Virus record (IMG/VR): IMGVR_UViG_2734482569_000014
From: a virus
Taxonomy: Duplodnaviria; Heunggongvirae; Uroviricota; Caudoviricetes
Reading direction: 5' to 3' (one strand)
Length of the DNA stretch: 40,719 nucleotides
Shown here piece by piece: positions 1 through 40,719 of the stretch. Position 1 is the stretch's first letter; each line of letters opens with the position of its first letter. Under the pieces are notes generated by a model that was given only the letters and a program-made list of their open reading frames with translations, was not told where the DNA came from and searched no databases. Position numbers and translations under genes: made by a program.

Positions 1-234
1 CGGCGGTGACTGCTCCTGCTCACCTGCCCGGAACACCACCGTGACGCCGGAGATGTTGGTATTCCCCTCACTGTCCAGCACCGGCGTACTGTTCAGCAGC
101 ACGCTTTTTAATCCATCCACCGGACCTTCAACCGGCCCTTCGCTGATGGCATCGATCACACTCAGCAGCTGCGTGGACTTCAGGTTGTCCTTCGCTTCGC
201 GCGGGGTATGCCCCTTACTGCTGCCTTTACCCAT
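1..234 (-). CDS. J: Tail tip / host-specificity protein J, N-terminal part only (gene continues beyond window start)
   Basis: Minus-strand translation from 234 reads MGKGSSKGHTPREAKDNLKSTQLLSVIDAISEGP, matching the lambda gpJ N-terminus as I recall it; GGA-rich SD just upstream; position after I in the K-I-J order. Confidence 0.8.
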   Translation of the reverse strand, partial: MGKGSSKGHTPREAKDNLKSTQLLSVIDAISEGPVEGPVDGLKSVLLNSTPVLDSEGNTNISGVTVVFRAGEQEQSPP

Positions 235-294
235 TCCTCACGCTCCATAAACGACAAAACCGCCCGCAGGCGGTTTCTCATAAAACATTTTGCA

Positions 295-942
295 TCAGCG
301 ACCAATCACCACAACCTGACCACCATCCCCTTCGTCTGCCGTGCTGATCTCCTGAGAAACCACACGTGACCCCACGCGCATTTCCCCGTACAGAACAGGC
401 AGAACATTACCCTGGGCAACCATGTTATCCAGTGACGAGAAATACGTGTTCTGTTTGCCGTTATCTGTACTGGCTGCCGTGGGCGTCCTGGCTTTCGGTG
501 CCAGCATCTGCGCCACACCACCCAGGATCATACTGGCCCCTGCTGCATACATACCCGATACAGCCGCGGCCCCCAGCCAGCCCACAGGGTTCCACCATGC
601 CACCGCAATCAGCGCCGCACCCAGCACCGCCTGAAACACACCGCCACTTTTGGCACCCGCCAGACGCGGAACGATGTGGATCACGGCACCATTTGCCAGC
701 GGTTCATTAAGACGGGCAGATAATTCATTTTCGCCTGCATCACGCCCGGCAATGCGCACCTGATACCAGCCGTCGCTCAGTTTCTGACGAAATGCCGGGA
801 GCTGTGTGGCCAGTGCCCGGATGGCTTCGGCCCCCGTTTTCACACGAAGGTCGATGCGGCGGCCAAATCGCTGCAAATCCCCGTAAAGGCAGATGCGTGC
901 CATGCCCGGTGACGCCAGAGGGAGTGTGTGCGTCGCTGCCAT
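295..942 (-). CDS. I: Tail assembly protein I
   Basis: ORF-track protein MAATHTLPLASPGMARICLYGDLQRFGRRIDLRV... closely resembles lambda gpI; synteny K-I-J. Confidence 0.85.
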   Translation of the reverse strand: MAATHTLPLASPGMARICLYGDLQRFGRRIDLRVKTGAEAIRALATQLPAFRQKLSDGWYQVRIAGRDAGENELSARLNEPLANGAVIHIVPRLAGAKSGGVFQAVLGAALIAVAWWNPVGWLGAAAVSGMYAAGASMILGGVAQMLAPKARTPTAASTDNGKQNTYFSSLDNMVAQGNVLPVLYGEMRVGSRVVSQEISTADEGDGGQVVVIGR

Positions 943-1502
943 TTGTCGGTATACCTCTCTCGTTTGCTCAGTTGTTCAGGAATATGGTGCAGCAGCTCGC
1001 CGTCACCACAGTAAATGGCGGCATGATTCGGCACCGATGAACCAAAACAGCACAGCAGCACATCGCCCGGCTGCGCCGTTGACAACGGCACCTGATACAG
1101 CCCTGTAGCCTCCAGATTATCCAGATAGAGATTCTGACCATTACGCCACCAGTCGTCCTCACGATGAAAATCTGGCATCTCAATTCCCGCCAGATGGTAA
1201 GCGTCCCGGAACAGCGTGTAACAGTCCGTCACCCCGTGCTCAAAGCGCCGCCCGGTGAGATGCGGCACACAGCGGAACTTGTGAATCGCCCCGCGGCAGA
1301 CCAGCCACCACGACAAATCACTCTGCACCTGCAGCCGCCGGTCGGCCTCACTCAGCCAGGGCAGACCACCGGGCGGCTCACCGGAAATATTCACGCAGGG
1401 AAAATATCTTTCCCCCTCCGGTGTTCTCACCACGAAGCCGCACGACTCCGCTGGCGCACATCGCCGGGCGTGCGCCAGAATCGCTGATTCTGTCTGTGTC
1501 AT
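840..1502 (-). CDS. K: Tail assembly protein K (JAMM/MPN plus NlpC/P60-like)
   Basis: ORF-track protein MTQTESAILAHARRCAPAESCGFVV... lambda gpK-like; overlaps I start as in the track. Confidence 0.8.
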   Translation of the reverse strand: MTQTESAILAHARRCAPAESCGFVVRTPEGERYFPCVNISGEPPGGLPWLSEADRRLQVQSDLSWWLVCRGAIHKFRCVPHLTGRRFEHGVTDCYTLFRDAYHLAGIEMPDFHREDDWWRNGQNLYLDNLEATGLYQVPLSTAQPGDVLLCCFGSSVPNHAAIYCGDGELLHHIPEQLSKRERYTDKWQRRTHSLWRHRAWHASAFTGICSDLAAASTFV

Positions 1503-1507
1503 GGGAT

Positions 1508-2206
1508 TTACTGCGAAAGTTTGTTAATGGAAAGGAAGCCGCCAAAGTTGCCGACGTTATTGCGGAACTTACAACCGCTCAGGCATTTGCTGCATTTATC
1601 CTTCGTGATATCGGACGTTGGCTGGTCATATTCATCCGCGACAGCCGGACCGTGATAACCGCACTCATCACCGCGATAGGTCCAGGTGCAGGTATTAGCA
1701 AGCATGATGCGCCCCGGAAAAACAGCGCCGTCCGTTTCCGTCGGCGTGGACAGTACAAAGGAGGCACTGACCGCGCTCAGTTCGCTGCACTGCTCAATAC
1801 GCCAGCGGCTGATCACCTCCTGCTCCGGATCGGCGTCACTGTTTCCGTTGACGAAGTTCACCGCATCCAGAAAACGGGCGTAAACCTTACGCCTGACCAC
1901 CGTTCCGCCGACCAGACTCTGCAGGTCTTCCGCCATCCCGGTGACCATGCCGTGCAGATTAGAGACTTTCAGCGTTGGCCTTGCACTGGCACCTTTGCCG
2001 TTCATCTCAAATCCACTCCCCTGAATGGGATAGGCCTGATACTGCCGACTCTGCCAGGTGACAGACTCTCCTTTCTCGTTCTGCTCATTGCAGAAAAAGT
2101 AGCGATCCCCGCCTACCTCGGTCAGGTCGATTTCCCAGAGCACCACGCTGGCCGACTGCTCCGCACGAATGCATTCATTCAGCGTTTCCTGTTGTATGTC
2201 CTGCAT
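1508..2206 (-). CDS. L: Minor tail protein L
   Basis: 232 aa, lambda gpL-like sequence with C-terminal Cys cluster; synteny. Confidence 0.85.
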   Translation of the reverse strand: MQDIQQETLNECIRAEQSASVVLWEIDLTEVGGDRYFFCNEQNEKGESVTWQSRQYQAYPIQGSGFEMNGKGASARPTLKVSNLHGMVTGMAEDLQSLVGGTVVRRKVYARFLDAVNFVNGNSDADPEQEVISRWRIEQCSELSAVSASFVLSTPTETDGAVFPGRIMLANTCTWTYRGDECGYHGPAVADEYDQPTSDITKDKCSKCLSGCKFRNNVGNFGGFLSINKLSQ

Positions 2207-2544
2207 CAGATCACCACTTCGTCAAACTGACACGAAAAATCGGTATAGGTGATATGTTCTGTCGCTGACCACGTTCGACACACCACTCTGATTTTTCTGT
2301 TAATACCCGGCGGGCGCCAAAAAAAAGATTTATAGCCTTCATGCCGGGCTAAAAATTTTTCAAATGAATCACGTTCATTCGCCTCAACTTTGAAATCACA
2401 GGTGAAAACGCGCAGAGAATGATTAAGTCCATTTGGACTTCGTTGCTCATAACCATCACCAAATCTTACAGTTTTTATCGATGGTTTATTTTCTGTTTTC
2501 ATTCCATCCTCTGGTAACCAGTGAAATTCTTCCGTATTAGCCAC
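2206..2544 (-). CDS. M: Minor tail protein M
   Basis: 112 aa, lambda gpM-like (VRFGDGY...FEVVI-type ending); synteny between H and L. Confidence 0.75.
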
Positions 2545-5500
2545 TTAACATTCCCCCATCACGTCGCATATTTAACAGATTGCCCTGCACCCGCTGATCA
2601 ACCATCCCCATAAGTGCTTTTATTGCCTGAGGGCCAATCTCTCCATTCTGGCCGTCATTTTGAATAGTGATTTGGTATACAGGGGCATAGGTAATATCTC
2701 CGCCTCCATTACCACTTTTACTATTAATAGCTCTGACACCAAGAGAACCATCGGAAGTTCGTGTTAATGGCATAATGGCTTCCGGTCCAGCCTCACCAAA
2801 AACACCAGCCCCTTTTGCAAAAGCAAAAAATTGCGGGGAATCATAAATACCGTTCGAATACGTGCTCAATGACGGAGACTCATAAACACCGCCCTTTGCA
2901 TTCGGAATAAATTTACTAATAGCACTCCCGATAGTTCCTAAAATCCCCCCAGAAGAACTGTTACTAATGCTGTCGAAAATCCCAGTAATTGAAGCCTTTA
3001 ATGCTATTCGACTAAGATCCGAAATCACGGAAGTAGCGAAAGAACGAAAATTTGCCTTGCCTGTCGTGACAAAATCACCCAGCGCATCGGTCATCCCATC
3101 AAACATCTGAGTCGTGGTTGATTTTATCTGCTCACTGATATCCTTAGTGTCATCCAGCCAGTTATTGAATCCCTGGGAGGCACCACTAACCCAGTCTCCT
3201 GCCTGAATATCGAGCTGCTCGTTTTTCTGTCTGACAATTTCTTTTTCCCGTTCCAGAGCATCATTCAGAGCCTGCATTTTCTCTTGAAAAACATGATCTG
3301 ACATTCCACGGGATTTATCTGCATAGTCACGTTCAAGTTGCAGACGCTGATTGTTATATCCATGTTCAATCCGCAGTAATTCCTGCTGGCGTTGCTGATT
3401 TTTATCGCCAACCCCATAACCAGCAATCTGAATATCATACCCCTGCTGACGATTATCAATCGAAGCCTGCAATGAATCACGCCATGCTGTTATTTCGGCG
3501 GATTCCTTGATTAGCCTGTTATTTTTTTCAATCGCAACATTTTTCTCCATCAACGTGGTTATTTCTTCCCGGTGTAAGAGAAGCGATTTCTGATCCTGGG
3601 TTAATTTCGATGATGGTCGTGACTCTAGGTCGGCAATCCGCTGACGCCACTTAACCAGTTCCTGTTCAGAGGAACTTAATTTAACGGTCAACTCAGCTTG
3701 TGAACTTAGTAACGCATTCTGTTGATTCAGATGATCAATCATTCGTTGGGCTGCATCATCAGAATAACCTTTCGCCTTTGGTTGCTTTGGATCTTTATAA
3801 CGCTCATTTATTTGAGCGATAAGATTATTATATTCTTCCTTTGAATACTGATTCTTTAGCTTTTCCAGTTTTGCAAGTTCACTAGCTCTCTGCTGCTCCC
3901 GGGTCTGATATTGTTTTGAAAAGGCATCTGCTCTCTGTCTGAGTTCAATTCCTTCCTGTTGTCGCTTGTTGTAATCGTTTATTGATGAATTTAGTACGTC
4001 CTGAGCAATTTTTTCTGCTTGAAGTACGCCCAATTGCTGCTTTAATCGTGCCAGCCTTTTATTTTGAGCTCCGCCATCTCCAATGCCACCTAACCCGAAA
4101 ACTCCGGGTCGGGTATTTTTTTCTATTTCATCAATTTGACGGAGAACATCTGAGATTTTTTGATCAAGGGAGGCCTCACGGCCAATATCCAGCATGGAAT
4201 CCCATGCCCATTTTGCGGAGTCTGCGACAGCTTTCCATGCAGTCTCAAGATAACCAAGATTTTCTTTAATCTGGTTGGTGCGCTGGATCATTGAGGATGA
4301 GTATTCTTCTGTCGCAATGCGGGCGGCCTCCTGCTGGTTCCCTTCATCCTGTAGCGCCTTAATCTGGTTATAAGTCGCAAGTGTCAGAAAATGGTACTGA
4401 TCATTAAGTTTTGATATGGCACTGACAGGATCCTTTGCAATTTCATTGAAGTCATTAACCAGTTGTTCGGTTGATATTCCTGTTACTTCGCTCGTTTTTA
4501 CTATCGCTGTCGTCACTTGCTCCAGCGAACTGCTCGCTACCTTTCCCGAACGCACAAGCTGATTTAATACTGCCGCCGCAGCACCAGTTGTCGAATCAGC
4601 CGCATTCCCGGCACGTTGAGCTATATCGCCCAATTGCCCGCTGGTTGTCCCCAACTGATTTCCGGTAAGAATAAGAGATTTATTAAATTCGTCCTGCTCC
4701 TGAGAGCCTTTATAGTAAGCCAGTCCTAAGACCCCAACGGCTGCTGCGGCCAGGGTAAAAGGATTAATTAATCCCAGCACATAAGAACCTACACCTTTGA
4801 TCGCCGGGCCAATCCCACCGAACATATCTTTTAGCTGGCCGCCCTGCTGCATTAACACCATAAATGGCGACTGACCAGTGGACAACCCAACAACAATATC
4901 CGTCATTTGTACAGGCAACATGCGCATAGCAAAAGCCGTTTGTTTTGCCGACATTCCGGTTTTGCTTAATTGTGATTGAGTAACCTCAAGCTCACTCCGC
5001 ATAGCACGAAGTTTTCCAGAAAGCTCCTCATACATTTCAGGAGAAAGCATCCCCTTAGCTTTTGCTTCATTGAGCTGTTTCTGTTGTTCTACCAGACGAT
5101 TAAAAGCAGTTCCGACAGGATCAAGTTGAGCAATCAGACGTTGCAAAGCAACAACCTGTTCATCATGCGCTTTTGCTGCTTCTCGCTCTGCCTGAGCCTC
5201 TCCGGTAAGCTCTCGCCGTGTTTCCTGTATTTTTCGGCTATAATTCTCAAACTGAGAACCATTTATTTTCCCGGATGCAAACGCAGCATTAAGTTCATCA
5301 TGCTGTTGTTCAAGATTTCTTAGCGCCGCAGCCAGAGGGTCGATCTTGTCCAGCATTCTTTGAAAGGCCTGAGCCTGCGCTTCCTGCTGGGCGGCAGCAA
5401 GTTTTCCGGCCTTCTCGGCTTCTCTCTGCGCTTGCGCAACCCCGCTCAATTCCTCTGTGGTTTCATTAAGTTTACGGACAAGAAATTCATATTCTTCTTT

Positions 5501-5770
5501 ATCAATAAGCCCTTTATCGAAAAATTTCTTTAATTCAGAATAGCGTCGACCGACAGTATCAATTGCGGCACCAACTGGATCAATAGCTGCTTTTAATTTT
5601 GCGAGCGCGTTCTTCTCATCTTCTGTTGCCTTAGTCACTTTCCCTGCGCTATTTGCAGCAGTTTCCCCAGCCTGCGTCATTTTGACTAATGAGGAGGTCA
5701 GATTGTCAGCATTATTTTTCGCTCCAGTGCTATCAATAATTATTGCGAGACGCGAGGTTTGCTCTGCCAT
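2537..5770 (-). CDS. H: Tail tape measure protein
   Basis: 1077 aa, long coiled-coil-rich protein with hydrophobic glycine-rich central segment; position between chaperone G/GT and M. Confidence 0.9.
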
Positions 5771-5790
5771 TTATTAAAACTCCTGACAAC

Positions 5791-5815
5791 AAAAAACCCA
5801 CCGCGAAGTGGGTTT
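5791..5815 (-). terminator. Terminator-like GC hairpin with U-tract between GT and tape measure gene
   Basis: Minus-strand RNA reads AAACCCAC-UUCGCG-GUGGGUUUUUUG immediately upstream of the H ribosome binding site. Confidence 0.3.
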
Positions 5816-5935
5816 CAGGCGACATAATAGTAGATATAGCGATTACGAGGCCACGCAATGCTTTTCTCCAGGAGCATCATCGATTTAATTAAAGACACCA
5901 TCACATCTCTGTAACAGAGTGTACGTAATTAACAA

Positions 5936-6256
5936 CTACACACACTGCTCCTGAAAATACTGGTCATCCAGTGCAAAGATCACTGCTTCAAATTCATCGC
6001 GCTCAATCAATACCGGATGAGTGGCTAAATATTCATTTATCTCTGTCAGAGATAAAGGCAAAGGCACCCCAGCCATTCCAGCATAACGTCGGGCACGGGA
6101 TATTACCGAATAGGCGTACAACAACTCCTTAAGCACCGGGTCTATTTCTGGTTCCGGTATCGGTGGCAACCTGAGTTTTTCTCGCTTCCATCTTGCCTTT
6201 TCCCCCCTTTCTCCCCCGAACTCCGATAACCACCGCTGGGCAGCTATGGCTTTTTT
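5936..6256 (-). CDS. T-frame extension of tail assembly chaperone (C-terminal part of the GT -1 frameshift fusion)
   Basis: ORF 5936..6169 is in the -1 frame relative to G; reading that frame from the slippery site gives an open frame KKAIAAQRWLSEFGGERGEKARWKREKLR that runs into MPPIPEPEID...; canonical G/GT arrangement upstream of the tape measure gene. Confidence 0.6.
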   Translation of the reverse strand, partial: KKAIAAQRWLSEFGGERGEKARWKREKLRLPPIPEPEIDPVLKELLYAYSVISRARRYAGMAGVPLPLSLTEINEYLATHPVLIERDEFEAVIFALDDQYFQEQCV

Positions 6257-6705
6257 ATCGTATCCTGCTTCTGCTGCTCTTTACCCTGGGCGATGCTGGC
6301 TGCTTCTGCAAGGATCTGCCAGTACAACTCTGGATTCTGCTTAAGCAGCGCGATCCCTCGTTCTGCCGTATATTCCAGTGCAACCTCAACACCATTAACC
6401 AGTTCACCAACCCCTTTCCAGTCTTTCAGCAGATAACGAGCGGCATTATCAATGAGTAAATCATCAACAGAATCCACCTCGGAAACCTTTGAAATATCAA
6501 ACTCCTTCGTTCCGACGTGCAAACTGGCATCCATTTTCTCAATGTGGCGACGGATTAATGCATTACGGGAGCGATACTGATCGTTATCGCTGCTTGCCAC
6601 CAACAGTTTTAACCCGTCTACAGGTTTTAAGTCCTTCATTGGCGTAAACCAGCGTTCTCCACCAATGATAATTTTCTGATTAAGAATAAACATCCATAAC
6701 CTCAT
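6244..6705 (-). CDS. G: Tail assembly chaperone G
   Basis: 153 aa acidic protein immediately upstream of the tape measure gene; ends ...QKQDTIKKP with the slippery heptamer two codons before the stop. Confidence 0.7.
   Translation of the reverse strand: MRLWMFILNQKIIIGGERWFTPMKDLKPVDGLKLLVASSDNDQYRSRNALIRRHIEKMDASLHVGTKEFDISKVSEVDSVDDLLIDNAARYLLKDWKGVGELVNGVEVALEYTAERGIALLKQNPELYWQILAEAASIAQGKEQQKQDTIKKP
6250..6256 (-). promoter_or_regulatory. Programmed -1 ribosomal frameshift slippery heptamer A_AAA_AAG (G to GT)
   Basis: Minus-strand mRNA ...GAU ACG AUA AAA AAG CCA UAG; heptamer identical to the dnaX-type slippery site; the -1 frame is open into the T ORF. Confidence 0.6.
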
Positions 6706-6753
6706 TCAATGCGTCCCCCTGTAGGGCAGTACCACAGGAGGAATAACGGAAAA

Positions 6754-7716
6754 TCAACTAATCGCCTCAGCACTGGCTTTTGCGATCACGGCAGCCGGGG
6801 AATTTTTTTTTCTGGTTATCGTAGGTGCTTCATCTGCTGCGGTAATGCTCAATTGAACCTGGATAATGTCGCTATTACCCCCATCAGGCCATTCACCTGA
6901 CACCTGAACCTTCGGGAAACTGAAAGTGTATGCCCCCTCTCCATTCGAAAGCGTGAAGCTGAACGGAACTGTTTCTCCAGTCAGTGTTTTACTCCAGATT
7001 TCCCACGCGGCTTTAGACCATGAAAGCGTCACCGTACCGGACGGTGTAAAAGTAGTCGGAATATTTGCTCCTGCATAAGGCGAGCCAGTCCCGATACAAC
7101 GCTGTGTCTGGAGTTTGTTATCGAACTGAATATCAAAACTGTCGATACAAAAACCGTTACCTCCGGCAACACCATTCAGGCTTACTGCTGAAACCTCCTT
7201 AAACGAATAACGTAGCTTTCCTGCACTATCCACAGGTTCGCCTTTGATAAAATTCGTATCATCGGCCTTTGATTCCCAGTCCAGTCCGGCAAAGGTTACG
7301 GTCGCTGTAATATCGCCGTCGTTAGGGATCTGCATTTTCCATGAGCCAACCTGCGCTCCTCTGACGACAGAGGCAATTCCGACATCGGACGCATAGGTCG
7401 CCAGAGAAAATGTTATTCGCTCATTCCCCATTGTCAGAGAATCGCCTGACCATTCCGCGCCGAAACAGGATGCAAGAAAATCATCATGTTGACCCCAGCG
7501 AAATTTGGTACCAACATCACCGCCGACATCCACAGTGCCAGGCGTCGCCCCCTGAGCCATCCGGGAGCCACCAATCTCATTATTTTCGCCTTTATTCTGG
7601 GTGGGTTTTACTCCCCAGCTTGTGCGTTTTAATAAACTCCAGTCACCACTTGCTGGCGTAGTGCCTGCAACCGTCTCCCGGATAAATGCCGAGATAACCT
7701 TTGCACCTGAACTCAC
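6754..7716 (-). CDS. Major tail (tube) protein, probably with C-terminal Ig-like extension
   Basis: 320 aa, located directly upstream of the G/GT chaperone; Ser/Thr/Gly-rich beta-type sequence; assignment by synteny and composition. Confidence 0.7.
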   Translation of the reverse strand: MSSGAKVISAFIRETVAGTTPASGDWSLLKRTSWGVKPTQNKGENNEIGGSRMAQGATPGTVDVGGDVGTKFRWGQHDDFLASCFGAEWSGDSLTMGNERITFSLATYASDVGIASVVRGAQVGSWKMQIPNDGDITATVTFAGLDWESKADDTNFIKGEPVDSAGKLRYSFKEVSAVSLNGVAGGNGFCIDSFDIQFDNKLQTQRCIGTGSPYAGANIPTTFTPSGTVTLSWSKAAWEIWSKTLTGETVPFSFTLSNGEGAYTFSFPKVQVSGEWPDGGNSDIIQVQLSITAADEAPTITRKKNSPAAVIAKASAEAIS

Positions 7717-7742
7717 AGGAGCCTCCTATGTCATTAATTGCG

Positions 7743-8135
7743 CTAGAGCGCGCGATATGGAATTTGAAGATTAAGCTGGAACCAGCCATTCTTTTCGCCA
7801 ACGGCTATTGAGGAAACAGCCTGGTAACTGAGACGATCGTCATCCTGAAACTCAAACAGTTCCCGCAATTTATCGGCTGTCTCAGTAATGAGTTTTGAAC
7901 CAGAACCTGCGGGGACAAATAACTGAATAATGATTATCCCCGTGCGATAAACAACCGGCCCCGCGCCAATTTCATTAACTCCAGCCTGCCCGGGAATATT
8001 ACTTAACCGCGCCCAGATTAACTTTCCGGAAGGATCGAACGTTGGCCCGTTCGGATACAATACGTCTTTTCCATCAATAATCGTCTGTGCCGTCATTCTG
8101 GAAATAACCGTATTTCTGATTTCAGTAAACTTCAT
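7743..8135 (-). CDS. Tail terminator / tail completion protein (gpU-like position)
   Basis: 130 aa ORF immediately upstream of major tail gene; synteny only. Confidence 0.45.
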   Translation of the reverse strand: MKFTEIRNTVISRMTAQTIIDGKDVLYPNGPTFDPSGKLIWARLSNIPGQAGVNEIGAGPVVYRTGIIIIQLFVPAGSGSKLITETADKLRELFEFQDDDRLSYQAVSSIAVGEKNGWFQLNLQIPYRAL

Positions 8136-8512
8136 TTGTAAGCCTGTAAAACACCATGAAAAGCGTTGGCATACACGCCAGTTGGCGCTTGTTGTGAATG
8201 ACCGTTTTCAAGAGCCTCTGCATAAGGAAGGTTATTCTGGATATAAATAACCCCGTAATTTGCAGCTTTCGAAATAACCCCGATCCCACGCTGAACAGCA
8301 ATCGTACCGTTCGGATCCACGTTATCAGATATACCAAAATCGGGATGCTGTAACGACACCAGGTTGTTATTTCTGAAACGTCCGGTATCAACCGGAGCAG
8401 CAATATCAATAGCAGTAAGAATCTGCATAGCGATGTAGCGAATCTTCAGCCCTACATCTTCCTCAATCATCCCGGCAAATATTGACGGTTCTATATCCCA
8501 TGCCTTTGCCAT
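8132..8512 (-). CDS. Head-tail joining protein (HK97 gp10-like)
   Basis: 126 aa ORF in head-tail connector block; synteny and recalled family resemblance. Confidence 0.45.
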   Translation of the reverse strand: MAKAWDIEPSIFAGMIEEDVGLKIRYIAMQILTAIDIAAPVDTGRFRNNNLVSLQHPDFGISDNVDPNGTIAVQRGIGVISKAANYGVIYIQNNLPYAEALENGHSQQAPTGVYANAFHGVLQAYK

Positions 8513-8896
8513 TTACGCTCTCCTTAACTGGATAGAGTAAACTGATGCGGAAGGATCTACACTTGCTGTAATTACCTCGTATCGTTGTAACTGCCTTGAT
8601 ACAGGATCATAAATCTCAATAATATGGTCGACAGCTGGTTTATCCGTAACCTCGCATACCAGAGCGGTTAATTTAAGGTCACCATGCAAAATATTAATCC
8701 CATCAATTCTGCCCAGCTTATAACGTGTCAACACGCCTCGCCCGGTATAGATTGCGGTGGATTCGCCGCCAGTTTCCGTCACAGGATCCCAGTGCCGGTG
8801 CGTAACGTAAGAACCAGAAAAATCACTCACGGCGTCCGCTAAATCCTCATCAAAAGCAGCGGCAACCTCTGACTGAATCTCTTCACGAAGCCCCAT
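8513..8896 (-). CDS. Head-tail adaptor / head closure protein
   Basis: 127 aa ORF, translationally abutting neighbours in the connector block; synteny. Confidence 0.4.
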   Translation of the reverse strand: MGLREEIQSEVAAAFDEDLADAVSDFSGSYVTHRHWDPVTETGGESTAIYTGRGVLTRYKLGRIDGINILHGDLKLTALVCEVTDKPAVDHIIEIYDPVSRQLQRYEVITASVDPSASVYSIQLRRA

Positions 8897-9291
8897 TATC
8901 CCCCCCTCACAACCCTGACTTGTGAGCGACTAAGTCCGTACGGTTTCAGCAGTGCTATCGCAAGCTGTAAATCGGGTTCAAGCAATGCAGTGCTGTTTGC
9001 TGGCAACTCAGAAAATGATTTCGATACACTGACCCCGTCAGCCGACACGGCTTTACTGATAACAACGCCAGAATCATTTTTCTGCTGAAACAACTTACCG
9101 AATGAGGCAATTCTGGCTGCATATGCTCCCGCAAGTTTTACCTCTTCCGGAATACGGGATGGGTTAATTTTCAGGTTGAAGCCATTAAGCCAGGCATTAG
9201 CCATTAAAACAGCTTTATTTTTAGCGTTCTCACTCGTCCAGGCGTTCCCAAACGCATTATCAACGTCATCACAGGTCACGTAAGTGATCAT
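8896..9291 (-). CDS. Head-tail connector (gp6-like) protein
   Basis: 131 aa ORF; AGGAG SD overlaps the stop of the upstream small ORF; synteny. Confidence 0.4.
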   Translation of the reverse strand: MITYVTCDDVDNAFGNAWTSENAKNKAVLMANAWLNGFNLKINPSRIPEEVKLAGAYAARIASFGKLFQQKNDSGVVISKAVSADGVSVSKSFSELPANSTALLEPDLQLAIALLKPYGLSRSQVRVVRGG

Positions 9292-9294
9292 GTG

Positions 9295-9471
9295 TTACTC
9301 CTGAGTTTTCCAGCCCATAGCCTTCCAGTTGTCAACTTCATCAGGATGAACATTAGCGATAGTTGGTGCGCCGGGAAACATCTGATAATCGGTCACCATA
9401 ACCACTAACTCAATTTGCGTTTTTTGTGCGGCTTCACGCTGTGCTCTTTGCTCTTTAGTTAATCCGGCCAT
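9295..9471 (-). CDS. Small hypothetical protein (58 aa) between capsid and connector genes
   Basis: Hand-translated: MAGLTKEQRAQREAAQKTQIELVVMVTDYQMFPGAPTIANVHPDEVDNWKAMGWKTQE; below the ORF-track size cutoff; G-rich SD upstream. Confidence 0.3.
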   Translation of the reverse strand: MAGLTKEQRAQREAAQKTQIELVVMVTDYQMFPGAPTIANVHPDEVDNWKAMGWKTQE

Positions 9472-9489
9472 ATGCCCCCCATTAAAAAT

Positions 9490-9503
9490 GGGGCCGAAGC
9501 CCC
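9490..9503 (-). terminator. Intrinsic terminator candidate downstream of major capsid gene
   Basis: Minus-strand RNA GGGGC-UUCG-GCCCC followed by AUUUUUAAU, starting about 10 nt after the capsid stop codon. Confidence 0.5.
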
Positions 9504-9513
9504 GTTTGAATGT

Positions 9514-10653
9514 TTAACCAAGAATCAGACAACCATGTGCCGGCTTCACTGATGAAACACCCCATGCCAGTCCAACTTCATAGCGCACCTGGCGATACTG
9601 ACGATACAGTGCAATCTGGAACGTAATCCCTGAAATCGGGTCCGTAACATTCATTACATCATCAGCATTATCGCCACCTTCCGGCATTGCCGGAGTACGG
9701 GATGCCAGCAGAAACGCGTTGCGATCAAACGCCATATTTGCAGTAAAGGCCCCAACAACTGTGATGGCAGTATCATCGGCCAGATCCTGACGCAGTCCGG
9801 GCGCTGCAAGAGTAATCAGATTGCTGGTCGCTGCTGCCACAACATACTGATTCGGATCACCAGCGAACGTAACAATCTGACCTGCAGAAATACTCCCCGA
9901 ACCAGTATCAATGGAAATAAGAACATCGCCTTCTTTTTTCTCTCCATTCACGAGATAACCAGTTGCAGCAACCTTTGGCGCTCGTTTCACACCTGCCGAA
10001 CTGTGAATATTGAATCCCTCCAGACGCCCCAACACGCCCTCACGCAGTAGCTGTTCAGTGCCGGATTCATTCACTTTAAACAATACAGACTGTTTTCCGC
10101 GCAAATTAGCAATGGCAGTGGAGCCAAGCACCATCTGCAGATCGGTTGTCGGTGCGCCGTTATCCTCCAGAACCTGACGAGCCAGAGCAGCATCAGAAAG
10201 ATCATCTTTAACACCAAACGGCGTTGTCCCTGCGGTTCCCACGGCGCGGGAAGCACCGAAATACAACGCACCAAGATCAGCCTCAACCTCGTTTGCAAGG
10301 GCGCGAAAAGCCTGCTTGAACTGATCAGCCAGAATGGTGTTGTAAGTCCCTGAAGGGCCAAGAGCCAGTTGTTCTTCACCATTCCATTTAACCGGTGCCA
10401 TTTTGGATTTAGTAATTTTTACATCAACAGTGCCAATATTTTGATCACCGGTATTCGGAGCTGACGGCCCCGGTACGATATCTTCGGTTTTCGCCTCAGG
10501 CGCAACTGGCGCGGTTACCGTCTGATCTTTTGCTGCGGCGTCAGCTTTTGCGTTTTTTGCTACCGCAGGGATAAAACCTACCTGCTCACGGGATACAACA
10601 TCCAGGGCGGTATAAATAGTCGGGATCAACCCGGTCAGGGTATTTCCAGCCAT
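9514..10653 (-). CDS. Major capsid protein
   Basis: Large ORF after the scaffold gene; likely true start MAGNTLTGLIP at 10653 preceded by AAGGA SD (track ORF extends to 10746 via an upstream start). Confidence 0.8.
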   Translation of the reverse strand: MAGNTLTGLIPTIYTALDVVSREQVGFIPAVAKNAKADAAAKDQTVTAPVAPEAKTEDIVPGPSAPNTGDQNIGTVDVKITKSKMAPVKWNGEEQLALGPSGTYNTILADQFKQAFRALANEVEADLGALYFGASRAVGTAGTTPFGVKDDLSDAALARQVLEDNGAPTTDLQMVLGSTAIANLRGKQSVLFKVNESGTEQLLREGVLGRLEGFNIHSSAGVKRAPKVAATGYLVNGEKKEGDVLISIDTGSGSISAGQIVTFAGDPNQYVVAAATSNLITLAAPGLRQDLADDTAITVVGAFTANMAFDRNAFLLASRTPAMPEGGDNADDVMNVTDPISGITFQIALYRQYRQVRYEVGLAWGVSSVKPAHGCLILG

Positions 10654-10751
10654 AATTAAATATTCCTTAAAAATTTGCGTAATTGTGAATAGATGGAGTA
10701 ATGAGCTATCCAGCCCTGACACCAGCTCCCATCCGGAAGCTGACAAATGTG

Positions 10752-11516
10752 TTAATCAACGATTGTGATACCGTCTTTCAATGCGTTTTGCTTACCTGCA
10801 ACATCCAGTGCATCAAAAGCAGAGCGTTTCATCGTTTTCTGACCAATATCATGCTGTGTCGGACGGGAGCCGCCGCCATTGTTGCCACTGGCTTTCAGGA
10901 TGTAGTCTTTCTGAGGGTAATTTTCGACAAGGAACTCCAGCGCCTCATCAAACTGCGCCAGTTCGCCAGGCTTCGCGCGGGAATAAATTTTGTTGCCGGA
11001 AGCGTCATAAGCAACGATCCTCCCTTCTTCCACTTTGAATGCCTGCCCGAAGCGGGCTTGTAATAAATCTGCCGGGATCGCAATTTTATCGGCAATATAT
11101 TTTGAACCCGCAAAACTACCGCCAATCATAGAATCGTAAAGCTGCTTCTCCAGCATCTGAGAGCGTTGCTTTTCTTCATCTAATTGCTGCTGAAAATTTT
11201 TCGTAATTTCTGCCTTAACCTGGTCAACCTGTCCCGCATCGAGCAGCTTTTTCTGGTCGATTTTTGACAGCATTTCCAGTGCCTCGATCGCCTTCTTCGG
11301 GTCTTCGATAGCGGCAAACTTAGCCAGTTTTTCCTCTGCAGCTTCTTTAGCCAGGCGATGATTTTTTGCCTCGCCATTAAGCTCTGTAATTTTTTTTGTC
11401 GCCAGCGGTGCATCGAAGCCAATTTCTTTACCATCGTCGTGCACATAAACTGGCAGGCCAGCAGTATCAATTTCTGCGTATTGTTTTCCGTTAATCTCGA
11501 CCGTTTTCAGTTTCAT
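10752..11516 (-). CDS. Capsid scaffolding protein
   Basis: Acidic, alanine/lysine-rich helical protein between MuF-like and capsid genes; likely start MKLKTVEING at 11516 because the track start at 11588 would overlap a terminator hairpin. Confidence 0.6.
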   Translation of the reverse strand: MKLKTVEINGKQYAEIDTAGLPVYVHDDGKEIGFDAPLATKKITELNGEAKNHRLAKEAAEEKLAKFAAIEDPKKAIEALEMLSKIDQKKLLDAGQVDQVKAEITKNFQQQLDEEKQRSQMLEKQLYDSMIGGSFAGSKYIADKIAIPADLLQARFGQAFKVEEGRIVAYDASGNKIYSRAKPGELAQFDEALEFLVENYPQKDYILKASGNNGGGSRPTQHDIGQKTMKRSAFDALDVAGKQNALKDGITIVD

Positions 11517-11576
11517 ATTAGTACCTGGTTTAAGTCTTCCGACAGTTACGCTGCTCACCATCCGGATCGCAGCAAT

Positions 11577-11600
11577 AAAAAAGGCCACCCGAAGGTAGCC
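11577..11600 (-). terminator. Strand-specific intrinsic terminator between head-morphogenesis and scaffold genes
   Basis: Minus-strand RNA GGCUACC-UUCG-GGUGGCC followed by UUUUUU; the plus-strand version has a C-A mismatch and a poor U-tract. Confidence 0.55.
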
Positions 11601-11620
11601 TGTTGTAATAAATGATTTAT

Positions 11621-12736
11621 TTAAATCCCTGCTTTTCTGAATACCTGTGCATCACGCTCACGGAGCTGCTTCAGCGTCAGCCATTCGCCTTTATCGGTGT
11701 AAAATTCATCTGGCGACATACCACCATCCCGAATCAGCTTTGCTCGGCTTTCCCCCACAATCTGTTTTTGTCTGGTGTAAGGCTGACGCAAAAACCATTC
11801 CCTGTAGGTTGTATCTCCGGCCACCACGCCATCCATGCTGGCCCGCTCAGCCGGGGAAATATCGCGAACATCAATACCCAGTTCCTTCGCTGATTTCAGA
11901 ATGAACGTTTCCGTTGAGCGGCAGCAGAAATGAATTTTTCCCGGCCCCTGCAAATAAGGCACGCTGTGACCTACAGGTTTATTATTCAGCGTATATTTGA
12001 GGCGATCCCTGATTCGACATTGTGGCGTAGTACGATTATCAAGCGTTGATAACCATTGCTTACCCTTAATCAAATCATTATTCGCGCTGGCAAAACTCTC
12101 ACGGGCAGTAGCAGCAAGATGTCCAACCGCTGTTTTTGCAATGCTGGCCGCATTAGCCCGGCTCATCTGCAATGCACCATCCTGAAATCCCTTACTGACA
12201 TGTCCCCGAATTTTTCTTGCGATCTGCTCATTGGTATCCCCCAGCAAAAAACCCTGACGCACTGTATTTGTTATGCGTCTGAGCCGATCCGCCTCAAGAT
12301 CTGAGGCCCACTCACTGAGCAGTCGTCCCTGGAATGGTCGCGCCATTGCAGCGGCATAAAGTGCATCAGGAGAGATACCAACCAGAGGGTGAACATCAGC
12401 AACAAAATCAGGTAGCATAGAATCAAACAGACTTAACTGATAACCAGCCTCATAAATTGCCAGCTCGTTCAGCTCTCCGGAGAGACTGGTAAACATGCTG
12501 TTAATAGCAGTGCGGTTAACCTCTCTGACGCTCGCCAGAAGTGACTCCAGGCGCTTAACGGTAAAACTACCTGGATCGAGGCTGTCCAGTGCTATCAGCA
12601 GGCGAGCAGTAAGTTCCGCATCGCTGTCATTCAGTATTTTCACCATTCTGGCAGCCACGCCAGTGCTATAGCGGGATATCCAGACTGCATGAGCAATTGA
12701 TTCATCACGCAGCCGTTCATTCACGGTTTGCATCAT
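11621..12736 (-). CDS. Head morphogenesis protein (Mu F-like / SPP1 gp7 family)
   Basis: 371 aa; position after portal; contains TTPQCR...HFCCR-type motif typical of the family as I recall it. Confidence 0.65.
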   Translation of the reverse strand: MMQTVNERLRDESIAHAVWISRYSTGVAARMVKILNDSDAELTARLLIALDSLDPGSFTVKRLESLLASVREVNRTAINSMFTSLSGELNELAIYEAGYQLSLFDSMLPDFVADVHPLVGISPDALYAAAMARPFQGRLLSEWASDLEADRLRRITNTVRQGFLLGDTNEQIARKIRGHVSKGFQDGALQMSRANAASIAKTAVGHLAATARESFASANNDLIKGKQWLSTLDNRTTPQCRIRDRLKYTLNNKPVGHSVPYLQGPGKIHFCCRSTETFILKSAKELGIDVRDISPAERASMDGVVAGDTTYREWFLRQPYTRQKQIVGESRAKLIRDGGMSPDEFYTDKGEWLTLKQLRERDAQVFRKAGI

Positions 12737-14123
12737 TGATTTCCATCAGCATTACACTCTGATTTTTTAATTCATCGATCACTTCCTCTGGACGGGAATC
12801 CTGATCGATAAATTTCAACGCCTGCAACACCCGAACCGCATCAATCTGACGTATATCACCGCCCTGACGCAATGACTGAACAGCCAGCGCGGAGGATGAG
12901 TCAAACACCTGGGCAGATACATCCAGTTCAGTGCGCACATCCACATTGCCACCGCAACTCTCTCCGATCCATTCCGCCATTATCTGGAGAATATTATCGA
13001 GGGCATCTTCGAGGGAGTTCGCCATTGTATAAAGCGGCGAGTTTTCCTGCATTCGCTCTTCATTAGTCTGATCAACAGATTTGGTGGATGTATTTTCAGC
13101 ACGCAGAAGTTTAGCGCCGGCATGACGCATCTGATTTTCCAGCTTCTCAAGTGATGTTTCGCCAGATTCTATCGCTGCGCCACTATGTTCAACATATTCG
13201 AGGCCATTTTTTGTTCTGTCCTCAAAAATCGTAGCGGTGGATGCACCAACCGTCAGTTCTTCATTCCTGTCCAGCCCGTAGGCCACCAGCAATGGAACGC
13301 GGGCAACATGAAGAATATTGTCCTGCTCGCTCTGGCTTTGCCAGTGCTTGATATTCAGCAAGCCAAGATTAAGCAATGGCGGTGTACCACGCATAAATCC
13401 TGTTTTCTTCGTGTACAGTGTTACCAGAGGAATATCATCACGGCTGGTATTCCATGACTCATGAAGCGTCCAGACAGATTCGCCATTAGTGCCTTCGCTA
13501 CGTCGATAAATTTCAACTCGACGGGGCATAATATGGCGGATCTGCTCCACCTTCTTCTGCCCGAAATCATCACCATCAATAATGATGACCTCTTTTATAC
13601 GCAAATCAGTGAGAACAACTTTCCCTTTTTCAACTTTCGATTTCCATCCAATAACCTGGCGTGGATTCAGCATCGTAACGTACGGACGACCACCGGTCGC
13701 GTTTTCATCGGCTTTTGTCCGAATCTCTTTCATATCCGTTCGTGGATAGTCCACCAGCGCATGTGCCACACCATACTGAAATGCGAGGCTGAAAAATTGC
13801 TGCGCCCACACATCCAGTCGGCTCCCCTCCATGTCGATATTTTCTGCATATTCCCTGATTTTTGCCGGCGTTTCCTCACTCAATACTGTCGGCTCTGCAA
13901 ATATGCGCCCAATATTTTGCTTGATGCTTTCTTCATACACAGGAAGTAGCGTAGCCACAGACAGGCGTTTTTTATAAGCGTCTTCATCTTCGTTAGGCCA
14001 TTTTGGGAGATAATTTTCCCCCTGCCTGCGCATTTCAAGCGTACCGCCCATCAGTGCGTCGTTAATATCCCACGCCTCCAGCATATCGTTATAGTCGAGG
14101 TTGGGTGTTGATATATCAGCCAT
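12717..14123 (-). CDS. Portal protein
   Basis: 468 aa ORF directly downstream of terminase large subunit; size and synteny. Confidence 0.8.
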   Translation of the reverse strand: MADISTPNLDYNDMLEAWDINDALMGGTLEMRRQGENYLPKWPNEDEDAYKKRLSVATLLPVYEESIKQNIGRIFAEPTVLSEETPAKIREYAENIDMEGSRLDVWAQQFFSLAFQYGVAHALVDYPRTDMKEIRTKADENATGGRPYVTMLNPRQVIGWKSKVEKGKVVLTDLRIKEVIIIDGDDFGQKKVEQIRHIMPRRVEIYRRSEGTNGESVWTLHESWNTSRDDIPLVTLYTKKTGFMRGTPPLLNLGLLNIKHWQSQSEQDNILHVARVPLLVAYGLDRNEELTVGASTATIFEDRTKNGLEYVEHSGAAIESGETSLEKLENQMRHAGAKLLRAENTSTKSVDQTNEERMQENSPLYTMANSLEDALDNILQIMAEWIGESCGGNVDVRTELDVSAQVFDSSSALAVQSLRQGGDIRQIDAVRVLQALKFIDQDSRPEEVIDELKNQSVMLMEINDANRE

Positions 14124-14125
14124 AA

Positions 14126-15436
14126 TTAAATCCGAAGTGATGTGACTCTTCCGGTCGGTTTGACAATAGGGAATTGCTTAACGATGAAATAACCTCCGGC
14201 ATCATTCGGGTGATCATTGCCAGATTTTTTATCAGGCTCCCCCTTCTCATCCCAGACCTGTTGCTCCAGAGATTCGGCATATAACGGGCAACGCTTCACA
14301 TTAACTTTATAGCGACGCTCACCATTGGCATTGCAGAACATTGCATTCATTGAGTTAACGCGATCTTTTACTGGCGGGTTCGAGCTGTTCACCACAACGT
14401 TAAAACCAGCCTGCTTAAGCTGGGCTATATCCGTCGTACTTGCGTTACTTGATTTTCTGGAATCCCCGGAAGCATCTGGATAAATATAAATTTCCCTCAC
14501 TTTCCGGTAATCATTCCCATCATACAGCCAGAAGCGTTCTTTAATGATGCGGATCATATCCGGCGTATCGTAGGCATTGATGATTTCAGTTACCGCACAT
14601 GGAAGCCCCAAACGCAGCACATGGACGATTCCCGCCATCTTTCCAACGTTAAAATCCATCCCAATATAAATCGGCTCCCCTGGCTGCTCCACTTCTTCGC
14701 AATTATTCAGTTTCCGGTCAAACTGATGGTAAACAGTACCACTTGTCAGGTTAGTAAACTGTCCTCGAAGATAGGCTTTAATCAGCTCTGGAGGGTATGA
14801 TTCAAGAAGCGAAGGAATGTAATCTGCTGGCAGGTTCTTTTCATTATCGAAAGTAGATGCCTGCACCAGACCATACAGTGAGGCCAGCTCTGTTTTTTCA
14901 CGCACGGCTTTAACAAACTGCTCGTAGACAAATTTGAATCCTTCCGGCGTGGTTGTAACGTCAATACCGTTGCGAAGTCCATCAATCTTATAACGCATAC
15001 GTGCAATTATCTTGCGCCACGCCGTTCTGGCTTTTTCCTTCGGCAAAATGTCCAGTTCATCCACCAACGCATTACCAATTTTGAAACCGACGATCGTTTG
15101 TGGCTTCTCCATCGATCTGCAGATAGTGGTTCCCCGATACTGGCGTCCGTAATAAAAGTGAACCTCTTTATTTCCCTCATTAATTTTTACGTTCAATCCC
15201 CAGTCAGCAGCAACTTCTTCCACTGTAGGGTAAAAAATATCGCGAATTTGGGGATACGTTGGCGCAAAATATCCCTGATTTATACCTGGATGCTCCCAAA
15301 TCCCCTTGCATATGCCGCCACACCCAACCCATGTTTTGCCCGAGCCAAAACCAGCAATATAGGCTTTAAATTTATGGGGCATTGAAAGAAATCGCGCCTG
15401 AGGCACATTAAGCGTCGGAGAGATCATCTTCATCAC
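14126..15436 (-). CDS. Terminase large subunit
   Basis: Walker A-like AGFGSGKT near N-terminus; 436 aa; followed by portal. Confidence 0.9.
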   Translation of the reverse strand: MMKMISPTLNVPQARFLSMPHKFKAYIAGFGSGKTWVGCGGICKGIWEHPGINQGYFAPTYPQIRDIFYPTVEEVAADWGLNVKINEGNKEVHFYYGRQYRGTTICRSMEKPQTIVGFKIGNALVDELDILPKEKARTAWRKIIARMRYKIDGLRNGIDVTTTPEGFKFVYEQFVKAVREKTELASLYGLVQASTFDNEKNLPADYIPSLLESYPPELIKAYLRGQFTNLTSGTVYHQFDRKLNNCEEVEQPGEPIYIGMDFNVGKMAGIVHVLRLGLPCAVTEIINAYDTPDMIRIIKERFWLYDGNDYRKVREIYIYPDASGDSRKSSNASTTDIAQLKQAGFNVVVNSSNPPVKDRVNSMNAMFCNANGERRYKVNVKRCPLYAESLEQQVWDEKGEPDKKSGNDHPNDAGGYFIVKQFPIVKPTGRVTSLRI

Positions 15437-16502
15437 TCCTTACTCTGGCATCAACCACATTAATATTGATCGCCACAGGCTGGGGATGTTCATTATCTTC
15501 CACCGTTTCGATCTCTTTGCGCAGCTTCTGGTTTTCCATTCTGCGCCGTTCAATTTCCAGTTCCCGTAGCCGCTTATCTGCACATAAAGCCCCGCCAGCA
15601 GAAAACAAACGCAACAATTCACGCCGGGCGGCAGCCTTATCCTCCAGCAGGATCTCAACGCCGAATTTTCCGAATTTTGCCCCTGCATATAATTGCCGCG
15701 CATCCCCATCAAGCAGAGTGGTATCAGCCATATAAAGCTGTCCCGTTCCCTCACCGCAGCACTTCGGGCAGTCCGGATTGGGTATGGCGTTATCAACAAA
15801 GCCGAGGCCTCCATATTCCGGTTCGGGTTTGCCATCTCTGGAAGCCTGCGCCGCTGCCTTGTCGAATTCTGCTATATCGCGCCACTGGTAGAGATGATTC
15901 TCGCCCCAGCAATAACGGCAGTTAACACGGCGAAATTGTGCAAGCTGATTGGGGTCGGCCAGGACAATAGCCATCAACTGACTCACTAGTAAATCCAGGT
16001 CTGCGGTATAGCGTTTCTGGTACTGATTGCGGAAGTAGCTGATAGCGCGAAAAACCCTGGCATTTCTAAGCATACGACTGGCGTTGCTGTTAGCTGTCGC
16101 ACCTTGCCCCTCATAACCGGCTAGTCGGTACGCCTCTGTCGGCTTTTTACCCTGAGCAACAAGCATCGCAAACTTAGCCTGCTGGTCAGAAATGCCGAAT
16201 TCATCGGGACAGAACGAAAATTCCTCCGCGTCGCCCTCATTCAGGCCCGCATCGAATACTGGCTTTTTTTCCTGAGATTTTTCGTTCCGCTTTTGTGCAG
16301 TCTGCGCAGATTTTTTCTGCGCACTTTTTTGCGCAGTTTTGCACATTTCTGTCTGCGCATTTTTCGGAGTTTTTTTGATGTAACGACGGGCTGTTGCGTA
16401 ATTCAGTCCCCTTGCTTCACACCATGCCACCGGAGATATACCGGAGCGGGTGTATTCAGCAATATACTCCTGCTGCAACGCCCCCCAGTCCGGTCTGCTC
16501 AT
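15408..16502 (-). CDS. Terminase small subunit (Terminase_2-like core with N-terminal HTH and Cys-rich C-terminal region)
   Basis: Segment QQAKFAMLVAQGKKPTEAYRLAGY...ASRMLRNARV resembles the TerS family motif; lysine-rich AQK repeats; overlaps TerL start. Confidence 0.7.
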   Translation of the reverse strand: MSRPDWGALQQEYIAEYTRSGISPVAWCEARGLNYATARRYIKKTPKNAQTEMCKTAQKSAQKKSAQTAQKRNEKSQEKKPVFDAGLNEGDAEEFSFCPDEFGISDQQAKFAMLVAQGKKPTEAYRLAGYEGQGATANSNASRMLRNARVFRAISYFRNQYQKRYTADLDLLVSQLMAIVLADPNQLAQFRRVNCRYCWGENHLYQWRDIAEFDKAAAQASRDGKPEPEYGGLGFVDNAIPNPDCPKCCGEGTGQLYMADTTLLDGDARQLYAGAKFGKFGVEILLEDKAAARRELLRLFSAGGALCADKRLRELEIERRRMENQKLRKEIETVEDNEHPQPVAININVVDARVRSDEDDLSDA

Positions 16503-16505
16503 CAG

Positions 16506-16757
16506 TTAGTCCTGATTTTTATCCACCCTGAGTAGTTCGCGCAGAGCAAAGGCATCCCCTTTTCTGGCAAGCTTAAACAATGCCGCTCGTAACTCGGCTT
16601 CACCTTTCGCTCTGCCCTTACGGATGGCCGCATAAAAATCTGTCATTGCTTCCCGATTTTCTTTCAGTCGGTTCAGATCAACATCCAGAACGTCAGCGAT
16701 TTGTTGTGCAGTCATCCGGCACGCTGCCAGAGACTCGACTTTCGAATACGGAATCAT
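16506..16757 (-). CDS. Small HTH-type DNA-binding protein, function unknown
   Basis: 83 aa; segment MTAQQIADVLDVDLNRLKENR looks like a helix-turn-helix; immediately upstream of TerS. Confidence 0.35.
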   Translation of the reverse strand: MIPYSKVESLAACRMTAQQIADVLDVDLNRLKENREAMTDFYAAIRKGRAKGEAELRAALFKLARKGDAFALRELLRVDKNQD

Positions 16758-17643
16758 TTGTCACCCCCATTGATATGCAGGGTGTCTTCTTCCTGTATTT
16801 TTCGTGAAGGATTTTTACTGCAGCGTTGTTCCAGGTGACCTGATGGTGAATGCGTTTATGACTGGCACCCATAAGTGAGATTTTTACGCACGACGGCGCA
16901 TACATGACGGAGTAAAAACTTTTAACGTAGGTTCCGGAATCCAGATACAGCTCGGTCATTCCGCCGCTGTTTTTCTGCGTCTGTTTCTGCCCTAACTGGA
17001 CAGCACCGATCGTCATAAACAATTCACCACAGCGACCGAGATTCGTGTACGTATTCACATCCTCGTTAATGCGCCCCATGAATGAGAACGGTCGATCAAC
17101 CGAACAGATAAAGCTGTTCATTGCCTTGCGTTTCACCCACGAAGCATGGCCGCCATTGTCACCAAGAAAATCCCCGCCCTGCGACATAGCGATGGAAAGA
17201 GCAGGTATTGATTCGTAGTACGCAAGCATTTCAGAAAGGATCTCATCCAGTTTCCTTATCGGGAAATAGGCCTGGTCATAGTTGCGATCCACCCGAAACT
17301 GGAACTCGTGATAATCATCATCGAGCTGAATGAAGTATTTACACCCGACCAGTTTTGCCTGGTCGAAACAGGCATTACGGGCGTAAAAAATTGAGCGGCG
17401 GTCACTAAAATTATCGGCTTCGTCAAAACGACTAGCAATATCGGCTTTGGAAAATACCAGCACCTGTTCACCAAATTCAGCCATGTACTGATGCCGTGTC
17501 TTATCTTCATCATCAACAACGATAAAAATTTTCCCGGTATAGCCAGCACGACGCAACGTCCGGTAAGTCAGAACTTTGTCCGGTCGCCCGTGAGTCAGAA
17601 TAAAGGCGCAAAAATCATCACGCATATTCCTCCTCCCCGCCAT
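16693..17643 (-). CDS. YdaY-like protein; putative GT-A-fold (DxD-motif) transferase
   Basis: 316 aa; motifs KIFIVVDDEDK and ARNACFDQAKLVGCKYFIQLDDD resemble family-2 glycosyltransferase signatures by eye; no TM segment; corresponds by position to the Rac ydaY locus. Confidence 0.35.
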   Translation of the reverse strand: MAGRRNMRDDFCAFILTHGRPDKVLTYRTLRRAGYTGKIFIVVDDEDKTRHQYMAEFGEQVLVFSKADIASRFDEADNFSDRRSIFYARNACFDQAKLVGCKYFIQLDDDYHEFQFRVDRNYDQAYFPIRKLDEILSEMLAYYESIPALSIAMSQGGDFLGDNGGHASWVKRKAMNSFICSVDRPFSFMGRINEDVNTYTNLGRCGELFMTIGAVQLGQKQTQKNSGGMTELYLDSGTYVKSFYSVMYAPSCVKISLMGASHKRIHHQVTWNNAAVKILHEKYRKKTPCISMGVTNDSVFESRVSGSVPDDCTTNR

Positions 17644-18406
17644 GCATGATCTCCACCATGCGCTGCGTCATTCGGACAAATCCATTTTCAATAGCCTGCT
17701 GATAATCAATGATCACCAGCGCCGACTCCTCGAAAAGGCACTGAATTTCAGCGGGGGCATGAGCGTAATAGTCCGCAATTCTGCTGAAATTAAACACCGT
17801 GTGACGTTCTGCTGCACACAGGAGGAATTTCTCAATATCAGGATCAAGGGACGCCGAACGTATCCGGCTGATCAGCTCCTGAGTTTTCGTATCGTCGTAC
17901 AGTTCACTGATATCCGGTTTACCGCCTGACGGCTCATAAACAGGCGTATCAATTTTCGTCGTATACGGCTCCTCCTCATTTCCTGTACCGGGCAAAACAT
18001 CCGTCAACAGTTCATCAATTTCTGCCGGGATGAAGCCTGTCAGGGAGACATCAAAATCAGCATTGATTAGGTCCGACAGCTCCATCCGCAACAGATCTTC
18101 ATCCCAGCCAGCATTCATCGGCAGGCGATTATCTGCCAGGCGGTACGCCTTTTTCTGCTCATCCGTCAGGCCAGACAGAACAATGACCGGAACAGAATCC
18201 ATTTTGAGCATTTCAGCCGCCATAACACGACCGTGACCCGCAATAATTTCGCCCTTTTCGTCAATCAGCACCGGATTAGTCCAGCCGAATTGCTTAATAC
18301 TTTCTACCAGTTGTGCCACCTGCTCAGTACTGTGCGTCCTGGCGTTGTGCGCATACGGTGACAATTCTTGTAATGGGCGATAGACTATCTTTAATTTCTC
18401 GCTCAT
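17618..18406 (-). CDS. ParB-like nuclease-domain protein (YnaK-like)
   Basis: N-terminus VYRPLQELSPYAHNARTHS...NPVLIDEKGEIIAGHGRVMAA resembles the ParB/Srx N-terminal domain; sits between trkG and terminase genes as ynaK does in Rac. Confidence 0.65.
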   Translation of the reverse strand: MSEKLKIVYRPLQELSPYAHNARTHSTEQVAQLVESIKQFGWTNPVLIDEKGEIIAGHGRVMAAEMLKMDSVPVIVLSGLTDEQKKAYRLADNRLPMNAGWDEDLLRMELSDLINADFDVSLTGFIPAEIDELLTDVLPGTGNEEEPYTTKIDTPVYEPSGGKPDISELYDDTKTQELISRIRSASLDPDIEKFLLCAAERHTVFNFSRIADYYAHAPAEIQCLFEESALVIIDYQQAIENGFVRMTQRMVEIMHGGEEEYA

Positions 18407-18543
18407 ACAGCCTTGCTTTATGAATAAAACGCACCCCAGCAGCCAGTGCTACTGGGGGCGGAGGTGTTGCTGGTAAAGTTAGGTATTGGATCAATGAGTG
18501 AGTCAACATAATATTAAACTCACAATTATAAATCAGCCATATA

Positions 18544-20019
18544 TTAGGAGCGCCAAAAAAAACCTGAAAACAATATAATAACAGGATAAATTTCAAGGCG
18601 ACCAAGAATCATAGCTATGCACATTAAATATTTTGCAATGTCATTAAGCACTCCGAATGACGATGCAGTAGCCCCAAAACCTAATCCCATATTATTAATA
18701 CATGCAGCCACTGTTGCAAATGATGTAAGAAAATCATATCCCATACCATTTAACACCAGTATAAAAAACACCGTGAAGAGAGTATAAAGAAAAAAGAAAC
18801 TCCATACAGACCTCATTACACGATCTGTAACTATCTTCCCTCCTACATTTACACTCAACAACGCTCTGGGATGAGAAAGCTGATTTATCTCGTGTTTGCT
18901 TTGTTTGAAAAGTATAAGAAATCGAAGTGACTTAATTCCACCACAGGTTGAACCTATACATCCCCCAAAGAAACTTGACAACAGCAAAAACACTATCGTG
19001 TGCGTGGGCCAGTTTGCATAATCCTGCGTAGCTAAACCATTATCAGTGAGCATGGAGCTGGCAAGAAAAAACGAATGAATAAAACTTCCATGCAAGTCAT
19101 ACATACCTATATGCCAGACCTGGAAAGAGGTAACAATGATCACCCCTAAGGCTATTAACAGAAAGAAACGAAGTTCAATATCTCTGATTAAAGGTTTTAT
19201 CGTTTTTCTGCTAATAACAATATACCAAAGAGTGAAGTTGAAAGCCGATAGCAGGGAAAAAGAACCAGCCACCAGCTCAACCAAATAGTTATTAAAATAT
19301 CCGATACTCTCGCTATGAGTTGAGAAACCACCAAGCGAAACTGTGGAAATCCCGTGACAAATAGCATCAAACAAAGGCATTCCTGCAAGTCTATAACAGA
19401 CAATACAAGCAATACCTAATAAAGAATAAGTTATCCACAGTGTCCGTGACGTATCGGCCAGGCGGGGAGTGAGTTTGTCATCCTTAAATGGCCCCGGCAT
19501 TTCTGACTGATAAAGCTTTGCACCACCAATACCCAATAATGGCAATACTGCAACCGCCAGAACAATAACTCCTAAACCACCTATAAAATTTAACTGTGAC
19601 CGATAGTACAAATATGCCCGAGGTAATGAACTAACATCATCAATTACAGTTGCTCCTGTTGTTGTTATTCCAGAAACCCCTTCAAACAGAGCATCAATGA
19701 ACGTTAAATTAAGTTCTGAGTCAATCCATAAAGGGAATGCACTAATAACAGAAAACAAAATCCAAAACATTACAATTATAATAAACCCATCACGGGTACG
19801 TAATTGAATGCCAGATTTCTTAGTTGTATACCACGCTCCGCCACCAATGCAAAAAAATATAACGAAAGTTATAAAGAAAACGAACAGGCTTTTTTCTTTA
19901 TAAAACAATGCTACAACCATTGGTGGCAACATTGAAAGACTATAGAGCCAAACCAGGAACCCACACATATGAGTAACAACTCTTACATGAGATGTATTCA
20001 TATCTAAATATTCTTTCAA
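18544..20019 (-). CDS. trkG: TrkG/TrkH-family potassium uptake membrane protein
   Basis: 491 aa polytopic membrane protein directly after Rz/Rz1, the position trkG occupies in Rac; AT-rich upstream region. Confidence 0.8.
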   Translation of the reverse strand: MKEYLDMNTSHVRVVTHMCGFLVWLYSLSMLPPMVVALFYKEKSLFVFFITFVIFFCIGGGAWYTTKKSGIQLRTRDGFIIIVMFWILFSVISAFPLWIDSELNLTFIDALFEGVSGITTTGATVIDDVSSLPRAYLYYRSQLNFIGGLGVIVLAVAVLPLLGIGGAKLYQSEMPGPFKDDKLTPRLADTSRTLWITYSLLGIACIVCYRLAGMPLFDAICHGISTVSLGGFSTHSESIGYFNNYLVELVAGSFSLLSAFNFTLWYIVISRKTIKPLIRDIELRFFLLIALGVIIVTSFQVWHIGMYDLHGSFIHSFFLASSMLTDNGLATQDYANWPTHTIVFLLLSSFFGGCIGSTCGGIKSLRFLILFKQSKHEINQLSHPRALLSVNVGGKIVTDRVMRSVWSFFFLYTLFTVFFILVLNGMGYDFLTSFATVAACINNMGLGFGATASSFGVLNDIAKYLMCIAMILGRLEIYPVIILFSGFFWRS

Positions 20020-20138
20020 TTATAACCACCTTGCTGCAATATTATGATTATACTGTATAAAATTTAACTCCTCTTAGATCTTACTTCACTGTTCCTTATG
20101 AAACAATCATCAAAATGAATCATATTGTAGTTAAGATT

Positions 20139-20615
20139 TTACTTTAAACACTGCTCGGTTATGTATTGCTGAGCACCTTCAAGTTGGGCCTGCATCATTA
20201 CCAGTCGTTCCCGGAGGGTGAAATAATCCCGTTCAGCGGTGTCTGCCAGTCGGGGGGAGGCTGCATTATCCACGCCGGAGGCGGTGGTGGCTTCACGCAC
20301 TGACTGACAGACTGCTTTGATGTGCAACCGACGACGACCAGCGGCAACATCATCACGCAGAGCATCATTTTCAGCTTTCGCATCAGCTAACTCCTTCGTG
20401 TATTTTGCATCGAGCGCAGCAACATCACGCTGACGCATCTGCATGTCAGTAATTGCCGCGTTCGCCAGCTTCAGTTCTCTGGCATTTTTGTCGCGCTGGG
20501 CTTTGTAGGTAATGGCGTTATCACGGTAATGATTAACAGCCCATGACAGGCAGACGATGATGCAGATAACCAGAGCGGAGATAATCGCGGTGACTCTGCT
20601 CATTGCTGCCCCCAC
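20139..20615 (-). CDS. Rz i-spanin
   Basis: 158 aa with N-terminal TM and coiled-coil; embedded Rz1 ORF in another frame; follows endolysin. Confidence 0.8.
20198..20383 (-). CDS. Rz1 o-spanin lipoprotein (embedded in Rz)
   Basis: 61 aa; lipobox VVGC, proline-rich PPPPPAW segment; entirely within the Rz gene in a different frame. Confidence 0.75.
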
Positions 20616-21097
20616 AAACAGACTTCACGCTCAATCTCACGACGGGTCATCAGCCCTTTCCATTGCTTACCGCCAGCATATGTCCAGCGACGTAGCTGAT
20701 CACATGCGCCTTTGATATCGCCCTGGTTTATTTTGCGAAGAAGCGTCGATGTTCTGAAATTGCCAGCACCCACGTTGTAAACGAATGAGTAAAGAGCGCC
20801 GCGCGTTGTTTCCGGTATATCGACTTTGATGTACGGGTTAATTTGTCTGGCGACAGTGGCAAGGTCTTTATTCAAGAGTGTTTTGCATTCTGCTTTGGTA
20901 TACGTTTTACCGAGCATGATGTCTTTTCCTGTATGCCCGTGACATACAGTCCATACACCAACAATATCTTTGTATGGTATGTAGCTGACACCTTCCAGAC
21001 CATCGTTACCACTTGGGCCAGTGATTAACACTGATGCTATAGCAATTGCTCCGCCACCAATAGCAGCAGCAACGACTTTTCGTAATGATGGAGGCAT
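20600..21097 (-). CDS. SAR endolysin (T4-lysozyme-like, phage 21 R-type)
   Basis: 165 aa; N-terminal weakly hydrophobic Gly/Ala-rich signal-anchor-release segment [16 protein letters not shown] followed by lysozyme-like domain. Confidence 0.85.
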
Positions 21098-21312
21098 TAT
21101 TCACCTCTCGCAGCCTTGCGCTTATCTTCTTTAATCTTGAAATAAAGGTTTGTCAGGTACGTCAGCAGGCCAAATACCAGACTACCCAGCACACCGATTG
21201 CAGCCCACTGTGACGGAGTTACTCTATCGAGCAACTGTAAAAACCAGTAGCCAGCACTGCCTGCGGAGGTGCCGTAGGCAATGCCTGTTGAAATTTTGTC
21301 CATGGATTTCAT
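21097..21312 (-). CDS. Pinholin (phage 21 S-type) with dual-start motif
   Basis: Likely start [14 protein letters not shown]... (two Met codons three codons apart) preceded by GGAGGTGAGG SD; 71 aa; track ORF extends upstream to 21369. Confidence 0.8.
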
Positions 21313-21416
21313 AGCCTCACCTCCGCACGGAACGGATGGCATAGTTATTATGTGTAGGCTTTCAGACACATCAATCAGAGCCTTAATTGATATATATGCT
21401 GGAGACGATGCAATAT

Positions 21417-21442
21417 AAAAAGCTCGCCGTAGCGAGCTAATA
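21417..21442 (-). terminator. Intrinsic terminator candidate between lipoprotein gene and holin
   Basis: Minus-strand RNA AGCUCGC-UACG-GCGAGCU followed by UUUUAUAUU; perfect 7-bp inverted repeat. Confidence 0.45.
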
Positions 21443-21563
21443 AAATGTATTTCTCTGATATTATGTTTATTTGTATTAGCTCAGACTTGACATCACAGGT
21501 TTCGTATATAGAACATCATCAAATCTGTCAGTTTGCTATGAATGAGATATAGTAATTGAAGAG

Positions 21564-21959
21564 CTAACCTCGCATGTCAAAGCCAGATTTCTGAAAATCT
21601 CTGTAGACTTCCGGATTGTTGAAGGCCGGAAATTTGGCTTTATGAGCTGCGGACTTTATCGCTTCGCAATAGGCTTTATCACCGTTACTGGTAGATATTT
21701 TTAACGCCGTGCCATCCTGAGAGAATTCCATATGCAACCTGCATTTTTTCCCTTTCCAGTTATGCGGCTCATCAAGTTTGGCATTAATTGCAGCTCTGAT
21801 TCCCCGCGCTTGCGCCCCCCATTCATCCTGATCATCCCAGCGTCCTGAACTGCAACTACCTGTAGCAGTAGTTTTGTGGCAATCTGAAGGGTGTAAAGGT
21901 GTGCATCCCGCAACAAAACCGACCCAAAAAGTCAACATAACGATTTTCTTTAATCCCAC
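21564..21959 (-). CDS. Lipoprotein with divergent TolA domain-III-like C-terminal module
   Basis: GTG start with GAGGAG SD; signal peptide plus lipobox FVAGC; C-terminal region shares the two-Cys pattern (GKKCRLHMEF...GDKAYCEAIK...PEVYRDF) with the paralogue at 22110..22538. Confidence 0.55.
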   Translation of the reverse strand: MGLKKIVMLTFWVGFVAGCTPLHPSDCHKTTATGSCSSGRWDDQDEWGAQARGIRAAINAKLDEPHNWKGKKCRLHMEFSQDGTALKISTSNGDKAYCEAIKSAAHKAKFPAFNNPEVYRDFQKSGFDMRG

Positions 21960-22109
21960 TTCTTGCTCCTCAATCCATTAAAATCTCAGCAATAGTAGTT
22001 GTTACGTCCGCCACTGGCTCAGAGCTGACTATCCGCTAAATTTAGCTCAGTGCCGTAGCTGTGTCAGAACAAACCTAAGCCGAAACCGTTTATTACAAAA
22101 CAATAAATA

Positions 22110-22538
22110 TCAGGGTTTAAAATCCAGCACCCCATTTTGAAATACTTTATATACTTCCGGCGAAGGGGGGGCAGGTATATCAGCATTCTTTATCGCATTC
22201 ATCGCTTCACGACATAAATCGAGGTCTCCACTTTCTCTTTTAACCTCCAGTAGAAGGCCATTCGGGGCCATATGCATTCTCAGTGTACACTCTTTTCCTG
22301 AATACTTACTCGCATCCCCGAACTGTTTTTCGATGGCGCTCTTGATTTGATGGGCATACAGACGGATATCCTCACTAACATCAGAAGTACGTTCAGATGA
22401 ACTCACATACTGTGTCTCTATTGCTTTATCGGAGTAATATGATGTACGGTCATGATAATTTGTCGATACAGCATCAGTGCACCCGATAATAATCCCACTA
22501 ATAATCAACGTAAGAATTGATGCGCTACGAAAACCCAT
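22110..22538 (-). CDS. Lipoprotein with TolA C-terminal domain (domain III)-like module
   Basis: Signal peptide plus lipobox IIGC; C-terminus YAHQIKSAIEKQFGDASKYSGKECTLRMHMAPNGLLLEVKRESGDLDLCREAMNAIKNADIPAPPSPEVYKVFQNGVLDFKP is near-collinear with the E. coli TolA C-terminal domain as I recall it. Confidence 0.7.
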   Translation of the reverse strand: MGFRSASILTLIISGIIIGCTDAVSTNYHDRTSYYSDKAIETQYVSSSERTSDVSEDIRLYAHQIKSAIEKQFGDASKYSGKECTLRMHMAPNGLLLEVKRESGDLDLCREAMNAIKNADIPAPPSPEVYKVFQNGVLDFKP

Positions 22539-22567
22539 TTTTCCTCACATATGTCATATAGTAAAGG

Positions 22568-22597
22568 ATTATATATACCGTTGTTTTGGACGCTCAA
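22568..22597 (-). promoter_or_regulatory. Candidate sigma70 promoter for the upstream lipoprotein gene
   Basis: Minus strand: -35 TTGAGC, 18-nt spacer, -10 TATAAT, about 30 nt upstream of the AGGAA SD and ATG at 22538. Confidence 0.35.
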
Positions 22598-23135
22598 ACA
22601 GCGAATCAGATCAAATAAAACGCACATTTGTTAACATTTACACAAAGTCTGCGTGGGATATTCTGAAAGAATATCCATAATGTGGAGAGAATCTATTGAA
22701 GTGCATGGTGCCGGGTGCCTCCCGGTGAACAAAATGTTCGTGATACCTGTCGGCGACAGAAAAGGTTAATGGTATCACCCCACCGCACAGGGGGATTCAC
22801 CATGCAGGAGTTTTCTTAGCAAACTCACTGCGCGCCCGGCAACTCCCAACCACATAAAATGCGGAGTTTGTGGCATTTATGCATATAACTCGCAGGAATT
22901 ATCTTAAAAAACTGATGTCGATCCGGATTAAAAAGAAGCAGGTCATCATCAGATGACTGGAAAAAAGGAAAACAAAAAATACTCATCATACAGTTTTGAT
23001 TGCAGGGATGAGCCTGCTATGCACAATATGCAGAATATAAGCAAGATAAAAATATGCAGGCATATTATTTCGGATCTTGTTATTAACACAACCTTTTTAA
23101 TAATCATTTGGCATACAATAAACCAGCCCAAAAAG

Positions 23136-23155
23136 AACCGCCTAAACAGGCGGTT
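23136..23155 (-). terminator. Hairpin with downstream U-run (terminator or pause structure in late leader)
   Basis: Inverted repeat AACCGCC/GGCGGTT with 6-nt loop; on the minus strand it is followed by CUUUUUGGG. Confidence 0.35.
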
Positions 23156-23182
23156 GGTCAATACAAAGGATGCTTCGTCTTT

Positions 23183-23212
23183 ATTATAGTAATCTGAGGC
23201 GTCGGGTGTCTT
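23183..23212 (-). promoter_or_regulatory. Candidate late (PR'-like) promoter
   Basis: Minus strand: -35 AAGACA, 18-nt spacer, perfect -10 TATAAT; hairpin 23136..23155 lies about 20 to 40 nt downstream of the predicted start. Confidence 0.3.
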
Positions 23213-23472
23213 GTATCAGACAACATATTGTCCCGCTAAACAGCGAATTACAAACCACCCTGCAATGATCTCTCATCTCATTTTATATGAGTTGACGACA
23301 TCAGGATAACGCATCATCAGCCCCTGCCAAGAAATATCAAAACTCCCGCCAGCAATGTGTTATCACAATATTGTAAAAAAAACACAGCACCGAAACTATA
23401 ACTGGTCTCTGTTATAATTTGGAGCAGAAAGACCAGTTGCCCAACTAGCAGCATTCTCCCCTGCTTTCCTGA

Positions 23473-23505
23473 CGTAAAAAAACCGCATTAAGCGGTTTTT
23501 TTACG
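23473..23505. terminator. Bidirectional intrinsic terminator downstream of the Q-like gene
   Basis: Perfect 14-bp inverted repeat CGTAAAAAAACCGC / GCGGTTTTTTTACG with 5-nt loop; A7/U7 tracts flank a GC core on both strands. Confidence 0.5.
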
Positions 23506-23582
23506 ATGTCCATGTCTGCAATCCGCCTCGCGATACAGCTTTGCGAAGCATAGCAAAATTGAAGCAGTTTATACGTAAGAAA

Positions 23583-24125
23583 TCAAGCCATTTTCTCAGC
23601 AAATGATTCACGCATGGGAATATATAGGGCATACTCAGCAACAGCTAACCAATTAGCAATCCGTTTTTCGCATGTGCTAAAACACCACTCTGGGTGTGCA
23701 TCATTTAGCAATTCAGCCATTTTGCGCTTAGTCATCCCCCGCCCTTCATAGCGTTGCCGGAGAATGCAAATCAATCCTGGATGCTCTGCCAGCACCTCAC
23801 TTATGACTCGATCAATACATAACGCCTCTGCATCAGTACAATGCGCCAGCCAGCTCTTTTGCTTGCCGTTGATCATCTCTCGCAAAAACGCTTCCAGCTC
23901 AGCTTTCTCTATTCCCGCTTTTTTCATTCTGCGCAGGGCTTCATTAATGGCTGTTTTCGTCAGTTTTTTGGATGCCAACAACTGATTGAACATATTCCCT
24001 GACCTGCCACCGCCAATATACGACCAGCGCCCCCACATACGTAGTTTTCCCTGAATCCAGACACTTTCCAGCGTGGTGAGGCGAAGGTGTTCTCCGCTTT
24101 TTCCTGTATTCGTTGGGTAAATCAT
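23583..24125 (-). CDS. Putative late antiterminator Q-like protein
   Basis: 180 aa ORF that is the last gene before the terminator and late-control gap upstream of the lysis cassette; assignment by position, family not verified. Confidence 0.4.
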   Translation of the reverse strand: MIYPTNTGKSGEHLRLTTLESVWIQGKLRMWGRWSYIGGGRSGNMFNQLLASKKLTKTAINEALRRMKKAGIEKAELEAFLREMINGKQKSWLAHCTDAEALCIDRVISEVLAEHPGLICILRQRYEGRGMTKRKMAELLNDAHPEWCFSTCEKRIANWLAVAEYALYIPMRESFAEKMA

Positions 24126-24412
24126 AAATGACCTTTCTTTCTCCAGATTTCTTGTGTGCGAAAAACCCCTTCAGCATGCATCAGGCGCAATTCTTCTTTG
24201 GTGTAATCGCTGGTTTTTACCCGCCCGTCGATTAGATCGTGGCATGAGCTACAGGCTATCGCCGCCTGCATATCATGTGGTTTTGTCGCTGTTCCGCACG
24301 TCCCCGCCAGCCTGTAATGCGCCAGCACAGAGGTTTCGGGATTGTGATTGCAGTAGCCAGGGATTCTGATCTGGCACATCTGGCCTTTAGCCGCTTTACG
24401 TAAATTCACCAT
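24122..24412 (-). CDS. YbcO-like (DUF1364) Cys-rich nin-region protein
   Basis: 96 aa with CQIRIPGYCNH...CSSCHDL cysteine pattern; same size as the DLP12 ybcO product as I recall. Confidence 0.5.
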   Translation of the reverse strand: MVNLRKAAKGQMCQIRIPGYCNHNPETSVLAHYRLAGTCGTATKPHDMQAAIACSSCHDLIDGRVKTSDYTKEELRLMHAEGVFRTQEIWRKKGHL

Positions 24413-25011
24413 TACGCAAACTCCAGTAGTTGTGCGGCCACATTTTCAACTTCCTCCTGAGAGGAGAATTTACGGAACAGAATCCAGTTCCACAGCACAT
24501 TCAGTACAGATTTATAAACCTGCTGAAACTCGACTTCGTCCATATTCGCAAAAGCGATGGATTTTGCCCGACGCCCACGGCTACCGTCCGGATAAATATG
24601 CTCGGTGTAAAATCCGGCCTGAATGGTTACCCACTCGCGGAAAGCCTCAAACGACTTTAGCAACGCCGTATCCCGGGTTCTACGAGTCGCAACGGTGTTA
24701 AGGTATTGCTCTGCGGCATCACTCAGGGCTGGCGTGTGTTCCCGACCAACTGATTCGCACAGGTAATCAACGAAACCAGACAGCAGTTCTCGTTCGCGAG
24801 GCGTGATCGCCCCACCGACCGGAGTCCAGTAATCGAATCCCAGTTGCAGGAGTTTGAAAAAACGCTTGTGGAATGCGTAGTTACGCACACGCTTAAAGTC
24901 TGCGTGTATCCACTCACCTATTTTGATTTGATGCAGAAAATCGCAACTCTCCGGCGTCGCCGGGAGAAGTAAACCAGAAGAGGTTTGTTTGACCAGTTGT
25001 ATATGCGCCAT
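24412..25011 (-). CDS. Nin-region hypothetical protein (DUF1367-like)
   Basis: 199 aa ORF upstream of the YbcO-like gene in the same operon; family guess from memory only. Confidence 0.4.
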   Translation of the reverse strand: MAHIQLVKQTSSGLLLPATPESCDFLHQIKIGEWIHADFKRVRNYAFHKRFFKLLQLGFDYWTPVGGAITPRERELLSGFVDYLCESVGREHTPALSDAAEQYLNTVATRRTRDTALLKSFEAFREWVTIQAGFYTEHIYPDGSRGRRAKSIAFANMDEVEFQQVYKSVLNVLWNWILFRKFSSQEEVENVAAQLLEFA

Positions 25012-25291
25012 TTCTCAATCTCTCGATGGCGCAGCGCAGCAGATGCCAGTTGTTCAGGCTGACGAATAAAGTATAAATAAACTGGCTATGGTGTAAAGCC
25101 CCACATAGCATGAACAAACACTACATATCAAATAGCTGGTACAAGGATAGAAATACGACACTTATTATTAAAAACGATTAGATAAATTACATTTTAATGT
25201 TATGCAAAAGTTCTTTTTTATCATAACATTTCAATAAAAGCATTACAGATGCAATCATCCCGTCATCATCAATTATTTAAGGTGGTTAAAC

Positions 25292-25378
25292 ATGGAAAAT
25301 AACAAGTTCGCACATCTCGCTCCTTTTTTATCCGTAATCCTTTTCGCTTGTTGTTTTATATGGGCATTATTTTTATAA
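25292..25378 (+). CDS. Small hydrophobic peptide (28 aa), candidate membrane peptide
   Basis: AAGGTGG SD 6 nt before ATG; hand translation MENNKFAHLAPFLSVILFACCFIWALFL; lies in AT-rich intergenic DNA; below track cutoff. Confidence 0.3.
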   Translation: MENNKFAHLAPFLSVILFACCFIWALFL

Positions 25379-25786
25379 AGTAGCCACATGATAAGTTGCT
25401 GGAATCATATTTCCCACTCAAGTCATTAACATTTGATAAGATATATCTAAAAGGACGCCTTTACATTATTTATGCGTATATAATTTATTTATATACACAG
25501 TAAAGGTATCCTGGGAAAATATTTATCGTTAAAAAATACATCATAAATAATTAAGCTGAAATTTCAGAACACAACTAATACACACAATAAGGTTCAGTAA
25601 CAGTAATCTATGTGGACTACATCGAGATTTTTTGATTAAACTTTAATAACTTATTCCTAACACACAGAATGCATAAACTAAAAGTAAAACAAATAGTTAT
25701 ACGAAAAACAACCATATTTATTCTATCTTCTCCTCTAATCAACATATCAATTATGTGTTTCATAACAGCTTGACATAACCCTCCAA

Positions 25787-25809
25787 AAGATGCATTTTTA
25801 ATGCATGTT
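25787..25809 (+). promoter_or_regulatory. NsrR-type operator-like inverted repeat upstream of the YeaR-like gene
   Basis: AAGATGCATTTTTAATGCATGTT: ATGCATT arms inverted around a short spacer; a perfect TTGACA lies at 25770..25775. Confidence 0.4.
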
Positions 25810-25824
25810 TTGGAGGAGGTGGTT

Positions 25825-26163
25825 ATGACACACAAGAGAATTCCTAAAGATTGGGTAATCAAACGCTCAACTCCGTTCTTCACAAAAGAGAACGTACCTT
25901 CAGCGTTATTAACACATCATAATACAGCAGCAGGTGTTTTTGGGCAGTTGTGCGTAATGGAAGGCACTGTAACATATTATGGTTTTACTGATGAGAATGC
26001 TACTGAACCGGAGATAAAAGTAGTCATTAATGCTGGCGCTTTTGCAACAAGCCCACCACAATACTGGCACCGTGTTGAACTAAGCGATGATGCTCAGTTT
26101 AATATTAACTTTTGGGTCGCTCCAGACTTTTCGGGCGAAAAAGTCTATAGCACCAAAAAATAG
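25825..26163 (+). CDS. YeaR-like DUF1971 protein (tellurite-resistance TehB-associated domain)
   Basis: Likely start MTHKRIPKDW with GGAGGAGG SD; strong resemblance to E. coli YeaR as recalled (RSTPF...FNI.F.VAP). Confidence 0.7.
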   Translation: MTHKRIPKDWVIKRSTPFFTKENVPSALLTHHNTAAGVFGQLCVMEGTVTYYGFTDENATEPEIKVVINAGAFATSPPQYWHRVELSDDAQFNINFWVAPDFSGEKVYSTKK

Positions 26164-26202
26164 ATGATCATATTAAAAATGCTTTAACAGTCAGACCCGG
26201 CA

Positions 26203-26240
26203 GGGCTATCCCCGACGGGTCTCATTTTTGTAAATATATT
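26203..26240 (+). terminator. Intrinsic terminator candidate after the YeaR-like gene
   Basis: AGACCCG...CGGGTCT inverted repeat followed by CATTTTTG on the plus strand, about 40 nt after the stop. Confidence 0.4.
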
Positions 26241-26783
26241 GGTTCTACATTGACAGGAGACTTCAACCATAAGAAGTAATCTGAATACTTGAGCAATAAA
26301 TTTACTTAAGATTAATGAGCGCACCTTGCCGGACAAAGATAAACCAAGGTAACACCTTTTTTCTAGCCAGTATGTAATCAATCAGAAAGCCGCTCCATAA
26401 GAACAACAGCAAGACAATAAATTGCCATTACAGCCGCAATAGCCAGCGCACATTTGAGAACCAGCACGACAACCCCCTGTATTAGACGCACACCAGTCCT
26501 GATAAATATGAGGCTGTCTCGTCAGTGATTCAATACAACTATTGGGTATAGTTTCTGTGATTTTATTCTGTAGAAATGGAACACAACAACCAGTCACCAC
26601 CAGCACTTCCTTAAATGCTCTAAGTCAGAAACAAGCCAACATTTTAGTCCGCTTTGAGCGATCTGCAGACATTGCTAGCAGCCTTCTGTGTGAATTCTCA
26701 GGGAGCAGGTCGGCATAGCATCACGTTGAGGCTCTTACCCTACTTGTTCACACCAACCCTAACTCCACAGACTGATTCATAAA

Positions 26784-27785
26784 TTAGTAATCTGCGTGTT
26801 TCGCACTTTTCAGAAATGCTTTCATATTTTCATTAGGTCGCTCAATTTCGAAGTTACTTCCATATAACTCTTGTAATTTTGGCCATAACTTACTTAATAA
26901 CCCTCTCCTGCGATAAAATGGATGTATCCAAACGGTAGATAGGTACGGAGAATTTGCATTTGAATTGTTTATTGTGACCAGCCCAACTAAACATTGTCGA
27001 TAACCACTATTATCCATTGATTGTATTTCTTCGACGAATGGATACGCGATTACATCAGTCCAACCATGATCGGTTGTATCCCATTGCATTCCGTCATGAC
27101 ATTCCTTCGACTGATAGCGGCGTAAAGCTACACACGCGAGCTTTTGCCAATCTGGAGAATTAATTGTGATCTCTTCATCGTATGACGCGCCTATTGGAGC
27201 GGGTATTGGTCTGATTAATCCAGCATGGCATTCATCATAGAACTTCATGTTTCCCTCAGAAACGTTGTGTACGTTGGGTTGCTCCATGTGTGCGCCATTC
27301 AAAAATAGCTCTGATAGTAGTGTATCTACACTGTAATCTTTATTGATTATTGTCGGCTTAGAGTTTTTCTTATTAAGGCCGCGAGTAACGATTTTTTGAT
27401 CAATGTTAACAACATGGAATAATCCGTCGGGGAGGCTAGCGAACCACGATGGGGCATCGGACCAGAATAGCATGCCTTTTGTACTTCTTAAGAGTTTAAT
27501 TAAGTTAATACAAGCTTCTTCACTAGTCTTGCCGTTGATGCGAAGTATGTTAGGACTAAAGTAATATTCATCCATATCAGGGAATGCAGCTTCGCAAAAC
27601 TCCTGTACATAATTTAGCACCTGGATTCTACAGAGATCATCATAGCTGGTAATAACTAAGGGGGTATCTTCATTACTATTATGATTATCAATAATGCAAT
27701 CTATAGCGAGACTTACTGCTTTGCGTATCACTTCAGTTGAATCTAACGACTCTAAAAATTTTGTCTTTCGTGTGCGAATATCCAT
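26784..27785 (-). CDS. Two-domain protein with C-terminal GNAT acetyltransferase-like domain
   Basis: 333 aa; C-terminal VWIHPFYRRRGLLSKLW resembles the GNAT acetyl-CoA-binding motif; N-terminal about 240 aa unassigned; AT-rich codon usage. Confidence 0.5.
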   Translation of the reverse strand: MDIRTRKTKFLESLDSTEVIRKAVSLAIDCIIDNHNSNEDTPLVITSYDDLCRIQVLNYVQEFCEAAFPDMDEYYFSPNILRINGKTSEEACINLIKLLRSTKGMLFWSDAPSWFASLPDGLFHVVNIDQKIVTRGLNKKNSKPTIINKDYSVDTLLSELFLNGAHMEQPNVHNVSEGNMKFYDECHAGLIRPIPAPIGASYDEEITINSPDWQKLACVALRRYQSKECHDGMQWDTTDHGWTDVIAYPFVEEIQSMDNSGYRQCLVGLVTINNSNANSPYLSTVWIHPFYRRRGLLSKLWPKLQELYGSNFEIERPNENMKAFLKSAKHADY

Positions 27786-27800
27786 GTATGACCTGCGCTA

Positions 27801-28823
27801 TTAAAATTCATGAATGAACGGTTTGTCATCTGGTTGCAAAATGGTGGTTTTATTCGTTGCTACATTTAAACTGTTGTAGAGCATAATTGCCAGGTTCGAT
27901 GCATTTTCAATCAGCGTTTCAAGATCCTGGTCTGTAATCACTACGAGGTTCCCTTCTTTATCCTTTCCACCACGATGCACTAAGTGATTTCGATTGAGGG
28001 TTGCCAATTCAATAGCTTCTATCGGACAGTCTTTTTGTACTTTTATATCGAATGTAGCTTCATAGCGGTCGATTACCTTTTTAGTGCTATGCCAGCTTGC
28101 ACTGATCAAGTGTTCCTTGATTGACCTGATTAGCTCTCCCCTAATTTTCTCGATGGGTTCACCCTTGAAAGGCAACGCAGCAATATCTTTGCTTACTTTA
28201 AATTCAGTCTTACCTTTTTCTATACAATTGGCTATGTAGACATCATCTTTCTCTATAGAATTAATGAATAGCTCAACATAAAGCGTTTCCAAAGCTGTAA
28301 TAACATTCGTGTAGAGCAAACTAAGCAAGTGGTTTTTTTGCTGTTGTTCAGTTTTATCTTTTGCAAGTTTTTTTATTTTATCGATATTATCAATGAATTT
28401 TAAATACGGATTACCGGAAGACGTTACAGCGTCGTAGATATCATCATCGTACCAATCATCTATATTATTTGAGTTTCCAGACCAGTCAAAACATTGTGTT
28501 TGTAATTCATCTACTAATTCCTCAATATACTCAGATTTAACATATTGACCGAAGATGGATTGTAGTTCTTCGCTCGCATCATACGGCCCGCCATATATGT
28601 AAGCATAGCCACCTTCTCTACTTTCATACGGACAAGCATTTGCCGGATCTTCAAAGTTTTCAAAGAACCAGTTTTTCATTACTTCGAGTTGATCTTTTTT
28701 GCTTATGTATTTTAAAGATTTTAGTGGAACTTTCTTTCCATTAACCTCGAAAACAATTTTCACGATGTAACGCTCCCTTGTATCAATTGCGCAACTATTA
28801 TACCACAGCGAAATACAGGGCAT
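27801..28823 (-). CDS. HEPN-motif protein (candidate RNase, Abi-like)
   Basis: Likely start MPCISLWYN with AAGGAGG SD (track ORF begins upstream at a GTG, 28892); C-terminal LNRNHLVHRGG fits the R-x4-H HEPN signature; AT-rich; 15 nt upstream of the GNAT gene on the same strand. Confidence 0.45.
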   Translation of the reverse strand: MPCISLWYNSCAIDTRERYIVKIVFEVNGKKVPLKSLKYISKKDQLEVMKNWFFENFEDPANACPYESREGGYAYIYGGPYDASEELQSIFGQYVKSEYIEELVDELQTQCFDWSGNSNNIDDWYDDDIYDAVTSSGNPYLKFIDNIDKIKKLAKDKTEQQQKNHLLSLLYTNVITALETLYVELFINSIEKDDVYIANCIEKGKTEFKVSKDIAALPFKGEPIEKIRGELIRSIKEHLISASWHSTKKVIDRYEATFDIKVQKDCPIEAIELATLNRNHLVHRGGKDKEGNLVVITDQDLETLIENASNLAIMLYNSLNVATNKTTILQPDDKPFIHEF

Positions 28824-28961
28824 AACCTGCCTCCTTAAACTAACATACCATGAGCCAGCAATGTCCGCTATTGGCACAAAGCGGACAACCACGCTAGCTC
28901 TCCCCTGTGCCAGAAAAATGTCAATTTACATATGAACTAATGCTCTTTGATCTAGTAACGT

Positions 28962-29393
28962 CTATAAATACCGAAGATTTCCTTGATAAAATGCCAGTAC
29001 ACGTTTCATAACTTCACTCTTCCGGCACTCGCGACAGATTATGTTCTGACGCCTGTCATAGCGGCGTATTTCTCCGTCTGGTAATGACCAGATAAGGTCA
29101 GGATCAACCACAACCGTTTTTTTCACCTTTGCCCTGGATAGTTTTTTGCGGGCGTTTTTCCAATCCTTACGAGCCTGTTCAGACGGGAATAACCCATAGC
29201 CAGAGTTGTATACATCGCCACTGGCAACCAACTCTCTGGCAAGAATGCTCATCAGATATCTTGTCGCACCTGTCTTGGCCTCCAGTTGCCTTAACGTCTC
29301 GCGCCCACTCTGGCGTACCAACTCAACAACCTGCTCCTTAATTTTTTCACGCTCTTCCTGTGTAAAAACTTTTGCCATAAGCGCCTCCGGCAA
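28962..29393 (-). CDS. Hypothetical early-operon protein
   Basis: 143 aa lysine/arginine-rich ORF with C-terminal CRECR pair; no family recognised. Confidence 0.35.
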   Translation of the reverse strand: MPEALMAKVFTQEEREKIKEQVVELVRQSGRETLRQLEAKTGATRYLMSILARELVASGDVYNSGYGLFPSEQARKDWKNARKKLSRAKVKKTVVVDPDLIWSLPDGEIRRYDRRQNIICRECRKSEVMKRVLAFYQGNLRYL

Positions 29394-30206
29394 TCACTTT
29401 TCCGACACAATACGACTGGAGGAATCGACAATCTGTCGGACAATATCCCGGTGCTTGTTCAGCTCCCGCAGCGCGGCGCAGACTCGCTCCCACTTCTGGA
29501 CATGATTTTTCGCCCGACGCAGTTCGCGGTTTGCCATATGCAGCGATGGTAAAACTAGGTCATCCGCTTGCGTTTCAGTAAACGATGGCAGCGACTGCAC
29601 AATGTCCGCCACAGTTTCTGTTTTAATATCTTCCTGTGTTGCCGCTTCCTGTACTGGTAACGCAACACCGGCTGGCTGAGGAAAGGCTTTACCATCAGTT
29701 TCCGCTACCGATGCAGCTTTCGGCTCTGCTGGTAAATTATCGCCCGGCATGCAGTAACGAAATTTACTGTTCTGGTTTACGCGAATCAGGCGTCCTTTGC
29801 TGATTGCCATTGCCAGCGTTGAAGCAACTTTGCGGGATGTTGTACCGAACAGCGTAGCCAGTTCATCCGCCGTTTGTGGTCCGCGTTGTTCAATCGTCGC
29901 GGTTAAATCGCACTCTGAGATTTTCACTACAGTTGCCGTGGTGGTTTCTTCCGGCAGTTCTGCCTGCATTGGCTGTTCCTGCTGAACGTTGTTATCAGCC
30001 ACACGCCAGGTGTACGCGCTTTTATCAACGAAACCAGCTTTTTTCAGTTCCCATAGTTCGTTCAGCACTTCTTCACGACTGATATCAAGTCGCGCAGCAA
30101 GTTCTATGGATGTGGCTTTTCCCATTGCTTTCAGTGCGTCAAAAACAGTCTCCATAAAAATTTCCTCCCGGTAAAAATTACTTCTCAATTCCTGGCTGGA
30201 CGACAT
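29394..30206 (-). CDS. YdaW-like hypothetical protein (possible winged-helix N-terminus)
   Basis: 270 aa ORF downstream of the DnaC-like gene; true start may be the internal [11 protein letters not shown]. Confidence 0.4.
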
Positions 30207-30924
30207 TCGGACGCCAGCTCTCCCAGTTAAAATTCACCCATCGCCCGCCGTTCATGGTCATGCGATCCATAATCCGCTCGCCGAGCAATGTTTTCATGGC
30301 CTCATAGTTCAGGTTTGTCAGCATCCCCACGCTGCGCATCGACGCTGTCCGGCGATCAACAATCTGGTGCAGCACCACCTGCTCGTTTTTCGTCTCGCGC
30401 TGAATGCCAATTTCATCAAGAACCAGCAGATCCACTTCGCATAGTTCCCGCAAAAATTTTTCGCCTGACTGCCCATCGTCATAGCTGGCGTGCAGGGCAC
30501 TCATAACATCAGCCACGGTAACCACAATCACTGTCTGACCGTCTTTCAGCAGGCGATTCCCGATAGCTGCCGCTAAGTGGTTCTTCCCGGTACCAGGTTT
30601 TCCGCTGAACGCAAAATTTGTACACCCGGTCATCAGTTCATCAGCGATGGATTTCGCCTGACTCAACGCGTATCGCTGCGCTTCGTTCTGCACCTGGTAA
30701 TTCGAAAACGAGCATTTGCGGTGCAATGGCTGGATGCCAGAGCGATTCAGAATTTTTTCCACCCGCAACTGACGATTCTGACGGTTGATCTCCTCACAAC
30801 GTTTCTGGCCTTCGGAAAGTTGCCACTCGCGCCACTCCGCTACCGTCTTGAATGGCGCGGTTACATGTGACGGGGCCAGTCTGCGGATACGTTCAAGAAC
30901 GTCGCCTGTCGCAATATTTTTCAT
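30178..30924 (-). CDS. ydaV: DnaC/IstB-like replication helicase loader
   Basis: Walker [16 protein letters not shown] and Walker B LLVLDEIG; follows the O-like gene. Confidence 0.85.
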
Positions 30925-30930
30925 GGTCAG

Positions 30931-31788
30931 TTACCCCCTGAAGCCTGGCGGGATCGCACTATCCGGTAACGAGACGGTGTTAACCTGTCGGAGTAACGTC
31001 TCAGGTCGAACACCTTTCGGCGCGAACAAGCCCTGGTATTCATTGGCGATGCTGTGTCGAATCACCTGCTCAGGTGAAAAACCCTGCTGGCGGAATTTTT
31101 CCAGCTCCCGTATCGCCCCGTTAGCGCCCTGCTCCGTTCGAATCGGTTTTCGCAATGCCTGGCGAAATTCAACCCACTCACGCCAAAGCGAGACAGAAAT
31201 CCAGTTCGGCAAAGCAATATCCAGAGGGTCAAACTTTTTGACACCTCGATTCCCCCGGGGGGGATTTAGGGGGGGATCTGTTTTTAGATCTTTATCTGTA
31301 TCTTTATTAGTTGCCTTTGTGTTGACATCATGTTCAAACACCACTTCAACATCTGTTTGAACACCTGTTAAATTTCTCTCTTGTTTTGTTTGAACATCTG
31401 CTTCCTTTCTGCTTCTTCTGGCCTGAACAGATGCTTTTCCTGCGGCTGATTTTTTGGTTAATTTTTCCCTGACTGATGCCAGATCTTCCTCAATCCGAAG
31501 ATGCACCCATTCCTCGCCGTTATCGCAAAAAAACTCCTGCAAGGATGGTTCAACATCAGCCCATCGCTCGTTAGTCAGACGGGCAATTTTTGCCAGCCTG
31601 TTTTTAGGTATTGGCTTTCCTGTTTGCCAGTAATTGAACATCAGCAACAAATACGCACCATGCTCCTCTGCTGACAAATGCATGGTGTCAGCCAGGTAAT
31701 CAGCTATGTACAGTTGCATGTATGGTAATGCGGCCATAATTGCCCCGTATGATGCTGCCCGGTGGCTTAGAATAAGCACAAACAGCAT
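30931..31788 (-). CDS. ydaU: Replication initiation O-like protein (YdaU-like)
   Basis: 285 aa; position between YdaT-like and DnaC-like genes; same length as Rac YdaU as recalled. Confidence 0.65.
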   Translation of the reverse strand: MLFVLILSHRAASYGAIMAALPYMQLYIADYLADTMHLSAEEHGAYLLLMFNYWQTGKPIPKNRLAKIARLTNERWADVEPSLQEFFCDNGEEWVHLRIEEDLASVREKLTKKSAAGKASVQARRSRKEADVQTKQERNLTGVQTDVEVVFEHDVNTKATNKDTDKDLKTDPPLNPPRGNRGVKKFDPLDIALPNWISVSLWREWVEFRQALRKPIRTEQGANGAIRELEKFRQQGFSPEQVIRHSIANEYQGLFAPKGVRPETLLRQVNTVSLPDSAIPPGFRG

Positions 31789-31800
31789 GGAAACTTTTGC

Positions 31801-32223
31801 TTAATGAACAATGACAGAATCGTCGGAAGACCCGCCGCCGCTGAAATGCGCTTTCCGGTAAACGGCTTGGACTGCATCATCATGCGCATCAATTGCCGTA
31901 CTTAACGCTTCCTGCGCCGCCAGTAATGCACGGCGTTCCAGGGTATCGAAGATGCAGAGTCGGTGACGCAGCTCGCGCGGAAGGATTGCCAGAATTGCTG
32001 GGATCAGCTTCTGAATTTTTTCTCTTTGCGTTTTCGTTTCACCTTTCAACCAACGGTGATAGATATTCTGCTGATTATTCCAGTCCTTGCCTGGTACCAG
32101 GGGCAATTCGCCGCCCCCCTGGCGCAGATATTCTTCAGTAATGGCATTGGCTACCCATGCCTGCCCTTTTTCGGCTGCCAGGGCTAACAACACTGACTCG
32201 ATGTGCTCATGCTTGATTTTCAT
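31801..32223 (-). CDS. ydaT: YdaT-like protein
   Basis: 140 aa, same length and position as Rac YdaT (downstream of cro-like ydaS). Confidence 0.65.
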   Translation of the reverse strand: MKIKHEHIESVLLALAAEKGQAWVANAITEEYLRQGGGELPLVPGKDWNNQQNIYHRWLKGETKTQREKIQKLIPAILAILPRELRHRLCIFDTLERRALLAAQEALSTAIDAHDDAVQAVYRKAHFSGGGSSDDSVIVH

Positions 32224-32474
32224 GAATCAACTCCCATCAGCTTTTTCGTAGTAGTTTTATTTCTGCCAATAGTTAAAATTACATCAGCAGAAAATAATCC
32301 GTTTGATGCATGAGCGATTTTTTCAGCGTAATTTGTTTCGCCGGTATATTCTGTGCGAGGCAATTTTCCGTTATCCATCCATTTGTAGATTGCTCTTTGG
32401 CTGACACCACAAACGTCGGCCACAACAGAAACGCGAACAGTTTTGATTACATCTTCAAGTGTTTTCTGGTTCAT
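32220..32474 (-). CDS. ydaS: Cro-like HTH regulator (YdaS-like)
   Basis: Likely start MNQKTLEDVIK; HTH segment CGVSQRAIYKWMDNGKLP; divergent from racR. Confidence 0.6.
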   Translation of the reverse strand: MNQKTLEDVIKTVRVSVVADVCGVSQRAIYKWMDNGKLPRTEYTGETNYAEKIAHASNGLFSADVILTIGRNKTTTKKLMGVDS

Positions 32475-32481
32475 ATCACCC

Positions 32482-32533
32482 TCACAATGTGAACTTTGAG
32501 TACATGCTATAACAGAACTGACAGTACATTCAA
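32482..32533. promoter_or_regulatory. Immunity-region operators and divergent promoter region
   Basis: Palindrome TCACAATGTGA (32482..32492); AGTACAT copies at 32499..32505 and 32523..32529; minus-strand promoter -35 TTGAAT (32528..32533), -10 TATAGC (32506..32511). Confidence 0.35.
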
Positions 32534-32535
32534 GA

Positions 32536-32973
32536 GTGAATATCATTGAACTTATGGTTCATGAAGATAAAGCGCGTAAAGAGTTCGCCAGTAGGCTTGC
32601 GCTAGCCTGTGAAAACGCTGGTTATGAACAACATGGAAGGCAGGCAGAAATTGCCCGTCGAATGAAATTAACACCAAAAGCGGTTAGCAAATGGTTTAAT
32701 GGCGAAACAATTCCTCGCCGAGAGAAATTAAGGGAATTAGCAACACTCATTGGAACAACACCAACCTATCTTTTGGGAGAGGATACAGAAGAAAGTGGAC
32801 AGGTACGTTTCTATCAGGAGTTAAATCCAAGACAAAAAATCATCATTGACCTTCTGGACGAGCTCCCTGACAGTGAGACAGATGAACTTTTAAAAACTCT
32901 TGAGGAGAAAAAACAGAAGTACAATGCAATTTACGAAGAGCTAGCACGAAAGAAAAAACAAAAAGCCTCTTAA
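32536..32973 (+). CDS. racR: CI-like repressor (XRE-family HTH), RacR-like
   Basis: HTH segment QAEIARRMKLTPKAVSKWFNGETIP; divergent to cro-like gene; position as in Rac. Confidence 0.7.
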   Translation: MNIIELMVHEDKARKEFASRLALACENAGYEQHGRQAEIARRMKLTPKAVSKWFNGETIPRREKLRELATLIGTTPTYLLGEDTEESGQVRFYQELNPRQKIIIDLLDELPDSETDELLKTLEEKKQKYNAIYEELARKKKQKAS

Positions 32974-33263
32974 ACCAGCATAAATCCGGTAGCGTCCCCC
33001 TCCGGGTTTGTGCTTCACTTTATCCCATCTCATTTTTTTACACACAAAATGTACTTATAGTACTTTACATCAATGAACACAAAGTACATTATATACCTAC
33101 CAACCCACCCCGCCCCACAGAACGCAGGGCAATACTTCGAGTTACCAGGCAGTGGTCAGGGGTTAAGTAGCCAGCCCGAGGCGTATGAACATGACGGCAG
33201 GGTTCAGATTTTGCAGTGCAGCAGGTTTCAGTTCCGCCACCCGGCGTTAAGGGGAGAGATAAG

Positions 33264-33398
33264 ATGGTGCATTACGAAGTAGTTCAGTATTTGATGGATT
33301 GTTGCGGTATCACTTACAACCAGGCTGTGCAGGCTTTACGCAGCAACGACTGGGATCTCTGGCAGGCAGAAGTCGCTATACACAGCAACAAGATGTGA
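33264..33398 (+). CDS. ydaG: Small Rac protein YdaG-like (44 aa)
   Basis: MVHYEVVQYLMDCCGITYNQ... with AAGGGGAGAG SD; size matches Rac YdaG. Confidence 0.55.
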   Translation: MVHYEVVQYLMDCCGITYNQAVQALRSNDWDLWQAEVAIHSNKM

Positions 33399-33408
33399 GA
33401 TTCGCAAA

Positions 33409-33564
33409 ATGCAAAAAATCGACCTCGGCAACAACGAATCCCTGGTGTGCGGCGTGTTCCCCAACCAGGATGGAACGTTCACTGCCATGACGTATACCAA
33501 AAGCAAAACATTTAAAACCGAAACTGGTGCGCGCCGATGGTTGGAGAAGCACACAGTAAGCTAA
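33409..33564 (+). CDS. ydaF: Small Rac protein YdaF-like (51 aa)
   Basis: Hand translation MQKIDLGNNESLVCGVFPNQDGTFTAMTYTKSKTFKTETGARRWLEKHTVS; below track cutoff. Confidence 0.55.
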   Translation: MQKIDLGNNESLVCGVFPNQDGTFTAMTYTKSKTFKTETGARRWLEKHTVS

Positions 33565-34049
33565 CGATTAAAACGTCTACTCCTGCTGTTCCAGAATAAC
33601 TTCATAAAATGGGAGTATTTTTCGGTGACGAGATAATAAGAACAGTTTGCGCTATCACTCTGATGTTGAATGATGCCCTTCCGTTCTAATTTTTTCATAA
33701 CCGGGTTACGGCAAGGAGAAGTGATAATAAGATTTCCTGTTTTAAGGAAATCTTTAAATACAGCGATTTCTTTCTCAGATAAACGAAGCAATACTCGTTG
33801 CTCTGGTAGTAATGAATAATGCTTTTGAATATGTGCTCGCAATCTTGAGAAGGAAATGGCGACCACGAAAGAAAAGGCAAAAACGATAATCTGAAAGAGC
33901 CAAGGTATTTCAGTATAAGCATTGAATGCGACAGTAAACTCTTTCGGTATCAGCCAGAGAGTGAGACCAAAAATGATAATCGTATACATAAGTATTTCGA
34001 GTGGCTCGTTAGCAAAAAGTTTCAACAATGGAGTAAATACATCCAACAT
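33561..34049 (-). CDS. sieB: Superinfection exclusion protein B
   Basis: Likely start MLDVFTPLLKLFANEPLEILMYTIIIFGL giving 162 aa with N-terminal TM segments, as for Rac SieB. Confidence 0.75.
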   Translation of the reverse strand: MLDVFTPLLKLFANEPLEILMYTIIIFGLTLWLIPKEFTVAFNAYTEIPWLFQIIVFAFSFVVAISFSRLRAHIQKHYSLLPEQRVLLRLSEKEIAVFKDFLKTGNLIITSPCRNPVMKKLERKGIIQHQSDSANCSYYLVTEKYSHFMKLFWNSRSRRFNR

Positions 34050-34490
34050 ATCAATAACTCTCAACTGTAAGGGTATTGAAATGTTAACACAAGCTCTCGC
34101 TGTAGGGGTATAGCCGAGACCACCGAAGCCCGGAGGTGGTGAAATAAAACCGGGCACAACACGAAGGCGCATTTCCGATATCCATAAAGAGTCGGTCTTG
34201 TCTGTTAAATTTAAATGGTGGGAGTGCGCCTCCGGTTGTAAATAACGACATTGCTGTGTGTAGTCCTGGCGGCATCAGTTTTTTTCTTGAAGTTCGGCTG
34301 ATGTCCGCCCTTTTTAAAGTGAATTTTGTGATGCGGTGAATGCGGCTAAGCGCACGTGGCACAGTTAAAAGTCATGTTAGTCCTTATTGGTTTGGGTGGG
34401 AAAGCCGACTGTAATTGTTAACTGGTTGCAGTCACCTGGAGGCACCAGGCACCGCATCAACAAAGTTCATTTGTAAAAATGGAGATAATT

Positions 34491-34712
34491 ATGATTGCAC
34501 ATCACTTCGGAACTGATGAAATACCACGTCAGTGTGTGACTCCTGGCGATTATGTTCTTCATGAAGGCCGGACATATATTGCCTCGGCAAACAATATTAA
34601 AAAGCGAAAACTATATATTCGTAACCTGACCACAAAAACATGCATTACTGACCGCATGATTAAAGTCTTCCTCGGTCGTGATGGTTTACCTGTAAAGGCG
34701 GAGTCATGGTGA
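34491..34712 (+). CDS. kilR: FtsZ inhibitor KilR
   Basis: [35 protein letters not shown]..., 73 aa, matches Rac KilR as recalled. Confidence 0.75.
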
Positions 34713-34882
34713 TGACTAAGAAAATAAAATGTGCTTACCACCTTTGCAAAAAAGACGTTGAAGAAAGCAAAGCTATTGAAAGAATGCTTCACTTCATGCA
34801 CGGGATTTTATCAAAAGACGAACCGAGAAAATATTGCAGTGAAGCTTGTGCCGAAAAAGACCAGATGGCACATGAACTTTAA
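34712..34882 (+). CDS. ydaE: YdaE-like zinc-binding small protein (56 aa)
   Basis: Hand translation [56 protein letters not shown]; start overlaps kilR stop (TGATG). Confidence 0.55.
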   Translation: MTKKIKCAYHLCKKDVEESKAIERMLHFMHGILSKDEPRKYCSEACAEKDQMAHEL

Positions 34883-34956
34883 TTAATTGACTATTCGAAA
34901 CTGAATTTATGCCAGAAATGGCAGGTATTCGCTCAACCTTAATTAAGGAGAAAAAC

Positions 34957-35232
34957 ATGATTACCAATTATGAAGCCACTGTTGTAACTACCGATGACAT
35001 TGTTCACGAGGTGAATCTGGAAGGAAAGCGCATTGGCTACGTAATTAAAACAGAAAATAAAGAAACCCCATTCACTGTGGTTGATATCGATGGTCCATCA
35101 GGCAACGTAAAAACACTTGATGAAGGTGTCAAAAAAATGTGCCTGGTGCATATCGGAAAGAATCTGCCCGCAGAAAAAAAAGCCGAATTTCTGGCAACTC
35201 TAATTGCAATGAAATTAAAAGGTGAAATCTGA
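34957..35232 (+). CDS. racC: RacC
   Basis: MITNYEATVVTTDDIVHEV..., 91 aa; immediately upstream of recE. Confidence 0.7.
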   Translation: MITNYEATVVTTDDIVHEVNLEGKRIGYVIKTENKETPFTVVDIDGPSGNVKTLDEGVKKMCLVHIGKNLPAEKKAEFLATLIAMKLKGEI

Positions 35233-35333
35233 AAGAAATAGCCTGCGTATGGCGCAGGCTATGAACAGTGTGTATCCGGCAAGATCATTCACTGAACAAA
35301 ACGAATTTTAATCTGAGTTGAGGTTAAAAAACA

Positions 35334-37934
35334 ATGAGCACAAAACCACTCTTCCTGTTACGGAAAGCGAAAAAATCATCCGGTGAACCTGACGTCGTCC
35401 TGTGGGCAAGCAACGATTTTGAATCGACCTGTGCCACTCTGGACTACCTGATCGTTAAGTCAGGTAAAAAACTGAGCAGCTATTTTAAAGCTGTTGCCAC
35501 GAATTTTCCTGTCGTTAATGACCTGCCCGCTGAAGGTGAGATCGATTTTACCTGGAGTGAACGCTATCAACTCAGCAAAGACTCCATGACATGGGAACTA
35601 AAACCGGGAGCAGCACCAGACAACGCTCACTATCAAGGCAATACCAACGTCAACGGCGAAGACATGACTGAGATTGAGGAGAATATGCTACTCCCAATTT
35701 CTGGCCAGGAACTGCCCATTCGTTGGCTTGCTCAACACGGCAGCGAAAAACCGGTAACGCACGTTTCACGCGACGGACTCCAGGCATTACACATTGCTCG
35801 GGCTGAAGAACTACCGGCTGTTACTGCCCTGGCTGTTTCCCACAAAACCAGCCTGCTCGACCCGCTGGAAATTCGCGAACTCCACAAACTGGTTCGTGAC
35901 ACTGACAAAGTTTTCCCTAATCCTGGTAATTCAAACCTGGGACTGATAACTGCTTTTTTCGAAGCATACCTGAACGCTGACTACACCGATCGAGGACTGC
36001 TGACAAAAGAGTGGATGAAGGGTAATCGTGTTTCACACATCACTCGCACGGCTTCCGGTGCTAATGCTGGCGGCGGAAACCTCACCGATCGCGGCGAAGG
36101 TTTCGTACACGATCTGACGTCACTGGCGCGGGACGTAGCCACTGGCGTACTGGCCCGTTCAATGGATCTGGACATCTATAACCTTCATCCGGCACACGCT
36201 AAACGCATTGAGGAAATTATCGCTGAAAATAAACCGCCCTTTTCTGTTTTCCGCGACAAATTCATCACCATGCCTGGCGGGCTGGATTATTCCCGCGCCA
36301 TCGTGGTTGCGTCCGTAAAAGAAGCACCAATTGGGATCGAGGTCATCCCCGCGCACGTCACTGAATATCTGAACAAAGTACTGACTGAAACCGATCATGC
36401 CAACCCTGATCCGGAAATCGTGGATATTGCCTGCGGTCGCTCCTCTGCCCCGATGCCGCAGCGAGTAACAGAAGAAGGAAAACAGGATGATGAAGAAAAA
36501 CCGCAACCATCTGGAACAACGGCAGTTGAACAGGGAGAGGCTGAAACAATGGAACCGGACGCAACTGAACATCATCAGGACACGCAGCCGCTGGATGCTC
36601 AGTCACAGGTAAATTCTGTTGATGCGAAATATCAGGAACTGCGGGCAGAACTCCATGAAGCCCGGAAAAACATTCCATCAAAAAATCCTGTCGATGCCGA
36701 TAAATTGCTTGCTGCATCACGTGGTGAATTTGTTGACGGAATTAGCGACCCGAACGATCCGAAATGGGTAAAGGGGATCCAGACTCGCGATTGTGTGTAC
36801 CAGAACCAGCCAGAAACGGAAAAAACCAGCCCGGATATGAATCAACCTGAGCCAGTAGTGCAACAGGAACCGGAAATAGCCTGCAATGCCTGCGGCCAGA
36901 CTGGCGGGGATAACTGCCCTGACTGTGGTGCGGTGATGGGCGACGCAACATACCAGGAAACATTCGATGAAGAGAGTCAGGTTGAAGCTAAGGAAAATGA
37001 TCCGGAGGAAATGGAAGGCGCTGAACATCCGCACAATGAGAATGCTGGCAGCGATCCGCATCGCGATTGCAGTGATGAAACTGGCGAAGTCGCAGATCCC
37101 GTAATCGTAGAAGACATAGAGCCAGGTATTTATTACGGAATTTCGAATGAGAATTACCACGCGGGTCCCGGTGTCAGTAAGTCTCAGCTCGATGACATTG
37201 CTGATACTCCGGCACTGTATTTGTGGCGTAAAAATGCCCCCGTGGACACCACAAAGACAAAAACGCTCGATTTAGGAACCGCTTTCCACTGCCGGGTACT
37301 TGAGCCGGAAGAATTCAGTAACCGCTTTATCGTAGCACCTGAATTTAACCGCCGGACAAACTCCGGAAAAGAAGAAGAGAAAGCGTTTCTGAGGGAATGC
37401 GCAAGCACAGGAAAAACGGTTATCACTGCCGAAGAAGGCCGGAAAATTGAACTCATGTATCAGAGCGTTATGGCTTTGCCGCTGGGGCAATGGCTTGTTG
37501 AAAGCGCCGGACACGCTGAATCATCAATTTACTGGGAAGATCCTGAAACAGCAATTTTGTGTCGGTGCCGTCCGGACAAAATTATCCCTGAATTTCACTG
37601 GATCATGGACGTGAAAACTACGGCGGATATTCAACGATTCAAAACCGCTTATTACGACTACCGCTATCACGTTCAGGATGCATTCTACAGTGACGGTTAT
37701 GAAGCACAGTTTGGAGTGCAGCCAACTTTCGTTTTTCTGGTTGCCAGCACAACTATTGAATGCGGACGTTATCCGGTTGAAATTTTCATGATGGGCGAAG
37801 AAGCAAAACTGGCAGGTCAGCTGGAATATCACCGCAATCTGCGAACCCTGGCTGACTGCCTCAATACCGATGAATGGCCAGCTATTAAGACGTTATCACT
37901 GCCCCGCTGGGCTAAGGAATATGCAAATGACTAA
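35334..37934 (+). CDS. recE: Exodeoxyribonuclease VIII (RecE)
   Basis: 866 aa, same length as K-12 RecE; followed by overlapping recT. Confidence 0.9.
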
Positions 37935-38736
37935 GCAACCACCAATCGCAAAAGCCGATCTGCAAAAAACTCAGGGAAACCGTGCACCAGCAGCAATTAA
38001 AAATAACGACGTGATTAGTTTTATTAACCAGCCATCAATGAAAGAGCAACTGGCAGCAGCTCTTCCACGCCATATGACGGCTGAACGTATGATCCGTATC
38101 GCCACCACAGAAATTCGTAAAGTTCCGGCGTTAGGAAACTGTGACACTATGAGTTTTGTCAGTGCAATCGTACAGTGTTCACAGCTCGGACTTGAGCCCG
38201 GTAGCGCCCTCGGTCATGCATATTTACTGCCTTTTGGTAATAAAAACGAAAAGAGCGGTAAAAAAAACGTTCAGCTAATCATTGGCTATCGCGGCATGAT
38301 TGATCTGGCTCGCCGTTCAGGTCAAATCGCCAGCCTGTCAGCCCGTGTTGTCCGTGAAGGTGACGAGTTTAATTTCGAATTTGGCCTTGATGAAAAGTTA
38401 ATACACCGCCCAGGAGAAAACGAAGATGCCCCTGTTACCCACGTCTATGCTGTCGCAAGACTGAAAGACGGAGGTACTCAGTTTGAAGTTATGACGCGCA
38501 AACAGATTGAGCTGGTGCGCAGCCAGAGTAAAGCTGGTAATAACGGGCCGTGGGTAACTCACTGGGAAGAAATGGCAAAGAAAACGGCTATTCGTCGCCT
38601 GTTCAAATATCTGCCCGTATCAATTGAGATCCAGCGTGCAGTATCAATGGATGAAAAGGAACCACTGACAATCGATCCTGCAGATTCCTCTGTATTAACC
38701 GGGGAATACAGTGTAATCGATAATTCAGAGGAATAA
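37927..38736 (+). CDS. recT: Single-strand annealing protein RecT
   Basis: Start [12 protein letters not shown] overlapping recE stop; 269 aa. Confidence 0.9.
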
Positions 38737-38791
38737 TTCAGCCTGGCGGTGTAATGCACCGCCAACTTGAAATATTTTTATGAGAAAAATT

Positions 38792-38941
38792 ATGAGATAT
38801 GACAATGTTAAACCATGTCCATTTTGTGGTTGTCCATCAGTAACGGTGAAAGCCATTTCAGGATATTACCGAGCGAAGTGTAACGGATGCGAATCCCGAA
38901 CCGGTTATGGTGGAAGTGAAAAAGAAGCACTCGAACGATGA
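38792..38941 (+). pseudogene. ralR: ralR (restriction alleviation / type I toxin) with apparent premature TGA at codon 50
   Basis: Reads MRYDNVKPCPFCGCPSVTVKAISGYYRAKCNGCESRTGYGGSEKEALER then TGA, after which NKRTTGNNNGGVHV continues in frame; a 64-aa ORF is absent from the track. Confidence 0.5.
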
Positions 38942-38966
38942 AATAAACGAACCACTGGAAATAATA

Positions 38967-39167
38967 ATGGAGGTGTTCATGTATAAAATTACCGCCACTA
39001 TTGAAAAGGAAGGTGGCACTCCTACTAACTGGACAAGATATTCAAAATCTAAACTAACGAAATCAGAATGCGAAAAAATGCTCTCAGGTAAAAAAGAAGC
39101 AGGCGTTTCCAGAGAGCAGAAAGTAAAACTGATAAATTTTAATTGCGAGAAACTTCAGTCCTCGTGA
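38967..39167 (+). CDS. ydaC: YdaC-like small protein
   Basis: MEVFMYKITATIEKEGGTPTNW...; track ORF extends upstream to 38907 inside ralR in another frame. Confidence 0.5.
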   Translation: MEVFMYKITATIEKEGGTPTNWTRYSKSKLTKSECEKMLSGKKEAGVSREQKVKLINFNCEKLQSS

Positions 39168-39266
39168 ATTGCATTGTATTCAAATTAAAACTTCATAGCT
39201 GATTATTAATAATCAACATCGGGCGTCAATTTAAGTCTAACATTGGCGCCTGCCAGAGGTGATGCG

Positions 39267-39482
39267 ATGGCACAAGTAATCTTTAATGAAGAGTGGATGG
39301 TTGAATACGGCCTGATGCTTCGCACTGGTCTGGGGGCCAGACAAATTGAAGCATACCGCCAGAACTGTTGGGTGGAAGGCTTCCACTTCAAACGAGTATC
39401 TCCTTTAGGGAAGCCAGACAGTAAGCGAGGGATTATCTGGTATAACTATCCAAAGATAAATCAGTTTATCAAAGACTCATGA
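39267..39482 (+). CDS. xis: Excisionase (YdaQ/Xis-like)
   Basis: [28 protein letters not shown]..., 71 aa, immediately upstream of integrase. Confidence 0.7.
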
Positions 39483-39483
39483 T

Positions 39484-40719
39484 ATGTCTAAATTACCAAC
39501 AGGTGTCGAGATTCGAGGTAAATACATTCGCATCTGGTTCATGTTTCGAGGAAAACGATGTCGGGAAACATTGAAAGGCTGGGAGGTTACTAACAGTAAC
39601 ATTAAAAAAGCCGGGAATTTAAGAGCGTTGATAGTTCATGAAATCAATTCCGGTGAGTTTGAGTATTTAAGACGTTTTCCCCAGTCCAGCACTGGGGCAA
39701 AAATGGTGACAACGAGGGTCATAAAAACGTTCGGGGAGCTTTGTGATATCTGGACAAAAATTAAAGAAACAGAGTTAACAACAAACACAATGAAGAAAAC
39801 GAAATCACAATTAAAAACACTCAGGATAATAATTTGTGAGAGTACTCCGATATCGCATATTCGTTATAGCGATATCTTAAACTACCGGAATGAACTGCTG
39901 CATGGAGAAACGCTTTACCTGGATAATCCAAGATCCAACAAAAAAGGAAGAACCGTGCGCACAGTTGATAACTATATCGCCCTGCTCTGTTCGTTGTTAC
40001 GTTTTGCGTATCAGTCGGGATTTATATCAACCAAACCATTTGAAGGAGTAAAGAAATTACAGAGAAACAGAATAAAGCCTGACCCGTTATCTAAAACAGA
40101 ATTCAATGCATTAATGGAAAGTGAAAAAGGACAGAGCCAGAACTTGTGGAAATTTGCCGTATACTCCGGGCTTCGTCACGGGGAACTGGCTGCTCTGGCG
40201 TGGGAGGATGTGGATTTCGAGAAGGGAGTTGTGAATGTCAGAAGAAACCTGACGATACTGGATATGTTCGGTCCCCCAAAAACAAATGCGGGGATCCGGA
40301 CGGTAACACTACTGCAGCCTGCTCTTGAAGCACTGAAGGAGCAATACAAACTGACCGGGCATCATCGCAAAAGCGAAATCACTTTTTATCATCGGGAGTA
40401 CGGCAGAACCGAAAAGCAAAAACTGCATTTTGTTTTCATGCCCAGAGTGTGTAACGGAAAACAGAAACCTTATTACTCGGTAAGCAGTTTGGGTGCGAGA
40501 TGGAATGCAGCAGTAAAACGTGCTGGTATTCGCCGCCGTAATCCGTACCATACGCGGCATACTTTTGCCTGCTGGCTGTTGACGGCAGGAGCGAACCCGG
40601 CGTTTATAGCCAGCCAGATGGGGCATGAAACTGCGCAGATGGTGTATGAAATTTACGGTATGTGGATTGATGACATGAACGACGAACAGGTAGCCATGTT
40701 GAATGCGCGGTTATCGTAG
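39484..40719 (+). CDS. intR: Tyrosine recombinase / prophage integrase
   Basis: 411 aa; C-terminal catalytic region with HTRHTFACWLL...Y motif; stop codon is the last three bases of the window. Confidence 0.9.
   Translation: MSKLPTGVEIRGKYIRIWFMFRGKRCRETLKGWEVTNSNIKKAGNLRALIVHEINSGEFEYLRRFPQSSTGAKMVTTRVIKTFGELCDIWTKIKETELTTNTMKKTKSQLKTLRIIICESTPISHIRYSDILNYRNELLHGETLYLDNPRSNKKGRTVRTVDNYIALLCSLLRFAYQSGFISTKPFEGVKKLQRNRIKPDPLSKTEFNALMESEKGQSQNLWKFAVYSGLRHGELAALAWEDVDFEKGVVNVRRNLTILDMFGPPKTNAGIRTVTLLQPALEALKEQYKLTGHHRKSEITFYHREYGRTEKQKLHFVFMPRVCNGKQKPYYSVSSLGARWNAAVKRAGIRRRNPYHTRHTFACWLLTAGANPAFIASQMGHETAQMVYEIYGMWIDDMNDEQVAMLNARLS

Follow-up and report, generated by a model that had tools for sequence, protein, structure and literature searches.

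Which repressor, if any, acts at the AGTACAT repeats that flank a repressor gene in the immunity region of a Rac-family prophage? The initial annotation of the locus, which lies in a 40.7-kb window (the whole stretch of 40,719 nucleotides analysed here, IMG/VR record IMGVR_UViG_2734482569_000014), had read the gene as racR, its divergent neighbour as ydaS, and the repeats as operators resembling OR and OL of lambda, through which one repressor could control both early arms. We examined the boundaries of the region, the repressor, the repeats and their counterparts in related phages. Our data support OR/OL-like operators on both sides of the gene, by homology to the operators of 933W, which have been studied experimentally, and of HK022 in sequence, spacing and position and by conservation, but these are not the operators of RacR.

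Results

A block without homology to K-12 Rac

A blastn comparison with K-12 Rac gave 99.4% identity at 30407-32229 and 33098-35720 and no match between, leaving 32230-33097 as the sole part of the region without homology to K-12 Rac (Table 1). Since the K-12 homology ends at 32229 and restarts at 33098, the repressor and cro genes carry both operator clusters with them, and about 5 nt separate the PL -10 from the left junction (33097/33098). In phage Tritos the same block, OR and OL included, is bordered by other genes (Rha, a replisome organiser and dicB). Repressor, cro and both operator sets thus form one exchangeable unit, as in lambdoid immunity modules, and the window holds a Rac-family prophage of full size in which an HK022/933W-type cassette has taken the place of the immunity region. 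Of 5426 complete E. coli genomes, 1047 (~19%) carry the cassette, at 97.6-99.7% identity, O157:H7 and O104:H4 strains among them.

Table 1. Features of the cassette and its edges, in window coordinates.
Feature	Position	Strand	Description
YdaT box	32213..32230		TTGATTTTCATGAATCAA; covers ydaT start codon and right-hand cassette edge
cro-like gene	32220..32474	-	84 aa; occupies the K-12 ydaS position, not a ydaS orthologue
Swapped immunity cassette	32230..33097		cro-like gene, OR, repressor gene, terminator-like hairpin, OL/PL; bounded by blastn
OR1 (predicted)	32489..32505		GTGAACTTTGAGTACAT; core GAAC-N5-GTAC at 32491-32503
Predicted PR	32506..32533	-	-35 TTGAAT (32533-32528), 16-nt spacer, TG-extended -10 TATAGC (32511-32506)
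OR2 (predicted)	32513..32529		CAGAACTGACAGTACAT; core 32515-32527; 24 bp from OR1
Predicted PRM	32518..32546	+	CTGACA-N17-TATCAT; promoter scan 10/12
OR3 (predicted)	32546..32562		TTGAACTTATGGTTCAT; core 32548-32560; 33 bp from OR2, centred on ATG 32554
Repressor gene	32554..32973	+	139 aa; start codon as in RefSeq
Hairpin	32977..33014	+	after repressor stop codon; RNA fold -19.4 kcal/mol, z = -5.3
OL2 (predicted)	33049..33065		ATGTACTTATAGTACTT; core GTAC-N5-GTAC 33051-33063, perfect dyad; abuts PL -35
Predicted PL	33064..33092	+	TTTACA (33064-33069)-N17-CATTAT (33087-33092); promoter scan 9/12
OL1 (predicted)	33073..33089		ATGAACACAAAGTACAT; core 33075-33087; 24 bp from OL2

A short repressor with an HK022-like recognition helix

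The 139-aa repressor is 100% identical to the annotated CI of Tritos, a phage with a 46-kb genome. Its N-terminal domain is 62-71% identical to those of the Kp4864-1 and Omnitron CIs, 47.5% to that of HK022 CI and 50.7% to that of a 933W-type CI (HTH identities of 47.5-51%, computed over residues 1-73 or 4-102). The residues that contact bases in 933W (K42, K46 and E51) are conserved, P takes the place of 933W S41, as it does in HK022, Kp4864-1 and Omnitron, and the intact recognition helix is almost the same as in HK022 (TPKAVSKWFNGE here, TPKAISKWFNGE in HK022). By the homology of its HTH domain, the repressor appears to belong with the HK022/933W-type operator set.

Its C-terminal part is short and helical and matches phrog_5736. 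Pfam returned only HTH_3 and HTH_31 for the repressor and no S24 peptidase domain, a domain visible in the HK022 and 933W-type CIs (by alignment) and in the Kp4864-1 and Omnitron CIs (in full-length ORFs). With the C-terminal S24 peptidase domain absent, the protein is not a LexA-like (S24) lambdoid CI; it consists of an HK022/933W-type HTH domain linked to a short helical C-terminal part. The S24-type C-terminal domain mediates dimerisation and cooperativity in HK022 and lambda CI. Having no such domain, the repressor is presumably insensitive to RecA. A single-sequence AlphaFold2 model was poor (mean pLDDT 53) and was taken for helix positions only, and a PDB sequence search gave weak matches only, to the N-terminal domains of P22 C2 and 434.

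Five operator-like dyads around the repressor gene

The positions reported by the initial annotation are exact: AGTACAT lies at 32499-32505, 32523-32529 and 33083-33089 on the plus strand and, inverted as ATGTACT, at 33049-33055; the palindrome GTACT-TAT-AGTAC spans 33051-33063 and the hexamer TTTACA 33064-33069. The repeats had been described as half-sites. AGTACAT does belong to operator-like sites, but it is not a free-standing half-site: it is the consensus (better) arm plus flank of 15-17 bp pseudo-palindromes of the form G(A/T)AC-N5-GT(A/T)C, in which the other arm is usually GAAC. The original set was also incomplete, as a third OR site on the repressor start codon (TGAACTTATGGTTCA), which carries no AGTACAT, had been overlooked. 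The five sites share the consensus (A)T-G(A/T)AC-T-N3-A-GT(A/T)C-A(T), and as 15-bp dyads all of them fit GWAC-N5-GTWC perfectly; at position 6 of the left arm four sites have T and OL1 has A (GAACA). For 933W, a 15-bp dyad has been described in which positions 2-5 (G-(A/T)-A-C) are conserved and position 6 is T or C (PMC3317979). An unbiased repeat search returned the sites as a single in-register 22-nt family with spacings of 24 and 560 bp, which matched the fourth site in inverted orientation.

On the rightward side, the OR centres fall at 32497, 32521 and 32554, the last on the ATG itself, giving a three-site OR. OR1 lies just downstream of the PR -10, covering the expected PR transcription start, and aligns with OR1 of HK022 and of 933W. 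OR2 takes up the PR spacer, and the PRM -35 hexamer, CTGACA, falls within the site. OR3 is positionally homologous to the annotated OR3 of 933W (CGTACTCATGGTTCA), which covers the cI ATG. The candidate PR, placed relative to the AGTACAT motifs as first described, would drive the cro-like gene and then ydaT, ydaU and ydaV. It was not called by a consensus promoter scan; its -10, TATAGC, is non-consensus, missing the final T. HK022 has TTGACT-N16-CATAAT at the same alignment columns. The product of the cro-like gene is 62% identical to HK022 Cro and is named a helix-turn-helix transcriptional regulator in RefSeq. The predicted PRM, which scored 10/12, has the same geometry in HK022 (CTGATA-N17-TATAGT) and in the 933W type (CTGAAA-N16-TAGTAT). 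Its -10 ends 7 nt before the repressor ATG, so that, from the transcription start expected at this spacing, the repressor mRNA is probably leaderless; the loopometer supplement places a 'PM -10' label just upstream of the HK022 cI ATG.

On the leftward side, the OL pair brackets the -35 of PL and fills its spacer, with OL1 in the spacer and overlapping the -10. OL2 aligns with HK022 ATGTACTATTGGTACTT and with 933W OL2. PL points toward ydaG, ydaF, kilR, racC, recE and recT, and its alignment columns read TTTACA / CATCAT in HK022 and TTGATA / CATTAT in the 933W type; Omnitron was aligned over this region as well. At up to one mismatch, we found neither a third OL site (OL3) nor a counterpart of the HK022 far-right operator. 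The hairpin that follows the repressor gene has an invariant stem and a loop that varies among strains, and is tentatively regarded as a probable terminator of the repressor transcript. It was detected by folding only; a terminator scan called nothing because the loop exceeds 8 nt and the T-run is not adjacent.

Taken together, the sites overlap the promoter of the rightward arm (to the cro-like gene) and that of the leftward arm (to ydaG-recE), as at lambda OR/OL. We favour, at a probability of about 0.88, the reading that the five sites are operators of the cassette's own HK022/933W-type repressor, which would silence both early arms.

Conservation of the sites among relatives

A scan of genome contigs for relatives yielded a single identical locus, in Shigella flexneri, and the diversity sample was therefore taken from a phage collection. 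Tritos, Kp4864-1, Omnitron, HK022, Si3 and the 933W-type phage all repeat the OR layout: a first interval of 24 bp, a second of 32-33 bp, and OR3 placed on the cI ATG. The OL pair is 24 bp apart in Tritos, Omnitron, HK022 and Si3 and 22 bp apart in the 933W type; none was found within the 4.3 kb examined of Kp4864-1. Invariant columns made up 19/24 of the OR core columns and 12/68 of the others (Fisher p = 1e-7), and 14/16 of the OL core columns and 15/72 of the others (Fisher p = 9e-7), a conservation that partly reflects common descent, as the sample consists of six phage lineages plus near-identical E. coli copies. The OR2 core (G46-T56 in alignment columns) is invariant across the six phages. 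Among eight copies of the cassette, the cores are free of variation, which is confined to site centres and flanks: the OR1 core is unchanged, and OL2 combines an invariant core with five alleles of its central 5 bp, with T or C at position 6.

These patterns bear on whether the sites could be relics that the truncated repressor no longer uses, or that only the Cro-like protein uses, silencing then depending on something else. The missing C-terminal domain, the weak PR -10 and the cryptic state of many Rac-family prophages would agree with such decay. However, the short repressor belongs to a phage protein family of its own (phrog_5736) and serves as annotated CI of Tritos, its recognition helix is unimpaired, and the 1047 genomes retain the cassette at high identity. 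Moreover, invariant cores with hypervariable centres are the pattern of purifying selection on contacts. Decay is thus an unlikely explanation.

Promoter elements and YdaT

It is less probable still that the shared sequence represents duplicated promoter elements or sites for the CII-like YdaT rather than repressor operators. Hexamers of PR, PL and PRM do overlap or abut the repeats, and K-12 YdaT also protects the ydaS promoter region (PMC11879457), but neither the -35 nor the -10 hexamers of PL and PR include the conserved GTAC/GAAC cores. The YdaT box has been defined experimentally (PMC11879457, PMC9986795). TTGATT-N6-AATCAA is unrelated in sequence to the repeats and has a sole perfect match in the window, at the ydaT start; YdaT boxes were therefore rejected as an explanation of the repeats. 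The box is a CII-like input to the same switch.

The repressor is not RacR

The gene occupies the racR position between ydaT/ydaS-like genes and ydaG, with the flanks nearly identical to K-12 Rac, but neither original gene name holds. BLASTP against K-12 RacR gave 12/33 identities (36%) in the HTH only (E = 1e-4), and the cro-like protein is unrelated to K-12 YdaS, with just a 6/18-residue match. The published footprinted RacR operator consists of (T/A)TAGGC-n3-GCCTA(T/A) inverted repeats (PMC9638921). This motif was found in neither intergenic region, and its single match in the cassette, with two mismatches, is inside the repressor gene. At up to two mismatches the window contains 4 matches against 10.7 expected, compared with 6 against 1.3 at the K-12 locus. 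As the protein is not an orthologue of RacR (b1356) and the operator motif is missing, we dropped the RacR assignment and membership of the RacR regulon; that the sites are RacR operators is extremely improbable.

In K-12 Rac itself, RacR-type repeats lie downstream of racR at the equivalent place, flanking TTGACA-N17-TATAGT, and a PL/OL is predicted there. RacR depletion derepresses both arms in K-12, and the PL/OL analogue of CP-933P has been tested with reporters (PMC8630535).

Repeat statistics

The repeats might instead be functionless copies of a short and partly palindromic word that arose by chance in AT-rich DNA between genes. The bare 7-mer is indeed not enriched: AGTACAT occurs 5 times across the whole window, where 3.5 copies are expected, and as many or more appear in 26 of 100 shuffles. 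Inverted copies also arise easily because GTAC is self-complementary. Since whole-window enrichment of the 7-mer was not significant, clustering and the extended motif were used for testing. The non-random aspect of AGTACAT is its clustering, with 4 copies in the two intergenic stretches (203 bp) against 0.037 expected from composition, and a probability of 5.5e-5 that, of 5 copies placed uniformly, 4 or more would land inside a 625-bp span.

The fuller 13-bp motif, GWAC-N5-GTWC, was derived independently, from the operators annotated in the 933W-type record; the deposited OR1-3 and OL1-2 yield this pattern, 4 of the 5 perfectly, with OR2 ending in GTTT. The window contains 6 perfect matches against 1.22 expected, a count reached by 0 of 100 shuffles, and 5 of the 6 sit in one 600-bp region around the repressor gene. 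The sixth, at 22727 inside an STnc100 sRNA match, was taken as the single expected chance match. Together with the identical spacing and position in five other phages, and cores that are conserved while flanks diverge, these counts leave functionless chance copies with next to no likelihood.

Discussion

Here, we describe an ordinary, previously uncharacterised example of a well-known phage switch type. As we picture the switch from its sequence, dimers of the 139-aa CI-like repressor would bind the five operators, and the Cro-like protein, by lambdoid analogy, may bind them as well. Bound at OR1 and OR2, which cover the PR start site and spacer, the repressor would shut off cro, ydaT and the replication genes. 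OR2 also overlaps the PRM -35, and at OR3, on the start site and ATG of the probably leaderless mRNA, the repressor would autoregulate its own gene. At OL2 and OL1 it would shut off the ydaG-kilR-recET arm. A single repressor blocking PR and PL would in this way silence the two early arms. With 24 bp within each pair and ~560 bp from OR to OL, the sites are spaced such that pairwise cooperativity and looping would be possible, as shown for HK022 CI, which binds adjacent operators cooperatively and loops OL to OR (PMC8053113). The repressor of 933W, the best-studied relative, binds non-cooperatively (PMC3317979), and spacing alone is therefore no proof of cooperativity.

Among named systems, HK022 has OR sites at the same 24- and 33-bp intervals, the third on the cI ATG, along with a homologous Cro and CI N-terminal domain and a near-identical OL/PL (ATGTACT..GTACTTTACA..ATGAAC..AGTACAT). 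However, HK022 CI carries an S24 peptidase/oligomerisation domain in place of the short helical C-terminus, OR and OL are ~700 bp apart, and the neighbours are cII and nun rather than the Rac genes ydaT and ydaG. The 933W system resembles the cassette in its 15-bp dyad with G(A/T)AC cores, the 24 bp between OR1 and OR2, the placement of OR3 at the cI ATG, an OL of just two sites that bracket the -35 of PL, and the PL -10 CATTAT. It differs in that position 1 is mostly C (T or A here), residue 41 of CI is S rather than P, an S24 domain is present in CI, and cI is separated from OL by stk.

The cassette resembles lambda in that the predicted PR and PRM diverge and share three operators, further operators lie at PL on the far side of the repressor gene, the repressor mRNA is probably leaderless and a single repressor would control both early arms. 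The lambda operator sequence is unrelated, and lambda has three OL sites instead of two. In lambda OR2 abuts the PRM -35, whereas here it overlaps that hexamer, and OR3 here is placed at the start site; rex genes and a RecA-cleavable domain are both missing from the cassette. RacR (K-12 Rac; O1-O3, TAGGC-n3-GCCTA) and PaaR2/PL933P (CP-933P) come from the same prophage family and the same ydaT-ydaG slot and follow the same logic, with an operator over the repressor ATG, but their repressors and operator sequences are unrelated to those described here and represent alternative immunity cassettes.

The main value of these findings is a correction and an aid to annotation. Rac-family prophages carry at least three unrelated immunity cassettes, RacR, PaaR2 and the HK022 type, and results on RacR essentiality, the RacR operator and C-protein cross-talk are not transferable to the ~19% of complete E. 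coli genomes with the present cassette. The operator consensus and layout predict PR, PRM and PL for cassette-bearing prophages and for phage Tritos. It is possible, although unlikely, that the short repressor might also occupy the very similar operators of HK022-type and 933W-type (Stx) phages, whether resident or incoming, leading to cross-immunity or, because it cannot be cleaved, to damped SOS induction of Shiga-toxin prophages. The repressor is a natural CI variant with HK022-type DNA recognition and no SOS-cleavable domain, and offers a convenient case for studying the induction of such prophages and their possible interference with Stx phages relying on similar operators.

Results

A Rac-family prophage of full size occupies the window, running from structural genes at one end to recE, recT, ralR and the integrase gene at the other. 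Comparison with K-12 Rac gave 99.4% identity over both 30407-32229 (ydaV, ydaU and ydaT; 139 of 140 YdaT residues are identical) and 33098-35720 (ydaG, ydaF, sieB, kilR, racC and recE), and found no K-12 Rac counterpart for the 868 bp between them (32230-33097). The initial annotation took the two genes there for racR and ydaS. This attribution to RacR is wrong: the "racR" product matches RacR over 33 HTH residues only, and the divergent gene product is unrelated to the K-12 YdaS protein, showing instead 62% identity to HK022 Cro. The repressor matches the CI annotated in Escherichia phage Tritos at 100% identity, and its N-terminal domain is 71%, 62%, 50.7% and 47.5% identical to CI of Citrobacter phage Omnitron, Klebsiella phage Kp4864-1, the 933W-type immunity region and HK022, respectively. 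The CI and Cro homology and the gap in K-12 Rac therefore identify the region as a heteroimmune HK022/933W-type cassette in a Rac backbone.

At thresholds of at least 80% coverage (identities 97.6-99.7%), the cassette was found in 1047 of 5426 complete E. coli genomes, including O157:H7 and O104:H4 strains, and also in a Shigella flexneri genome. Such a swap explains the strains of an earlier survey that carry ydaT but in which racR, or the intergenic DNA between racR and ydaS, is missing (PMC5700373). The ydaT start codon is covered by a perfect YdaT box that sits exactly on the cassette's right-hand junction, and the only base to differ in the K-12 box is the one past that junction. Elsewhere in the backbone, a full-length RalA antitoxin sRNA adjoins ralR as in K-12 Rac, and the identical locus L002 has a KilA-N domain gene ~5 kb from the repressor.

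The 933W site is described by the Koudelka laboratory as a 15-bp dyad, with G-(A/T)-A-C conserved at positions 2-5 of each arm and T or C at position 6 (PMC3317979). The pattern GWAC-N5-GTWC, derived solely from the five annotated 933W-type operators, matched the window perfectly six times (1.22 expected; 0 of 100 shuffles reached six). Five matches lie inside the cassette (32491, 32515, 32548, 33051 and 33075), with site centres 24 and 33 bp apart in OR and 24 bp apart in OL. The sixth, inside an STnc100 sRNA match downstream of a Q-like gene, is probably the one expected by chance. In the cro-like start codon region, a short sequence repeats the OR3 right arm, TTATGGTTCAT, as an isolated half-site without a partner arm.

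Features of the cassette and its surroundings, with 933W-type operators as annotated by the depositor (GenBank) and roles suggested by position
Feature	Position	Sequence or property	933W-type operator	Putative role
STnc100 match (Rfam)	22649-22835 (-)
Sixth pattern match	22727-22739
YdaT box	32213-32230	TTGATTTTCATGAATCAA
Isolated half-site	32464-32474	TTCTGGTTCAT
OR1 (predicted)	32489-32505	GTGAACTTTGAGTACAT	CGTACTTTCAGTACG	Would cover PR start
OR2 (predicted)	32513-32529	CAGAACTGACAGTACAT	TGAACTGAAAGTTTT	Would occupy PR spacer and include PRM -35
PRM candidate	32518-32546 (+)	CTGACA-N17-TATCAT
OR3 (predicted)	32546-32562	TTGAACTTATGGTTCAT	CGTACTCATGGTTCA, over cI ATG	Would cover PRM start and repressor ATG
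Repressor gene	32554-32973	139 aa; RefSeq start ATG 32554
Hairpin	32977-33014	-19.4 kcal/mol, z = -5.3		Probable terminator
OL2 (predicted)	33049-33065	ATGTACTTATAGTACTT	CGTACCAATAGTTCT	Would lie next to PL -35
PL candidate	33064-33092 (+)	TTTACA-N17-CATTAT
OL1 (predicted)	33073-33089	ATGAACACAAAGTACAT	TCGAACTATTGGTTC	Would occupy PL spacer
RalA sRNA	38985-39163 (-)	Rfam RF02694, 225 bits
K-12 Rac repeats, between racR and ydaG	L001 (K-12 Rac locus) 2631-2668 = NC_000913 ~1419630-1419667	TAGGCTATGCCTA, TAGGTAATGCCTA

AGTACAT had been read as the operator half-site, and its positions (32499, 32523 and 33083 on the plus strand, 33049 on the minus strand) are exact, as are those of the palindrome GTACT-TAT-AGTAC (33051-33063) and the TTTACA hexamer (33064-33069). 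AGTACAT is not over-represented across the 40.7 kb (5 found, 3.5 expected), but four copies fall in intergenic stretches totalling 203 bp (base composition would give 0.037), and random placement of five copies would bring four or more of them inside 625 bp with a probability of 5.5e-5. Its non-randomness is thus one of clustering, not of overall count. An unbiased repeat search placed three sites in a single 22-nt family, in register at spacings of 24 and 560 bp, and paired the fourth as an inverted copy. The half-site definition itself does not hold: AGTACAT is the better-conserved arm of four pseudo-palindromes, and the fifth site, OR3, which lacks it, was overlooked.

The pattern, its spacing and the placement of OR3 on the cI ATG recur in Tritos and five other phages. 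OR spacings of 24 and 33 bp with an OL pair 24 bp apart are found in Tritos, Omnitron and HK022, the last having an extra site ~270 bp beyond OR, consistent with its published far operator (PMC8053113). The spacings are 24 and 32 bp in Salmonella phage Si3 (OL pair, 24 bp) and the 933W-type region (OL pair, 22 bp), and 24 and 33 bp in Kp4864-1, with no OL found in the 4.3 kb examined. When the eight specified positions per site were compared with other columns across these phages, invariant columns made up 19 of 24 versus 12 of 68 in the OR alignment (Fisher p = 1e-7) and 14 of 16 versus 15 of 72 in the OL alignment (p = 9e-7). No core position varies among eight copies of the cassette; the flanks do. 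The OL2 centre (5 bp within 33051-33063; window versus cassette loci L004 and L010-L014) has five alleles in eight copies (T-TAT-A, T-AAA-A, C-AAA-A, T-AAA-T and T-TAA-A) between constant GTAC arms, in cassettes otherwise 98-99% identical, and this hypervariability may tune operator affinity.

A consensus scan called the PRM and PL candidates, whose hexamers align with those of HK022 and the 933W-type region. The PRM candidate ends 7 nt upstream of the repressor ATG, without a visible Shine-Dalgarno sequence, and its transcript is therefore predicted to be leaderless; a "PM -10" label stands immediately upstream of the HK022 cI ATG in the supplement of the loopometer paper. The minus-strand PR candidate, TTGAAT-N16-TATAGC with a TG extension, aligns with HK022 TTGACT-N16-CATAAT; it has a weak -10 and went uncalled in the scan. 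The PL -10 is followed ~5 nt later by the left cassette junction (33097/33098), and therefore the promoter and operators are cassette-specific while the ydaG-recET arm is common with K-12. The hairpin after the repressor stop codon, probably the terminator of its transcript, has an invariant stem and a loop that varies among strains; a simple scan did not call it.

Discussion

Homology, architecture, conservation and the cassette boundaries all support the OR/OL reading of the initial annotation, with a CI-type protein replacing RacR as the repressor. Read from its sequence, the locus is a new, as yet uncharacterised member of the HK022/933W-type lambdoid switches, with predicted operators.

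Contacts of 933W CI are modelled via S41, K42, K46 and E51, and alanine at S41 or K46 impairs specific binding (PMC3317979). K42, K46 and E51 are retained here, and S41 is replaced by P, as in HK022. Kp4864-1 and Omnitron share the recognition helix, TPKAVSKWFNGE, exactly, and that of HK022, TPKAISKWFNGE, shows one conservative change. Unlike its HK022 and 933W-type relatives, the repressor is short, with no S24 peptidase domain found in its 139 aa; its C-terminal 60 residues match phrog_5736, a phage family of short regulators. A single-sequence AlphaFold model had low confidence. A protein of this predicted composition cannot be inactivated by the usual RecA-stimulated autocleavage, and we raise the question of whether prophage induction may proceed via an antirepressor. 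Cooperativity and OL-OR looping have been shown for HK022 CI (PMC8053113) and are absent for 933W CI (PMC3317979). Because these two differ and the repressor here lacks the S24 domain, neither property should be presumed.

The locus helps annotation and is only modestly surprising. In K-12 Rac, the equivalent spot past racR contains a pair of RacR-type inverted repeats 25 bp apart, the first perfect and the second with one mismatch. They flank TTGACA-N17-TATAGT, aimed at ydaG directly before the shared sequence starts, and together these elements are predicted to form PL/OL. In the Rac literature searched, the racR-ydaS intergenic region is the sole place where RacR operators are described. 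When RacR is depleted or interfered with, ydaG, ydaF, kilR, racC and recET are derepressed along with ydaST (bioRxiv 10.64898/2026.09.06.749655; PMC6765115). In CP-933P, a PL/OL analogue is repressed by PaaR2 and YdaS (PMC8630535). The K-12 Rac and CP-933P cases thus indicate that a repressor gene flanked by operators on either side is the rule in the Rac prophage family, in which each cassette has its own operator sequence.

What the first reader, a model, noticed from the sequence alone, without database searches (positions are those of the whole stretch)
38792..38986. ralR appears interrupted by an in-frame TGA at codon 50
The reading frame starting MRYDNVKPCPFCGCP runs 49 codons, hits TGA, then continues in the same frame with NKRTTGNNNGGVHV before TAA. 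That C-terminal tail is what I recall for intact 64-aa RalR, so this looks like a TGG-to-TGA change at Trp50. The ORF track lists no 64-aa ORF here. RalR is the DNase toxin of the RalR/RalA type I toxin-antitoxin pair; truncation could inactivate it, or this is a natural variant.
Basis: partly seen in the sequence, partly recalled or inferred. Interest (0 to 1): 0.45.

Follow-up and report, generated by a model that had tools for sequence, protein, structure and literature searches.

The report
Common truncated ralR toxin allele (W50stop)
The ralR toxin gene in this Rac-type prophage carries a real, widespread stop-codon mutation that removes the most conserved end of the small protein, so it is probably a dead or weakened toxin beside an intact antitoxin RNA; this is an ordinary, already catalogued natural variant.

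Summary
Window 38792-38986 (+) reads 49 codons, TGA (38939-38941), 14 more in-frame codons, then TAA. Against K-12 ralR there are two differences: codon 49 CGA vs AGA (synonymous) and codon 50 TGA vs TGG (Trp50 to stop).

It is neither an error nor a private mutation. The exact haplotype occurs in at least 308 of 5,426 complete E. coli genomes (about 16% of ralR carriers), including O157:H7 EDL933 and Sakai, O55:H7 and O111. The exact 49-aa protein is on at least 1,000 contigs, and RefSeq names it an intact RalR (WP_001443846.1).

Outgroups (E. ruysiae, Shigella, Salmonella, Citrobacter) all keep Trp, so TGA is derived.

The stop removes the W-N-x-R motif, which is conserved as strongly as the four zinc-binding cysteines (W50 and N51 100%, R53 98% of 63 diverse relatives). 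It also cuts the single predicted helix in half. The RalA antitoxin sRNA (38985-39163, minus strand) and its 16-nt target in ralR are intact.

Most likely this is a loss-of-function or strongly weakened toxin allele of a decaying type I toxin-antitoxin pair. Low-level UGA read-through inserting Trp could restore some wild-type protein; this is untested.

Interest is low.

The parts
38792..38941 (+). Truncated ralR (lar) coding sequence: 49 codons plus a TGA stop. The product keeps the CPFC...CxxC zinc ribbon (C9, C12, C30, C33).
   Evidence: Translation. RefSeq annotates the identical sequence as a 150-nt ralR CDS, WP_001443846.1. Pfam PF14354 scores 39 bits over profile positions 2-52 of 58. 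NCBIfam NF007260 scores 126.9 bits over profile positions 1-49 of 64.
38939..38941 (+). Derived nonsense codon TGA (Trp50 to stop). The G-to-A transition is at 38941.
   Evidence: K-12 has TGG here. E. ruysiae, Shigella flexneri, Citrobacter braakii and a soil MAG have TGG, and Salmonella has Trp.
38936..38938 (+). Codon 49 is CGA (Arg). It is synonymous with K-12 AGA and fully linked to the TGA on this backbone.
   Evidence: Alignment to K-12. Among complete genomes there are 0 exact CGA-TGG and 0 exact AGA-TGA 99-mers on the K-12-like backbone. CGA-TGG does exist on divergent backbones.
38942..38986 (+). Untranslated remnant of the ralR 3' end: 14 codons (NKRTTGNNNGGVHV) plus TAA, identical to K-12. 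[quoted passage not shown]
38914..38929 (+). The 16-nt RalA-pairing site in ralR mRNA (Gly-Ser-Glu-Lys-Glu-Ala codons). It is intact and ends 9 nt upstream of the TGA.
   Evidence: Direct repeat 38916-38929 / 39088-39101. Description of the 16-nt repeats in Guo et al. 2014, PMC4041452.
38985..39163 (-). ralA antitoxin sRNA, full length.
   Evidence: Rfam RF02694 scores 225.1 bits against a gathering score of 170, E 3.4e-55, model positions 1-179 of 179. No difference from K-12 in this interval.
39086..39101 (-). Second copy of the 16-nt repeat. Its complement is the RalA segment that pairs with ralR mRNA.
   Evidence: PMC4041452.
38980..39167 (+). ydaC (DUF1187, homologue of K-12 rcbA), 62 aa. 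In K-12 its ATG overlaps the ralR stop codon; here ralR translation ends 38 nt upstream of it.
   Evidence: Pfam PF06688 scores 132 bits over profile positions 1-61 of 61. RefSeq annotation. K-12 coordinates.
35334..38736 (+). [quoted passage not shown]
   Evidence: ORFs. Annotation of identical DNA. Operon name from PMC3141248.
39267..40719 (+). xisR (39267-39482) and intR (39484-40719), the end of the Rac-type prophage. In identical loci the next gene is ttcA.

Best explanation
This is a naturally occurring nonsense allele of ralR (also called lar), the small zinc-ribbon toxin of the Rac-prophage RalR/RalA type I toxin-antitoxin pair. A single G-to-A transition changed the ancestral Trp50 codon TGG to TGA. 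Translation therefore ends after Arg49 and yields a 49-aa protein. That protein keeps the four-cysteine zinc ribbon but lacks the family-invariant W-N-x-R motif and the second half of its only helix. The most likely consequence, which is inferred and not shown, is loss or strong reduction of RalR activity. These strains would then carry a toxin-defective module beside an intact RalA sRNA and an intact pairing site. The allele arose once on a K-12-like Rac backbone, is linked to a synonymous AGA-to-CGA change in codon 49, and has spread to many E. coli lineages, including O157:H7.
For: Shown: the sequence and frame and the two differences from K-12. Shown: TGG or Trp in all outgroups. Shown: the exact haplotype occurs in 308 complete genomes, against 1,107 with the K-12 haplotype and 121 with the C114/CGA-TGG haplotype. 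All 14 TGA contigs in the viral collection are identical to the window over 460 nt, and the exact 49-aa protein is on at least 1,000 contigs. Shown: W50 and N51 are 100% and R53 98% conserved in 63 relatives from 50%-identity clusters, as strongly as C9, C12, C30 and C33, while residues 54-64 are variable and gappy. Shown: the AlphaFold model of a full-length homologue has one helix at 43-57, which the stop would cut. Shown: RalA and the 16-nt site are intact. The prophage arm of two carriers (EDL933 and NCTC10444) differs by 0.24%, while the adjacent host flank differs by 1.47%. This is consistent with spread of the element or allele between chromosomal backgrounds.
Against: No experiment addresses the activity of the 49-aa form. 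Guo et al. 2014 made no truncations, and I found no paper that mentions the allele. The zinc ribbon is retained, and the product still passes the Pfam, TIGRFAM and NCBIfam cutoffs. No secondary decay is seen in the gene, although the allele may simply be young. The conservation estimate comes from hits found with a query that contained the motif, so there is some ascertainment bias. The census counts only exact 99-mers and the best copy per genome. About 250-350 ralR-positive genomes were not typed.
Confidence: 0.75

Rival explanations
1. The 49-aa protein is a functional short form. The zinc ribbon alone would carry the toxin or restriction-alleviation activity, so the allele would be neutral or adaptive and not a knockout.
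For: The zinc-ribbon cysteines and residues 1-49 are identical to K-12. The product passes the family cutoffs. The allele is common and shows no further decay. RefSeq treats it as an intact gene.
Against: It lacks W50, N51 and R53, which are invariant or nearly so across the family. None of the single-domain relatives examined ends before this motif. The predicted helix is halved.
Confidence: 0.15
2. The stop is leaky. UGA is read by Trp-tRNA-Trp at a low rate, and because the ancestral residue was Trp, read-through yields exactly wild-type 64-aa RalR. The allele would then be an attenuated toxin with cell-to-cell variation, not a null.
For: The stop is UGA followed by A, at a former Trp codon. 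The 14 downstream codons and the TAA are intact and in frame. A K-12 reporter gave about 2% UGA read-through at 37 C and about 4% at 25 C, set by competition between Trp-tRNA-Trp and RF2 and heterogeneous among cells (PMC10570021).
Against: No stimulatory RNA structure follows the stop: MFE -6.2 kcal/mol, z +0.73, and the 38 nt after the UGA are unpaired. The read-through level in this context, and in non-K-12 strains, is unknown. From my own knowledge, K-12 carries an unusually weak RF2 variant, so the level elsewhere is likely lower. The intact tail is explained equally well by a young allele and by overlap with the ydaC ribosome-binding site and start codon and the last two bases of ralA. 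A few percent of a poorly expressed, RalA-repressed toxin may have no effect.
Confidence: 0.08
3. The change was selected for its effect on the downstream gene ydaC (rcbA homologue) and not on RalR. It would act by uncoupling ydaC translation from ralR, or by improving a promoter-like -35 hexamer (ATGGAA to ATGAAA) 16 nt upstream of AATAAT.
For: In K-12 the ydaC/rcbA ATG overlaps the ralR stop (PMC4041452), whereas here ralR ends 38 nt upstream. The promoter scan lists ATGAAA-16-AATAAT at 38938-38965.
Against: The scan found 4 sites against 1.9 +/- 1.4 expected by chance, and this one matches only 9 of 12 positions. A transcript starting just after 38965 would begin about 8 nt before the ydaC ATG, inside the GGAGG, and so would lack a complete Shine-Dalgarno sequence. 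ydaC has its own strong GGAGG, so it probably does not depend on coupling.
Confidence: 0.04
4. It is a sequencing or assembly error, or a programmed recoding site (selenocysteine).
For: None beyond the in-frame UGA itself.
Against: The identical sequence occurs in 308 complete genomes from many laboratories and in 14 viral-collection contigs. No SECIS-like hairpin follows the UGA. Rfam finds no recoding element in 38000-40000.
Confidence: 0.01

Closest known systems
RalR/RalA type I toxin-antitoxin system of E. coli K-12 Rac prophage (Guo et al. 2014, PMC4041452); ralR was earlier named lar (restriction alleviation; King & Murray 1995, cited from memory, paper not held)
   Same: Same locus and synteny (recE-recT-ralR-ydaC-xisR-intR). 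ralR codons 1-48 are identical and codon 49 is synonymous. RalA sRNA is identical and full length, as are both copies of the 16-nt pairing repeat.
   Different: The toxin ORF stops at codon 50 (49 aa against 64 aa). The ralR stop no longer overlaps the ydaC start. ydaC is 62 aa here against 69 aa in K-12.
RefSeq protein WP_001443846.1 (49-aa 'type I toxin-antitoxin system endodeoxyribonuclease toxin RalR') in CP-933R/Sp10 of O157:H7 and in many other strains
   Same: Identical sequence. The window's recE-intR arm is 100% identical to NCTC10444 and 99.76% to EDL933.
   Different: Nothing differs. The only issue is that the database name implies an intact toxin. The record passes NCBI's equivalog cutoff (126.9 against 113 bits) while covering only 49 of 64 profile positions.
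Lar family zinc-ribbon proteins (Pfam PF14354, TIGR03655)
   Same: The CPFCG...CxxC zinc ribbon is present, and the scores are above the cutoffs.
   Different: The product lacks the invariant C-terminal W-N-x-R motif present in all 63 single-domain relatives examined.
Decayed chromosomal type I toxin genes, such as the inactive hok homologues of K-12 mentioned in PMC4041452
   Same: A chromosomal or prophage-borne toxin gene disabled by mutation while its antisense or regulatory RNA partner remains.
   Different: Here there is a single nonsense codon with no further decay. Inactivity is inferred, not demonstrated.

Membership tests
RalR (NCBIfam NF007260 equivalog) | Whole-protein score above the curated cutoff (113 bits) | tested here: met
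   The 49-aa product scores 126.9 bits.
RalR (NCBIfam NF007260 equivalog) | Full-length match to the 64-position profile | tested here: not met
   The match covers profile positions 1-49 of 64, whereas the 64-aa form covers 1-64 at 166 bits.
Lar family (Pfam PF14354 / TIGR03655) | Four-cysteine zinc ribbon (C-P-F-C ... C-x-x-C) | tested here: met
   C9, P10, F11, C12, C30 and C33 are present in the window product and invariant in the family.
Lar family (Pfam PF14354 / TIGR03655) | C-terminal W-N-x-R motif at the end of the helix | tested here: not met
   The motif is 100%/100%/98% conserved in relatives. In the window it lies after the TGA and is not translated.
RalR/RalA type I toxin-antitoxin system | RalA antitoxin sRNA gene present on the opposite strand | tested here: met
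   Rfam RF02694 scores 225.1 bits against a gathering score of 170, full length, at 38985-39163 (-).
RalR/RalA type I toxin-antitoxin system | 16-nt complementarity between RalA and the ralR coding region | tested here: met
   Repeat copies at 38916-38929 and 39088-39101, with the same sequences as K-12 (PMC4041452).
RalR/RalA type I toxin-antitoxin system | Intact toxin ORF encoding a toxic DNase | tested here: not met
   The ORF is interrupted at codon 50. The activity of the 49-aa product cannot be tested with these tools.
RalR/RalA type I toxin-antitoxin system | Toxicity on induction, neutralised by RalA in an Hfq-dependent way | not testable with these tools
   This needs expression experiments. 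It has been shown only for the K-12 64-aa form (PMC4041452).
Rac-type prophage at ttcA | recE-recT-ralR-ydaC-xisR-intR synteny next to ttcA | tested here: met
   The gene order is seen in the window. DNA 100% identical to it in NCTC10444 is followed by ttcA-dbpA. The window itself ends at the intR stop codon.
Selenoprotein gene / programmed UGA recoding | Stable hairpin (SECIS) immediately 3' of the UGA | tested here: not met
   The 38 nt after the UGA are unpaired in the minimum-free-energy structure, and z = +0.73 against shuffles.

The most novel reading that the evidence does not exclude
The W50 TGA is a 'self-correcting' leaky stop. Near-cognate Trp-tRNA-Trp read-through would regenerate exactly wild-type RalR at a few percent, varying from cell to cell. 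The toxin-antitoxin pair would become a low-dose, stochastic DNA-damage switch that selection has retained in O157:H7 and other lineages, instead of a dead gene.
Probability: 0.06. Interest if true: 0.5.

Novelty: already known. Interest (0 to 1): 0.15.

Why it matters
The significance is modest. About one in six ralR-carrying complete E. coli genomes, including the O157:H7 reference strains, encode a RalR that lacks the family's most conserved motif, yet databases label it an intact endodeoxyribonuclease toxin. Surveys of toxin-antitoxin repertoires, and phenotypes attributed to RalR/RalA (fosfomycin tolerance, cell death in biofilms), should not be carried over from K-12 to these strains without testing. 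The natural allele also offers a ready structure-function probe for the W-N-x-R motif of the Lar family, whose biochemical activity (restriction alleviation or DNase) is still poorly understood. No solved structure of the family could be found.

Tried and rejected
- **Sequencing error:** rejected on population counts.
- **Selenocysteine or structured recoding:** rejected. There is no hairpin after the UGA and no Rfam element other than RalA.
- **Do the two substitutions affect RalA pairing?** No. The 16-nt site ends at 38929, 6 nt before the first change. Reading the flanking bases by eye shows no extended complementarity.
- **Intermediate haplotypes:** exact 99-mer probes for CGA-TGG and AGA-TGA on the K-12-like backbone found none in 5,426 genomes. 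CGA-TGG exists only with other linked changes such as T114C. The order and mechanism of the two changes therefore remain unresolved.
- **Solved structures:** phmmer gave only spurious CbpD hits.
- **Fold comparison:** Foldseek against the PDB gave only generic zinc ribbons at E >= 0.35. The fold comparison says nothing about a nuclease mechanism.
- **Literature:** no paper mentions the 49-aa allele, and King & Murray 1995 is not held.
- **Internal promoter for ydaC:** the match created by the G-to-A change is consensus-only and poorly placed, so I did not pursue it.

Full report
**Observation.** Window 38792-38986 on the + strand translates as MRYDNVKPCPFCGCPSVTVKAISGYYRAKCNGCESRTGYGGSEKEALER*NKRTTGNNNGGVHV*. 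The TGA is at 38939-38941 and the final TAA at 38984-38986. The mechanical ORF list has only a 53-aa ORF ending at 38941, and no 64-aa ORF.

**Context.** The neighbours are recE (35334-37934), recT (37927-38736), a DUF1187 gene (ydaC, 38980-39167), xisR (39267-39482) and intR (39484-40719). This is the integrase-proximal arm of a Rac-type prophage.
- The arm is 100% identical to E. coli NCTC10444, 99.76% to O157:H7 EDL933 (prophage CP-933R) and 98.4% to K-12 Rac.
- In the identical loci the next genes are ttcA and dbpA. This is the known Rac attachment site (PMC4632033).
- lar (ralR) is described as part of a recET-lar-ydaCQ operon (PMC3141248).

**Comparison with the reference.** K-12 ralR (b1348) is 195 nt, or 64 aa. 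The alignment shows two differences inside the gene. Nt 145 is C here and A in K-12, making codon 49 CGA instead of AGA, both Arg. Nt 150 is A here and G in K-12, making codon 50 TGA instead of TGG. The 14 codons after the stop are identical to K-12.

**Direction of change.** Trp is ancestral and the TGA is derived.
- Escherichia ruysiae and Shigella flexneri have AGA-TGG.
- Citrobacter braakii and a soil MAG have CGC-TGG.
- The Salmonella homologue reads ..VRWNKR...

**Frequency.** I used 99-nt probes centred on codon 50, for which only exact matches fall in the >=99% identity band. Counts are among 5,426 complete E. coli genomes.

| Haplotype | Exact matches |
|---|---|
| CGA-TGA (window) | 308 |
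| AGA-TGG (K-12) | 1,107 |
| C114/CGA-TGG (divergent backbone) | 121 |
| CGA-TGG on K-12-like backbone | 0 |
| AGA-TGA on K-12-like backbone | 0 |

- A 551-nt query found the locus in 1,923 genomes. The TGA allele is thus in about 16% of carriers and about 6% of all genomes.
- This is a lower bound, because only exact 99-mers are counted and about 250-350 carriers were not typed.
- Carriers include O157:H7 EDL933 and Sakai (Sp10), O55:H7, O111:H- and many human and animal isolates.
- In 120 Rac-like contigs from the viral collection the split was 75 AGA-TGG, 31 CGA-TGG, 14 CGA-TGA and 0 AGA-TGA. All 14 TGA contigs were identical to the window from -60 to +400 relative to the ATG.
- The exact 49-aa protein is recorded on at least 1,000 contigs, which is the counter's cap.
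- This rules out a sequencing error and points to a single origin.
- Between two carriers, EDL933 and NCTC10444, the prophage arm differs by 0.24% and the adjoining host flank by 1.47%. This suggests the element or allele has moved between chromosomal backgrounds. It rests on one pair and a 1.5-kb flank.

**What is lost.** An exhaustive phmmer search with a full-length homologue found 1,690 clusters at 50% identity, nearly all matching through query residue 52-60.
- In alignments of about 60 single-domain members, the invariant columns are C9, P10, F11, C12, C30, C33, W50 and N51. G13 and R53 are at 98% and A46 at 92%. Residues 54-64 are variable and often absent.
- The stop therefore removes a W-N-x-R motif conserved as strictly as the zinc ligands.
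- An AlphaFold model of a 64-aa homologue (mean pLDDT 78) shows a beta-hairpin at 17-22/25-30 and one helix at 43-57. Residues 59-64 are disordered. The truncation halves that helix.
- No solved structure of the family exists, and Foldseek returned only generic zinc ribbons with non-significant scores.

**What is kept.**
- Rfam detects a complete RalA antitoxin sRNA at 38985-39163 on the minus strand (225 bits against a gathering score of 170). It is identical to K-12.
- The two copies of the pairing repeat are at 38916-38929 and 39088-39101. This matches Guo et al. 2014, who showed that RalA represses ralR through this 16-nt complementarity (PMC4041452).
- Neither substitution touches the pairing site.

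**Why databases call it intact.** The 49-aa product scores 126.9 bits on NCBI's RalR equivalog model, whose cutoff is 113, although it covers only positions 1-49 of 64. It also just passes TIGR03655 and Pfam PF14354. RefSeq consequently annotates a 150-nt ralR CDS (WP_001443846.1) and not a pseudogene.

**Mechanism, most likely.** This step is inferred. The allele makes a truncated zinc-ribbon peptide that has lost the conserved C-terminal element, so RalR activity is abolished or much reduced. RalA remains as an orphan antitoxin, possibly preserved because it is antisense to ydaC or because the allele is young. A side effect concerns ydaC. In K-12 the ydaC/rcbA start overlaps the ralR stop. 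Here ralR translation ends 38 nt upstream, so any translational coupling is lost, although ydaC has its own GGAGG.

**Alternatives.**
- A functional short form cannot be excluded without experiments.
- UGA is the leakiest E. coli stop and is read by Trp-tRNA-Trp, at about 2-4% in a K-12 reporter (PMC10570021). Because the ancestral residue is Trp, read-through would regenerate wild-type RalR. There is no stimulatory structure, and the level in this context is unknown.
- Selenocysteine recoding and sequencing error are rejected.
- A promoter-like hexamer improved by the G-to-A change is only a weak consensus match.

**Verdict.** This is a real, derived and common nonsense allele that is already catalogued in RefSeq. 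It is of low novelty. Its main practical value is as a warning about annotation and about extrapolating from K-12, and as a natural probe of the Lar-family W-N-x-R motif.

Noticed in passing
window 39165-39167 (ydaC stop codon): The window's ydaC ends at TGA (62 aa, the full length of the DUF1187 Pfam profile). K-12 has AGA there, and rcbA reads on to 69 aa. Most other haplotypes in the viral-collection contigs keep the T, so the K-12 reference form looks like the derived stop-loss variant. The SNP lies 2 nt upstream of the mapped RalA 5' end.
   Followed up: partly
proteins P0012 (67 aa) and P0015 (96 aa), E. coli; corresponds to window ~38929-39101: These are RalR-YdaC fusion proteins. In P0012, RalR residues 1-46 (..GSEKEA) are joined directly to YdaC ..GVSREQKVK... 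This looks like a deletion between the two 16-nt direct repeats that serve as the RalA pairing site. Such a deletion would remove the RalR C-terminus, most of ydaC and much of ralA.
   Followed up: no
window 38936 and 38941: The synonymous A-to-C change and the nonsense G-to-A change lie 5 nt apart and are completely linked on the K-12-like backbone. No intermediate was found in 5,426 complete genomes. It is unresolved whether this reflects a multi-nucleotide mutation, a short conversion tract from a CGA-bearing Rac lineage, or a lost intermediate.
   Followed up: partly
protein P0002 (77 aa, cluster of 26 member sequences): Another ralR variant changes the same residue, with Ser at position 50 (..LERSNKRT..). 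This is a second, independent hit on the invariant Trp.
   Followed up: no
L001 (EDL933) against L132 (NCTC10444): Between these two carriers of the TGA allele, the prophage arm is about six times less diverged (0.24%) than the adjacent ttcA-dbpA host flank (1.47%). This suggests recent movement or recombination of the Rac arm between backgrounds.
   Followed up: partly
family hits P0022-P0128: Many Lar-family proteins carry 2-5 tandem copies of the roughly 55-aa zinc-ribbon/W-N-x-R unit, for example P0022 (322 aa, 4 matched stretches) and P0027 (295 aa, 5). This repeat architecture is not seen in RalR itself.
   Followed up: no
window 38745-38763, between recT and ralR: There is a perfect 7-bp G+C-rich hairpin (GGCGGTG-TAATG-CACCGCC). 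A T-run follows about 11 nt downstream (38775-38779) and carries a 1-nt length difference from K-12. The terminator scan did not call it. It could modulate read-through from recET into ralR.
   Followed up: no
window 1-20000, minus strand: The window contains a long run of large minus-strand ORFs, including one of 1,077 aa at 2537-5770. Lysis genes and trkG lie nearby in the matching NCTC10444 record. This Rac-type element is therefore much more complete than the 23-kb K-12 Rac remnant. I did not annotate it further.
   Followed up: no
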